Source of the DNA: Entomortierella parvispora E1425 | Taxonomy: Eukaryota; Fungi; Mortierellomycota | DNA length: 64,000 nt | NCBI GenBank assembly: GCA_020891255.1 | Contig: BQFW01000002.1 | Location: forward strand, 372,001 to 436,000 | Direction of reading: 5' to 3' | Translations under genes and position numbers: made by a program | Notes under the pieces: generated by a model | Databases searched by the model: none | What the model saw: the letters and a program-made list of their open reading frames with translations, nothing else | Told to the model about the DNA's origin: nothing | In this document: positions 1-64,000 of the stretch, in pieces | Numbering within the stretch: position 1 is the first letter of the stretch | Layout of the letters: the number at the start of each line of letters is the position of its first letter

Positions 1-508
1 AGAACAACAAGTGGGAGTACAAGTACCTCTTTGTCGACATCCCAGGTACGTACAAAAAAAAATAGAGGAAAAAAACCGGATTCTACTTTGACAATTGGGC
101 TTTTTTTGTATTTTGTCCTCATTCTTTCCATTCCATTGTAGGTGGCGTCAGGGCTGCAGAGCGCGTCTTTGTAGAGTACAACAAATATGCTGGACAACCC
201 GTGATCGAAGACAAGTGAACGAAAAAAGAGTAGAACAAAAAAAAAAAAAGAAAAAAAAAGAAAGGCTGACAAAGACGTCAGCGCGCATGTAAAATAAACC
301 GGCCATGATGACAGACTGGCATGTGGCTACTCTCTCTATCCCTCTATCTCCTATTCCTTCTCTCTTTCATTCTTTCTTTCTGTTGAAGCAAAAGTCATGT
401 TTATTCTTTTTGGTATGAAAGACAAAAGTAAATGTTGAAAATGTTGAGCTCAATCGAAAAATCACAAACGGAAAAATAACAGGATCAAGTACAACAAAAT
501 CGACTCCT

Positions 509-3147
509 TTAAGGGAATCCGATAATGTTGCTGTTGTAGTTGGCATTGGTGGTATTGTTGTTGACGTTGTTGTTGCCATACAAATTGCCGTTGCTTCCAG
601 TACTGTGGATACTAGTACTGCTGTTGCTTCGGCCGCGAGTGTTGTCTGGTGGAGGATGGACCATGGGCCTGGTGTTCTCAGTATTGTTGTCCATGTAGAA
701 CGATTGTGGCCGTGATTGATCCCCTCCCGCCATGTTGCTGTAAGCGTGAGGTGGGCTGGTCGCACTCGCAAATTGAACAGCCGACACCCTCGGTTCATCC
801 TTGATCTCTGTATCTTCCTCATCGTCATCACGGTACGGTGTCGAGAAGGAATTGTTCTGTTGCTCCAATGCATTCGCGCTCATCAGAGGCACCTGCTGCT
901 GTTGTTGAATCTGGACCGGGTTATAGGCGTTAAACTGTGCCTGTTGCTGCTGATAAGGGCTGAACTGCTTTTGGCCATACTGGTTCTGATTAAGAGGGAG
1001 ATCATACATGGTAGCATCGCTGTTGCGGGGGATAGCCGAAAGATCGATCTGAGAATGCTCCAGGCTGTTGGAATCATTCCGCATGCCAGAGAGACGAGAA
1101 GCTGCTCCTGCGCCAGACACAGCTGCGGCAGAGGTGGCCAAGCCTTCCGAAGATACATTGCTGTTGGTAGTGAAGGGTTTGCGGTTATTGAATCCAGCAA
1201 AGGCCGCAGCGCCCCCTCTCCTTGGTCCACGTCTTCTGCACAGCCGTGTGAATACAGAAGCAATAATCACGAGCGCCAAGAATCCACCAATAGAACCAGC
1301 AATGGTTGCGATACCATGCTGTGAAAACCAGGAGGGGTTGATGGTACCAAACTGTGCACTCCAGGAAGACGAGCCAAGACTGTAGATCATTGGGTAAGAG
1401 TTCGACGCAGCCTTGGTTGAGGAGGTCAAAAACTCGAATCCTGAGAGCGAAATGATATCATTGTTGGTCTGGATCAGGGAATGAGAAGCACGGCCAGTCA
1501 CCGAGGGCGTGCCCAAAGTCCATTGCCAACTGTTCGTGTTGAGAATCCAGAGTTCATTCGAGTAACCGACCGTTGGGTTTGTTTGGCTGGTGTTGCCTCC
1601 ATGCATGTAGATCTGATTGTTGCCGACTAAAAGTGGATGTAGAGTTGACATAGGTGAGTACCGAGGTCGTTTGTAGGTGGGACATCAGAAGATACTGTTG
1701 AGCCATCTACTCATATTCTGCTTACCAGCAAGAAGGGCCGCAAGACGTCGGGGCAAGGGGAAAGATCCACCAGTGGGTGCTGTCTGTAATTCGAAACCAA
1801 AGAAAAATCACGCTCGGTCAGAAGTGCTGTCGAGACTGAATACCAAAAAAAAAAAAAAAAAAAAAAAACTTATCCTTACCAACATCTGCTTCTGCCAAGT
1901 GTTTGTCTGAATATTGTAAACCCAGCAGCGGTCCAGCAGGTAGTACTGTGAGGCTGGATCGACATCCTCTCCACTCAGAGGGGTTCCCAAAGTCTTCCCA
2001 CCTCCCAAGACAACAATCGTGCCACTTGTGTAGACTGCACATCCAACATCCACAAATGGTGCCAACGTCACATCTGCAGGGGCTCTGCGGACAAGAGTCT
2101 GAGGCACAGGAGCGTTCGCAGCCGCCGCAACTGGAGGAGCAGCAGGTGGTGCAGGTGCAGGTCCACTGCTTGGAGCAGCAGGCGGGGCAACGGCGGTTCC
2201 AGTTGGAATCGCGCCGCCTGTTCCTGTTGGAGCCGGAGCTGTCGTTGGTGCCGCCGTTGCCGCTACAGTTGTTGGTGCCGCTACAGTTGTTGGTGCTACT
2301 GTAGGCGACGGCACTGGGGTTTCGGTGGGCTGCGATGTGACCATGGTGACGTTGTGGCCAGGCTGGGCAATGTTGGTGGGCAGTTGTCCTGCTGCAAAGT
2401 TATAAAGCTGTGTTCCAAGCTGCGGGTTGAAGATGTCGTACACAAAGACGTAGGCAATTTGATGATCCGAATCAAAGGCCTGGACAGCAAACGGGTTATC
2501 ATCCTTGACCAATCTTGGCCCGAGAACATCCTGCAGCGTGTTTGTAACCGACCAAGTGCTGCCCGAAGATTGAAGCGAGACCGATGCCGAGGTGCTCGTG
2601 TACGTGTGAGGAGCAGTTGAAGGGTTGGCGGCGAGGTATTGTGGGCACATCGTCTGGCCATAAAAGAGCAAGCCTGTTCCGTCTGTAGAGGCAACGGCCC
2701 AGGAGTTTTGACCCAAGAGCTGACTCTGACTTCCAAGTCCAATCTTCGTCCAGGGGGCCTCTCCTGCGACCCATCCTTTGGTGGGATCAAGTTGCAGACT
2801 GTAAAAGTCGGAGTAGCAGTTGCCGGCCGTGTCAGATCCTAAACAGATAAAGATAGCAAAGCAATTAGGAGGTGTACCATGCTGCAATGAATGGGCTCGC
2901 TCCTATAAGTTTCGCTCCTTCTCCTGAAGGCTCGCATCGCCGCTGATGACATGGAAAAAGAGACGGGGAGACAAGGAAGCAACAAAAGAGGAGCAAGGTA
3001 GACACGGTGTATGGACAAACCTCCATATAAATAGGCCGTGTTTCCGATGAGGGTGATTGCCTTGGAGGTTCGAGGAGGGTCCGACTGCGGTTGGGCGCAG
3101 GCCACTGCCGCCACAATAGACAGGGCGGTGAAGAGAAACAGGGTCAT
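509..3147 (-). CDS. Kelch-repeat (beta-propeller) type I membrane protein, about 753 aa, 4 exons
   Basis: Hand-spliced exons 3147-3021, 2838-1880, 1783-1726 and 1626-509 join in frame with GT-AG introns. Signal peptide MTLFLFTALSIVAAVACAQ; kelch-like blades (AYLYGG, IVVLGGG, QIYMHGG, ELWILNT..W..W); TM helix GIATIAGSIGGFLALVIIASVF followed by RRRGPRR; low-complexity cytosolic tail. Confidence 0.8.
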
Positions 3148-6100
3148 GGCTGACGAGGATGCTGTGCACGCGTGGTGGTGGTGTTGTTCCTGTTGTTGTT
3201 GTTGTTTGCTGTGGAGGTAGAAGCGGAAAGGGACCTGTTGTTTTTAGCCCTTGTTGCTCTTAAATAAAAATGAAGAGGGGAAGGGTGCCTTGTCCAGTCC
3301 TAGAAGAAGAAGACGATGGAATGACCAAGAGATGCCACAAGGAGAATGAGGGACAGAGAGAGAGAGAATGAGAATGAGAATGAATGAATGCCGTGATGAA
3401 TGAATGAAAAAAAAAGAAGAGAAGGAAGAAAAGAAAGAAAAAGAAGAATAAAAAAAACTCGAGCAGCTCGGCCACAAGTGTGGCACAACACAATCATATA
3501 TCGCGCTAGCACCGTGCTACCTTCCACCGAGGGCAAAGCCATACAAGAAAAGGGGCCAAGGAGGAAGGAGGAAGGGGGAACCGACGAGTAAAACGAGGGA
3601 CGACGTCAGGGGGAGATGAGCAGATGGACACTCGATGACCTTGGTGGAGGAGAGGAGGATCCTATTGTTATCAGGCCTCTCTCTCTCAGTCCATGGTGTG
3701 CATGCCCCACGGTGTGTGATGTACCGTCCTACACATGAATATCCAGCATTAAGATCCAATTTCCAGTCGCTCTCTCTCTCCCCCTTCTCTTTTCCAGTCC
3801 GTCAAGAAGGATCATTGTTTCGCGCGCTTCTTTTTTTATCTCGTTATCTTCATCAAAGTTAGAGCAGGGCCATGGCAGGGGTCCCGGACGGGGAAGGGGC
3901 ATCCAATGGTCACCCTCCATTGCTTGCTTCTCATCTCCAGCCCAAGTTTGTGTCATCCACTCTTGCTGCTATAGCCGATCAGCCCAGCTTGTGGCTTTTT
4001 GACCCTCGCTCCTTCCTTGTCCCCGCACCCTTTTTGTATTTTCTATTCTTCCGCCGCACTTTAGATTCTAACCTCGAAGATTTTTTTTTTTGTGTTTTTC
4101 TGTTTTGGTCTTCACAGCCACACGAAGGCAGCTGGACACAGAGTTCCTCTTTCACATCCTCTTGTGCCTTGCTCTTATTTCCAAGTCAGCCATGCATACC
4201 CGCGGGGCAAAAAGGGAGCCAGGGCACCCTTCGCCCTCCCTTCTCCCCGTTGCTCTTCAGGTCTGTACCTGCAAAAAAGGGACCCGATCACTGCTGGCCA
4301 ATAAAAAGCCCGTGGTGACACCAACATATACCCCTTCAAAATGACCAAGGAAAACATAGCACAAATAAACATCTCAGGCACGCAGTGATCCAGAAGGGGA
4401 TATGACCCGTGAACCCTTGCTTTCCTCAACGTGAGAACCTTGCAACCTGTGAAGTTGCCACGTTTGTTGTCTTGTATATCATTCATCCCCAAACGCGAAC
4501 TTGAGAGAAGACCTGAAAAAGGGAGGATGTATTATTGGAAAACCAGGTGCTCTTGGCCAAAAAAGAGAAAACTGCAGTTGTGAGTGGACCAATAGTCATG
4601 ACAAGGAGGTCAGGGATTGTGCAGGGATGCATGGATCGGAATGCGTGGTGTTTTTTTATGTTTTTTATTTTTTTTATTGAACTTTACCTGTCTGGGGTCA
4701 TGGACAAAGATCTTCCGACACAGCAAAAGACAAAGCCACCCAAATGAGAGCGAGGTTGTGGCGCTGTGCATGCATGCACTTTCTGACTGTGGACCGTGAG
4801 CTGGACGCGTCATGGCAAGGCGCCGCCCTGACCTTTTTGACACTGCCCATGAGGTCTCGGAAATTAAAAATATCAGGCTGGAGCTGTGATAGCAGCATTG
4901 GTTTTGTCTCCAACCATCCCTTGCAGCAGAGCCATTGACCTCGGTCCAACCAGCCAATCTCTTGTTTCATGTGGCGATGACCAGCCTCACGTTCCACGGT
5001 CTCGCATGCGATCTTCTCTATGATCTTGATGTCAACAAGAGAATAGGGGAGGAAGAGTAAGGGGCTGAAGAGTCCGCAAGAGACAACGGTCCGCTCGAGT
5101 AAGGCCCAGACTCTTACATTCAACCCCGCCTTGACGAGTGGTGTTTTCACCTCCAACGCGGATATCTTTATTTTTTTTTTTAAACCCATGTTTTCCTTTG
5201 GACATCTTTCGAGATCCAATGGTATGCCCCGTATTCAAGGCGACGAACAGGATCTACATGCTCTTCTGGGTTCTTTCCCTTCAAGATTAATCTGTGGCGT
5301 TTTTTGGTTGAAGAGAGCAATATCCGTAAACGGTGCTCAGCTCTCCACCCACAGTCTCCTCTTTCACCTCGGTAAAACTAAAGAGCAATGGGTGCAAGTG
5401 GCACGCAGTGCCCGACATTTGCTCCTAGGCCCTAATCTGTGTCTCCATTGCGCAGAATGCAATGCAAAAAGTCCACGCGTCAACTACTGAGAGCCACAAA
5501 CAATAAAAAAGAAAGGATGGCCGAGATCAAGCTGTACGCCATTTCAAGCTCTGATGTCCTGTCCTCTGTGCGCAAAGAAAATCGTGTGCGCTCTTCCCAT
5601 GATTCTTGTGCCACCTTGCAAGGAAAAGATAGAAAGCTGGTCAAGGCACCTCATCACAAAACGATGGGAATTTTGTCATTATCTCTGAAGAAAATGAGGT
5701 CCTCTCCCTCTGTACTCAACGGCCGCTTTTCAGAACCATAACAGGACGATCGTTAAGCAAATCTTGACGCGCTTGGTATTGAATCAGAGTCATTGACCTC
5801 TCGAAAAGAGATAACACACCCATCTTTCCTTCTTGAGGAAGACACCTCGTTTCATTGTTGCCGAACACCATCGATTGGATGGGATGACTCAAAGCGAATG
5901 TCTTTTTTCTACATCCTTAACGGTAAGTCTTTTATTTCAACGGTACCCAGTGCCCTTTGCACCCTGACTGAAATTGTAGACCAAGAATGATCAAGAACTA
6001 AACGGCATCTCCCGAGCTGTCGTGTCGCGCGAATTAAGTGTAAACATTAGGGCTAGTAAACATCCCGTCTGTTTTGAAACTGTCAAACTGTCGTCTTCTT

Positions 6101-7356
6101 TGTACCTCTTTCCTGTCTTTCTGCTGGTAAGATGCGGAGTATAGAAAATGGAGAGGAAACAAACAAAAAAACTGAGGACCAGATCGCTACGCCGCACGCA
6201 AACGACGTGCTTGAGAAAAGAAAATGGAGCAGCTCACCCATGTGGCAAAGACCACTCCATTGGGAAGAGATGAAAATTAAAAAGAGAAACCGGATGAGCA
6301 TGCCAACAAACAGAGGTCCCAGACCTGAATTTTTTTTTTTCAACGCACGATGAAATTCATCCATCCCATCAATTCACCGCCTTATCCTTGGCGTGCTCTC
6401 ATCTGATTACACACTCCACGATGTGACTCTTGTTGAGGAGAGCTGCTACCGGGAAAACAACTCGAAATGAGCAGCCTGAATTGTGGAGGGTTGGAATGAG
6501 AAAATTCAGGAACTGATGTGTCCCCTCTGGTTTTTTTTTCAGCTCAACCTGCCACCCCAACCACTCTAACCAGCCATAGATACTGCCCTGTCTTCCCGAC
6601 CACTGTGCAGCCCCTTTGTGCGGAAACACATAAGAAAAGTGGCAACAATAAGACAAAAGGGGCAGGGGCAGGTGTCAGTGGCGGAATTAAGGTTAATACA
6701 GTCAACGGCGCAAATCACTTTGAACAAGGAGGATAGACCACAAGCGGAGCGGAACAAATCATTAGAACCAAATTCAAAACAGTGGGTGGTGCTTGAGAGC
6801 ACTCAAGAAAGTGAATGTGAAAGAGATGCAAGTGTAGGTGTAGGTTCGCTTTTTTGGCTTTGTGCTGTTGACCCGGCCAATCGCTTGCTGAACGGCAAAA
6901 GGTCGCTGGGAGAGAGTGCAGGGCTGGGTGCCTGACCCATTTACCCATAAATTACAATCTGTTCCTTTGCTTTTTGGGATGGGGTCCTGCGATCAGACCC
7001 CCGTAACTCTTCCCAATCCGATAGCTCATGCCCAGGTTGGCTCAGTGGAAAAACTGCGACTAGCCCCGGTAGGCCTTCATTCACTCGACCCATTCAATTG
7101 TCTTTGCCGGAGCAAAACTCACCCCACTGTGCGCCACCACATTAAAGCCAGGAAAAGGACGCTTATATACTTCACACATTCCCCCTCACCCACTCTTTTT
7201 TTTCTTTTCTCCTTGCCCCAACCCTGCCCTCTTCCTCCACAGCACCTTCAAGGAGCCCGCCCTCCTCGTAGCTGCACTCCCTCCTCCACCTGTACAGATC
7301 GTCACTCCCTGCCTCCTCATCTCCTCACTCTCCATTTCACAAAACGCAATACAACA

Positions 7357-8469
7357 ATGGCGCCTCTTCAACGCCTGGTCGCAGGACCTGCTTCCATCAT
7401 CACCGGTGCACTTTTTAGTGCCCTTTCAGCCCCTCCTAGTGCGCCTCCTTCCAACGGTCTGAACGCCACGGAATGGGGTACCAACTACAAGGGCTCAGCC
7501 TCATTCTTCAACTTCACTCTCAACTCCATCCCTCTGGTCACCTCTGCCAAAACCCCTCAATCTGCCTCCCCCTCCCTAGTCTACTACAACACCAATACCA
7601 GCACCTACACAGGATGCAACAACCAGACATTTTCATCCGACGATAAAGTCGCGCTCATGAACCCCCTCCAATTCGGCAAAACCTCCCTCACCAACTCCAC
7701 CTGCGGTGAATGGGTTCAGATTGTGAACCGTGAAAACACTGAGGAGACGTCCTTGGTCAAAATTGTTGGTATTTGCACTGATTGTGAATACGGCTCTCTT
7801 GCACTGGGACCTCCTATTCTGGATGATTTGGCTCCCAATGTGCCCTTCTATCAAATCACATTCGACCCAAACTCGGACGTGACAATCGCCAACCTGACGG
7901 ACCCTGTCAACCCACTGCCTGTGGATTCGACGCCCATCTCTCCTGACGGGTTGATCAATATTTCCTGGACTTTGGCAGAGGCACCCTACTCGGAGCCCCA
8001 GCCAAGTCCTTCACCCACACCCACCGCTAGCACCACCACCACCACTACCACTACTACCAAGACCTCCCAGCCCACAAAAGCACCTCCTGTCAAGACAAGC
8101 AATCCCAAGCCTAAGCCCAAGCCAGAGCCCAAGCCAGATCCCAAGCCAGATCCCAAGCCCAAGAAACAGACGTTCACCGGCCGCGCTACTTGGTACTCGG
8201 ATACTTTTGGCCAGTGTGAGAAGCACTACTCTCAGTCGGATATGATTGTTGCTGTCAACCAAGATCAGATGGGCACTGGCACGTCACTGTGCGGCAAGAA
8301 GATCCTCCTGACAGAGAAGGGCTCCAACACCCAGGTGGTGGTGACGGTCGTCGACATGTGCCCAAGTAAATACTGTTCCAAGGGCGACCTTGACTTGAGT
8401 CAAGGAGCCTTCAAGAAGTTTGCAGGCCTTGGCAAGGGTGTTCTCCAGTTGACCTGGAGCTTTTTGTAA
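7357..8469 (+). CDS. RlpA-like/expansin-like protein with two double-psi beta-barrel (DPBB) domains, 370 aa
   Basis: Intronless part of ORF 6916-8469; likely start is ATG 7357 (MAPLQRL). C-terminal DPBB has FTGRATWY..GQC..IVAVN..CGKKI..VVVTVVDMCP..C..GDLDLSQGAF. A second, degenerate DPBB lies N-terminal (GCN..VALMN..CGEWVQI..VKIVGICTDC..GSLAL). Thr/Pro/Lys linker with PKP(E/D) repeats. Confidence 0.8.
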   Translation: MAPLQRLVAGPASIITGALFSALSAPPSAPPSNGLNATEWGTNYKGSASFFNFTLNSIPLVTSAKTPQSASPSLVYYNTNTSTYTGCNNQTFSSDDKVALMNPLQFGKTSLTNSTCGEWVQIVNRENTEETSLVKIVGICTDCEYGSLALGPPILDDLAPNVPFYQITFDPNSDVTIANLTDPVNPLPVDSTPISPDGLINISWTLAEAPYSEPQPSPSPTPTASTTTTTTTTTKTSQPTKAPPVKTSNPKPKPKPEPKPDPKPDPKPKKQTFTGRATWYSDTFGQCEKHYSQSDMIVAVNQDQMGTGTSLCGKKILLTEKGSNTQVVVTVVDMCPSKYCSKGDLDLSQGAFKKFAGLGKGVLQLTWSFL

Positions 8470-8858
8470 AAGACAACAAAAATGAAGTGAGAGTGGTCCC
8501 TCTCTCAACCCTTTCAAAAAGTCCTTTGTCCTTGTCTTTTATTTAACTGTATCATCTTCATACTGTCCATACCCTTCCCTTCTTTGCTTCTTCGCCGCCA
8601 TTTTTTGTTTTTGTACAATATAAATACACTGTTTTTTGCCTTCTACAACCCGAATGTTTGCTCTTTGTTCTCTTTCTTCGAAAGATCCAGCCATAATAAA
8701 AGACGATATCCCGTTCATCCACAGTTCGAATCAAAACAAAGGAGGAGGAGGGAGTCATAAAGTCGTTTACTGGCTCGCTCTCATGGAAACAGCCAAGCGG
8801 CGAGTCGAGAATTTAGTCAGTGAATCGCGTACCCGACGCGTGGTGTGGATGGGGTGCA

Positions 8859-8865
8859 TGAGTCA
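8859..8865 (+). promoter_or_regulatory. Gcn4/CpcA (AP-1-type) TGAGTCA site upstream of TYR1
   Basis: Perfect TGA(C/G)TCA about 250 bp before ATG 9113; a near-site GGAGTCAT lies around 8752. Function not shown. Confidence 0.35.
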
Positions 8866-9112
8866 ATCAAGACAGTCACACACGCAGGCAACTCGTGCCT
8901 GGTAGGGTCTGACTCTGCTCGCGGGCCTTTGCATCCAAACACGCATTCTCATAAGGATCATCGTCCCCTCATTCAGGTCAGAAAGACATTACAAGCAGTC
9001 AGGAATACCCCCCTCGCCGTCATCGCTCTCGCTCTCATTCCACCAAAGAAGGAGACTTTACACACGACTCTCGGAGAATATTTTCAAAGTTCGCAAAGAC
9101 CAGGAAACGATC

Positions 9113-11122
9113 ATGGCAGAGGAAAGAATCGTTGAAATGGAGACGGTCCAGTTGGGCATCATTGGCATGGGAGACATGGGAAAGCTCTACGCTCGCACGT
9201 TCTCCGCTGCAGGATGGAAACAGTAAGGCCCGCAAGAAAAGGCATATGTGGTTTCTTGGTTTCAACGCACCGGATAAAAGGCACTGCACTTGAAACTCAT
9301 GGAGCCACCTTTCTTGTTCAACCCACGATATACCTACAGCGTCAACGTCTGTGACATGCCCAGCAAGTACGAGCAGCTGCGTGAGGAATTCGAGGGTACA
9401 GGCGTCACAGTCATGAAGGACGGACACTCTGTCTCACGCCAGAGCGACTGGATCTTGTACTCTGTCCCTGCCGAGTTTATCGATTCTGTCGTTGCCACCT
9501 ACGGCCCATGTAAGTAAAGGGGGGAAAATGGCACCGGACAAGATGGCACAGATGACAAAGACGACACGGAAAGACTTTTTTCTACCAGGAGACGCAAGAC
9601 TATGAAAAACTGACCCCGATTTTTTTTTTCTTTAGCCACCAAAATCGGTGCCATCGTCGCGGGCCAAACGTCAGTGAAAGAACCCGAGATTGCAGCCTTT
9701 GAGACACACTTGCCAGACGATGTTTTTATTATTACGTGCCATTCCATGCATGGCCCTGCAGTCTCGCCCAAGGGACAGCCTTTGGTCATTATCAATCACA
9801 GAGGCACAGCTGAGGCGCTTGGCTTGGTCGAGAGGATCCTGAGCTGCTTTGAGAGCGAGATTGCACATTTATCGTACAAGGAGCATGATCGGATCACGGC
9901 TGATACCCAGGCAGTTACACACATGGCGTTTTTGAGCATGGGAACGACATGGAAGCACCAGGATAGCTTTCCTGTAAGGGGTGTATTCGACCGTGGAAAT
10001 GTCTGGACATCATTGAACGGAGACTGACATAAATTCTCGCCTTTTATTACTAGTGGTTCGATTCAACCTACACTGGAGGCATTGAAAACGTCAAGGTCAA
10101 CATGACCATGCGGATTCTTTCCAACAAATGGCACGGTAAGGCACCTGCGGAAAAAATCGAATCCAGGGCGGATCAAGTCTACCATACTTGATTCGAGTCA
10201 TCAGGCACTCACCTACATTTACTGCAATTTCTAGTCTACGCGGGATTGGCGATTTTGAACCCTTCTGCCAAAGCTCAGGTCCGGCAGTACTCTCTTTCGG
10301 TTGCAGCTTTGTTCAAGCTTATGATCCAAGAAAAGGAGGAAGAGTTTGTTTCTCGTATCCGAGCTGTAAGTGAGATCATTGGGCAGGGTTTCTTTATTTC
10401 GCCCTGCGGGCATCTTTTTTTCAGTCAAACTCTAACAACCCCTTCTTCATTTTTCGACTCTATGATTTGCACAGGCTGGCGAGTTTGTGTTTGGCAACAG
10501 AGGCAACCGGGAGCAAATTCTCTTGTCTGATAACTTGCTGGACCAGTACTCGCTGGGAAGTGTGCCCAAGGATAAACGCAAGCCCAACTCTCATCTTTCG
10601 CTTTTGGCCATGGTGGATTGTTGGTACCAACTCAAGATGAACCCTTACTCGCACATGGTCTGTCAAACGCCCTTGTTCCGTTTCTGGCTGTAAGTCGACT
10701 CGACTGGGGGGATACGAGCCCATTGCCACTAGCCGCACTAGAGATGATATCTGGCTATTTTGAATTCACCGCAAAGCTGACCTGACTCCTCTCCCCCCTC
10801 TGACAGTGGTATTTCCGAGTACCTTTTCCTGAACGAAGACTACCTGCAAGACGCTATGCAGGCGGCCTTGTACTGCAAGGAGATTCGAGAGGATGACATG
10901 GAGTTTATGATGTCGGCTCGTGGTTGGCAAGAGTGTATCGCCCTGGGTAACATGGAGGGATACCGTGTTCGGTTTGAGGATACGGCCCAATTCTTCCAAA
11001 ATCGGTTCGGAGAGGCAGCAGTCATTGGCAAGCAAATGATTGAGATGATTACTAGAAAGACAACGGCTGCACCTGGCTCGAGCGTAGCCCCGGTTTCAGA
11101 GCAGGCCGCAAATCATGCTTGA
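9113..11122 (+). CDS. TYR1: Prephenate dehydrogenase (NADP+), about 453 aa, 7 exons
   Basis: Exons 9113-9222, 9340-9509, 9636-9973, 10054-10135, 10235-10365, 10475-10689 and 10807-11122 total 1362 nt in frame. Rossmann motif GIIGMGDMG; GQTSVKEPEIAAFE, CHSMHGP, HDRITADTQAVTH and NSHLSLLAMVDCW are typical of fungal Tyr1. Confidence 0.92.
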
Positions 11123-11780
11123 CAGTACTCACACACCTCTACTTAGAAAACAAGAGGGGGTGCCTTCTTGGTAGCTGAAAGGTGTAATAAACAACAACAA
11201 CAACATCAACAAAGAACTATGCCGATGGAGGTTGTTATCTAGAAAACATGAGGGGCTGCCCTGTCCAACCTTGAGGATCGAAGGATCTGGTCTGTGTGCG
11301 TCAATCCAAGGGCAAGAGTATGACAGGGCAAGAGCAGAGAGTAGAGAAGAGGCAAGGGCGAGCAAGAGTCGACAGGACAGACTGAGACGGGGCACGGTGT
11401 CTGTGTGTCTACTGCAGCCTGGAGACAGTTTACGCGCAGGGCAAGAGACGGAAAAGAAGGGCAGGAAAAAAAAGCGCGCAAAGTCGACTTTCGACTGGGA
11501 GGAAACCTCGTGCGCCCAACCCAATGAAGGTCGTGAGAGCAAAATGTTGAGGCGGTCCAATATAAGGAGGCAGAGCGAGGCGCTGACCGTGGCCGTTGAA
11601 CAGTTGTTTGTTTGCTCGCTTTCTCACCTCACCCACTCTCCACCCTCCATCCTCCATCTCTCGTTCCATCAGCTCCTTGTTGCTTTGCTCCATTGCACCC
11701 CTTTTCAATTCATTCATTCCTTTGTTCATTTCCAGTCGTCCCCAAACCGAGTCCTCTCTTGGTTTCTATTCACTTGATAT

Positions 11781-13478
11781 ATGAGCTCTAGAAGTCGAAG
11801 CCGCACCCGTTCAGACGATTTCAACATGGATACCATTCAATCCGCCCCCGGTGCCGGTGCCCCTATCACTACCCAGCCCTCTGCCCGCAACCTGCAGACC
11901 TCCATGGCCCAGCAGTTCGGCTCTGATGATGGTGGCGACCATGGTACAAGTCCACACCTCTCTCCTTTCTCGCCTCTCTTTCTACTTTACCCGGTCTCAA
12001 GAAGACCCGTCTTGTCGACCCTGCAATTCGTTAACCGACTCCTATGATACCCTAACACTCTCCCACACTCTTTTCTCAACTCACCTACGTATCGTTTTCA
12101 CAGGCGCGTATGGAGCTGTCATGAACTCCCTCGGTTCATGTGTTGGTTTCTGCGGCAGCGTAAGTTTTTTTTTTTGTGAAGACCGTCGCTTGTTTGACCT
12201 GACTTGACTGGTCGAGGAACAAGGTTCTTGCAGACAATTCGCCCTAACGCTGCTGAGGGGGGTTTTTTTTTATTGTTTCTTTCGCGACTTTTAGATACCC
12301 CTCTGCTTCTGCTTCCCTAACCCGTAATGTTTGAATTAACAGTTTGTTGACAATGATGGCGAGTTGGTACTGCGTGCTTTCGTACTCACACGAAAGAGGA
12401 TCTCTTGTTAATAGATACAAGTCGGTCGCGCAGGGCTACGTGGGCCTGGTCTCGAAGTTTGGCAAATTCTACAAGATTGTGGGTATGTATCTTTCTCTAT
12501 CCCTCCTCCTCCCGTCTGTGTTTCTCTCTGCGGTGTGGGTGTCGATGTTGGACCCTGCACTGTCAGACTGAAATATCCAGGCCAAAGACTTGCTGGATGG
12601 CTGGTATCCTAATGCCTCTCGCCCTTGACTATTGCCCTGTAGATCCCGGTTTGACCAAGATTAACCCCATGACTGAGAAGTTGGTGAAGGTCGATATCAA
12701 GGTAATGAACATGTTCTCAATCCATCGCCAGAAAGTTGTTTTTTTCTTTTATTCCCTTGTACTTACGACCAATTTCATTTTTTTTTCCTAGATCCAATTG
12801 GCCGATATCCCTCAGCAGGTTATCATGACCAAAGACAATGTCAATGTGTCGATCGACTCTATTCTGTTTTTCCACATTGTCAACCCTCAGCAATCCGTTT
12901 TCGGTGTGTCCGATGTTCGATCTGCTCTTATTGAGAGGTGAGTGAGAAAGACAAATTCAGGCAGAACAAAGAAAAAAGCAAGAGAAAAAAAAACGACAAA
13001 ACTAACCCTACGCCCTTTCTACATTAGAACACAAACAACCCTCCGTCATATCTTGGGCATGCGTGTTCTTCAGGAGCTGATTGAGAACCGTGAGGCGATT
13101 GGTGAGGAGATCCAAGAGGTGATTGCGGGCCCCGCCCAAGCTTGGGGTGTCAAGGTCGAGTCTGTGCTCATCAAGGACATTTCCTTCTCCAAGGAACTGC
13201 AAGAGTCCCTGTCCTCGGCTGCTCAGGCCAAGCGTATCGCAGAGGCCAAGGTCATTGGCGCCCAGGCCGAGGTCGACAGTGCAAAGTTGATGCGTGCTGC
13301 CGCCGACATTTTGAACACGCCTGCAGCCATGCAGATCCGTTACTTGGAGACCATGACCAACATGTCCAGGGGAAGCAATACCCGTGTTATCTTCATGCCC
13401 ACACAGACCAACGGAACCGACGGTGGCATGAGCGCAGCTGTCCAGGCCAACCAGTGGCAGCAACTTGCTAACCAGTAA
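11781..13478 (+). CDS. Stomatin / SPFH (band 7) family protein, 7 exons
   Basis: Spliced peptide contains a Cys-rich hairpin (SLGSCVGFCGSIPLCFCFPNPY), V.QGYVGLVSKFGKFYK, IPQQVIMTKDNVNVSIDS, WGVKVESVLIKD, AKRIAEAKVIGAQAEV and AMQIRYLET. Confidence 0.9.
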
Positions 13479-14748
13479 AACACCTGAAGATGTTTGTCTT
13501 ACGACTATGTATGTAGCCTCAGTTCTTTAATAATATTATTTAGTTCACCACCTTGTTCTGTCCTTGAACGGGCTCTGGCCATGGGTGCCCAAAATGCAAG
13601 ATCACGTGAAATGTATAGTCGGAATCGCAAGTGCTGCAATTGACAGGCCGCTGCCATATAAAATTTTTCGCTTGGTTTGTTTTGATAGATCTCCCTCTTT
13701 CTCCCCCTCCTTCCCCCACCCTTCCTCATTCACCTGATCAGCTCTTGCTCTCATTCCTCAACTGAGTTTGCACTTCAAGTGTCCAAGAAGGCGATCGATG
13801 AATTGTTTCTTGAATCGACGACGGCTCTCTTGACCAGTGAGCTCGAGTTTCAATTGACAGTTCTTGGTCGGCGACTTTTGACCTTGACGCGCAAACGGGG
13901 TAGTTTGTGCAAAGGGTGGCAGTCAGGCGAGGCAAGGGCCATCCTACTCTATATACCCACAAGGTAACGATCAGCTCTTTGAATTTTTTTTCTTTCTTTT
14001 TGATACACCTTTCCAACCTTCCCTTTCCTTTCACGAAGAGAACACAAAGAATTCTTCTGCTGATGATGTTTCGATATTTCACGTCTAAACAATAATGTTG
14101 ATTTAACATCGTGCCTTCCTTGATCTGAAGCAATCAATTCTTTCCTCTATTCTTTTTGACGGATCCTTCCCTTTTATGAAAGTATTACATGAAAGCAAAA
14201 AAAAGTGAACTTGACAATTAACGAAACTTCCGTTTCTTTTTTCCCCCTTGTTCTCAGATATTATCATTATCAACCCGATCATGTCTTGGCCGGCCAAGGA
14301 TTTTGAATCATGAAGAAGGTAATACAGATACCTTGTCAACCTTTTTCAATAAATGGATTATACAAAACAATCTCCATCCACCCCTGCCACTGATGATACG
14401 CGATTCTGCAATTCTTACTCCAATGTTGGGGAAGGATGACAAAAAAATCACATACACATTTTCTTCTGAGGCACCCCTCTTTCCTTCTCACTCTCTTGGA
14501 TCCATTGAGAAAAGAATGCAATTGCCGAGAAAACAAAAGAAACTGACTTTGTTTTCTGCTTTGTGCTGTTAGGTATTGTCATTTGAAATGTCCATTGTTT
14601 TTCATAAATAAAAAAAAAGTATTGCTCCTTCAAACAGTTTCTGCCGATATTGAATTGTGAGAGTTCATGGTTTGAGAGAAGTGCGTGTTTTGAGTTATCA
14701 GTTATGGTACAGAATATGAAGTAAGATTGCCTATATGAAAGAATGTCG

Positions 14749-16581
14749 CTACAGATTGGATGCCTTCGAGTCTCGATGACCGTCCCAAAAGATCATAATC
14801 TCCTCGCCATCGCCTCGAGTCGACGATCGAGAGTCCGAGGCTGTAGAGAATGTAGAATCCCGCATTCCCGTCGAGCTGCCAGACGTCCAGGGCCGCAAGT
14901 TGGCGCTCATCATATCCGATATGGGTGAAGATATGAGATCGTCTCCTGCGAGTGAAATAGCCATGGATGTAAAGACCGGTTCGGTAGCTCCTCCGACCAT
15001 GGTCGAAGATGTAGAATATTCAGAAGCCGAAAGGAAAGGGTTGGAAGATCGATTGCTGGTGGTGGACTTTGGCGTTGATGAGGGTTCAAACGAGATTAGC
15101 TCTTCCTCAGTCATGAAGGGATTGTCATGTTCCTTGTCTGTCTTTGACTGTCGCCTGGTGGTCGCAACATGCCTTGCGGTCGTTTCTCTGTCACTTGCAC
15201 TACCATTGTCCTGTTCCGAGTCCGATGCAGAATTGCTCTCTCCAAGGGGTGAGCGAACCCTCTGTCGGGTCTTTCCACCTGCAGAAGCCGCCTCCAGTCG
15301 CCGTTGTGACTTTGACCGTTTGATAGAATTGGAGCTGTGAAGGGTGTTGGACCGTTGAATGAGGTCTGACTTTGTTTGTTTGAGGTTGTTGAGTTTCATG
15401 ACCTGAGCAGTCGCCTTGGTAGTAACGCCCATGACCACAGCCTCATCCAAGATAGCAGAGTCGTGCTTTTTACGGTCTTCATCCTGTAGATTCGAAAACG
15501 GCGATTTTGAAGCTGTGACAATAGGATTACGGTTAGCATTCATTCGTACATTTTCAAAGATGCGTAATGATGAGACTAAAACTGCTGAACTTGCCTTCTT
15601 GACGAGGCGAGGACTCTGCAATGTTCAAGGAGTGCTCGCTGATCATACTTGGAATGTAGGCAATGCGGATAACGTCCTTGTGTCCCTCCAGTTCGCTTCC
15701 AGTGGACTAGCGGCAGCAATTAATGAAAAAAAAAAAAAAGTAAAACGGTCAGTCAGCAGGTCCCAGACCGAAAACTGAATGAATGGCTGTGTTTCCCAGA
15801 AACGCGACTCTGGCAATCCCCAAGTTTCCCCTGAAATTAAAAAATCGTAAAGTCCGTTCACGAAGGTCGTAGACAGTCAATCTGCTTGCTCCACTTTCTC
15901 CTGTTGCATGGCTATGTTCTCCTCGGACCCGATGCAGTCGCACACCCCGCCAAAAAAGAGACTTTTTGGACCAAGGCCAAGGCGAGCAGCAGCAACGGGG
16001 TATATTTTTAGCGCCATCAATTTCAACACAAATTTCGTCCGTTGGATTGGTTCAGGGCAAACAGTGCGAGAGTTGCGAGCAAAAAGGGCCCGTTCTGTTT
16101 ATGCAATGTCCAAGCGTCCCCAGGGCGTCGACCAAGCATCCAATGTGGTCGAGTCTGCCTTGTAATTCCTGCAGTGTGGTGTCGGTGAGCTTACCCCATG
16201 CCACCGCTTGGAGAACGACTCTAGGTAATCATCCTGGTCCAACATCACGCTTGAGCTGTGGAACATTCGAAGTCGTTGTCTCCGTCGGCGTCGAATGATA
16301 AAGATGACGAGGGCGCCAATGACTACCAATCCTACTATGCCACCGACGATAGGGCCGACAATGGACTTTGAGGACGAAGTCGTTGGGTCTGTGCCATTGC
16401 CAGCAGCTGGGTCGGCATCCTGTTTGATACAACTGGAGACAGGGCATTGACCAAGACCGCTAATGACGGTCTGCATGCACATGTAGCCGGATGCACAGGC
16501 AGGGGCGCATGTGTGAGAGCTGGGTGGACAAGTTGCAGGCGAAGCCTGAGCTGGTGCAGGTGAGGGTGAGGGTGAGGCCAT
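14749..16581 (-). CDS. Opy2-like single-pass membrane anchor, about 402 aa, 3 exons
   Basis: Exons 16581-16195, 15706-15649 and 15512-14749 join in frame; the last acceptor has a GCTAAC branch site. N-terminal Cys cluster CPPSSHTCAPACASGYMCM..QCPVSSC, TM IVGPIVGGIVGLVVIGALVIFII plus RRRRRQR, cytosolic VIRIAYIP motif and Ser-rich tail match the Opy2 architecture. Confidence 0.65.
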
Positions 16582-16920
16582 TGTTGGTTATATGACTTTG
16601 GAAGGGGTCGTTACAAAAAGAGGGGCGGGAAGGCAGTAGGAGATGGGGAGAAGGAGAGGGAGGAGGGAAGTATGGAATATGGGCCTAGGAATGGGTCATT
16701 CAGGGACGACAGAGAATGAGGGGCGGAATGGAGGGAGGGAGAAAGAGAGGGAGGGGGTTGAATGTCGCAACTGAATTGAATTGAATTGAATGCAAAGAGA
16801 AGAGAAGCAGAGAGACAGAGAGGAGAGAGCAAATTAAGGCACACAGCACATGGCAAAGACTAGACCGGGGCTGGGACTGGAGCGTAAAGTGCAGTGGCAC
16901 ATGGAAAGAGTGACCCGCGC

Positions 16921-16983
16921 ACTGTCGGTCTGTCTGTTCTGACTGTTCTGTCTGTCTGTTCTGTCTGTCTGTCTGTCTGTCTG
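16921..16983. repeat. Imperfect (TCTG)n microsatellite upstream of the Opy2-like gene
   Basis: Run of tgtctgtctgtt/ctgtctgtct units read directly from the sequence. Confidence 0.9.
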
Positions 16984-17521
16984 AATACGCTGTCTGTCTC
17001 CTTGTCTTCGCAATGCAATGCACCATATTGCTTCGCCAGCCAGCCAGTCAGCAAGTCGGTCGGTTGGCAAGAGAGAAAGACAGGGCAAGGAGGGGGAGCA
17101 GGGGACAAGACGGCATCTCTCCATAGAGGAACGAGGAACAAGGAACGAGGGCAGGATGCACTGCAACCACCACCACCACCACCACCACTAAGGAGTCTTC
17201 CATTCTACCAGTCTTGCAGTCCTTCTACCAGTCGACTCCTTTATTGTGATTTATTCCCCTTCCAGGACGACGATGATGTGGACTGGGCCGACTGTGCGCG
17301 TCTCCCGATCGATGGTCTTCCCTCTTGTCTCTTGGCATCACAAACAATGGCTCCAGTCCGTTTTCCACGTAGCCGTTTCTTTTATTCCTTTTTTCTTCTC
17401 TCCCAACTTTGCCTCTTTTGCTTCCTTCCTTCCTCCCGTCCCCTTTCTTTTCTTTTCTTTCAACTCTTTGCTCTTTCCTTGACTGACTACCACACCTTTT
17501 TCATTCCATCTCCCCTGCTTC

Positions 17522-20254
17522 ATGATATTTGAGCAGCCAGACCAATGGTCCACCTCTTCAGGGGACGAGTCTGATTCTGAAGAACCACTCCAGTACGACT
17601 CGGATGATCTTCTGCATTACTCTTCCGACTCGGATCTCGCCTCACTCTCTGGTCTCGACTCTGAGACCACCTCTTTATCTGCTTCCTATCCAGCCTCGCC
17701 TTCTCAGTATCAGCAAGAGGACAGCAACGATGACGACGATGACAAACCAGTGAGCCTATTCTGGGAAGAGTCAACCCTCTCTCTGTCTTCATTGTCTTCC
17801 ATGCCTAGGTCTGCGCCTGTGTCACTTGCCTCCCCTCAAGAGATCCCAACGGTAACGCAAGGCTCGATTCCGCAGAACCATTGTGTTCACGTCAAGGACG
17901 ATCGCAGCAAGACTGACGACAACGACGCCAAGGTTGAATACAGTGAAGCTCAGGAGCCTGAAACCTTTACCGCAGTAGAGGCCATGGAGATCAAGGATGG
18001 TCCTGATCTTCCCGAAAAGCCCGAGCCCGCAAGGTCCGACCGCACGCGTGATCAGGAAACAAAACATGAGCCTGTTGCTAAGACTGAAGCTGTTGAAGCG
18101 GATAAAGAAGAGCATCAGACTACTCTCCAGCGCAGGCCATCAGAGTCGGTGCCTCGAACTGTCCAACTTTACAACGCCGACAGGGATGCGGCATTTGACT
18201 CGTTCTCAGCAAACAATGCGGATTGTCCACAGGAGATCCAAGCTTCCGCCTCGATTGATGGGTCTGCAATTCAAAACGCGCCTGTTGTCAGCGTGATGAT
18301 AACAGGAGCCATTTTGACCTCAGACGAGCGAACCCAGGTCCAGGATCAGGTCTCAAGGAACTTCAGGGTCCATCACGGAGAGGCCATCGATTTGGATATT
18401 CGATTCACTCACATGGACACCCCCTTGCCTGCGGAAGAAAACGAAAGACTCAAAGAGTTTGACCTCTTTGTGTACTTGCTGCCGACCGCAGGCGTCCATT
18501 GGCGCGATGCTCGTACCATCATCCAACTCGCCCTGGTCGCACCCCTTGTCGTTGTCTCGGGACCAGATGTGGACCCAGTTACATTTGGCGACATGAAATG
18601 GGAGTTGATGCAAGAGCTTCACGCTGCCCGATCCGTTGCCATTGAAGACGATGGAAAGCTTGTGCGAAGCATCACATCCTCCTTGATAACCCGCAAAGAC
18701 TTGGATTCATTGTCTATTCAGGGAATCATTTCTCGACAATCGACCATTCGTGCCTCGACGCCAACCGACGCTGATGTTGTGTCATCAGCACTGGCTTATC
18801 TCCACACCCGGTGGCAAGGACTAGCAGAGCTGTACCCCTACACGGCAATGTCCTATATTCTAGCCGTCGTCCTCTTGGCGTGTTTGACAGCGTTTCTGAC
18901 CCAAGGTGACCACCAGTCGTTGATATCACAGCCAGCCCATGCGAGGGTACAGCCGCTACAGTTTGCTCAGAATGGACGCGTTGGAATTGCTCGTGTCGAC
19001 TATTATACTCCACAAGGATCAACTTTTAAACCCAAGCATCCATACCCGCTGCAAGTGAGAGTTTTGGGAGCTCCACAAGTGGGGCCTTTCCGGGGATCAA
19101 AAATGCAAGATCTTCCCGATGTCGCAGAACCCATTGTTCAGGATCTTATGAACGGAACCAGCAAAGTCTACATTACCTCCTTGCGAAAACGCCGTCGCCG
19201 TTATCAAGACCCCAACACGTTGTTGTCTGTCCATTGGGCCTGCGTGGAGCCAACTCGCTACTTTTTGCACATGTGGTTCGAAAATGGAACGCAAGTATCC
19301 GACACGCCACTTGAGTTGATCTGGCCCAAGAATCGCAAGGCAGCTATCGCAGCAGAGACAGCTTCCGAAAAGATGTCAGACGAGACGGAAATGGACTGGG
19401 AAGACGACGATGACGATTTATTCAAAGGACTTCTTTCAGGACCGCTATCATATGCATTGTCGGATGAGACACGCGTGTGGCTTGAGGCGCTGGTTCCCCG
19501 ACTTCGCCCAGTCTTTTGTGATACCCATGCGGCTGTTCAGTGGGCGATTATTCGATCGATGCAATCTGCAAAGTCGTTTCTGAGCGTGGTTTCCGTGTAC
19601 TTTGATTACATGTTTGGAACAAAGGACTTTATCCCATCCAAGGTTGCCATTTTACAACAAAAGGCAATACATCTTTTTCAGCGAGCGGAGAGCGTTGCTA
19701 CTACCAAAATCTCAAGTTGGATAGAGCGCCTGAAGGTGAGAAAGATGTCAAAAGAGAGAAAGGATGTTGCTATCAATTTGGAGCGAAAGATTCAATCGGT
19801 CGTTGAATATGTCAAGGTCGACTTGCGAGCACGACTCTCGACCAAAACCGCCGAGCCTTTCTTGGAAAAGGTCGACAAGGTCCTTTCCGATCTCCCGAAT
19901 CAATTTGATCCGTTCCTGGACAGGGCCGACAAGGCGTTTTCAGAACTTGAAAACCGGCTGGATGATCTGCTCCGATCGAAGCGGGTTCAGGAGATGACAA
20001 AGAACTTTCAAAAGGATAAAATCCTAGAGCGAGCGGATCGCGTCTTGGCCAAGGCAGAGTGCAGGATGGAGAAGGCAATGAAATCTAAATTTGTTCAACG
20101 GGCGCAACGAAGGGTGCAGGACAAGGTTGAACATCTCAAAAGGACAGCCGAGGGTGAGCTGTGGATGCGACGGTGGGAATCATGGATGGGAGGGGTTCAG
20201 AGCTGCTCCAAGAAGAACTCGAAAGGCCACAGCTGCGGCAGTCATCGGCGTTGA
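17522..20254 (+). CDS. Uncharacterised 910-aa membrane protein (acidic disordered N-terminus, alpha/beta domain, one TM helix, helical C-terminus)
   Basis: Single 2733-nt ORF. Hydrophobic stretch AMSYILAVVLLACLTAFL; two NGT sequons downstream of it; amphipathic/coiled-coil C-terminal third. Confidence 0.75.
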   Translation: MIFEQPDQWSTSSGDESDSEEPLQYDSDDLLHYSSDSDLASLSGLDSETTSLSASYPASPSQYQQEDSNDDDDDKPVSLFWEESTLSLSSLSSMPRSAPVSLASPQEIPTVTQGSIPQNHCVHVKDDRSKTDDNDAKVEYSEAQEPETFTAVEAMEIKDGPDLPEKPEPARSDRTRDQETKHEPVAKTEAVEADKEEHQTTLQRRPSESVPRTVQLYNADRDAAFDSFSANNADCPQEIQASASIDGSAIQNAPVVSVMITGAILTSDERTQVQDQVSRNFRVHHGEAIDLDIRFTHMDTPLPAEENERLKEFDLFVYLLPTAGVHWRDARTIIQLALVAPLVVVSGPDVDPVTFGDMKWELMQELHAARSVAIEDDGKLVRSITSSLITRKDLDSLSIQGIISRQSTIRASTPTDADVVSSALAYLHTRWQGLAELYPYTAMSYILAVVLLACLTAFLTQGDHQSLISQPAHARVQPLQFAQNGRVGIARVDYYTPQGSTFKPKHPYPLQVRVLGAPQVGPFRGSKMQDLPDVAEPIVQDLMNGTSKVYITSLRKRRRRYQDPNTLLSVHWACVEPTRYFLHMWFENGTQVSDTPLELIWPKNRKAAIAAETASEKMSDETEMDWEDDDDDLFKGLLSGPLSYALSDETRVWLEALVPRLRPVFCDTHAAVQWAIIRSMQSAKSFLSVVSVYFDYMFGTKDFIPSKVAILQQKAIHLFQRAESVATTKISSWIERLKVRKMSKERKDVAINLERKIQSVVEYVKVDLRARLSTKTAEPFLEKVDKVLSDLPNQFDPFLDRADKAFSELENRLDDLLRSKRVQEMTKNFQKDKILERADRVLAKAECRMEKAMKSKFVQRAQRRVQDKVEHLKRTAEGELWMRRWESWMGGVQSCSKKNSKGHSCGSHRR

Positions 20255-20394
20255 AAACGCGGTGACTGCATGGCCTTTATTTTGTTCTGACTAAAGGGGT
20301 GAACAGCCCGCTTCGACTCATACAAAGAAAAAAAAAATGAAACGCAAACTGAACTATGGTACAACAAAGAAGGGTAAAGTACATGTGGGCGAAG

Positions 20395-21029
20395 CTAGAG
20401 TGCACCTTGGAATATTGTATGGCCAAACTCGTCATCTAGCGGTATGGCTTCACGCCTATGTCTGGACGATTGTCCTGATGTGGGATCCATTGCTCGAGCA
20501 GCTGAGGCTCCGCCAGAAGCACCAGGGGTCCAGGCGGAACCTGTCGTCCTACCTGCGTTGGTGTGAGCAGATCCCGAGGCACCTTCTGGCTCCTTGTGCT
20601 TGCGCTTTGCTGGTGCGTGGTCGTGCGGTGGTTGGGGTTGCCCTGTGAGGTGCCTGAGAACATGTCAAAAGAGGTCGAGTTAACACACAAAGGCGGTTGG
20701 AATAAAAAAGCAAAATCCCTTGGAGTCAGCTGCAGGATAGAATACCTGAACGATCGCAGCCTTGCTTTGGTAGGTGTCTATGGGGGTAGTTCAGGAGGTC
20801 AGCTTCGAGTGATGGTGTCGCGCAAGTCGCGATTCTAGGCAGACTGACTGTCCTGCATTACCTCATTCATGGTGAGGGCATTGAGCAGAAGCAGAGAATG
20901 GTCGCAAAGTACATTGGCGGTTCTCTGCTTGAGCTCCTTCTCCACAGCGCTCTCCTGGTAAACTGGTCGCGGGGTTTCGACTGGAGGCCTCCTGGGAAGT
21001 TGCTGCGGCCTGGTGTTGCTGTTACTCAT
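20395..21029 (-). CDS. Small hypothetical protein, about 152 aa, 3 exons
   Basis: Exons 21029-20862, 20777-20746 and 20653-20395 have canonical GT-AG ends and total 459 nt in frame: MSNSNTRP...DHSLLLLNALTMNE-TPTKARLRSFR-HLTGQ...FQGAL*. This model is not visible in the ORF track. Confidence 0.55.
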
Positions 21030-21138
21030 GGCTTTTTTCTGTGTCTTTCCTGCTGACTCGCGTCCGTCCGAGGTTGCCTGCGGTCCAGAAGTGATTTATT
21101 CAAGAAAAACTGGAAGCAGTGGATTTCAAAAAACGCAG

Positions 21139-21158
21139 TGAGTCAAATAACACGTGAC
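21139..21158 (+). promoter_or_regulatory. TGAGTCA plus CACGTGAC motifs in the 252-bp divergent promoter of the Asn-tRNA ligase gene
   Basis: TGAGTCA at 21139-21145 and E-box CACGTGAC at 21151-21158, about 125-140 bp before ATG 21282. Confidence 0.35.
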
Positions 21159-21281
21159 CGCAGGCGAGACAACAATAAAAGGGGACGAATGGGCAAATCA
21201 AACATCCTCAATCGAGTCTCGACGTCTTTTTCTTTTCTTTCTTTCATCCAACTTTCTTCTACACATACATCCCTCATCGCC

Positions 21282-23579
21282 ATGGCTGATACCCTGCCCG
21301 TCGACTCTCTTTCTATTGCCGCTGGTAATAAGTCTATCCCCATTCTTTTTGCATTCACGCACTCGGAACAACACACAGGATACCAACTCAAAACTCGTGG
21401 ATGTTTGTCTTCTGGACAACTTGTGGCTCGCTCAGTCCTTTCTTTGGCAAGGGGAGCATGCACATACCATGGCACCCTATAGCATCCTTGCTGTTCAACC
21501 TCATTACCAACAGAACTCTAAACACCTTTCCTGGCAAGGACAATGGACAGGCATTCTACCCTATCTAAAATCCAACAGCAGATCACGGCCTAACGAATCG
21601 AAAAAATTGTATTCCCTCTCTTGATCAACAATAGTCGTCGCCCACGTTGACGAGACCAAGGGCTCGGACGATACTGGAAACGGCTCCGTCGAGGCCCCAT
21701 ACCAGAGCGCCGTCAAGGCTCTTCAGGCCCATGGCAACAACGTCAGCATCCAGGTCTGGAAGGTCGCTGCCGCTGATTCGGGAGAGACCTCTGGATATGC
21801 TGCCATCTCTGGCGCTGCCTTGAAGAAGGCCGTCAAGAAGGCTGCCGAGTTGGAGAAGAAGGCCAAGAAGGTTGCTGAGCAGGCTGCTGAGCAGGCCGCC
21901 AAGGATCAGGCTGCCGCTGAGGAGCGTGAGCGTGTCTTGGAGGCTGCCAAGAAGGTCATCTTGGTTGAGGATCCCTCCTTGCCCACTGCTGCCCGCATCA
22001 AGATTAGAGACAGTGTTGCCAACCGCGGCAAGCGTGTCCGTATTTCTGGATGGGTCCATCGTCTCCGTGTTCAGGGAAAGAACATGCAGTTTGTCATCTT
22101 GAGAGACGGAACTGGTTTCCTCCAGTGCGTTCTCAACAACGAGTTGGTAAGGCCATCTTGAAGGATGGAGGCATTGGAATGGTTGGTCTTTTTATGGTGT
22201 ATACTTACTGTCCGATCTCCTTTTCAATATGTAGTGCCAAACCTATGACTCCCTTACCCTCACCTTGGAGTCCACCATCACCGTCTATGGTGTTATCAAC
22301 GAGCTCCCCGAGGGCAAGACTGTATGTGGGATCATCATGGAACATTTTTGCTTGGAAACAGGAACGGATTGACCAATGCTTTGATACTTTATCTACTTTT
22401 AGGCCCCCGATAACCACGAGTTGACTGTTGACTACTGGGAGTGCATTGGAAAGGCCCCCGGTGGTGAGGAGGCCATGTCCAACAAGGTCAACGAGAACTC
22501 TGATCCCTCGGTCAAGTACGATCTCCGTCATTTGGTCTTGCGTGAGGAGAAGGCTGCTGGAATTTTGAAGGTTCGCTCCCAGGTCATGAAGGCTTTCCGC
22601 GATCACTTTGATAACCGCGGATTCACTGAGGTCACTCCCCCCGCCATGGTCCAGACCTCTGTTGAGGGTGGATCTACTTTGTTCGAGTTGAACTACTACA
22701 ACGAGAAGGTACGCAACCAATGATACCAGATTCCCAGATTGGGTGATTGCAATGTGGACGACGCCGAAACTAGACGCGTTTTCTTTTTATTTTTGAATCC
22801 CATTTTAGGCCTACTTGACCCAGTCTTCCCAGCTTTACTTGGAGACTTGCCTTCCTTCCCTGGGAGATGTTTACTGCTTGGCCGAGTCTTTCCGTGCCGA
22901 GAAGTCCCACACCCGCCGTCACTTGTCCGAGTACACTCACTGCGAGGCCGAGATGGCCTTCATCAACTTTGACGACTTGTTGGCTGGTTTGGAGGAGATG
23001 GTTTGCGATGTTATTGACCGCACCTTGGCACACAAGCCCTCTGCCGATATTATCTACAAGCTCAACCCCGACTTTAAGAAGCCTGAGCGCCCCTTCTTGC
23101 GCATGGACTATGCCGATGCTATCCAGTACCTGAAGGACAACGATATCAAGAAGGAGGATGGTACTTTCTACGAGTTTGGTGAGGATATTCCCGAGGCTCC
23201 CGAGCGTGCCATGACCGACAAGATCAACCGCCCCATCTTCTTGTGCCGTTTCCCTGCCGAGATCAAGTCGTTCTACATGAAGCGTTGCCCCGAGAACCGC
23301 GCCTTGACCGAGTCTGTGGATGTTCTCATGCCTGGTGTCGGAGAGATCGTCGGAGGATCCATGCGTATTTCTGATTTGGAGGAGTTGATGGCTGCCTACG
23401 TCCGTGAGGGTCTTGACCCCGAGCCTTACTACTGGTTCACTGAGCAGCGCAAGTACGGAACCTCTGAGCACGGTGGATTCGGTCTCGGAGTCGAGCGTTA
23501 CATTGCCTGGTTGTTGAACCTTCACACTGTCCGTGATGCTTGCTTGTACCCAAGATTCACTGGCCGTGCCTTCCCTTAA
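21282..23579 (+). CDS. DED81: Asparagine--tRNA ligase, cytoplasmic
   Basis: OB-fold motif [32 protein letters not shown], motif 2 region [27 protein letters not shown], motif 3 [14 protein letters not shown] and C-terminal LYPRF. First exon starts at ATG 21282 (MADTLPV); several GT-AG introns. Confidence 0.95.
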
Positions 23580-23722
23580 ACTAAAGATGATGTGATGAGT
23601 TGTCTGGAATGAGTTCCGCGTCCAAGATCCAATTAAAGACTACAGTATAATAAACCATTTTGCTTTTTTTTTTTTTTTTGAGGTTGTAGTGTACAATGTG
23701 TTTTATTATGTGCCTTGGCTCT

Positions 23723-25003
23723 TTAAAGGCCCATCAAGAAGCTTGCCAGGGCACTATCACCTCCTGAAGCTCCAGAGCCATTGTTGTCCGGTTGGTCCTT
23801 CGCCTTTTGATTTTGAAGTAAAGTGGCGAGATTCTGTTTCTTTTTCTTTTTGTTGCTGCCACCACCACCCAATGGAGGTATCCGCGGAGAAGAAGCTGGA
23901 GATGTGGCTGCTGAAGATGCTGGTGATGGAGCCAAAGAGAGTCCTCCCACAGGGGATACAGGCATGGAGACGGAATACTTTGCCTTTTTGACATTTGAAA
24001 ATTGAGATGGCTGGGGAAGAGGTGATCCTGGTCGTTTGGCGTGTGAGAAGGTGCCTCCTTGCTGAACAACAGGCGAAGCTGGATTGCTCATCCTGTCGGT
24101 ATTGCGTACTAGTGGCGATGACACAGCCGAGTTGTTCGTCGATGGGTTGCCCTTAGTAGCTTCTGTACTCGCTACCATCGCGTCTTCCTTTTGCGTCAAT
24201 CGGTGTTGCTTTCTAGCCTTTCGCTGTTGCGCCCTTTGTGCGGCATCAGATACCTTGATCTTGGAATTGAGATAGCCCTCCTTGGTGCCGTCGAGTTCGG
24301 TTTGGCGAAAGCAGCGCTTGCAAGAGTAATAAACGTGATTCAGGACCTGACTTGCACGCTTGTCAGATTTTGTAACGCTGCCCTGAACGGCCTGGCCCGT
24401 CATCCTCCGCTTCAGTTGTTGTTGACGTTGCTGCTCTTCACGAGCCATTTCGGTGTATGGTGTAATTCGAATGATCTTTTGAGCGGATTTCTGCTGAATT
24501 GCTTGGATTGCTCTTTGTTTTGCTGTTTCCGATGGTGCTATCGTTTTAGAGTCCAGATCTCCAGGTATATCAGTCGGGGCAGCGATCGAAGAGGTGTCCT
24601 TAGTCGAATCTTCCTTTCTGCTCTTCTGCTTCTTGTTAACGTTATCGCCCTTGTTGTCCTTTTCCTCCTTCAACTTGTCCTGACCCATTGAGGCGCCACC
24701 TTCCTTCTGAGCCTTGTTCCTTTCGATCTTTGCCTTCTTGCGAGCGTTCCGTTTCCGTCTTTCCCTTTCCGTCTTTGTTTCCTTGACAGGTTCGATCCTG
24801 ACTTGAGCGTTCACGCCAGGGACGAAAATGGATCCACATCCCGCGCAAGATTTGGTCTGAATATCCTCGTGCAGTCGCAGGTCACGTTCAGAGGCGAGGG
24901 AAAGAAACTGAGACATGTAATGAGACGAGGCGCTCGGACATTGGGCCAAGAGCATGTGAGATGCCTTCCAAAGGAACTCGAGACGGGCGTTCGCGTCGGC
25001 CAT
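23723..25003 (-). CDS. RPR2: RNase P subunit Rpr2/Rpp21 family protein, 426 aa, with long insertion and tail
   Basis: Likely start MADANARLEFLWKASH (ATG 25003). Rpp21 motifs RLEFLW.A, KSCAGCGSIFVPG and a second CxxC (YSCKRC). Confidence 0.75.
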   Translation of the reverse strand: MADANARLEFLWKASHMLLAQCPSASSHYMSQFLSLASERDLRLHEDIQTKSCAGCGSIFVPGVNAQVRIEPVKETKTERERRKRNARKKAKIERNKAQKEGGASMGQDKLKEEKDNKGDNVNKKQKSRKEDSTKDTSSIAAPTDIPGDLDSKTIAPSETAKQRAIQAIQQKSAQKIIRITPYTEMAREEQQRQQQLKRRMTGQAVQGSVTKSDKRASQVLNHVYYSCKRCFRQTELDGTKEGYLNSKIKVSDAAQRAQQRKARKQHRLTQKEDAMVASTEATKGNPSTNNSAVSSPLVRNTDRMSNPASPVVQQGGTFSHAKRPGSPLPQPSQFSNVKKAKYSVSMPVSPVGGLSLAPSPASSAATSPASSPRIPPLGGGGSNKKKKKQNLATLLQNQKAKDQPDNNGSGASGGDSALASFLMGL

Positions 25004-25264
25004 GGGAGGGAAGAAGGGATGGTGATAGGGGAATAATTGACGAATGGAAGAACGTGAAGAGAAGAGCGGGCCATGGTTGACCACCATTGGGCCACTCTTC
25101 ACTTCAGCCACCAAACACGGACTGCTTTTCAGGTTTCTTTTTTCTTTTTTTTTTCTTCGTATGAATGAAGGGGGCGATGTTCAGAAGGAAGAGAGATGCG
25201 ATCAACTGGCAATTCATCTGTTGCATCAGTACCATTCTTATCTTCAGCACCATTAGCAGTTCTC

Positions 25265-26745
25265 ATGGAAGTCACCAAGCAGGAAAAGCAGAGCTTTGCT
25301 CGTTACAAGGCCAACAACACGATCGAGGAGGGCGACCTTGTTGTCATGTACCTTGTAAGGAATCACGCGACTCGTACCTCTCACCCTCTCAACTTCGCCT
25401 CACCTCCCTCAACCAATACTCAGGATTTTAACCCACCATACCTTTTCTCCCTTTTACTATCTTTTATTGGACCATTCATAGAGCAAAGAGACCATGAGCA
25501 TCATCCGTATCAAGGACGGCGACTATTTCAACTGCAAATTCGGAAACTACAAGCACTCTGACATGATTGGACTGCAATATGGCACCAAACTCGGCTCCAA
25601 CACTGGCCGTGGATTCATCTATCTCTTGCACCCTACCCCAGAACTCTGGACCTTGGTCTTGCCTCACCGGACCCAGATTCTTTATATTGCCGACATTTCG
25701 TTCGTGATGAACTTTTTGAACCTGAAGCCTGGCATGTCCATGATTGAATCCGGTACTGGATCTGGATCCTTTTCGCACTCGATCGCCAGGACTTTGGCTC
25801 CTACCGGTCATTTGTACACGTTTGAATACCATCAGGAGCGTGTGAATGCGGCCAAGAAGGAATTTGAGGACCATGGCTTGTCGGATATGGTCACGCTCGA
25901 GTGCAGAGATGTTTGCAAGAATGGGTTCGGTTTGGAGAACAAGGTGGACGCGAGTAAGTCCCTGTTTTTTTGTTATTTCTTTTTAAAGAAAAAAAAAGGA
26001 TATTATAGTAAGATGATGGACGACACAAGTTTTAACTCGCTTTCTTTCTTCGCGACTAGTCTTTTTGGATTTGCCTGCACCTTGGGACGCAGTGGCATCG
26101 GCCAAGAAGGCGTTCAAACAGGACAAGATTGGAAAGATTTGCACATTCAGTCCTTGTATTGAGCAGATCTCCAGGACAGTGACGGCGTTGAACGACGAAG
26201 GATTCGTGGATATTCAAATGTACGAATGTTTGATCCGATTCAATGAAATCCGAGTTATCCCCCTTTGGACCATTGAGCAGGCTATGGAAAAGCAGCGCGC
26301 CGTGGAATTGAAGAGAAAGAAGGCCACCCCCCGTCACATGAGAGAGAACAACACGACAGAAGAAGAGACCTCAGCCAAGAAGATCAAGACTGAATCAGCA
26401 ACAGCAGAGGAAAGCAACCCTGGCACTCCCGCCTCCACAGCTACCACTACCACAAACAACTCGGATTCGGAAATGGACGATGGGGCCGCCATTGTGATTC
26501 CAAAATCAGAGACACCCTCTGCAGCTTCGACCCCTGTGCTTGCATCGGAGGCCAAGATTGAGACTTCAACGCCCACAGCAGCAGCGGCACCTCGGGAACG
26601 AATTGACCCCGTCAATGTTGTCGTCACCAAGTTGCCTGTGGAGCAACGAGGCCATACCTCCTACCTCATGTTTGCGACCTTTACCCCCCAGACTCAGCAC
26701 CCTAGCTTGACGCAACTCAATGCTGAGGCGGCCAAGTCGGAATAG
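25265..26745 (+). CDS. GCD14: tRNA (adenine58-N1)-methyltransferase catalytic subunit, about 415 aa, 3 exons
   Basis: Exons 25265-25354, 25482-25953 and 26060-26745 total 1248 nt. Motifs LLHPTPELWTLVLPHRTQILYIADIS, ESGTGSGSFSH, FLDLPAPW, FSPCIEQ and HTSYL (Trm61/Gcd14). Confidence 0.95.
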
Positions 26746-27104
26746 ATTGTGTAGTGTTTGTAATAATATATCACCCATTATGTTAATATCCCCTACCACG
26801 AAGATGCCGAATCCTAGATGAAAACAAGAACGCCTTCAAGCCGTTCCCGTCAGAACAGCTCCGCCTTTCTCATATGTGACTTTATGAGCGATAGCAAGAG
26901 CGATGGCGCCATGCAGGACTTAGGGAAGATGGACGGGGGTATCAATGAAAGAAGGGAAAAGATTGTGTCCAATCGAAGAGTCGTTGATCTTCCCACGACA
27001 GTCACCGGGCGTTTTTTTTGGTGCGCTTCTTTCCCCATTTGTAGCTGTTCGCATTCTTCTTTCCTTCACCTTCCCTTCTTTTTACTACCCTATACCTCAT
27101 CACC

Positions 27105-27976
27105 ATGGCCCCCATTCACAAGTTCAGCGACAGAGTCAAGGTCGTCATCACCGGATTCGAGGTACAGCACATGTTCCTGACATTTGACATTCGTCTTGCC
27201 CCGTTTTTGTTTATTCTCGGGAAGACTGCATGAGCTTTGGAGGCTGACGCTGCTGGTTTTCCATCCCTGTGCCCATGTAGCCCTTTGGCAAGCATGTGAC
27301 CAATCCCTCTTGGCAGGCAGTCAGGGTGTTGAACAACCTTACTCTCGACCTTCCCTCCCCTTCCCCCAAGGCCGGAGCTGCCCACCACAAGGCCACTAAG
27401 GTCGATATCGTTTGCCAAGAATTGCCAGTCGAGTACCGCAAGGTGCCCGATCTCGTCCCTGAGCTTCATGTGACCCACAGCAAGCCTGCCGTGACCCTCG
27501 ATGCTAACCAAGATGCACAGAAGGAGTACCTGAAGACCTATTATATCCATGTCGGTGTCGGACATGACGGACACACTGCCATTGAAACCCAGGCCCATCG
27601 CACCGGCTATGGTCATCCCGACAACGCATCCTGGTTCCCCGAGTCCAAGGAGGAGGCACCTGTGAAGAAGGAAGCTTGGGCTGCGGACCCTGACGTTTTG
27701 ACGACCACTGTCGACACCTTGGCGTTGGCAGAGTACTTGAAGACCGAGAAGGGATGGATCTGTCAGCAGAGCATGGATGCTGGACATTACTTGTGCGAAT
27801 ACACCTTCTACTTGAGCATGGCAGAGAGACATCGCAGGATCCTCAGTGGACAGGAGAGCGAGCATGATCGTGCCTGCTTGTTTGTCCATGTGCCCAGTGT
27901 CGGAAACCCTTACACCTTGGAGGAGTTGCAGCGATTTGTTCAGGATATGGTCGTTGCGGTCGCCAGCCAATACTAG
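27105..27976 (+). CDS. Pyroglutamyl-peptidase I (peptidase C15), about 250 aa, 2 exons
   Basis: Exons 27105-27161 and 27281-27976. Motifs VVITGFEPFG..NPSW, IHVGV, DAGHYLCEYTFY (catalytic Cys) and FVHVP (catalytic His). Confidence 0.9.
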
Positions 27977-28165
27977 AGACCTAGGAAGAAAGAAAGAGAG
28001 AGATACCCCTTTGGCGTAGAAAGGAATAGGCAACCAGTAAAAGCTGCAATCGTTTTTGAAACGTTCAACGGACAGGGTGCTGGTGGTGAAGGAAGGTGGC
28101 AGCGAAGTCGGATGGGTGAGAGTCACGTGATGCCTTCCATGGAAAATGAGAGTTTGCCACGATGA

Positions 28166-29814
<1,649 letters not shown>

Positions 29815-30095
29815 AGAGACTTTTATTTCTTTTTTATCTTGTACCTGATACCAGAAGGACGAATACGAACAGTGTCATGAGGACAATAATGGGACACAGT
29901 GAAGATGCAAAGTGCTCGCGAGAGAAGGAAACATAGAAACGTCGGCCTTCACAAAATATATCATGTTTTTTGCCATATTTCACGTGACCATTTTTTGAAG
30001 GAGGATTTTTTTCCACAGTGCAAAGCAGATCAACTTTTTTTTTGACCATTGCATTCAAGCATTCTCTGCGACACTACCTCAAGGACGTTTTAATC

Positions 30096-32791
30096 ATGGA
30101 TCGCGATTCCGAGACTGCAGAGTTGGCAAACTATTTCTCAAAGTTCTCCGCAGCATTGACGCGCCTAGACGAGGAGCTAGCTCGGTGGAAGAACTACGAG
30201 TCGGACTATGAGGCGCTCAAGACCACGTTGCTGGATTTGCCTAAGGAGACCTCGCATTCTGTTATGGTAAAGCAAGGTTGAATGAAGGCAAAATGCGTGG
30301 CTCGATGCGTCAACCCAATCACCCTATCACTCCAGGAGAGGAGGCTGCGATCACAAGAGGGCGGCAGTGGACACAACATTCAAAGCATCTGGAGAGCTGA
30401 CACGTTCTTTTCATCGTATGGCCGTCCTTTTTTTTCGACGTTCTAGGTCCCTTTTGGAAACTTGGCATTCATGCCTGGAAAATTGGTGCATACGAACGAG
30501 GTATTGGTAATGCTTGGTGACAATTGGTTCGTGGACCGGTCTGCAGTTCAGGCGGCTGAGATTGTTGACCGTAGAATGGAGCGTAAGTGGAAGTGAAATT
30601 TCCGATGAATGGATTGGTTCTGCAGATTCACTGCCTCTTATTAACGGCTGTCGATTTTGATCTCGTCTTTGACAAAAACGAATATAGTTGTTCAGGAAAA
30701 TATTACAAAGATCAAGGCGCAAGAAGAGGCGATCCGAACAAAGAGCGGAGTGGCCCCAGGATTGCTTGGAAGACAAGAGGTACATTTGGAGTGACATTTC
30801 ATATTTAATCTATGGTGCTATTGACTCCATGCCTAATACCATCTTTTTGGATCATCTTTACAGTACAACGAAGAGGGACTCCCCATTGTGGAGATCACTG
30901 AGCCCTACTTTTCGGACGATGAGGAAGGCGCAGAGAAGAAGGAAACTCCAGCAGGATTGTTGCCTTTTTCTCAAAAGACTCCTGAGGAGCAGGCCGCAGA
31001 TCGGGCCATCCTGGACCGACTCGCAGAGTTGGAGCGCGAGGATGAAGAAAGAGAACGTCGTCGAGAGGCGGGCGAGATTGTCACCTCGGATGAAGAGACT
31101 TCAGAGTCAGAGGAGGAAGACTATGATGATGGAGAGAGTGAGGACGAACATCGACCCAAAGCATTGGACTCTGATGAGGAGTATGAAGAAGAGGTTTGGG
31201 AACATTCAGGAAACGAATCCGAGGAGGATGAACGGGAAGAGGACTTGTCGCCCAGGAAAACTGTTCGATTCGCGGACCAGGTGGCCAAGGCTATGAAGCC
31301 ATCCCAGGCGTCCTCATCCTCGTCTACTATCAAGACAAAGTCACCCTCCGACATTTTCGACCAGATGAGATCCAAGCAGCAGGCGGCTCGGAATACTGGA
31401 TCAGGACCTATGGTCAACATGTCCAACCTCGAATCCACCTTTTCTAACCTGATGGGTACGCCAGCTGCAGCTCCCAGGAAAAAGCCTCTGATTGTTGAAG
31501 TCGACGAAACGCCAGCACTAGCACCAGAAGCGCCAGCTCTTAAATCGTCGCTCAAGCCTACGCCCAAAAAGCAGTCGTTGTTCAAACAGTCCAAGATCCA
31601 GGAGGTGGTTGAAAAGCCCTTGATCAAGGAAGTTGTTCAGCCGGCAGCAGCCGCTCAGGAAGAGATTCAGCAACCTCCCAAGAAGCTCTCAAAGTTTGCC
31701 ATGGCTCGTGCGGCAGCTGCAGCAGGTGGCTCGACCGCACCAGCCGTCCAAGCAGCTGCCTCTTCAGCGCCCATCATCGCCCCCAGTGCCAAACCTGCGA
31801 AGCTTGGAGTGTCGGATCTCGTCTTTGAACGCGAGGTACCTTCAGTAGCACCAACAATGCCTGGATTCTCGCATGTTGTGGAGAGGAATGTGACCCCAGC
31901 CGTTGTCAAGGAGACCGCCCCACCTACATCATCTATTACTGGATTCAAGGACGTTGTTGAGAACACCTTTACCAAACCTGCCCCAGCAAAGGATGTCATT
32001 GAAAACACATTCACGAAACCTTCAGGAATCCCCGAGGTGGGTTCTTCTAGTGAAGGTCGCAAGAAATCCCTTTTCCGTCAACAGCAGCAACAGCCACAGC
32101 AACAGTCTGCTCGCCGCATGCTTCCAGAGTCTGCCTTCCCAGACTCTAGTTACGGATTGGATGAAGGCGACGAGTATGATGTTACGCCAGTGCCCTCCAT
32201 CTCTGCCCGTCCACCAAACGTGGTGGTCGCTTCATCTGCAGACAAGGGCAAGGCACCTATTAAGCCAGCTATGAAGACCATCCCCGTTGTTGCTAGCTCA
32301 AAGCTCAGAGATACAGCGCTTTTGAAGGGTAGTGTTGTTGAGAGGGAGGAAATCGAGTCTGTGGACGAGGATGAACTCGAGGATGATATGCTCATGCGAC
32401 AGGTAAATTTGAGCTCATCTGACAACATTTTGCTGCCAATTTTTTTCGGCTCGCAAACCTCACTCAACTCCAAACTTTTTATTAGGTTGTAAGTGAATAC
32501 CAGGAGCGAAGACAGGCCATGATTGCTCAGCATGGAGCCTTCAATAGAGAAGACATTGAGCGAATCTGGGAGCAGCAAGTGGTCATCCCTCCTGGAATGA
32601 TGATCCCAGAGACCCCTATCGAGATTGTCCACGACATGGACGAAGATGACTATGAAGAGGAGGACGATGAAGAGGAGGAAGAAGAGGAGGCGGTCCAGGA
32701 GACGGTTGTTGATGACCGAAACCAGCCCCCCAAGAAACTCTCGCTCTTCCGTGCCGCTCGACTCACAGGCTCCTTGTCCAAGCAGGAATAA
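30096..32791 (+). CDS. BUD27: Unconventional prefoldin RPB5 interactor (Bud27/URI)
   Basis: Prefoldin-alpha hairpin MVPFGNLAFMPGKLVHTNEVLVMLGDNWFVDRSAVQAAEIVDRR, YNEEGLPIVEITE, acidic region and C-terminal KKLSLFRAAR. Five exons with GT-AG introns. Confidence 0.9.
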
Positions 32792-32938
32792 AAACCATCC
32801 ATTCATGTTGCATCTTGATAAAATCATTTGTTTTCACTATTTTTAATATTTCTTGAATGCTTCGTGAAGGGATATGAATGCTATGAAAAATGCTCAGAGT
32901 GGAGATTAGATGAGAAAGTGTTTGGTTCTCTATTCTTT

Positions 32939-34901
32939 CTAAAGCTCGATGGCGTTTCCACGAGTAATCTTGCCCCATCCAATCAAACGCCAATGGTTGG
33001 CAATACGACGTGACAACGCAACGTTGGCACCGACTCTATAGAATGAAAAGAAATAAAAGATAAAGTCAGTATGAGTAACGGCCTTCCTGACGAGTTCTCA
33101 AATGTAATAGTGAATGGAGGGAAAGAAAAAAAACATACTCTGAACATGCCAATCCTGTGAGAGCAATCTTTGCGATATCGTTCTTGACCTGGATGACACG
33201 ACCTCCAGTGGAGGTGGAGCCAATGTTGACCATCAGGACCTCGTTCTTTGTCAATTTCGTGACCTTGGCCTGCTTCTTGTCATCAGTCTTGACTCCCAAG
33301 AGACGACGCAACAAGAAGTAGTTGATCTCCAGCTCAGAGTACACATCTGGCAACTTGCCCACAGAGCCGAGAACCTGTCCGACCAAGCGATCTGCACGGC
33401 ACAGAGTAGGGTCAATCTTGGTACCGACACCAATCAATCCACCAGGAACTGCAAACTTGAGGTTATTGCTCTCAGCCAACAGTGTTACGATTCTTGACAA
33501 GATAGGTCTGCACTTGATCTTGCCCTCGTTGTCCTTGGTAACGATACCGGGGCGGATCTCAATCTCGTCTCCCAGACGCAACACTCCGCTCAAAATAGAG
33601 CCTCCAGCAATACCTCCTGTCAAGCTGTCTACCTCTGCACCGGGCTTGTTGACATCGAATGAACGAATGACAATCAAGCGGGGATCTGAAGTAAAGTCTC
33701 TGACGGGGATAGGGATCCTCTTGACAATATATTCGTTGACAGCATCAATGTTGTACTTGAGCTGTGCAGAGATGGGGACAATGGGTGCTGAGTCTGCAAT
33801 GGTGCCCTTGACGAACTGAAGGATGCTCTGGTAATGCTCCTGTGCTGCTGACTCCTTGATCAAATCCACCTTGTTTTGAAGAATGATGATGTGTTCCAGC
33901 TTCATGATCTCAATAGCAGCCAAATGTTCACTGGTCTGGGGCTGAGGGCACGATTCGTTGGCAGCCACCAATAAAAGCGCGGCGTCCATGACTGCAGCTC
34001 CGTTCAGCATGGTAGCCATGAGAATATCGTGTCCTACGATCGCGCAAAAGTGTTTAAAATAGAGTCAGACCCACGTCTTTTTCAAAATAGTACAGTCCGC
34101 GCCATAATCTATACTTCATGTCCATGTCCTCTCTCATACCTGGGCAATCAACAAAGGAGACATGTCTAAAAGGGTGAAGGAAGGGGAAATTTGTTTAGTG
34201 ACAGGATATGACTCAAAATTCATCATCATGCCGGCAAAGCCGAAAAAAACAACCAAAATTTACCTCTCCAACTTCATGGTTCCACCACAGAAGGGACGTT
34301 CGCACTTGGGGTAATCTTCCATGTTGCTGCGGTACGACTTGTAGCATCCTGGTCTTGGGCATGCCTCATTCTGACATTTGTAAATCTGAATTTTTTTTTT
34401 AAAAAAAAAAAAAAAAGTTGATCAGTCAAAATATTTTGAGCATAGATCCGTGGTTTCCTCCACTGAATCTTGAAGCATGTCTTTTCACTGACCTTGGCGT
34501 TGGCATATCCAAGCTTAATGGTAATGTTACGCTCCAACTCGTTCTTAAATCTGACAGTCTGAAAAGTAAAAAAATACAAGAGCCTTTTGTCAGATCATGA
34601 TGGCATTTTGACAAGACCTCCAAGTAAAAATATTGAAACTATCTGTTGTACCTGCACACCGGAAATGGCCTTGACAACGGTGGATTTACCGTGAGCGACG
34701 TGACCGATGGTGCCTAAAATGGTATTGTTAAAGCATGGTCCGTGAGTGATAGGGGTTTCGTAAAAGGGTTTGGGTTTTTCAACAATGAGATCTAGTTTTT
34801 AAAAAAAAAAAAAAAGAACTACCGATGTTGATCGTGGCCTGCTTCGAGATGACTTCGGGCGAGAGTGCGTTGAGAGTGGACAGGTCGAGAGGCGCGTCCA
34901 T
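32939..34901 (-). CDS. GCD11: Translation initiation factor eIF2 gamma subunit
   Basis: [77 protein letters not shown]; last exon 33035-32939 encodes [13 protein letters not shown]. Confidence 0.96.
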
Positions 34902-35847
34902 GATGGATAGTATAAATGGGGGTCGAGAGAGGGGATGAATAAACACTTGAGAGAAGCGAATGAGGAGAATGCAGCACGTCCTGGTTCAAATACACCACCA
35001 TGTGTGTATGTACGCTGTACTGCGCCCTTGTCCTGCGAAGAGCAAGGTGACAGAAGAAACACGAATGGTGGCTTGTGCAATATGTTGATTGTTTACGGTT
35101 GGATTTCACGTACGTGGTCGAAAAAGTTGCGTACACACGTCACCGCGGGAGGTGTGCTGTGTGGTGCAGAGTACACACACACGAGAAGGAGAAGGAACAA
35201 AAGGACAGACAGGGGCAGTACAGAGCAGAGCAGAGCGGGGCCAGCCAGCTCAGAGAGAAGGTTAAAGAAAGAGAGGCGCTTTCCTCCCTTTCCTTTTCCC
35301 TCAATCCCATCAACACTCTCCTGCACGTCCCCTTTCGCTCACCCTACTCCACACCCGCCCCTCCCCCGTCGTTCCCCCCTTCGCTTCCTCGCAAACACAC
35401 ATTCCATTCATATCAAGGTACTTGCTCTCTCTACCCTCCTCTCACTCTCGCATCCTCACTCGCAAATGTTCGTGCTGCCACAAAAGAAAAGAAGAGATCA
35501 TCTCCCGCCCCTTTCTGCCCCCAATCAACAAATCACCCCAGAAGACAACAACAGGGAAAAAAAAAGGATTGACACGAATACCCCTAGGACTGATCAGTGA
35601 GGACATGTCGACCCAGACACCCGACCCACCGAGGCTGTTTACTTTTACTCACTTGGCTGGATCTCCATGACGCTTGGCATCTGCCGACTGAGGTTCAAAG
35701 TGGCCTTGCTTGGACCAAGGAGCCATCAATCACACAATCCATCAGTGTGGCCGTGGCAAGAAGACAAGGGAGAGGAGACACAGGCTGATCAGCCCTTGCA
35801 GACATGACACGCATCGTCACCACATCCCAAACACACACAGTGTGTGA

Positions 35848-35874
35848 GTGTGAGAAGTGTGAGAAGTGTGAGAA
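35848..35874 (+). repeat. (GTGTGAGAA)x3 tandem repeat in the GCD11-DEF1 divergent spacer
   Basis: Three exact 9-bp units. Confidence 0.9.
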
Positions 35875-36108
35875 GAGAGTGCCCATCCATTGGCCGAGCT
35901 GATCTGCGGTGTTGCCCTTGGTGTGATTGTGGGATTGCGCTGCCTTTAGTCTCTGCTTCTCTTTTTACTTTCCCCCTTCACTCCTTCCCTCCTTCCCTCC
36001 TTCCCCCCTCTCCTTCCCCCCCGCCTCCTACCTCTTCCCCGACACATACAAACTCTTTATTCTGTTGCCACCACTAACTCTGCCGTCTTTTCCCTATCTC
36101 CAGATATA

Positions 36109-39100
36109 ATGGCAACCACTCACAGCAATACTACACAGAGACGCCCTGGCGGCAAAGATGAACCAGAAGATCTTCGCCAACTTCGTCAAGAACATGGAGC
36201 ATCGCTCGCCACATTGAAAGAACTCTTTGCAGACTGGTCAGAGGAAGATCTCTTGTACGCCATCCAAGACGCCGGCGGCGATCTCGAACTTACGATTCTT
36301 CGGATCAGTGATGGTAAGTCCTTGTCCTTTTCGCTCTTGCCGCCGTCCTTTTTGGCGGCATATGCACAGCCACTTTTCTTTCTCTCTTTTTTTTTTGGAT
36401 CTCCACTTGATGTGGTGATTCACCAAAGGCAGACCTGCGGGCTGCTTGCGGTAATGCCACAAAGAAGAGGAAAAAAAAAGACGAGCAAGTGCAGAGGCAC
36501 TCGATGGTGGGAGAAGAGGGGATCTTTAGTGCAAGGTCAGGTGGTGTTTGTCAGTAAACCGTTGTACTCGCGCCGGCTATCATCGAAACGAACTACTCCT
36601 GTCCGTGCCCCTCCTTTGGGAAACACTCCAGTGATTTGTTTGACGATACGATACAACGATACAACGGTACAAAAGCCTGGTGCCGCCCCCCTGCCTTGTT
36701 CTCACCGATCTGGCGATAAAGAGGGGAATGGGAGCAGGCTGACAGGGTGTTTGTGTGTCGGATCAAACCGAATTGGCGATACCCCCCTGTCCTGCCCCCG
36801 TTCTGCGTTGCTCTGTTTCAGATGGTGGTGGTACTCGTGTCGACATATGTATTGGACAGAGCGAATCTTTGACAACTAACTGCTCTTTCTTTGGTCGTGT
36901 CGCTGGATCAACTGTCCTCTAGGTCATGCTACTCAGTGGGGTGAGGTCAAGGGCAAGAAAAAGACCCCCAAGCCAAAGACTACCGAGAAGCAAGAGTTCC
37001 GTTCCTCCAACAGCCAGCGCGGAGGTTTCGCAGGACGTGGTCGTGGTGGTAAGTTGCACTGGACGACTGGACGACTGGACGACTGGACTGCTGGACCGCT
37101 GGATCAACCCACCAACTGACTGGACCAAGTAGAGGCTTGGCCCTGACAAAACTTGAGCGACCTTCTAATACGACTCTTTTTTTTTCCTGTGGCGACTCTA
37201 GATGGATTCCGTGGTGCACGCGGTGGAGCCACAAGAGGCGCCCCTCGCGCCTTGAACGGTGGAGACAGAAACGTACGCCCCAAGGAGGCTACCAACACAG
37301 AGGCACCTTCAGAGGAGACCAGCACCGAGAAGACCGAGAGCAGCTCTACCCCTTCATGGGCCGAGACCGCTGCCGCCTCAACTGTCGAGACTCCTTCCGA
37401 GAACGCCGTGCCCGCAGCAACTAACGAATCTTCCGCCACCCCCACAACCGACGCCTGGTCAACTACCGCCACCAGCTCTACTCCTTCTAATGACTCATGG
37501 CCTGCTGCTGCTGCCACACCTGCTGCCGCTGTTGCCGCAGCTGCCCCTGTCCGCAAAGTGAACACTGCCACCATCCCAGCTGGCAGCAAGATGTCCTGGG
37601 CCAAGATTGTCAAGTAAGGACTTGGCGAACAAACTGGCTGGCACTGCGTGTCTCCAGAGCGTATACTTGCATGTTTTCGACCTTCATTTGCTGACCTTAT
37701 CTTTTTTCTTTTCATTAGGCCTGAGCCCGCTCCTCAACCTGTCGCTCCTCCTGCTCCTGCTCCCGCTCCCGTCCATATACCCGCTGCTGAACCTGTCATT
37801 CCTGCCGCCAAGGTCGTGGAGCCTGTTGTCGAAGCTACCCCCGAGGTCGCACCTGCTGTTGTCGAGGAGGCTCCTGAGGTTGTTCCTGAGCCCGAGGTCG
37901 TTGAGGCTGTTGTTGAGGAGAAGATCGAGGAGCCCGTTGCTGCCCCTGAACCTGTGGAGGCTGAGCCCGTCCAGGCTGCTGTCACTCCTTCGCCCAAGGT
38001 TCCCGCTGTTGGACCCCCAGGATTGAAGAAGGCTGCTCCCCAGCCCCGCCGCTTGAACCAGGATGCCCCCGTTGTGATGCCCGGAGGATCCTCTTCTCTC
38101 CAGAGTGTTGGTGTCAAGTTTGGCAGCTTCTCTTTGAACGATGATGCCGAGGAGGAGACCCCTGCTCAACCCGCTCAGCCTGAGGCTGCTCCTCAGCCCG
38201 TTGCTGCCCCTGCCGCCCCTGCTGCCGCCGCGACTACTCCTTCCCAGCAACCCCAGCAGCCTGCCTACAACCGCCAGCCCAGCGCTCCCACCGGAGCTGC
38301 CGGCTACCAGGGCGCCACTCCCGCTGCTGCCAGCGGCCTCTCGCCCGCCGCTGCCAACGCCTCTTACTTGAAGCAGGATCCCGCTGCCAACACCTACCTC
38401 GGACAGCACCACCACCACCCCGGAATGGGCCACGACGCCATGGGCTCTCCTTATGGATCTTACATGCCCAACCCTGCCAACCAGCTCGGATCCTTCGGCA
38501 TGGGCCCCATGGCCTCCCTCCCTAACGACTACGCTGCCCTCTATGGAAACGACATCCAGAGAGCCATGTACTACGATCCCGCCAGCTACGGCCAGATCCC
38601 CGTGACCGGTGCCAACAACTACCAGTCTCGCGATGCTAAGTACAACCAGGACGCCTCTGCCACCACCAGCACCACTGGCGCCAGCACCGCTTCCAGCCAG
38701 GCTCAGCAGACTCTCCAGCAGCAGCAACAGCAACAGCAGGCCTACCCCAACATTGCTGGAGGCATGCCCGGATACTACCCTTACTACTACATGGCCCCCA
38801 ACCAGTTCCCCAACTACCAGCAGTCTGGATACGGTCAGCCTTTTGTTAACAAGAACATGTACCCAATGTACCAGCAGCAGCAGCACCAGCAGCACTCGAC
38901 CAAGCCCGGTGCCGCCAACAGCTCTCCCTATGGTGCCTATAGCTCCACCGCTGGCCAGGGTCACCACCAGTACTCCCAGACCGGATATGAGGATATGTCC
39001 GGAGCTGGCATCCACGGTATGGGTGGTTTGAACAACGACTCCTATGGCAAGTACAACAACCCCGGTATGCAGTTCTTGGGCAACCAGCAGCAGCCTGCCA

Positions 39101-39414
39101 CCCCCACCACCAACGCCAACAGCTCCAAGGGTAACGCCGGATCCAGCAACTACTCTGGATCGGAGAAGACCAACGTCGCTGGATCGCAGAACTCGACCGC
39201 CAGCCAGATGGCTGGAGGAGCTGGTCTCCAGGGACAGCAGCCCGGCAACGCCAACCAGGGTCAGCAGTACTACCAGCAGCAGCAGATGTTCTCCAACTAC
39301 CAGCAGTACCCCAGCCCCCACCAGGGCTACCACCCCAACCAGCACCAGGGTCAGCACCAGGGTCAGCACCAGGGCTCTGGACGCAACCAGCAGCAGTTCT
39401 GGTCTCAGAACTAA
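36109..39414 (+). CDS. DEF1: Def1-like protein (N-terminal CUE domain, RGG, Pro/Ala/Glu-rich, Gln/Tyr/Gly-rich prion-like C-terminus), about 812 aa, 4 exons
   Basis: Exons 36109-36313, 36923-37048, 37202-37613 and 37719-39414 total 2439 nt. CUE motif LKELFADWSEEDLLYAIQDAGGDLELTILRISDGHATQWGEVK, then RGG boxes, MSWAKIV and VKFGSF. Confidence 0.75.
37058..37088 (+). repeat. (ACTGGACG) x about 4 repeat in intron 2 of the DEF1-like gene
   Basis: actggacg actggacg actggacg actggac read directly from the sequence. Confidence 0.9.
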
Positions 39415-40612
39415 GCTGGAGGGAATCAGGGGAGCTGGCCAAAAGGCGGACGTGCTGAGGAGAGTGTGATCCCGTGGATTTCGTTTGGTTTTCTTTTTTT
39501 TTTCTTCTCGACTGTCGTTTTTATTTTTCCCCCTTGTAACAACTTGAACTTCAAGAAAGAAAAACCAACAAGCGCTTTTTCGTTTTCCGTCCTTGTCTTT
39601 ATTTGCTTTGCTCTTTTATTTCAATAGTCGTTTCTTTCGACCTCCTAAAAAAACAACCTTTTCTTTCTCTTTTGTTTGCTTTCTTCTTTCTTCTTTTCTC
39701 TCTTTACCTTTGTTTGTTATATTTTTTTTTTGTATTCGATTCTCTAACCTTGTATTTGCAGCCCATTCTTTTTTTTAACCTTCGGTCCCTGTGCCTTGTT
39801 CATCTTTATTTCAATGCCCCCACACCCTTTTTTTTAATCTTCCTCGTTCTCCTTTCCCCAGGATAATAACTCTTGGTCCGAGTTTTGTACATTACCCTTT
39901 CTCGGAATCAGAATATTTTTTTTCTGCCAAAGGAAAAAAAGGAAGAAAGTGGAAGGAAGAAAGGACTTTTTTAAAAAAAAAAACATTCTCACATATTGTC
40001 AGATAATAAAAAGAACGACGCAGGGTGTTGATAACTAATCTTGTTGCCAAAGATGAATGATGGACGATGGCGATGGATTGAATACCACAAACTTGGAAGG
40101 ACCTCGGATGGAGGGTGCGCAAGAGACTGGGGTGCAGCTGATTTTTTGTTCCTGAATCGCGTCGCGTCGCTCCCGTGTTCCTCCATAGAGCTGATCGTTT
40201 GTTCACGCCTGGCTCCCTTAATGTCGCCAGCTTGCAACTTGAAACTGGTTCAACTGAGCTTGCATGCATCCATGCGGTGATCCACTCTTTTTTAGTCTTT
40301 TGGCCCTGTTTTCAGAGACTGGTCAGATATGAAGACTAGAAACTGAGCGGGTGCCTTGGCTCTCTTCATCATTTGACCCGCACATGTGCATCTCATTCTC
40401 GTGCAAAAACCGGTTAGGCGAGTTGAGCAACACTCCAATAGGAGCCCTCTCCCATGCACCTTGCCCCCTTGCCCCATCGAGCCATCAATTGATCGAATTG
40501 TCCGGGCATGGCGTTGTGGCACCAAGCATTTTCTTTCTTGGTTCTTCTGTGTCCAGTCAGCTAGGGCTCATCATCTCTTTCTCATCCTTCGACATCCCAT
40601 CCCACATTCGCC

Positions 40613-41614
40613 ATGAATCCCCATCGTGCTCGCAAGCCTGTCGACGAGTTTGACGACTCTCCTATCAAGTATCCATCGCAACTCCCCAAGAACAGCGATG
40701 GAAAGAATCCAAATGTGATGATTGTTGGAGCTGGCCTGGCTGGTCTACTGCTTGCCATCCTTTTGGACAAGGCTGGGATCCCATATGAGATCTATGAGCG
40801 AGCTGCGAGCGTCAAGCCGCTTGGTAGGATGGAAAGAAGACAAGGATTATTCTTTAAGAATTAGTCCCATTCTCTTGCAAGAATGCAATGCTGATTGAAC
40901 TCATTTATCTGCTGCTCTATCGTAGGGTCTATTATGGTCCTGAATGCCAATATCTTGGCGGCTATAGACCAAATCGGCCTCTTGGAGGAACTCGAGGCCA
41001 TTTCATTCCCCGGCAATAAGGCGAATATCATGTACGACAACCTGGCAATCGCTGCCTCGTTTGACAGCCTGAACAAGGATAATGAGTAAGAAGCTTGCTA
41101 CCATGGCGATCGTATTGTTTCTTTCTTTACTTTGCACGACAACTGATCCTAGAGTATAAAACGCACGGTAGGGTGGGATACGAGCACTTGCACTTCTCTC
41201 GCCCAAAGTTTCATGAATTGCTCCTGTCCAAGGTCCCAAAAGAAAAGATCCATTACAACAAGAAGGTCATGTCCATGATTCAGAACAAGGAAGGAGTCAT
41301 GATCCGTTGTGCTGACGGTACCACCTACCATGGCGATATCTTGGTGGGTGCCGATGGTGCTCACAGTGGCGTGAGACAGGGGTTGTACAGGACCCTACAA
41401 GAAAAGAACATACTCCCACAATCGGATGCAACAGAAATGAGCAAAGGATTCCTGGCAATGGTCGGTACCACGGACCCAATGGACCCTGAACAATATCCAT
41501 TTTTGAAGAACAACACCTCAACCTTCAATCAGGTCATTGGACGTGGCACAAGTTTCAACGTGAGTTATTCTCTTCAACTTCCTACTCTTCAACTTCAAGG
41601 ATTGTCTTTCTGAC

Positions 41615-41645
<31 letters not shown>

Positions 41646-42667
41646 GGTTTTACAGTGGTCCGAGTTCAACATGCCAGAGAATCGTGTGTGTTGGGTGATA
41701 GTCTCTCAAGTGGCATCGATTGCAGAGTTTGAACAGATCAAGTTCCGCAACTCAGAATGGGGACCTGAATCCAATCCCGAGTTCATTGACCAGGTCAAGG
41801 ATTTCAAAGTTCCTGGATGTGGTACACTTGGCAACTTGATCAACGCCACTCCTGAGGCCAACATCTCGAGGGTCTTTTTGGAAGAGAAGCTGTTTGAGAC
41901 CTGGTCGCATGGTCGGACAGTCCTCATTGGAGATGGTAAGGTGCTTTCGTATTGGGTGTTGACCAATGCCTCCGAAGTTCTAACTAACATTCATCTCCTG
42001 TTCTCCACTGATAGCTGCCCACAAGTTGCTCCCAAGTGCTGGGCAGGGTGCTGTGTGCGCACTGCAAGGTAAAAAATACATGGGTCACCTCTAATATCCA
42101 GTTCTCAATGTCAAACGTCCCATGTTTATTCACATTTATTACCTTATTAGATGCTGTTGTCTTGGCAAATTGTCTGTACGATCTGGAATCCCTTGATAGA
42201 GATGCAATCCACGCAGCATTCTTGGACTATAAAGAGCAGCGCTTCAACCATGTCGCTGAGATGTACGGGAAGAGCAAGATGAACGCCATCGTCCTCTACG
42301 GCCAGGTATGGTGATCTCATGAAAGATAAATGGATAAATGAAGTTATAGATTAATAATACTGACCGATGATCGGTTTTTTTTCCCGCTGTTTAGACCTTG
42401 AAAGAGCGGATCATTCGCCATATCATCTTGAACTGGATCCCTGAGTCTGTCAAGATCAAAGAACTTCATAAGGGCGCCGCTTACAGACCCATGGTGACCT
42501 TCCTGCCGCCCATCCCCAAAAAGGGCAAGATAGAGCTTTTGCCTCAGAAGCCATCCGTACGGTATGAGAGAGAACAAAAGAAAAAAGCCGAGGAGGAGGC
42601 TCTCAAAAGTCAGGCCGTGGCGGAAGACGTGCCCTATCCAATTGTATCCCCTGCAGAGGCTGTTTAG
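40613..42667 (+). CDS. Group A FAD-dependent monooxygenase, copy A (about 506 aa, 7 exons)
   Basis: Exons 40613-40823, 40926-41085, 41172-41559, 41656-41935, 42015-42068, 42151-42305 and 42395-42667 total 1521 nt with no internal stop. All three FAD fingerprints present: GAGLAG, DILVGADGAHSGVR and VLIGDAAHK..P..GQG...DAVVLA. Confidence 0.92.
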
Positions 42668-43441
42668 ATTGTTCATTGCTTACTTGCGTTTCCATAATTG
42701 AAGGTGAAAAAATACATACCCAGTTGAAAATTTTTTTTGAGCCTTGAGAGGCTCTTGTCCACTTTGCGCACTTTGCTCTTGGGCATGCTTCAATCTGCAC
42801 AATCTGCTCTTTTGTGCAACCAGATACAGAACTTTTCCGCGCGGAGCCGCTGCGGCAGATTTGGTGAACTCCCTCTTGTTGGTTGGACAACAGTTTTCAT
42901 TGACCTTCCTACTGTTGGAGGCACAGGAGGTCAGGGCAGATAAAATCTCTGATGAAGGCGTCTATTCAACAACACATTGTACCTAGCGGATAAGCGGCCT
43001 TTGCTGAAGCTTCTCATGACGGGGCAGCCTATAGAACGAAGACTGGCGTAAAAGCCCACAAGAAATCGACTTCGAATGTGCTCATTTTATTCTTATTGCT
43101 GATAAGAGTGAATTCTCAAAGGTCAGCGCGTCCGCGTCGCGTCTTGCTTGATAGACATGTTGAGATGATCCAGGCGTGTGCAAATGTCAGTGCAGAGAGG
43201 TGCACCGTTGCACCATGAGTACAACCGACCAACTCTTCTGTGCAGCAGGGTGTCACCAAGGATGCAAAATACCTGTATCGTCGGTGTTTGAAGTTGACCA
43301 TGCACGAAGAGCATGCCGCACAATGCGACCGCTAGACCGTTCTTTTTTGGCTCTCAAGAAAAAAAGAAAAAAAAAAAAAAAGGCATCTCATTCGGCCATC
43401 ATCTCTTTTTTTACAGACATTCACCATCTCGTTAATTCATC

Positions 43442-45549
43442 ATGGACCCCCATCATTCCCAGAACCCTGTCAACGGGTCGGATGACTCTACTATCAAGAA
43501 CCCATTCCAGCATCCCAAGAACGGCGATAGCAAGACCCCCCGGGTGATGATCGTGGGTGCCGGCCTTGCTGGTTTGCTGTTTGCCATCATTCTCGACAAG
43601 GCTGGGATCTCTTACGAGATCTATGAGAGAGCCTCAAGCGTTAAGCCACTTGGTATGAGAGAGAGAGAAGAGCGAAACGCCACGATGGATCTTTGGTGTT
43701 TCCTTCTTGCAATGGGAATCATGAGGCCTAAACAAGTTCACTTTCTTGGGTCCGATGCTAGGGTCTATCATGTCTTTGAATCCCAGTATCCTTGCGGCCA
43801 TCGAACAGATCGGCCTCTTGGATGAGCTCAAGGCCATCTCGTTCCCCGCTGGCGAAGCCAACATCATGTATGACAACATGGATATCATTGCCACGTTCAA
43901 CAGTAACACCATGCATGCAGAGTAAGTTTACCTTTTATTTTTTTATTGGCAAGCAGCAATATTCGAGGTTTTGTCTGACAAAAGACCATAAACTAATGCT
44001 CTATCGCGGTGAACACATAGTGAAGGATATGAACCTCAGAATTTCTCTCGTCCAAAGTTCTATCAACTCCTTCTGTCCAAGGTTCCAAAGGAAAAGATTC
44101 ACTACAACAAAAAGGTCACATCCATGATTGAGACCAACGAGGGAGTATCGATCACCTGCGCCGACGGTACCACCTACCATGGCGATATTTTGGTGGGCGC
44201 TGATGGCGCTCACAGTGGTGTTAGACAGGGGCTGTACAAGACCTTGCAGGAGAAGAACCTGCTTCCCACCTCGGATGCTGAAGAGCTAAGCAAAGGATTC
44301 TTCGCAATGGTTGGCACCACTGATCCAATGGACCCTGAGCAATACCCATTTTTGAAAAACCCTGCCTCAGCCTTCAGTCAGATCATTGGACGTGGCACGA
44401 GCTTCAATGTGAGTTCTTGATTTGTGCACTTTGCGCCATACACTTGAAGAACAAGAAGCACCCACTCTTTTTTTTTTTTTTTTTTTTTTTTTTTGCGCGT
44501 TGATCTATCAAGTGGGCCGAGTTCAACACGCCAGAAAACCGTGTTTGCTGGATTGTCATCTCCCAGATTGCGTCTGTTCCAGAGTCAGAAAAGATCAAGT
44601 ACCGCAACTCGGAGTGGGGTCCAGAATCCAACCCCGAGTTCATTGACCAGGTCAAAGACTTCAAAGTCCCGGGAGCTGGTACACTGGGTAACCTGATCAA
44701 CGCCACCCCTGCAGCCAACATCTCCAGGGTCTTTTTGGAAGAGAAGCTCTTCGAGACTTGGTCGCATGGAAGAACAATCCTCATTGGTGATGGTAAAGTA
44801 CATTTTTTTTCTCAAGGATTCTAATGGCTAATACAAGTATACCAACCATTGAGCTAACGTTCACTTCCACTGACAGCTGCTCACAAGCTACTCCCGAGTG
44901 CTGGACAGGGTGCTGTGTGCGCTCTACAAGGTAAAAATACATGGGCCACCTCCAATATCCAATTCTCAATGTCAAACATCCCATGTTTATTTACGGTGGT
45001 TGCCTTTAGATGCTGTCGTCCTGGCGAACAGCCTGTATGACCTGGAATCCCTTGACAGAGATGCGATTCACGCAGCCGGTCTGGATTATAAAGCACAGCG
45101 CTACAACTACGTTTTGGAGATGTACGGGAAGAGCAGAATGAATGCTACCATTCTCTATGGCCAGGTAAGAAGAAATTAAGTGAAAAGTAGTTCATTTGGT
45201 GAACTTTTTCTTTGGTTTGGTCTAGAAATGTAATCTCCAACGCTGATCAGAAACTCACAACTCATTTTTTTTTCTTTAGACTTTGAAGGAGAGGCTCATT
45301 CGACATGTTGTGCTGAACTGGATTCCCCAATCAATTAAGCTGAAGGAGATTCGTAGGGGTTCTGCCTATAGACCAATTGTCACCTTCCTTCCCCCTCCTC
45401 CCCAACGAGGCACAATTGTCCTTCTCCCTCAAAAGCAATCCGTGCGGTATGAGAAAGAGCAAAAGAAAAAGCAGGAAGAAGAGGCTCTCAAGGGCCAAAT
45501 TTCGGCAAAGGACGTGTCCTCCACTGCATCCCCTGCGGTGGTTCTTTAG
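43442..45549 (+). CDS. Group A FAD-dependent monooxygenase, copy B (7 exons)
   Basis: Same exon structure and motifs as copy A; exon 4 appears to use a weak AAG acceptor at 44512; reading frame intact. Confidence 0.9.
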
Positions 45550-46248
45550 ATTGCAGAATTGCTATATAAAATTTCAGAGCCTTGTGCCAGCATTGCTTAC
45601 GGATTGATATGAGAAATCTGCACTTTGTGCTACCAACATGTTCATTCATCAGCAGGTGAAAACACCACCTTTGGTTGCTTTGCTGGAACTCGTGCACCAA
45701 GTCATGTTCTCGTTCGTCTTTAGGAGAGCACACGAGTTGCAGAAATCTGGCCCAGTGCCAGCTAGCTATGTGCGAGCGACTTTTGCTGAAGAAAACAGTG
45801 GCACGCACCTGATAATGGGAGGACATGGGAGGATAGGTACAGGAGATCTCTTTCCAATGCAACCTCTTGTGTTCAAGGTCAACGCGATCGCTTCGCGTGT
45901 TTTCTTGTTCGAGTTGTTGTTGAGACGATCCAGTTGAAGAAAATCTCAGTTCCTCGGCGGTGGTTTAGTATATCGTACGGGCAACAAGACTGTTGGCTTG
46001 GAGAGCCAACTCTCCTATGCCGCAGGGTGCAGCACATCTGCAGCGTCGGTGTTTGAAGCTGATTCGATTCGATCGAGCATGTGGGCGTGGGGACAAAAAA
46101 AAATCATGTCTGCTCTGCCGTGCAGTTCGACCGTTGAACCATTCTCTTTTTGCTCTCAGGAGGGGAGAGGGACATCTCATCTCATTCGGTTCATCTCTTT
46201 TCTCTTCATCCTCTACATCCTCTTCATCCTCCGTCTCATCAGCTCGAC

Positions 46249-48283
46249 ATGAACCCGCATCGTGCTCGTAAACCTGTTGACGAGTTTGACGATTCTCCTA
46301 TCAAGTACCCGTCCCAGCTTCCCAGGACCAGCGATGGCAAGACTCCGCACGTGATGATTGTTGGTGCCGGCCTAGCTGGCCTCCTTCTTGCAATCCTTCT
46401 CGACAAGGCGGGGATTACGTATGAGATCTATGAACGAGCTTCGAGTGTCAAGCCACTAGGTATGAGAGAGGCGTTGAGAGGGAGAGAGGAACGGATTTCT
46501 TTCATCCGTCTCTTGCACTGAAGAGCCTATGGTTTAACGAGCTTCTTTTCTTGGGTCCAACGCTAGGTTCTATCATGTCTCTGAACGCCAATATCCAGGC
46601 GGCTATAGACCAGATTGGCCTTTTGGAAGAGCTCAAGGCTATCTCGTTCCCAGCGGGCGAGGCCAACATCATGTACGACAATATGGATATCATTGCCTCG
46701 TTCAACAGTTCTGCGATGCATGCAGAGTAAGTCTTAATTTTTTTTTGTCCTCAGCCCAGTAGCAAGATATGGGGATTCTGTTTGACAAAAGATTACAGAC
46801 TGATGTTTTGATCTGGTATGCAACACAGTGAAGGATATGAACCTTTGAACTTCTCTCGTCCAAAGTTCTATGAATTACTCCTGTCCAAGGTCTCAAACGA
46901 AAAGATTCACTACAGCAAAAAGGTCATGTCCATGATGCAAAACAAGGAAGGAGTCATGATCCGCTGCGCTGACGGAACCACCTACCATGGCGATATCTTG
47001 GTGGGTGCCGATGGTGCTCACAGTGGCGTGAGACAGGGGTTGTACAAGACCTTGCAAAAGCAAAACTTGCTGCCACCTTCGGACGCGACAGAACTGACCA
47101 AAGGATTCTTGGCAATGGTCGGTACTACGGATCCCCTGGATCCCGAACAATATCCATTTGTGAAGAAGCAGGCCTCGGCCTTCAGTCAAGTCATTGGTCG
47201 TGGCACGAGTTTCAACGTAAGAGAATCTCTTTCTCACTTTACTCGAAGCCCACACGCTTGAAATGCTTACTCTTGCTTTTTTTTGGATTCACTTAGTGGG
47301 CCGAGTTCAACATGCCAGAGAACCGTGTCTGCTGGGTGGTCATCTCCCAGATTGCGTCAGTTCCAGAGTTTGAAAAGATCAAGTTCCGCAACTCGGAGTG
47401 GGGACCTGAATCCAATCCCGAGTTCATTGACCAGGTCAAGGATTTCAAAGTCCCAGGAGGCGGTACACTTGGGAACTTGATCAAGGCTACACCCGAGGCC
47501 AACATTTCTAGGGTCCTACTTGAAGAAAAGTTATTTGAAACTTGGTCGCATGGAAGGACGGTCCTCATTGGAGATGGTAAGGTGCCTTTTTTTTTTTTTT
47601 ACCGATGCCCATCATCTTCAAGCAAACTAACGCTCCATTTTCATTGACTGTGTATAGCTGCCCACAAGCTACTCCCGAGTGCTGGACAGGGTGCTGTGTG
47701 CGCTCTACAAGGTAAAAACACATGGGCCACCTTCAACTTCCAATTCTCAATGGCAAACGTTCCGTGTTTATTCACACTGGTTGCCTTATTAGATGCCGTT
47801 ATCTTCGCAAACTGCCTGTACGATCTTGAATCGCTTGACAGGGATGCGATTCACGCAGCCGGTCTGGATTATAAAGAACAACGCTATCACCATGTGGCAG
47901 AGATGTACGGGAAGAGCAAGATGAATGCAACCATTCTCTATGGTCAGGTACGAAGGAGTTAAGAGAAAGAAAGGTCCTTTGGAAACGTTGTCTCCAGATA
48001 CCAACTTAAAAGTGGAACCCTCTCCTTTTTTTAGACCTTGAAAGAGAGGATCATCCGACACATGGTGCTGAACTGGATTCCTGAGTCTGTCAAGGTGAAG
48101 GGAATCCTCAAGGGCTCTGCCTACAGACCGATAGCCACCTTTTTGCCCCCTCCTCTCAAAAGAGGCACAATTGATCTTCTCCCTCAAAAACCGTGCGTGC
48201 GATACGAGAGAGAGCAAAAGACAAAGCAAGCAGAAGAGGCCCTCCAGAACCAGTCCGCACCAGATGACGCGTCTCTACTGTGA
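46249..48283 (+). CDS. Group A FAD-dependent monooxygenase, copy C (7 exons)
   Basis: ATG 46249 MNPHRARKPVDEFDD; same motifs and exon structure as copy A; slightly shorter C-terminus (..PDDASLL*). Confidence 0.9.
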
Positions 48284-48600
48284 GATCGCCCCCTGAAAAG
48301 GTTGTTTAGGTGGTCTTCTGAAGTGCCTTTCCCCCCTCAGATGGCCAAGTGGCTGAAGGTTGAAAAAAAAAAATAATAATAAATGTGGGAATTAGTGGCG
48401 CTACAATTCCTGATGCCGAACTTAGTACATCGTTGTGCACAACGAGCCACACACGATTTATTTTCACAAAGTAAGCGGTGCGTCTGAAACGTTTGGAGTT
48501 TCTAGATTCGTACAAACTGCAAGGGTAAACGTCTCTGCGCGGCCAGCGGACACTGCAGTTGTCCAACAGCGTTGTCCGATAGGAGGGCAAGAAAAGCCAC

Positions 48601-50667
48601 TTAAATGGTCACCACAGGTGATGCAGCGACAGAAGACATGCTCTCTGCCCCGGCATTGTTTTTGAGGGCTTCCTCCCTCTTCTTCTTTTGTTCCCTTTCA
48701 TACCGCGGAGATGGCTTTTGAGGTAGAAGATCAATTGTACCTCTTTTGGGGATAGGTGGCAGGAAGGTCACCATGGGTCTGTAGGCAGCGCTCTTGAACA
48801 GCTCTTTGAGCTTGATGGACTCGGGAACCCAGTTTAGGACCACATGTCGAATGACTCGCTCCATGAATGTCTAACCAAGCAGAATGAGAAGCCACACTTG
48901 TCAGTCAGCCAATTTCGACAGGCACAGTCGTTTTTTTTTATCTGTGAAGGATCTCCAATTAGCCTCTCTTCTTGGCATCTTCATACCTGACCGTAGAAAA
49001 CAGTCGCAGTGACCTTACTGGTCCCGATCATGTCCACAACATGGCGATAGCGTTGCTCTTTGAAATCAAGGAAGGTGGCGTGGATCGTGTCTCTGTCAAG
49101 AGATTTTAGATCGTACAGGCAATTCGCCAACACCACAGAATCTTGTAAGGCGCAAATTGCTCCTTGTCCGGAGCTTGGGAGAAGTTTGTGTGCAGCTAAG
49201 GCCAGAAAATTGGAAAAGAGCGATCAAAGACGTTAGTTCAATGTACTCATTTCGCGGTCCTCGAGACAACCATTCTTTTTCAGGGGAAAACAAAGCTATA
49301 CCATCGCCAATAAGGACAGTCCGCCCATGGGACCAGGTCTCATAGAGCTTCTCCTCAAGTAAGACCCTCGAGATACCGTCTTCAGGAGTAGCCTTGATCA
49401 AGTTACCAAGTGTACCAGCTCCTGGAACTTTGAAGTCCTTGACCTGGTTAATGAACTCTTGATTGGACTCTGGGCCCCATTCCGAGTTACGGAACTTGAT
49501 TTTTTCAAACTCTTCAATCGATGCAATCTGGGAGATAACTACCCAACATGAACGGTTCTCTGGAATGTTCAGTTCGCCCCACTGTGGAAAGATACACAAA
49601 AAATGAGAAATAGAGCAAAAAAAAAAAAAAAAAAAAAAAAAACGAGTGATGGCCTCCTCGCGTCCTTCAAAGTGTGGCGTGGGGACTGATTGAGGTCAAA
49701 AAACTCACATTAAAACTTGTGCCACGCCCAATGACCTGGCTGAGGTTTGAGACCTGGCTCTTCACAAATGGGTACTCTTCAGGATCCAATGGGTCTGTCG
49801 TGCCAACCATCGCAAAAAATCCGTTGCATTGTTCTTCTGCATCTGAGGCTGGAAGCAAATTTTGCTGCTTCAGGGTCTGATACAACCCCTGCCTCACTCC
49901 ACTATGTGCACCATCGGCACCCACCAAGATGTCGCCATGGTAGGTAGTGCCGTCAGCACAACGGATCATGACTCCTTCCCTGTTCTGAATCATGGACATG
50001 ACCTTCTTGTTGTAATGGATCTTTTCAGCGGGGACCTTGGACAGGAGCAATTGATGGAACTTTGGGCGAGAAAAGTTCAAGAAATCATAACCTATTCTAT
50101 ATGCACATGTCCGTACCGCAACTGGTTGTCAATGTCGATGCCATTCCGGTAAAACAAAAACGAAGGCCACACACACAATGACATGTTCAAAAGGAGACTC
50201 ACTTGCTGCTCGTGTTAGTGTTGTCGAACGTAGCAATGATCTTCATGTCTTCATACATGAGATTTGGGCTTCCGGCAGGGAACGAAATGGCCTCAAGTTC
50301 ATCCAGGAGACCCATCTGGTCTATGGCCCCAAGGATGTTGGCGGAGAGCGACATGATAGAACCTGACACCGAACGGAGGGAAACGAGCGGTTTTAGGTAC
50401 CTTGTTTAACAAATGAACAAGGATCGTTCAAAGTCTATTCTTTCTTCTTGTCTTACCAAGAGGCTTGACACCGGAGTCCCGCTCAAAGATCTCATACGGG
50501 ATCCCGGCCTTGTCGAGAAGGATGGCAAGAAACAAGCCAGCGAGGCCGGCACCCGCGATCATTACTCGTGGAGTCTTGTCATCGCCATTTTGAGGGAGCT
50601 GGGACGGGTACTTGATAGGAGAGTCGTCAAACTCATCGACAGGTTTGTTGGCTCGATGGGGGTTCAT
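48601..50667 (-). CDS. Group A FAD-dependent monooxygenase, copy D (6 exons; lacks intron 5)
   Basis: ATG 50667 MNPHRANKPVDEF; all motifs present; GQGAICALQ-DSVVLAN is contiguous across 49142/49141 with no intron. Confidence 0.9.
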
Positions 50668-51526
50668 GGCGAATGCACAATGGGAATGTTGGGGATGATG
50701 AGAAAAAAAAGATGATGATGGTGGCGATGAGATGTCGAGATGTCTGGACACGAAAACATAATTTCTGTCCTCCGAGGGCAAGAAAAAAATATGCATGGTC
50801 TCGGTCAATGTTGCACAGCATGGCTTCAAGCTCCTACTTTTAGCCTGAAAACCCGCATTCATCAGATGTCGGGAGTCCCAACCACGAGTATATTCAGTGT
50901 AGCAGACTATGACCAAGAGTAAGGCCAGCAAGTATATCGTACCCATGGTATATATCCGAATCTGGTACCTTCAGTGGCATGTTGTTACGAGAATGAAGAC
51001 GCGACGCGAACGCGCTGACTGACATCACGTGCGGAAGAATGTTGTGCATCCAGCCTGATGTTTGTGCAACCGAAACACTTTGGCCATGCCTCCTTCTCAT
51101 CACTTTCTATGTCCCAGAAGAAATAGTTCTTATTCATCTGAAATGGTATGCTCTCGCGATCAGCCTCCGGCAACTTCAACCTGTCGACTAACTGATTGTA
51201 TAAATCCATGCGTTTTGTGTATGGTTGCTGGCCAACGTCGACAGGCAATTGTGTTCAACCTCCCTCACATCTTTGATCTGCGAGCAGTCATCTGTGCATG
51301 AGTTCAGGAAGCTCAATACATCAATTCAATCGTATTTATGGCTCATAGATCGTAAAGATGTCCGTTCCTCACTGCGCTCGCAGCCTCCCTATCTATCTTT
51401 CTGAATTTCTGCATTGATTGCCCACCAATTGTACGTTTTTCTCTTATTCAACTCATGACAACTGGGAGGAATGATGAGGGACTTGAACAGATACTGTAGG
51501 GGATATAGTAGAAGAGGGCACTTCCT

Positions 51527-53575
51527 CTAAACAGACACCACAGGTGTCGCAATGGCAGATGATACGCTCTCCGTCATGATCTGGTTCTTCAAAACCTCCT
51601 CTTCCCGTTTCTTCTTTTGCTCTCTCTCGTATCGCCTAGATGGTTTTTGAGGGAGAAGATCAATTGTGCCTCTTTTGGGGATGGGGGGCAAAAATGCGAC
51701 CATCGGTCGGTAAGCAGCACCCTTGCGGATCTCCTTGAGCTTAAAAGACTCGGGAACCCAGTTCAGGATCACATGTCGAACGACACGCTCCGTCAATGTC
51801 TAATCAATAGGTACAAAAGGACAATGTGTCTAGTCAGTTCACCAGAAGGACGCCTTACGAATCTAAAACTACAAACTCCATCCAGACACTCCTCTAAGCC
51901 GCCATACCTGACCGTGGAGAATGGTCGCAAGAAGGTTGCTCTTCTCGTACATTACAGCGAGATGAGGGTAACGTTGCTCCTTATAATCTAGGCACGCTGC
52001 GTGGATCGCGTCCCTGTCAAGAGATTCCAAATCGTACAGGCAGTTTGCCAAGATAACGGCATCTAATAAGGCAACCTGTGTGAATAAACATGGAACATTT
52101 GACATTGTGAATTGGAGGTTGAAGGTGGCCCATGTGTCTTTACCTTGTAGAGCGCACACAGCACCCTGTCCAGCACTCGGGAGTAGCTTGTGGGCAGCTA
52201 TTGACAGTCAATGAAAATGGAGCGTTAGCTTGCTTGAAGATGGCGGGCATCAGTCTCAAAAAAAGGCACTATACCGTCTCCAATGAGGACTGTCCTTCCA
52301 TGCGACCAAGTCTCGAAGAGCTTCTCTTCCAAAAAGACCCTGGAGATGTTGGCTTCAGGGGTGGCATTGATCAGGTTACCCAGAGTACCGCCTCCTGGGA
52401 CCTTGAAATCCTTGACCTGGTCAATGAACTCGGAATTGGATTCTGGTCCCCATTCCGAGTTGCGGAACTTTATCTTTTCAAACTCTTCAGCAGACCCAAT
52501 TTGAGAGATGATGACCCAACAGATCCGGTTCTCTGGCATGTTGAACTCTGACCACTGATTTGGATCCAAAGTTACAAATGGAGAGAATCGTAAGTTCTTT
52601 ACATTCGTTGAAGGTATAAAAAATGGAGGCTTTAGATACACCTACACTGAAGCTTGTGCCGCGTCCAATGACCTGGCTGAAGTTTGAGGTTTTGTTCTTC
52701 AAGAATGGATATTGTTCGGGGTCCAAAGGGTCCGTGGTACCGACCAGCGCCAAAAAACCTTTGCTCAGTTCAGTTGCATCTGATGCTGGCAGCAAGCTCT
52801 GTTCCTGCAGGGCCTTATATAACCCCTGCCTCACTGCACTGTGTGCGCCATCGGCCCCCACCAGGATGTCGCCATGATAGGTGGTGCCGTCAGCACAACG
52901 GATCATTACTCCTTCCTTATTTTGCATCATGGACATCACCTTCTTGTTGTAATGGATCTTTTCCACCGGGACCTTGGATAGAAGCAATTGGTGGAACTCT
53001 GGACGCGGAAAATTAAGATAATCATATCCAACTCTGCAATGCACATGTTCCGCAATGGGCAATTAGTTGTTGAGAAAGTTAAGCACCCTGCACGTAACGT
53101 TGGCTTCAAAGATCTTACTCGCTGTTTGTGCTATTGTTGTTGAATGTGGCAATAACTTTCATGTTTTCATACATGATGTTAGAGTCCCCGGCTGGCAGTG
53201 AAATAGCCTTGAGCTCATCCAAGAGACCAATCTGCTCAATAGCCCCAAGGATTTTGGCATTCAACGATAAAATGGACCCTAACATCAACCCAAAGGAAAG
53301 GAGTTAAGAACAGCGTTTGTAAATAGTCCATAGACTCAGAAGGCAACACTTTTTCTCATGATACCAAGTGGTCTGACAGTCGAGGATCTTTCATAGATCT
53401 CGTATGGGATCCCGGCCTTGTCGAGAAGGATGGCAAGCAGTAGGCCAGCCAGACCGGCACCAACAATCATCACATTTGGATTCTTTCCATCACTCCTAGG
53501 GGGAAGCTGAGATGGGTACTTTGTAGGAGTGTCGTCAAACTCGTTGGCAGGTTCGTGGGAATGATGGGGATTCAT
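51527..53575 (-). CDS. Group A FAD-dependent monooxygenase, copy E (7 exons)
   Basis: ATG 53575 MNPHHSHEPANEF; all motifs present; canonical splice sites; reading frame intact. Confidence 0.9.
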
Positions 53576-54624
53576 TTTGAATGGAGCGGAATGAGCGAAA
53601 TGGGAGAATAAGGAATGAAAGGCCGGCCTGCATTTTTTTTTTCTTTTTCTCAATGCCTTTGGGTGAACACAAAGAGAGCAAAAAAGTAAAATAACTGTTG
53701 GTCGCACGGCACAGCAGCAAAGCATCATTTGCAGGAAACCTATTGATGCCTGCAGCACTGGAAACCCCATATTCAATGTTCACTGATACTTGGGAAAGGT
53801 AGTCAACCAAGACGTCAAGTACCTCGCATTCAGAAGAGTAGAGGATTGAGTTATGATAGGAGAAAGACGCGACAGAAACGCGCTGACCTTGATAGACAAG
53901 AAGGCGAGGTTTGTGATGGTCGAAGGCGCTCTCATTGCTCCGCAGAGCACAAAGCTCAATTGCTGGTCACCAATAAAATTGGCCCTCAGCTACACCTGTC
54001 CCGTTCAATCATTTCACCCATGTCTCTACTGCATCCTCTTCATGAGTTGACATATTTAACGCCAATTCCTCCCGATAGACAGAGCCATCTCATGAGAGCT
54101 TCAGATCGAGTTGCCTTACGACCATAAGATCGTGTGGAATCCAATATTCTTCTCGCCTTTTGGTAGTCGCAAGACTGCGGTATCTTGACAGATCATGGTT
54201 GCTCGTTGTGGACGAAAGATTGTGCAAAACAGAGCAAGTCGGGGAACATCTTGTTATACCGACAGCACGTAGAAAAGGCCCTCCGACAGATGTTCATCGG
54301 ATGGACGGCAGCGTAGTGGACTAACTCAATCACGTCGTTGCATTTGTGGCCCCTGATGCTATTCTTGCTGGTGCTCCATTTAACCCGAAGGATTGAGCTA
54401 ATGGCATTTTTTTTCCATCTCCCAGTTCTCAAAAGATATGAGGTGTGCCGCTGAGCGCTCCATGGTCTGGTTCTAGAGACCTCAAAGATGGTGGTTATCT
54501 ACAAGCTATCGCCCTTCCCATGTCAGCTGAAGTCAAAAGACAGCAATTGAAATTTAGTATTACCATCCATTTATTTATTTTTCTTCCAGCAGCCAGAGGG
54601 AAGAGAGGACCCACAGCCGATCAT

Positions 54625-56665
54625 CTAGACAGTCACCACTGGCGGTTCAATGAGGGAGGATACGTCCTCCGCCGTCGCCTGACTCTTGAGTGCCTCCTCT
54701 TCCTTTTTCTTCAGTTGCTCTCTCTCGTACCGCACTGAGGGCTTTTGAGGGAGAAGATCTATTGTGCCTCTTTTGGGGATGGGGGGCAAAAAGGTGACCA
54801 TAGGCCGGTAGGCAAACCCTCTGTGAAGTTCCTTGAGTTTGATAGACTCGGGGATCCAGTTCAGAACTACATGTCGAATGATCCTCTCCTTCAGGGTCTA
54901 GACAGAGAGAAATTGTAGATATTTTTTTCCAGTGAGTATGAGTCCAGAATCCACGTTCCATAAAAAATCCCGCCAAATTCACGCAGGTCTTTTCATACCT
55001 GACCGTAGAGGATAATTGCATTCATCCTGCTCTTCCCATACATCTCCGCAACGTGATGGTATCGTTGCTCCTTAAAGTCTAGACACGCTGCGTGGATCGC
55101 ATCTCTATCGAGAGATTCTAGGTCATACAAGCAGTTCGCCAAGATAACAGCATCTAATAAGGCAACCAGTGTGAATAAACATGGGACGTTTGACATTGAG
55201 AACTGGAAATTAGATTTCTGTGTATTTTTACCTTGCAGTGCGCAGACAGCACCCTGTCCAGCACTCGGGAGTAGCTTGTGGGCAGCTATTGACAGTCAGT
55301 GAAAATGGAGCGTTAGCTTGCTTGAAGATGGTGGGCATTAGTCTCAAAAAAAGGCACTATACCGTCTCCAATGAGGACTGTCCTTCCATGCGACCAAGTC
55401 TCGAAGAGCTTTTCTTCCAAAAAGACCCTGGAGATGTTGGTCGCTGGGGTGGCATTGATCAAGTTGCCAAGAGTACCGCCTCCTGGCACTTTGAAATCCT
55501 TGACCTGGTCAATGAACTCGGAATTGGATTCAGGGCCCCATTCAGAGTTACGGAACTTGATCTTTTCAAATTCTGCAATCGACGCAATCTGAGAGACTAC
55601 CACCCAGCACACGCGATTCTCGGGCATGTTGAACTCGGCCCACTGAGTTAACCCGTAATAGAAGAGGGATCGGAATTGGTGAGAATTGCATGTCCTTCAA
55701 TGGCGCAGAATAAAGCCATGAAACAGGCGAGGCAAAACTCACATTAAAGCTTGTGCCGCGTCCAATAACCTGACTAAAGTTTGAAGCTTGACTTTTCAGA
55801 AATGGGTATTGTTCGGGGTCCATTGGGTCAGTAGTTCCGACCATCGCTAGAAAACCTTTGCTCAACTCTGTGGCATCTGATGCTGGGAGTAAGTTTTGTT
55901 GTTCCAAGGTCTGGTATAGACCCTTTCTCACTCCACTGTGCGCGCCATCGGCGCCTACCAAAATATCACCGTGGTAGGTGGTACCGTCGGCACAACGAAT
56001 CATGACCCCTTCCTTGTTCTGGATCATGGACATCACCTTCTTGTTGTAGTGAATCTTTTCCGCTGGGATCTTGGACAAGAGCAGTTGGTGGAACTTTGGA
56101 CGAGAGAAATTAAAAAAATCGTACCCCTGTCTATGTGCAACAGGCGATTAGTTTAAGGCCATCTATCAAACATCAAAAAACATGCAGTTCACCCAAATAT
56201 TACTTACTCTCCGTTCTTGTTTGGGTTCTCAAAAGTGGCAATGATCTCCAGGTTTTCATACATGATGCTTGATTTGTCTCCAGGAAACGAGATGGCCTTG
56301 AGCTCGTCCAGGAGGCCAATTTGCTCGATGGCCCCAAGGATGTTGGCGTTTAAGGACATGATTGACCCTAAATGTCGAACCAAAAGGTGAGCGTTGAGGA
56401 CCATGTTGAAATGTACTGTTCAGTAAAAAAAGTTGACCTCCACTCTTATCATACCAAGAGGCTTCACGCTTGAGGCTCGCTCGTAGATGTCATACTGGAT
56501 TCCGGCCTTGTCAAGAAGGATGGCAAGCAGAAAACCGGCAAGTCCTGCTCCAACGATCATCACCTGTGGGGTCTTGCCATCGCTGTTCCTAGGAAGCTGG
56601 GAAGGGTACTTGATAGGTGTGTCGTCAAACTCGTCGACTGGCTTTCGCACACGATGAGGGTTCAT
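54625..56665 (-). CDS. Group A FAD-dependent monooxygenase, copy F (7 exons)
   Basis: ATG 56665 MNPHRVRKPVDEF; last exon TLKERIIRHVVLNWIPES..PPVVTV* ends at TAG 54627-54625 and is not shown as an ORF in the track. Confidence 0.9.
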
Positions 56666-57572
56666 GATGAATGGGTAATGAGAATGTTGGGGATGAGGAG
56701 AAAAAGAGATGATGGACCGATGAGATGGTCCATTCAGATATCTGGTCACAACACAGAGAATCAACAAAAATGAATGGTCTGATGGTCGCACAGCAGCAAA
56801 CGATCACTCTGGGTCTGATCCTTCTCAGCGGCACCCGTGCTGCGCTCCAGACAAGCAATGGCCCCAGCAAGCAAGTGCGTCGCATCAAGGTGATGTTGAA
56901 GGGCTGACGATTGAGATTATCAATGAGTACATAGGACGCAATTCGAACGAGCTGACGGATAGACTTAATCCTCTTTGTTAGTCTATAGTTCATGGACACG
57001 AACAGCATCCAGATGAACATTCTTCTTCGTGCAATTGGGTGCATCTCCTGCTCCACTCCTTTGTTTGGACCATCCTTCATTCACAAGGTGGCCTCTCGCT
57101 TGGTTTCAACCTGCCTCGCGATGTGTAGCTGGCCGATGGAAATATGAACCTTGGGAATCTTCAATCCCTACCAGTTTGCCACGGCTCTTGCCGTCGTTGA
57201 TGTTGTTCTTGTTGTCGCTCCTGCCACTACTCCCAGAGGACGGGGAAGGGATCTTTAACCTTTGCGGCATCCATAACTCCCAGACATCAACAATCCACTG
57301 CTGTTTTAGCATGAAGAATCATTGCCGATGGATAATAGCTCTTCCGTTTCTTTGAATTTGGTAGAGCACTTGTTCATCAGAGCAGCACTCGTGCATGCAG
57401 CCGTGCACGCAACCTGCTTGATCAAACGCTTCCAAGCTGTGTTGTGCGACCATCCATTTTTCTTTCTTTTTTTTCGCTCTTTGTGTTCAGCAGACGTGGA
57501 AAGGCGTCTGTTTGCCTCTTGGTTCCTCATCTTTTTTCTCCTCATCTCCAGCATTCTCATTGCCCATTCGCC

Positions 57573-59596
57573 ATGAACCCTCATCGTGTTCGGAAACCCG
57601 TCGACGAGTTTGACGACGCTTCTCTCAAGTACCCTTCCCAGCTTCCACCCAAAAGCGATGGCAGGACCCCACATGTAATGATCGTTGGAGCCGGTCTGGC
57701 TGGTCTCTTTCTTGCCATCCTTCTTGACAAGGCCGGGATCCCGTACGAGATCTATGAGCGAGCCCCGGCAGTCCGACCGCTAGGTATGATAAGAGAAAAT
57801 AATGGTTTTCTTTGAGCCTACAATCTTTTGCACGCCATGACCTTTTTTAACTGCGATGTTAGGATCAATCATGTCCCTCAATGCCAACATCCTGGCGTGC
57901 ATAGAACAAATCGGTCTCCTGGATGAGCTCAAGGACATCTCGTTCAGAGATAGCCAGGCAAACATCATGTACGACGACATGAAAGTAGTTGCTTCATTCC
58001 CAAGTCTGAACCTGAACAACGAGTAAGTTTATTCGCTGTCTGTGCAACTAAGTCTCCAAGCAATTAGGCTTCAGAAACTGAGTCCCATTTGTTCTTTAGC
58101 ATTGGGTATAACTTCCAATTGTTTTCACGTCCCAAACTCCATAACTTGCTCTTGTCAAAGGTCCCCGCCGAAAAGATCCACTACAACAAAAAGGTCTTGT
58201 CGACAATCCAGAACAAGGAAGGCGTCATGATTCGCTGTGCGGATGGCACCACCTATCATGGCGACATTCTGGTCGGGGCCGACGGCGCGTACAGCGGTGT
58301 TCGTCAAGGTTTATATAAGAACCTCCAGGATGAGAACAAGCTCCCTCCTATCGACGCAAAGGACCTTTCCAAGGGGTTTATTTGCATGGTGGGCACGACT
58401 TCTCCTTTGGACCCTGAGAAGTTTCCGATCGTCCAGAAAGATGATTGCGTTTTTACTCAGGTCATTGGCAAAGGCACCCGATACACGGTGAGCATTTTCA
58501 AATCACAAGCGGCTGCTCTACACAAGATCAACTAGAGAGTGCTTAACCTTACCTTATCTCATCTCATGTGCCAGTGGTCTGAATTCAACATCCCGGAGAA
58601 GCGAATCTGCTGGGTCGTTGTTTACCAGCTTGAGTCGCTCGAGGAATCAGAAACCTTGAGGTTCCGTAACTCGGAATGGGGACCGGAATCCAATCGCGAG
58701 CTGGTAGCCCAGGTTAAAGGGTTCAAGGTACCAGGAGGCGGAACACTAGGAAATTTGATAGACGCAACTCCAGCAGAGAACATCTCACGGGTCTTTTTGG
58801 AGGACAAGCTCTTTGAAACTTGGCACCATGGAAGGACAGTCCTTATTGGCGATGGTAATTCCCCGAGAAGTTATCGTATTCGACTTTCGGCTCTACATGT
58901 CAATATATGATGTTTAATCCTCCTGCTTGTGTTTGTCAAATAGCCTGTCACAAGCTACTCCCAAGTGCTGGACAAGGTGCGGTGTGCGCACTGCAAGGTA
59001 AATACATGGACCATCTCCAATCTCCAATTCTCAATGTCAAATGGCTCATGTTTATTCACACTGGTTGCCTTATTAGATGCTGTTATCTTGGCCAACTGCC
59101 TCTATGATCTGGAATCTCTCTCCCCACAGCACATCCATGAGGCGCTCCAGGATTACAAAGATCAGCGCTACAGTGCTGTCAAGGAGGTTTTCGAGCGGAG
59201 CAAGTTCAACGCCATTTTCCTCCATGGTCAGGTACGAGCAATTGATCCAAGAGAAGAAATATAAGCATGATAGCCAACATGGCATCGCTGTTGTCCTGAA
59301 ATTAACGAGCGATCACTTTGTACCCATAGACTTTGTCGGAGCGCTTCATCCGATATGTAGCCATGAACTTGGTCCCGCAGTCAGTCAAAATGAAGAACCT
59401 TCGCAAGGGTTCTGCTTACCGACCACAGGCCAATTTTTTGCCATTGGCTCCGAAGCGAGGAACATGTGAGGTGCTGCCTCAAAAACCATCAAAGAGATAC
59501 GAGAGAGAACAAAAACAAAAACAAGAGGAGGCGCTCAAGGGACAGGCTTCTGAAGGGACCTCAATTGCGGGAGTATTGGCTGCTTCTGCTGTTTAG
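57573..59596 (+). CDS. Group A FAD-dependent monooxygenase, copy G (7 exons; most divergent copy)
   Basis: ATG 57573; motifs GAGLAG, DGAYSGVRQ and IGDACHKLLPSAGQG; differs from A-F in helices such as LESLSPQHIHEALQ and RPQANFLPLAPKRG. Confidence 0.9.
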
Positions 59597-60719
59597 GTTA
59601 CCGCTCTCTCAAAAGTTTTCTTTCGAATGAAGTTGTGTTTTTGAAATCGCGCTGGATCGAGCATCCTTCCGTGATCACACTCTACAATGCACTGTTCGTT
59701 TTCAAGACAATGATCGGGACTAAAAGGATGATGTTTTGTTTGTTGGATGTTCATGAAGGCATGCAGTATGATATTTTTTTTCGTTTCGTTTATTTCTTCC
59801 TGGAAGTCCTTTTTCAGGAGAGCTTGATGGGCGCCGTCAGCCATGTATTCATACTATTGTACCTATCGTTTGCGGTCTTGATGGCGACGATATTGCCGTT
59901 GGCGAGAACAAATAGACCGTCCGTTGCCGGGTCTAGTCTCAAGTGGCCGGTGGCGCGCTGACTGGACAAGCTCTCCTATATGGTCGATTGGGACTTTTTG
60001 AACAAATCTGCGCCCTCATGGTTTCGTCCAACTTTTCGTTATCGTGCTTGTTCGAAAAGTGCGCTACCGTGGCGTGGTCATGTACTAAGCCCATGCTGCC
60101 GATGCAATTGGTCCAATGTGTGGCTGAAATGCCGATGGCATCTGCCGAGAAGTGCCATCGTTTGATAATGGACCTGTTGAGCCAACGTAAAGGCGAATTC
60201 TCCCTGGTCCTTTAGTAGATCCTCTGTCGGACGTATAACGCAGGTTTTTTTATCATCTGTGGCATTGATGAAATCAATGCAGTAGCCGTTTTGGATGGGA
60301 AGAGCTGGTTTCCTCGCGATGTGTAGGGGAAGGAACTGACAGATGTCGTGGTCTGTGAGAGTGCCAAGTGCAAGAGAGTGAGAAGAAAGTGCAGGATTGA
60401 GAGCGAGAGAGCCGGAGGACGGCAAGATATGATGGTAGATGTGGTATTTGTTTCGCGTCGAAACAAATGCGAAATGGCATGGACTGCTTTCACCACGTGA
60501 TAAATGTGCACCAATGTTCATGTACATGTACTCCTTGACCATCCCCCCACCATTCTACCACCAACACTTGAATGCCAATCCTCCAATCCCCTCTGTCGAA
60601 TCATCCCATGCCATGTTGCCTTCACCCCTTTTTGCAAGGCATTCATAACCCTGTCAATGTGCTGCGTGTGTGAGCAACACGAGGTGAAGACAAAACAAAG
60701 CAATGATGAAAATAGAGCG

Positions 60720-62007
60720 TTTTTGAAAGAGGAACTCATATTGCGGCCTCCATTATAGCTCATACTGACACGCCCACATTGCCTTTGTCCTATCAACAAA
60801 ATAGCAGGCGACGGATTCATTGAAGAGGCATTCTCCGGCGACTAAAGTGTAGAAAGGACTCAGAAGCTCGCCACTGATTATGATGTCACCAACAAAAGCA
60901 ATCAGCGATTATCAGCTGCTCAACCTGTGAACGAAGGACTCATGGATATTGGCACAAGCGAGTGGGGACGATGACTTCACATTGTGGACTATTTTGGCGT
61001 CAAAGTGTTATGGTGCTGTAGGACGAGACATTGGACGAGACAATGGCACCGGCAGATATCGAGTCTGGGAAGGGAGGAACAAGACGTCGGGAATCCGTTC
61101 AGGAGACTGATCCTGCATCTCGGAATGAGGAATCCAGGATCCAAAATGCTCCCCGCCCTCTTTGCCCTCGAGGAGCATTCGGTGCAGGAGCATCTTCTAG
61201 GTGGCTTGAACGAATCTGATGGATCTGTCGCGCCCACATCGACAAATTCAGCAGGAGACGAAGGGGCCTTCATCGCGCGAAGCAGGTATCGGTATCCAGT
61301 AGTTCGCCAATACGAACAAGAGCCTGACGGAAGGAGCTGTAGCGATCGCCAAAATTCTTGGAATTAATGTTTCCGTGGCCTACCGTGAGGCCGCAATGTA
61401 CCGTGAAAGGAACCAACAGACATCTTACCTAGTGATCTCAGCGTCATCCCACAGCGAGGTCTTGAGTATCTTCTCGATCGCGTCAAAGCCTCCACCAGTC
61501 TCAGTCTACTACCCTGTCGAGTTTTCCTTCACGATTTCCGACGCGACAATTCCTTCTGTACGGAAGAACTTGCGGTGTACTATAGTCACGAGCGCCCAGA
61601 GCAGCCGACGAACAATGCCTGGGCTTGTGTGGGGGAGCAACCCAGATCGGCGGCTGCATCGATCGTATGCATCTACAAGTGCTCACATTGGAATAAGCCA
61701 CGGTACTGTATCGAAGGTTGTTCTTGGCCGGAGCAATAACGGGATGCTCGGTCAGTACTTCAGAGATCTTATTCTGGATTACTTGCCAGAAGACACGCCT
61801 CTGCAAATCCGCGACGCTGCCGGGCTCGATAACAGAGGCGCTGTGACATGTTTGAGAGTCCAAAGATCCGGATTGTTTTTGTTGAACAACATTGACGCTG
61901 CCGGGCTCGATAACAGAGGCGCTGTGACATGTTTGAGAGTCCAAAGATCCGGATTGTTTTTGTTGAACAACATTATAGTTAGCTGCGATGCTATGGATCA
62001 TCTATAG
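60720..62007 (+). pseudogene. Degenerate coding-like remnant, possibly an F-box/LRR-type gene
   Basis: Frame-broken peptides EELIL / ASIIAHTDTPTL / CLCPINK (F-box-like) and HLQVLTLE, FRDLILDYLP (LRR-like), interrupted by stops. Pattern recognition only. Confidence 0.3.
61813..61974 (+). repeat. Perfect tandem direct duplication, 2 x 81 bp
   Basis: gacgctgccgggctcg...gttgaacaacatt occurs at 61813-61893 and again at 61894-61974 with no mismatch seen. Confidence 0.95.
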
Positions 62008-62068
62008 CCAATATCGCTGTATTCTCCTTGCTTCGCTCTATGCAATAAATGCTTGGTAATCGCTTGGA

Positions 62069-62599
62069 GATGCGGTCATCTTGGCCAATTGCCTCAAAGA
62101 TCTAGAGTCCCTCTCGTAACATCATTTCGAAGCTGCTCTGAACGACTACAAGAACAGCGCTATGAGGTCGTCAAGCAGAGTTATAAAAAGAGCCATCGAT
62201 CTCTATGGCCAGGTAATCAGGGACATCAGACTCTCTTGTTGCTGTCACTGGCCACATTTTTTTTTTTCACCCACGCACTCTCTCTTCACATGTGTCTCTC
62301 TATCTCTCTCCTTTCTTGCTTGATCCCGGCCTCTTGTCGAGTGTTGTATTCGCCACATGGTCTTCAATTGGGTACCTCATTCTGTTCAGACAAAGTCGTT
62401 TTTGAAAAAACTCGGCATACCGGCCTCAGATCAACTCTTTGCCGCTGGCCCCCAAACGAGGCAATTTGGATGTGCTCCCTCAAAGGCCCTACGAAACGCT
62501 ACGAGTGAGAACTGCAGAAGAAGCGGAAACGCGATGAACAGAACTCTTGCCCAGGAAGCGACGTCAACGCGAACAACCCCTGCGGCGACCGTCGTCTAG
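62069..62599 (+). pseudogene. Decayed 3' remnant (exons 6-7) of an eighth FAD monooxygenase paralog
   Basis: DAVILANCLKDLESLS is followed by an in-frame TAA at 62117-62119. A frameshift follows (EQRYEVVKQSYKKS lies in another frame), then LYGQ|gtaatc, then HMVFNWVP and, frameshifted, AYRPQIN.LPLAPKRG.LDVLPQ. No Rossmann-encoding 5' exons were found upstream. Confidence 0.85.
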
Positions 62600-62721
62600 A
62601 CTATGGCTCAGAAAGCAAAGGTCACAACAAAGGAAGAGGGAAAAAAAAAAGATTCATGGTCAAAGAGTAAAATTATTATTTTGTTTTGAATGGGTTTGGA
62701 ACAGAGTTATCGTCTTATTTT

Positions 62722-64000
62722 TCATTCCTCGTCTTCCTCATCCTCGTCCTCCTCCTCCTCCTCTTCTGGAGAGTCGACCTCAAAGTCATAAGTGGGGTCG
62801 ACATATTCCTCGTCCAGATGAGCACCTGGGAGATCTTCGTTGGAGACAGCCTTGTCGGTGATCTGAGCTGCTTCAGCCGCGGCAGCATCAGGAGCCGCCT
62901 GCTGTTGGTGAATGTCCTCGGCGTTGTCTTGGTGAATTTCTGGGACACTGATGGCTTCCACAACAGGCACAGCCTGTTCCAAGAAGCTACTGCCGCCCTC
63001 ATTGAGGGTGCTGCTCTGATCATTGTTGTTCTCAGCTGGAGCCACGGCAGCCTTGTTGGCGACATACTGCGCGTAGTCGGTTGGGTATTGGTTGCAGTCA
63101 TAGTCCCAGGTTTTCAAGACCTTGGATGCCTCACACTCAGATCTCGTCCACTCGGAGCCATAGGTAAGAGGTGCGTAGCTTCGGAAAACATAGATCGCTG
63201 TGGACGCGACGAGGATCATGGCCAAGACTCGGAAGCGGTTTGGAAGGAACCTGCAGCCCAAATCGAACGTCACAGCAAGGAGAAGAATGGAAAAGTAAAG
63301 GGCGGGGAGATAGTGGTGCAAAAACAATTGACGGTCCATGAGGAAAAATGGAAGGTAGTGGTAACACCAGCCCATGAAGAAGAAACCTCCAGAGAGCTCA
63401 TAGTACTCCCTCAGTCCCTTGAAGTCGTCCTTGTAGCCACGCTTGTCCCGAATAAAGAGCAGACCACGAATGGCGGCATACAAAACGACGGAGAATGTCG
63501 AGAGATACCAGGTGAACCAGTTGCCAACCAAGTAGACGTGTTTTTGTTCCTTGCCCCAGAAACTGATTCCACGCTTCATAATAGGCCAAGAAGAAGGGCG
63601 CGAGTCATACGGATGAGAGTCCGTTAAGCCGGCGTTCGTCGTCCACATGACCTTGTTGAGTTCAATAAACTTGCCAAAGAATCCAGGCTTTTTGTAATTG
63701 ACAAGTGGTGCATCCGCAGGGTCTAGAATACCATTAAAAATTGATACATATTAGTAAAGAAACCTCCCCGACTGGCATTGGCATTGATAGAGCTGTGATA
63801 TCAAGCAACTTACAGCTGTCGTGATGGTTCGACTCGATCATCCATATAGTTTTTCCGACCACGGCGCTGCGCATGCAAGTGACTTCCTGTTGCTCAAAAC
63901 CCCACTTGGGGAGCTTGACTTTATGAGAGAAAAGGTCGCAGTTCATGTTGATGTGGACCAGCTTGAACTTGGATCGCAAGGTGTGCAGCGACGTGCTCGC
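62722..64000 (-). CDS. PMT1: Dolichyl-phosphate-mannose--protein O-mannosyltransferase, 3' part (runs off the window)
   Basis: End of MIR domain LFSHKVKLPKWGFEQQEVTC; intron 63813-63723; then PGFFGKFIELNKVMWTTNAGL, SRPSSWP, HYLPFFLMDRQLFLHHYLPALYF and an acidic tail. RQLFLHHYLP..YF favours the PMT1 subfamily. Confidence 0.85.

Follow-up and report, generated by a model that had tools for sequence, protein, structure and literature searches.

The window analyzed here, a stretch of 64,000 nt from Entomortierella parvispora E1425 (GCA_020891255.1, contig BQFW01000002.1, positions 372,001 to 436,000 of the forward strand), carries an array of seven intact genes and the fragment of an eighth, and all seven encode group A (PHBH-fold) flavoprotein monooxygenases. 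The copies are old, are under purifying selection, and are linked by short gene-conversion tracts. The array, EMPS_00993-00999, is an ordinary gene-family expansion and not a new system. We favor, with a probability of roughly 0.6, the reading that it consists of stand-alone members of an expanded family whose copies widen the range of aromatic compounds that the fungus can catabolize or detoxify.

Seven intact genes and a 3' relic

The exon pieces of gene A, compared with the window by tblastn, gave seven full sets of matches in the order and orientation + + + - - - +, with start-to-start spacings of 2,755 to 3,098 bp (Table 1). Apart from a C-terminal remnant at 62060-62596, this search found no further family copies in the window. 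Exon borders were read by hand in gene A and transferred to the other copies through a MAFFT alignment, giving a common exon skeleton of 211/160/388/280/54/155/249-273 nt. All introns, in every copy, are GT-AG. The spliced frames are open in all seven copies and encode proteins of 498 to 506 aa with pairwise identities of 65 to 84%. All seven exon models are letter-identical to GenBank proteins EMPS_00993-00999, which are labelled "hypothetical protein." The matches and open frames confirm the initial annotation in its account of seven intact genes of about 2 kb at about 3-kb spacing. Its statement that they share one exon skeleton holds for A, B, C, E, F, and G, each with seven exons at the mapped borders, but not for D, where the lack of intron 5 joins exons 5 and 6 into one and leaves six.

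Table 1. Features of the array and its flanks (window coordinates)
Feature	Position	Strand	Details
Upstream neighbor, DEF1-like	36109..39414	+	812 aa; CUE domain, then Q-rich region; gene call in record
Gene A = EMPS_00993	40613..42667	+	506 aa, 7 exons; Pfam FAD_binding_3 90.9 bits
Gene A exons	40613-40823, 40926-41085, 41172-41559, 41656-41935, 42015-42068, 42151-42305, 42395-42667	+	Read from sequence
Gene B = EMPS_00994	43442..45549	+	505 aa, 7 exons; Pfam FAD_binding_3 89.9 bits
Gene C = EMPS_00995	46249..48283	+	498 aa, 7 exons; sister of B in tree
Gene D = EMPS_00996	48601..50667	-	505 aa, 6 exons; fused exons 5+6 at 48987-49195
Gene E = EMPS_00997	51527..53575	-	506 aa, 7 exons; sister of EMPS_01028 (another array)
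Gene F = EMPS_00998	54625..56665	-	506 aa, 7 exons; head-to-head with G, 907-bp spacer
Gene G = EMPS_00999	57573..59596	+	504 aa, 7 exons; most divergent copy, 65-70% identity to A-F
Perfect 81-bp tandem duplication	61813..61974	.	TRF: 2.0 copies, 100% match
Relic, G-like 3' fragment	61975..62540 (about)	+	tblastn with the seven proteins and fetched relatives; translations
Downstream neighbor, PMT-family protein O-mannosyltransferase	62722..64000, runs past window end	-	885 aa; PMT + MIR + PMT_4TMC

The relic matches exons 6 and 7, and perhaps also the GD-motif end of exons 4/5. An in-frame stop lies at 62117-62119, the frame shifts several times (near 62406, for instance), and GenBank has no gene call here. 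Upstream of about 61975, tblastn with the seven paralogs and about 300 relatives gave no significant match to exons 1 to 4. The eighth, pseudogenized copy that had been proposed is thus real, but what is left of it is a 3' fragment. A minus-strand match at 61112-61324 was weak (E = 0.03) and was dismissed as a chance hit. The tandem duplication listed in Table 1 directly abuts the 5' edge of the relic.

Enzyme class and predicted fold

The Pfam family FAD_binding_3 (PF01494) is matched by all seven proteins at 77.7 to 97.5 bits against a gathering cut-off of 22. The GxGxxG fingerprint reads GAGLAG at residue 39 in every copy, the DG fingerprint at residue 185 reads DGAHS in A to F and DGAYS in G, and the GD fingerprint at residue 345 (GDAAHKLLPSAGQG) fits GDA[AC]H in all seven; the alignment columns of all three vary little or not at all among 117 relatives. 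An AlphaFold model built on a 117-row alignment (pLDDT 89.3) predicts a single FAD-binding Rossmann domain without a separate NAD(P)H domain, preceded by about 33 disordered residues. All 50 of the best PDB matches listed by Foldseek for this model are group A flavoenzymes, with TM scores of up to 0.85 by target. HpxO is the best of them (E = 4e-31, TM 0.85 by target), and the top matches also include TrlE, AbsH3, NicC, MNX1, 3-hydroxybenzoate 6-hydroxylase, TropB/SorC, and tetracycline destructases. A sequence search of solved structures leads to the same set of enzymes, while Pfam and PDB searches with single exons give weak superfamily matches only. The proteins end in a conserved extension of about 90 residues that recurs elsewhere, chiefly among Mucoromycota proteins and in part in Ascomycota relatives; in the Atlas, all clusters matched by the C-terminal part are FAD-binding ones from Mucoromycota, whereas the neighbors of the whole model include Ascomycota clusters.

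The assignment to group A made in the initial annotation is borne out by the FAD_binding_3 scores and by the fold, which matches HpxO, NicC, and salicylate hydroxylase. Membership in a clan with salicylate hydroxylase, zeaxanthin epoxidase, and kynurenine monooxygenase also stands, although the latter two are related at the superfamily level only. Housekeeping roles as Coq6, kynurenine monooxygenase, or squalene epoxidase were rejected because of the copy number and the sub-cut-off scores. No paper treating this Mortierellaceae monooxygenase family was found in the literature searched.

Matches to Tet(X), Tet(50-56), and rifampicin monooxygenase raise the possibility that the copies are dedicated resistance enzymes, inactivating bacterial aromatic antibiotics in the manner of a tetracycline destructase or rifampicin monooxygenase, and that life with soil bacteria and endobacteria was the driving force. 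The host does live with Burkholderiaceae-related endobacteria (PMC8759367). However, catabolic hydroxylases match at least as well, and the NCBIfam scores of 53 to 58 bits lie far below cut-offs of 750 to 800, which leaves a dedicated resistance role rather unlikely.

A further alternative is that the enzymes epoxidize or hydroxylate lipids or polyenes, as squalene epoxidase or zeaxanthin epoxidase does. This would suit fungi as rich in lipids as the Mortierellaceae, and it draws on precomputed SE (squalene epoxidase) flags on some paralogs, on weak Pfam SE matches in four copies (D, E, F, and G, at 19-22 bits), and on Lycopene_cycl matches below cut-off. Against this, the SE matches are mostly confined to the surroundings of the GD motif (roughly residues 341-424, or 267-403 in gene D) and score near the cut-off of 20.1, with 22.1 bits in E, 18.7 to 19.4 in D, F, and G, and none in A, B, or C. 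In both sequence and fold, the proteins match small-aromatic hydroxylases best, and not squalene epoxidase. Neither a signal peptide nor a membrane segment is visible by eye, and the C-terminal helix (residues 471-493) is charged. We consider a lipid or polyene role distinctly improbable.

A gene family in many arrays

The initial annotation had placed the array between DEF1 and PMT1, and Pfam finds a CUE/Q-rich DEF1-like gene upstream (CUE domain at 34.1 bits, cut-off 21.1) and a PMT-family gene downstream (PMT_4TMC, E = 1.4e-62). Its report that no biosynthetic core gene is present also proved correct in the window's long open reading frames and in annotated genes up to 10 kb beyond the array ends, where no PKS, NRPS, or terpene synthase was found; farther upstream in the window, the scan was less than exhaustive for genes that are short or split by many introns. 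The families found among the scanned genes are prefoldin, eIF2-gamma, DEF1-like, PMT, HLH, GCD14, Rpr2, DPBB, and Kelch, and the arrangement that marks a fungal biosynthetic gene cluster, a core synthase beside tailoring genes, is absent from the scanned frames and genes.

The E. parvispora genome holds at least 32 genes of this family in at least five arrays, both numbers being lower bounds. The other arrays include EMPS_01023-01028, EMPS_06998-07003, and EMPS_09538-09540 with a neighbor, each set among unrelated genes (MFS, WD40, Pil1, ubiquitin). Similar arrays occur in other Mortierellaceae, such as Gryganskiella cystojenkinii BGZ83_010453-010458, and one G. cystojenkinii array adjoins an alginate lyase. 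These arrays consist of the same family, head-to-tail at a spacing of about 2-3 kb; they differ in chromosomal site and neighbors, and EMPS_00993-00999 differs in having an inverted three-gene block and a relic. The recurrence of arrays beside unrelated neighbors, in this genome and across the Mortierellaceae, therefore indicates a gene-family bloom and not a locus-specific system. The suggestion that the array is the best candidate for an undescribed system in the window does not survive this comparison, and its genes were already annotated in GenBank, if only as hypothetical proteins. The similar arrays elsewhere in the genome are the same phenomenon and not independent finds.

Word searches returned 1,214 to 2,061 relatives, and the best 120 of each were almost all named Mortierellaceae proteins. 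A word search with exon 3, which returned fragment-length proteins, also pointed to Mortierellaceae. The ten closest paralogs are 74-85% identical, and the closest members, EMPS_06999, 01025, 01026, and 01028, are 74-81% identical to A. Together with A to F, these four form a ten-gene clade restricted to E. parvispora (support 100/100), so that copies from the window interleave with copies from two other arrays of the genome. A clade of A to F alone was rejected by the AU test (p = 0.0001), in which the group was picked after a first tree and the tree itself can be distorted by gene conversion. Gene G branches outside the clade of A to F and the G. cystojenkinii gene 002975. The closest G. cystojenkinii orthologs sit on contigs of about 3 kb.

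These arrays bear on whether the copies could be tailoring steps of a secondary-metabolite pathway with a distant core synthase (a split cluster), or act serially on one scaffold. Mortierellaceae do have NRPS products, and the fungal tailoring enzymes TropB, SorC, AfoD, and CtdE are among the structural matches. However, no synthase, transporter, or regulator is common to the five arrays examined, same-family arrays recur beside unrelated housekeeping genes, and 32 or more paralogs per genome, the closest of them so similar, are unlike the distinct steps of a pathway. The chance of a split cluster or serial action therefore appears slim.

Over all 21 gene pairs, dS is 0.8 to 2.7 and dN/dS 0.06 to 0.15, values of dS above 1 being saturated and approximate. 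Sequence differences are concentrated in residues 91-135, 196-240, and 391-450 (approximate limits). Genes E and F share a tract of 94% identity over 300 nt, with 92% or more in each 100-nt window across A-gene positions 1112-1470, and conversion tracts (at least 92% identity per 100 nt) extend into intron DNA. An 80-nt intron keeps about 82% identity although synonymous sites are saturated, and under the defensome reading given below it could be a functional element; the conserved intron 5 has no match in Rfam at E up to 1, and its consensus structure reaches just -2.5 kcal/mol and shows no covariation. The birth-and-death history proposed for the array agrees with the presence of a dead fragment, an inverted three-gene block, and conversion tracts, and with the way its copies interleave with those of other arrays in the phylogeny. 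That most copies are redundant and drifting to loss, leaving an array without adaptive meaning, is very improbable and already disfavored, since all seven frames are open despite dS of at least 0.8, dN/dS is low in every pair, and all cofactor motifs are intact, even though one copy is already a dead fragment.

Proposed function and comparison with known enzymes

The array is probably a product of tandem and segmental duplication in a family greatly expanded in Mortierellaceae, together with one inversion that turned D, E, and F around as a block, short stretches of gene conversion, and the loss of a copy, now the relic. Purifying selection retains all seven remaining copies. By analogy with the family, NAD(P)H would reduce the bound FAD, which would react with O2 to give a C4a-hydroperoxyflavin, and one oxygen atom would then pass to an activated small molecule, most likely a phenolic or N-heteroaromatic compound. 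Because the copies are selectively kept and differ in three segments, we infer that they broaden the set of soil aromatics that can be broken down or detoxified, as is seen in P450 or GST blooms, and they would not be successive steps of one pathway. The term "aromatic hydroxylase" is an extrapolation, since even the nearest characterized enzymes share just about 20% identity, and all NCBIfam equivalog scores fall far short of their cut-offs. Group A enzymes also carry out epoxidation, dearomatization, and decarboxylative hydroxylation, and AbsH3 catalyzes a reduction.

It is possible, though we put this forward only tentatively, that Mortierellaceae possess an undescribed "flavin monooxygenase defensome": a group A clade with its own C-terminal module, spread over many arrays with tens of members in each genome, diversifying by duplication, inter-array dispersal, and gene conversion, and neutralizing aromatic metabolites of bacteria or plants, a role usually taken by P450s. 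The enzyme class is well known. It is the family-level pattern that is noteworthy, with tens of paralogs per genome and several arrays across Mortierellaceae, whose members carry no annotation beyond hypothetical or FAD-binding protein. Few soil fungi are as common as Mortierellaceae, which are also known for biotransformations, so a large, selectively kept set of flavin hydroxylases offers a plausible basis for that chemistry and a potential source of new biocatalysts.

Of the Pfam squalene epoxidase domain (PF08491 SE), only parts are matched. The tetracycline destructases Tet(X) and Tet(50-56) have the same fold and are soil-derived, paralogous, detoxifying group A families; their identity to the array proteins is 17-21%, with NCBIfam scores far below cut-off. 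HpxO, the FAD-dependent urate hydroxylase of Klebsiella (PDB 3rp6/3rp7/3rp8), and NicC, a 6-hydroxynicotinate 3-monooxygenase (PDB 5eow/8uiq), together provide the best fold match and the best sequence match (E = 8e-26). Both have the group A PHBH fold of the array proteins, the GxGxxG, DG, and GD fingerprints, and a single FAD domain with no separate NAD(P)H domain, at an identity of about 20%. Both bacterial enzymes differ in lacking the N-terminal stretch and the C-terminal extension of the fungal proteins, and the cut-off of 500 for the HpxO equivalog NF033623 is far above the 144-150 bits that the array proteins score. An identity of 19-21% separates the array proteins from salicylate hydroxylase, 3-hydroxybenzoate 6-hydroxylase, and MNX1, a fungal decarboxylating hydroxylase (PDB 5evy, 4bjy, 8x38, 8r2t); the array proteins reach 94-102 bits against a cut-off of 446 for the salicylate 1-monooxygenase equivalog TIGR03219. 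These three share the fold and motifs of the array proteins and are stand-alone catabolic enzymes that act on small phenolic acids.

Layout of the array and its relic

When the exon-sized open reading frames of gene A were compared with the window by tblastn, seven complete collinear sets of matches were found between 40.6 and 59.6 kb in the order + + + - - - +, and beyond these sets and a C-terminal remnant at 62.06-62.6 kb there was no further match in the 64 kb. Genes start 2.76-3.10 kb apart. The splice sites of gene A were read from the sequence and transferred to B-G by aligning all seven genes at the DNA level. The exons measure 211, 160, 388, 280, 54, 155, and 249-273 nt in each copy, and the introns are GT-AG, except that in gene D intron 5 is missing and exons 5 and 6 form a single exon, so that the common exon skeleton proposed in the initial annotation holds for all copies but one. 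The spliced frames of A-G are open and encode proteins of 498-506 aa (pairwise identity 65-84%). The motif at residue 39 is GAGLAG, that at 185 is DGAHS, or DGAYS in G, and that at 345 is GDAAHKLLPSAGQG. Exon-by-exon searches found all seven models identical to database proteins, EMPS_00993 to EMPS_00999, and these ids then served as queries, exons being joined in local scripts. The window matches BQFW01000002.1 exactly, at about 372,001-436,000. The E1425 assembly (38.7 Mb, 19 contigs, 11,641 CDSs) carries AUGUSTUS models with RNA-seq hints (PMC8759367), and GenBank labels the array genes "hypothetical protein" or "FAD-binding domain-containing protein". The seven paralogs and relic first noticed from the sequence are thus confirmed. 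Intron 3 of A, B, and D contains homopolymers of 26-27 T (gene strand) just 5' of its 3' splice site that are absent from the other copies; these are polypyrimidine tracts of unusual length.

The exon-6-like part of the relic has an in-frame stop (62117-62119) and internal frame shifts, and its exon-7-like part has a frame change near 62406 and a small deletion. About 300 relatives used as queries gave no match 5' of the remnant, and GenBank has no gene call at the site. Its residues are closest to those of gene G in the alignments of the seven-protein search, so the relic may well be a tandem duplicate from the G lineage that has decayed. The perfect 81-bp duplication sits exactly at the 5' truncation point, a sign that replication slippage or repair may have acted there recently.

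Coordinates of features in the array and related loci
Feature	Location	Strand	Remarks
Relic	about 61975-62540	+	3' third of eighth copy, all that survives
Tandem duplication	61813-61974		81 bp, 2.0 copies, 100% identity; abuts relic
T runs, intron 3	A 41615-41641; B 44468-44494; D 49617-49642
E-F tract	52133-52432 / 55221-55520	-	300 nt, 94% identity
Intron 5	A 42069-42150; B 44931-45009; C 47712-47792; G 58998-59076	+
Intron 5	E 52063-52143; F 55154-55231	-
Intron 5	EMPS_06999, L002:11489-11569		L002, locus shared with EMPS_07000
Intron 5 exactly missing	D 48987-49195	-
Intron 5 exactly missing	EMPS_07000, L002:8061-8172
Intron 5 exactly missing	002975, L003:2250-2320		G. cystojenkinii sister gene
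Intron 5 exactly missing	EMPS_06864, L004:9700-9770
Sister array	about 70 kb downstream, same contig		at least 6 genes; adjoins WD40 gene
Sister array	contig 9		at least 5 genes; adjoins MFS transporter
Sister array	elsewhere on contig 9		3 genes
Sister array	contig 13		4 genes; adjoins Pil1

Protein fold and probable activity

All seven proteins score well over the cut-off for Pfam FAD_binding_3, while every NCBIfam equivalog score is far under its own (HpxO, 144 vs 500; salicylate monooxygenase, 102 vs 446). By sequence, the closest solved structures are NicC (8e-26), HpxO, salicylate hydroxylase, TrlE, and vanillate hydroxylase. A structure model made from a 117-sequence alignment (pLDDT 89.3, pTM 0.89) is placed by Foldseek among group A enzymes (identity 17-23%), with HpxO as top match (E = 4e-31, TM 0.85 by target), ahead of TrlE, AbsH3, NicC, MNX1, SorC, 3HB6H, TropB, and tetracycline destructases. 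Residues 1-33 of the model are disordered. An extension at about residues 415-493 is modelled with confidence as helices, an extended conserved AYRP...FLP...RG...LPQKPS stretch, and a charged helix, and above TM 0.5 the only structures in the Atlas that match it are FAD-binding clusters of Mucoromycota; whole-model neighbours also take in uncharacterised Ascomycota clusters (TM 0.77-0.79). Inspection by eye found no signal peptide, transmembrane segment, or PTS1 in the array proteins.

By analogy with these enzymes, the best-supported reading is that the array encodes stand-alone enzymes that use NAD(P)H and FAD to hydroxylate small activated aromatics, where many copies would widen the substrate range for catabolism or detoxification. 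Dedicated inactivation of antibiotics, epoxidation of lipids or polyenes, and tailoring of one metabolite by the seven enzymes are each unlikely, and about equally so. The array lies between an 812-aa DEF1-like gene (CUE domain and Q-rich tail) upstream and an 885-aa PMT/MIR/PMT_4TMC O-mannosyltransferase downstream, with prefoldin, eIF2-gamma, GCD14, Rpr2, DPBB/barwin, Kelch, and HLH genes also within or close to the window. Neither the long open reading frames of the window nor the genes called within 10 kb of the first and last array genes include a PKS, NRPS, or terpene synthase, which supports the initial annotation on the lack of a biosynthetic core gene. Two long open reading frames on the + strand, 17522-20254 (910 aa) and 30888-32492 (534 aa), had no Pfam hit with an E value of 1e-3 or lower.

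Descent, constraint, and conversion among the copies

Thirty proteins were analysed with IQ-TREE, and a separate quick tree had 86 rows. Genes A-F and EMPS_06999, 01025, 01026, and 01028 form a ten-gene clade restricted to E. parvispora (support 100/100), sister to G. cystojenkinii 002975 (99/97). Within it, the partner of A is 06999, from another contig, that of E is 01028, from a second array, and B is joined to C; G falls outside, close to EMPS_06864. Constraining A-F to one clade is 61 log-likelihood units worse (AU p = 0.0001), for a group named post hoc with the first tree already seen, and in a family where conversion between genes can distort trees. The pattern is one of genes that duplicated and spread between arrays once Gryganskiella had split off, atop an older G lineage. 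This fits the birth-and-death pattern proposed earlier, without very recent births because the youngest pair, B-C, has a dS of about 0.8. E. parvispora family genes group with those of Gryganskiella cystojenkinii (32-row clade, support 99), apart from E. chlamydospora, E. lignicola, and E. beljakovae genes, which fall with Mortierella sp. AD strains. The subfamily may have been lost in these species or missed by low-coverage assemblies, or else the generic placement deserves a second look.

In all 21 A-G pairs dN/dS is 0.06-0.15 and dS, saturated and approximate only, is 0.8-2.7; this marks the copies as old and under constraint, and contradicts the view that they are redundant genes in decay. 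Amino-acid variation peaks at residues 91-135, 196-240, and 391-450, while cofactor segments are 94-96% identical. Sliding-window identity revealed mosaic DNA tracts, 92% or more identical per 100 nt, between E and F (gene positions 1112-1470), C and E (1345-1606), and also A-C, A-D, and B-E. Because they span intron DNA and join copies in opposite orientation, these tracts indicate gene conversion. The E-F 300-nt stretch, with intron 4 within it 96% identical and the whole genes about 73%, is a clear recent conversion tract.

Intron 5 (78-82 nt) has a mean identity of 82% across A, B, C, E, F, and G, against 32-44% for the other five introns, 56% for third codon positions overall, and 60-65% for those of flanking exons. 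More distant paralogues have an intron of unrelated sequence at this position, and intron 5 itself gave no Rfam match and no stable or covarying fold. Short conversion tracts span it in some pairs, but the likeness extends to G, although the dS of G against other copies is about 2, and there conversion is not obviously the cause. Its exact absence from four genes makes intron 5 patchy on the tree, which implies that exact losses or transfers occurred several times.

Arrays across the Mortierellaceae

With an E limit of 1e-3, an exon-3 HMMER search returned 1,567 cluster representatives, and all 20 looked up were Mortierellaceae. For full-length word searches the limit was 1e-10, and they gave 2,061 and 1,214 proteins; the best 120 of each were nearly all named Mortierellaceae, and among the matches listed, adjacent locus-tag runs of family members occur in many species. 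Some members of 700-1,200 aa (P0219, P0221, P0223, P0131, and P0160) may be fused tandem copies or merged models of adjacent array genes. E. parvispora has at least 32 family genes: 7 are in the window array and others in the sister arrays (at least 5 arrays in all), and the total also takes in one pair and five singletons. Gryganskiella cystojenkinii has at least 5 in a row beside an alginate lyase. Gene neighbours change from one array to another, and therefore no partner gene defines a "system". No paper treating this Mortierellaceae FAD monooxygenase family was found in the literature searched. The initial interpretation is thus upheld for the missing core gene and the birth-and-death pattern, but the proposal of an undescribed system falls, as the array is not unique.
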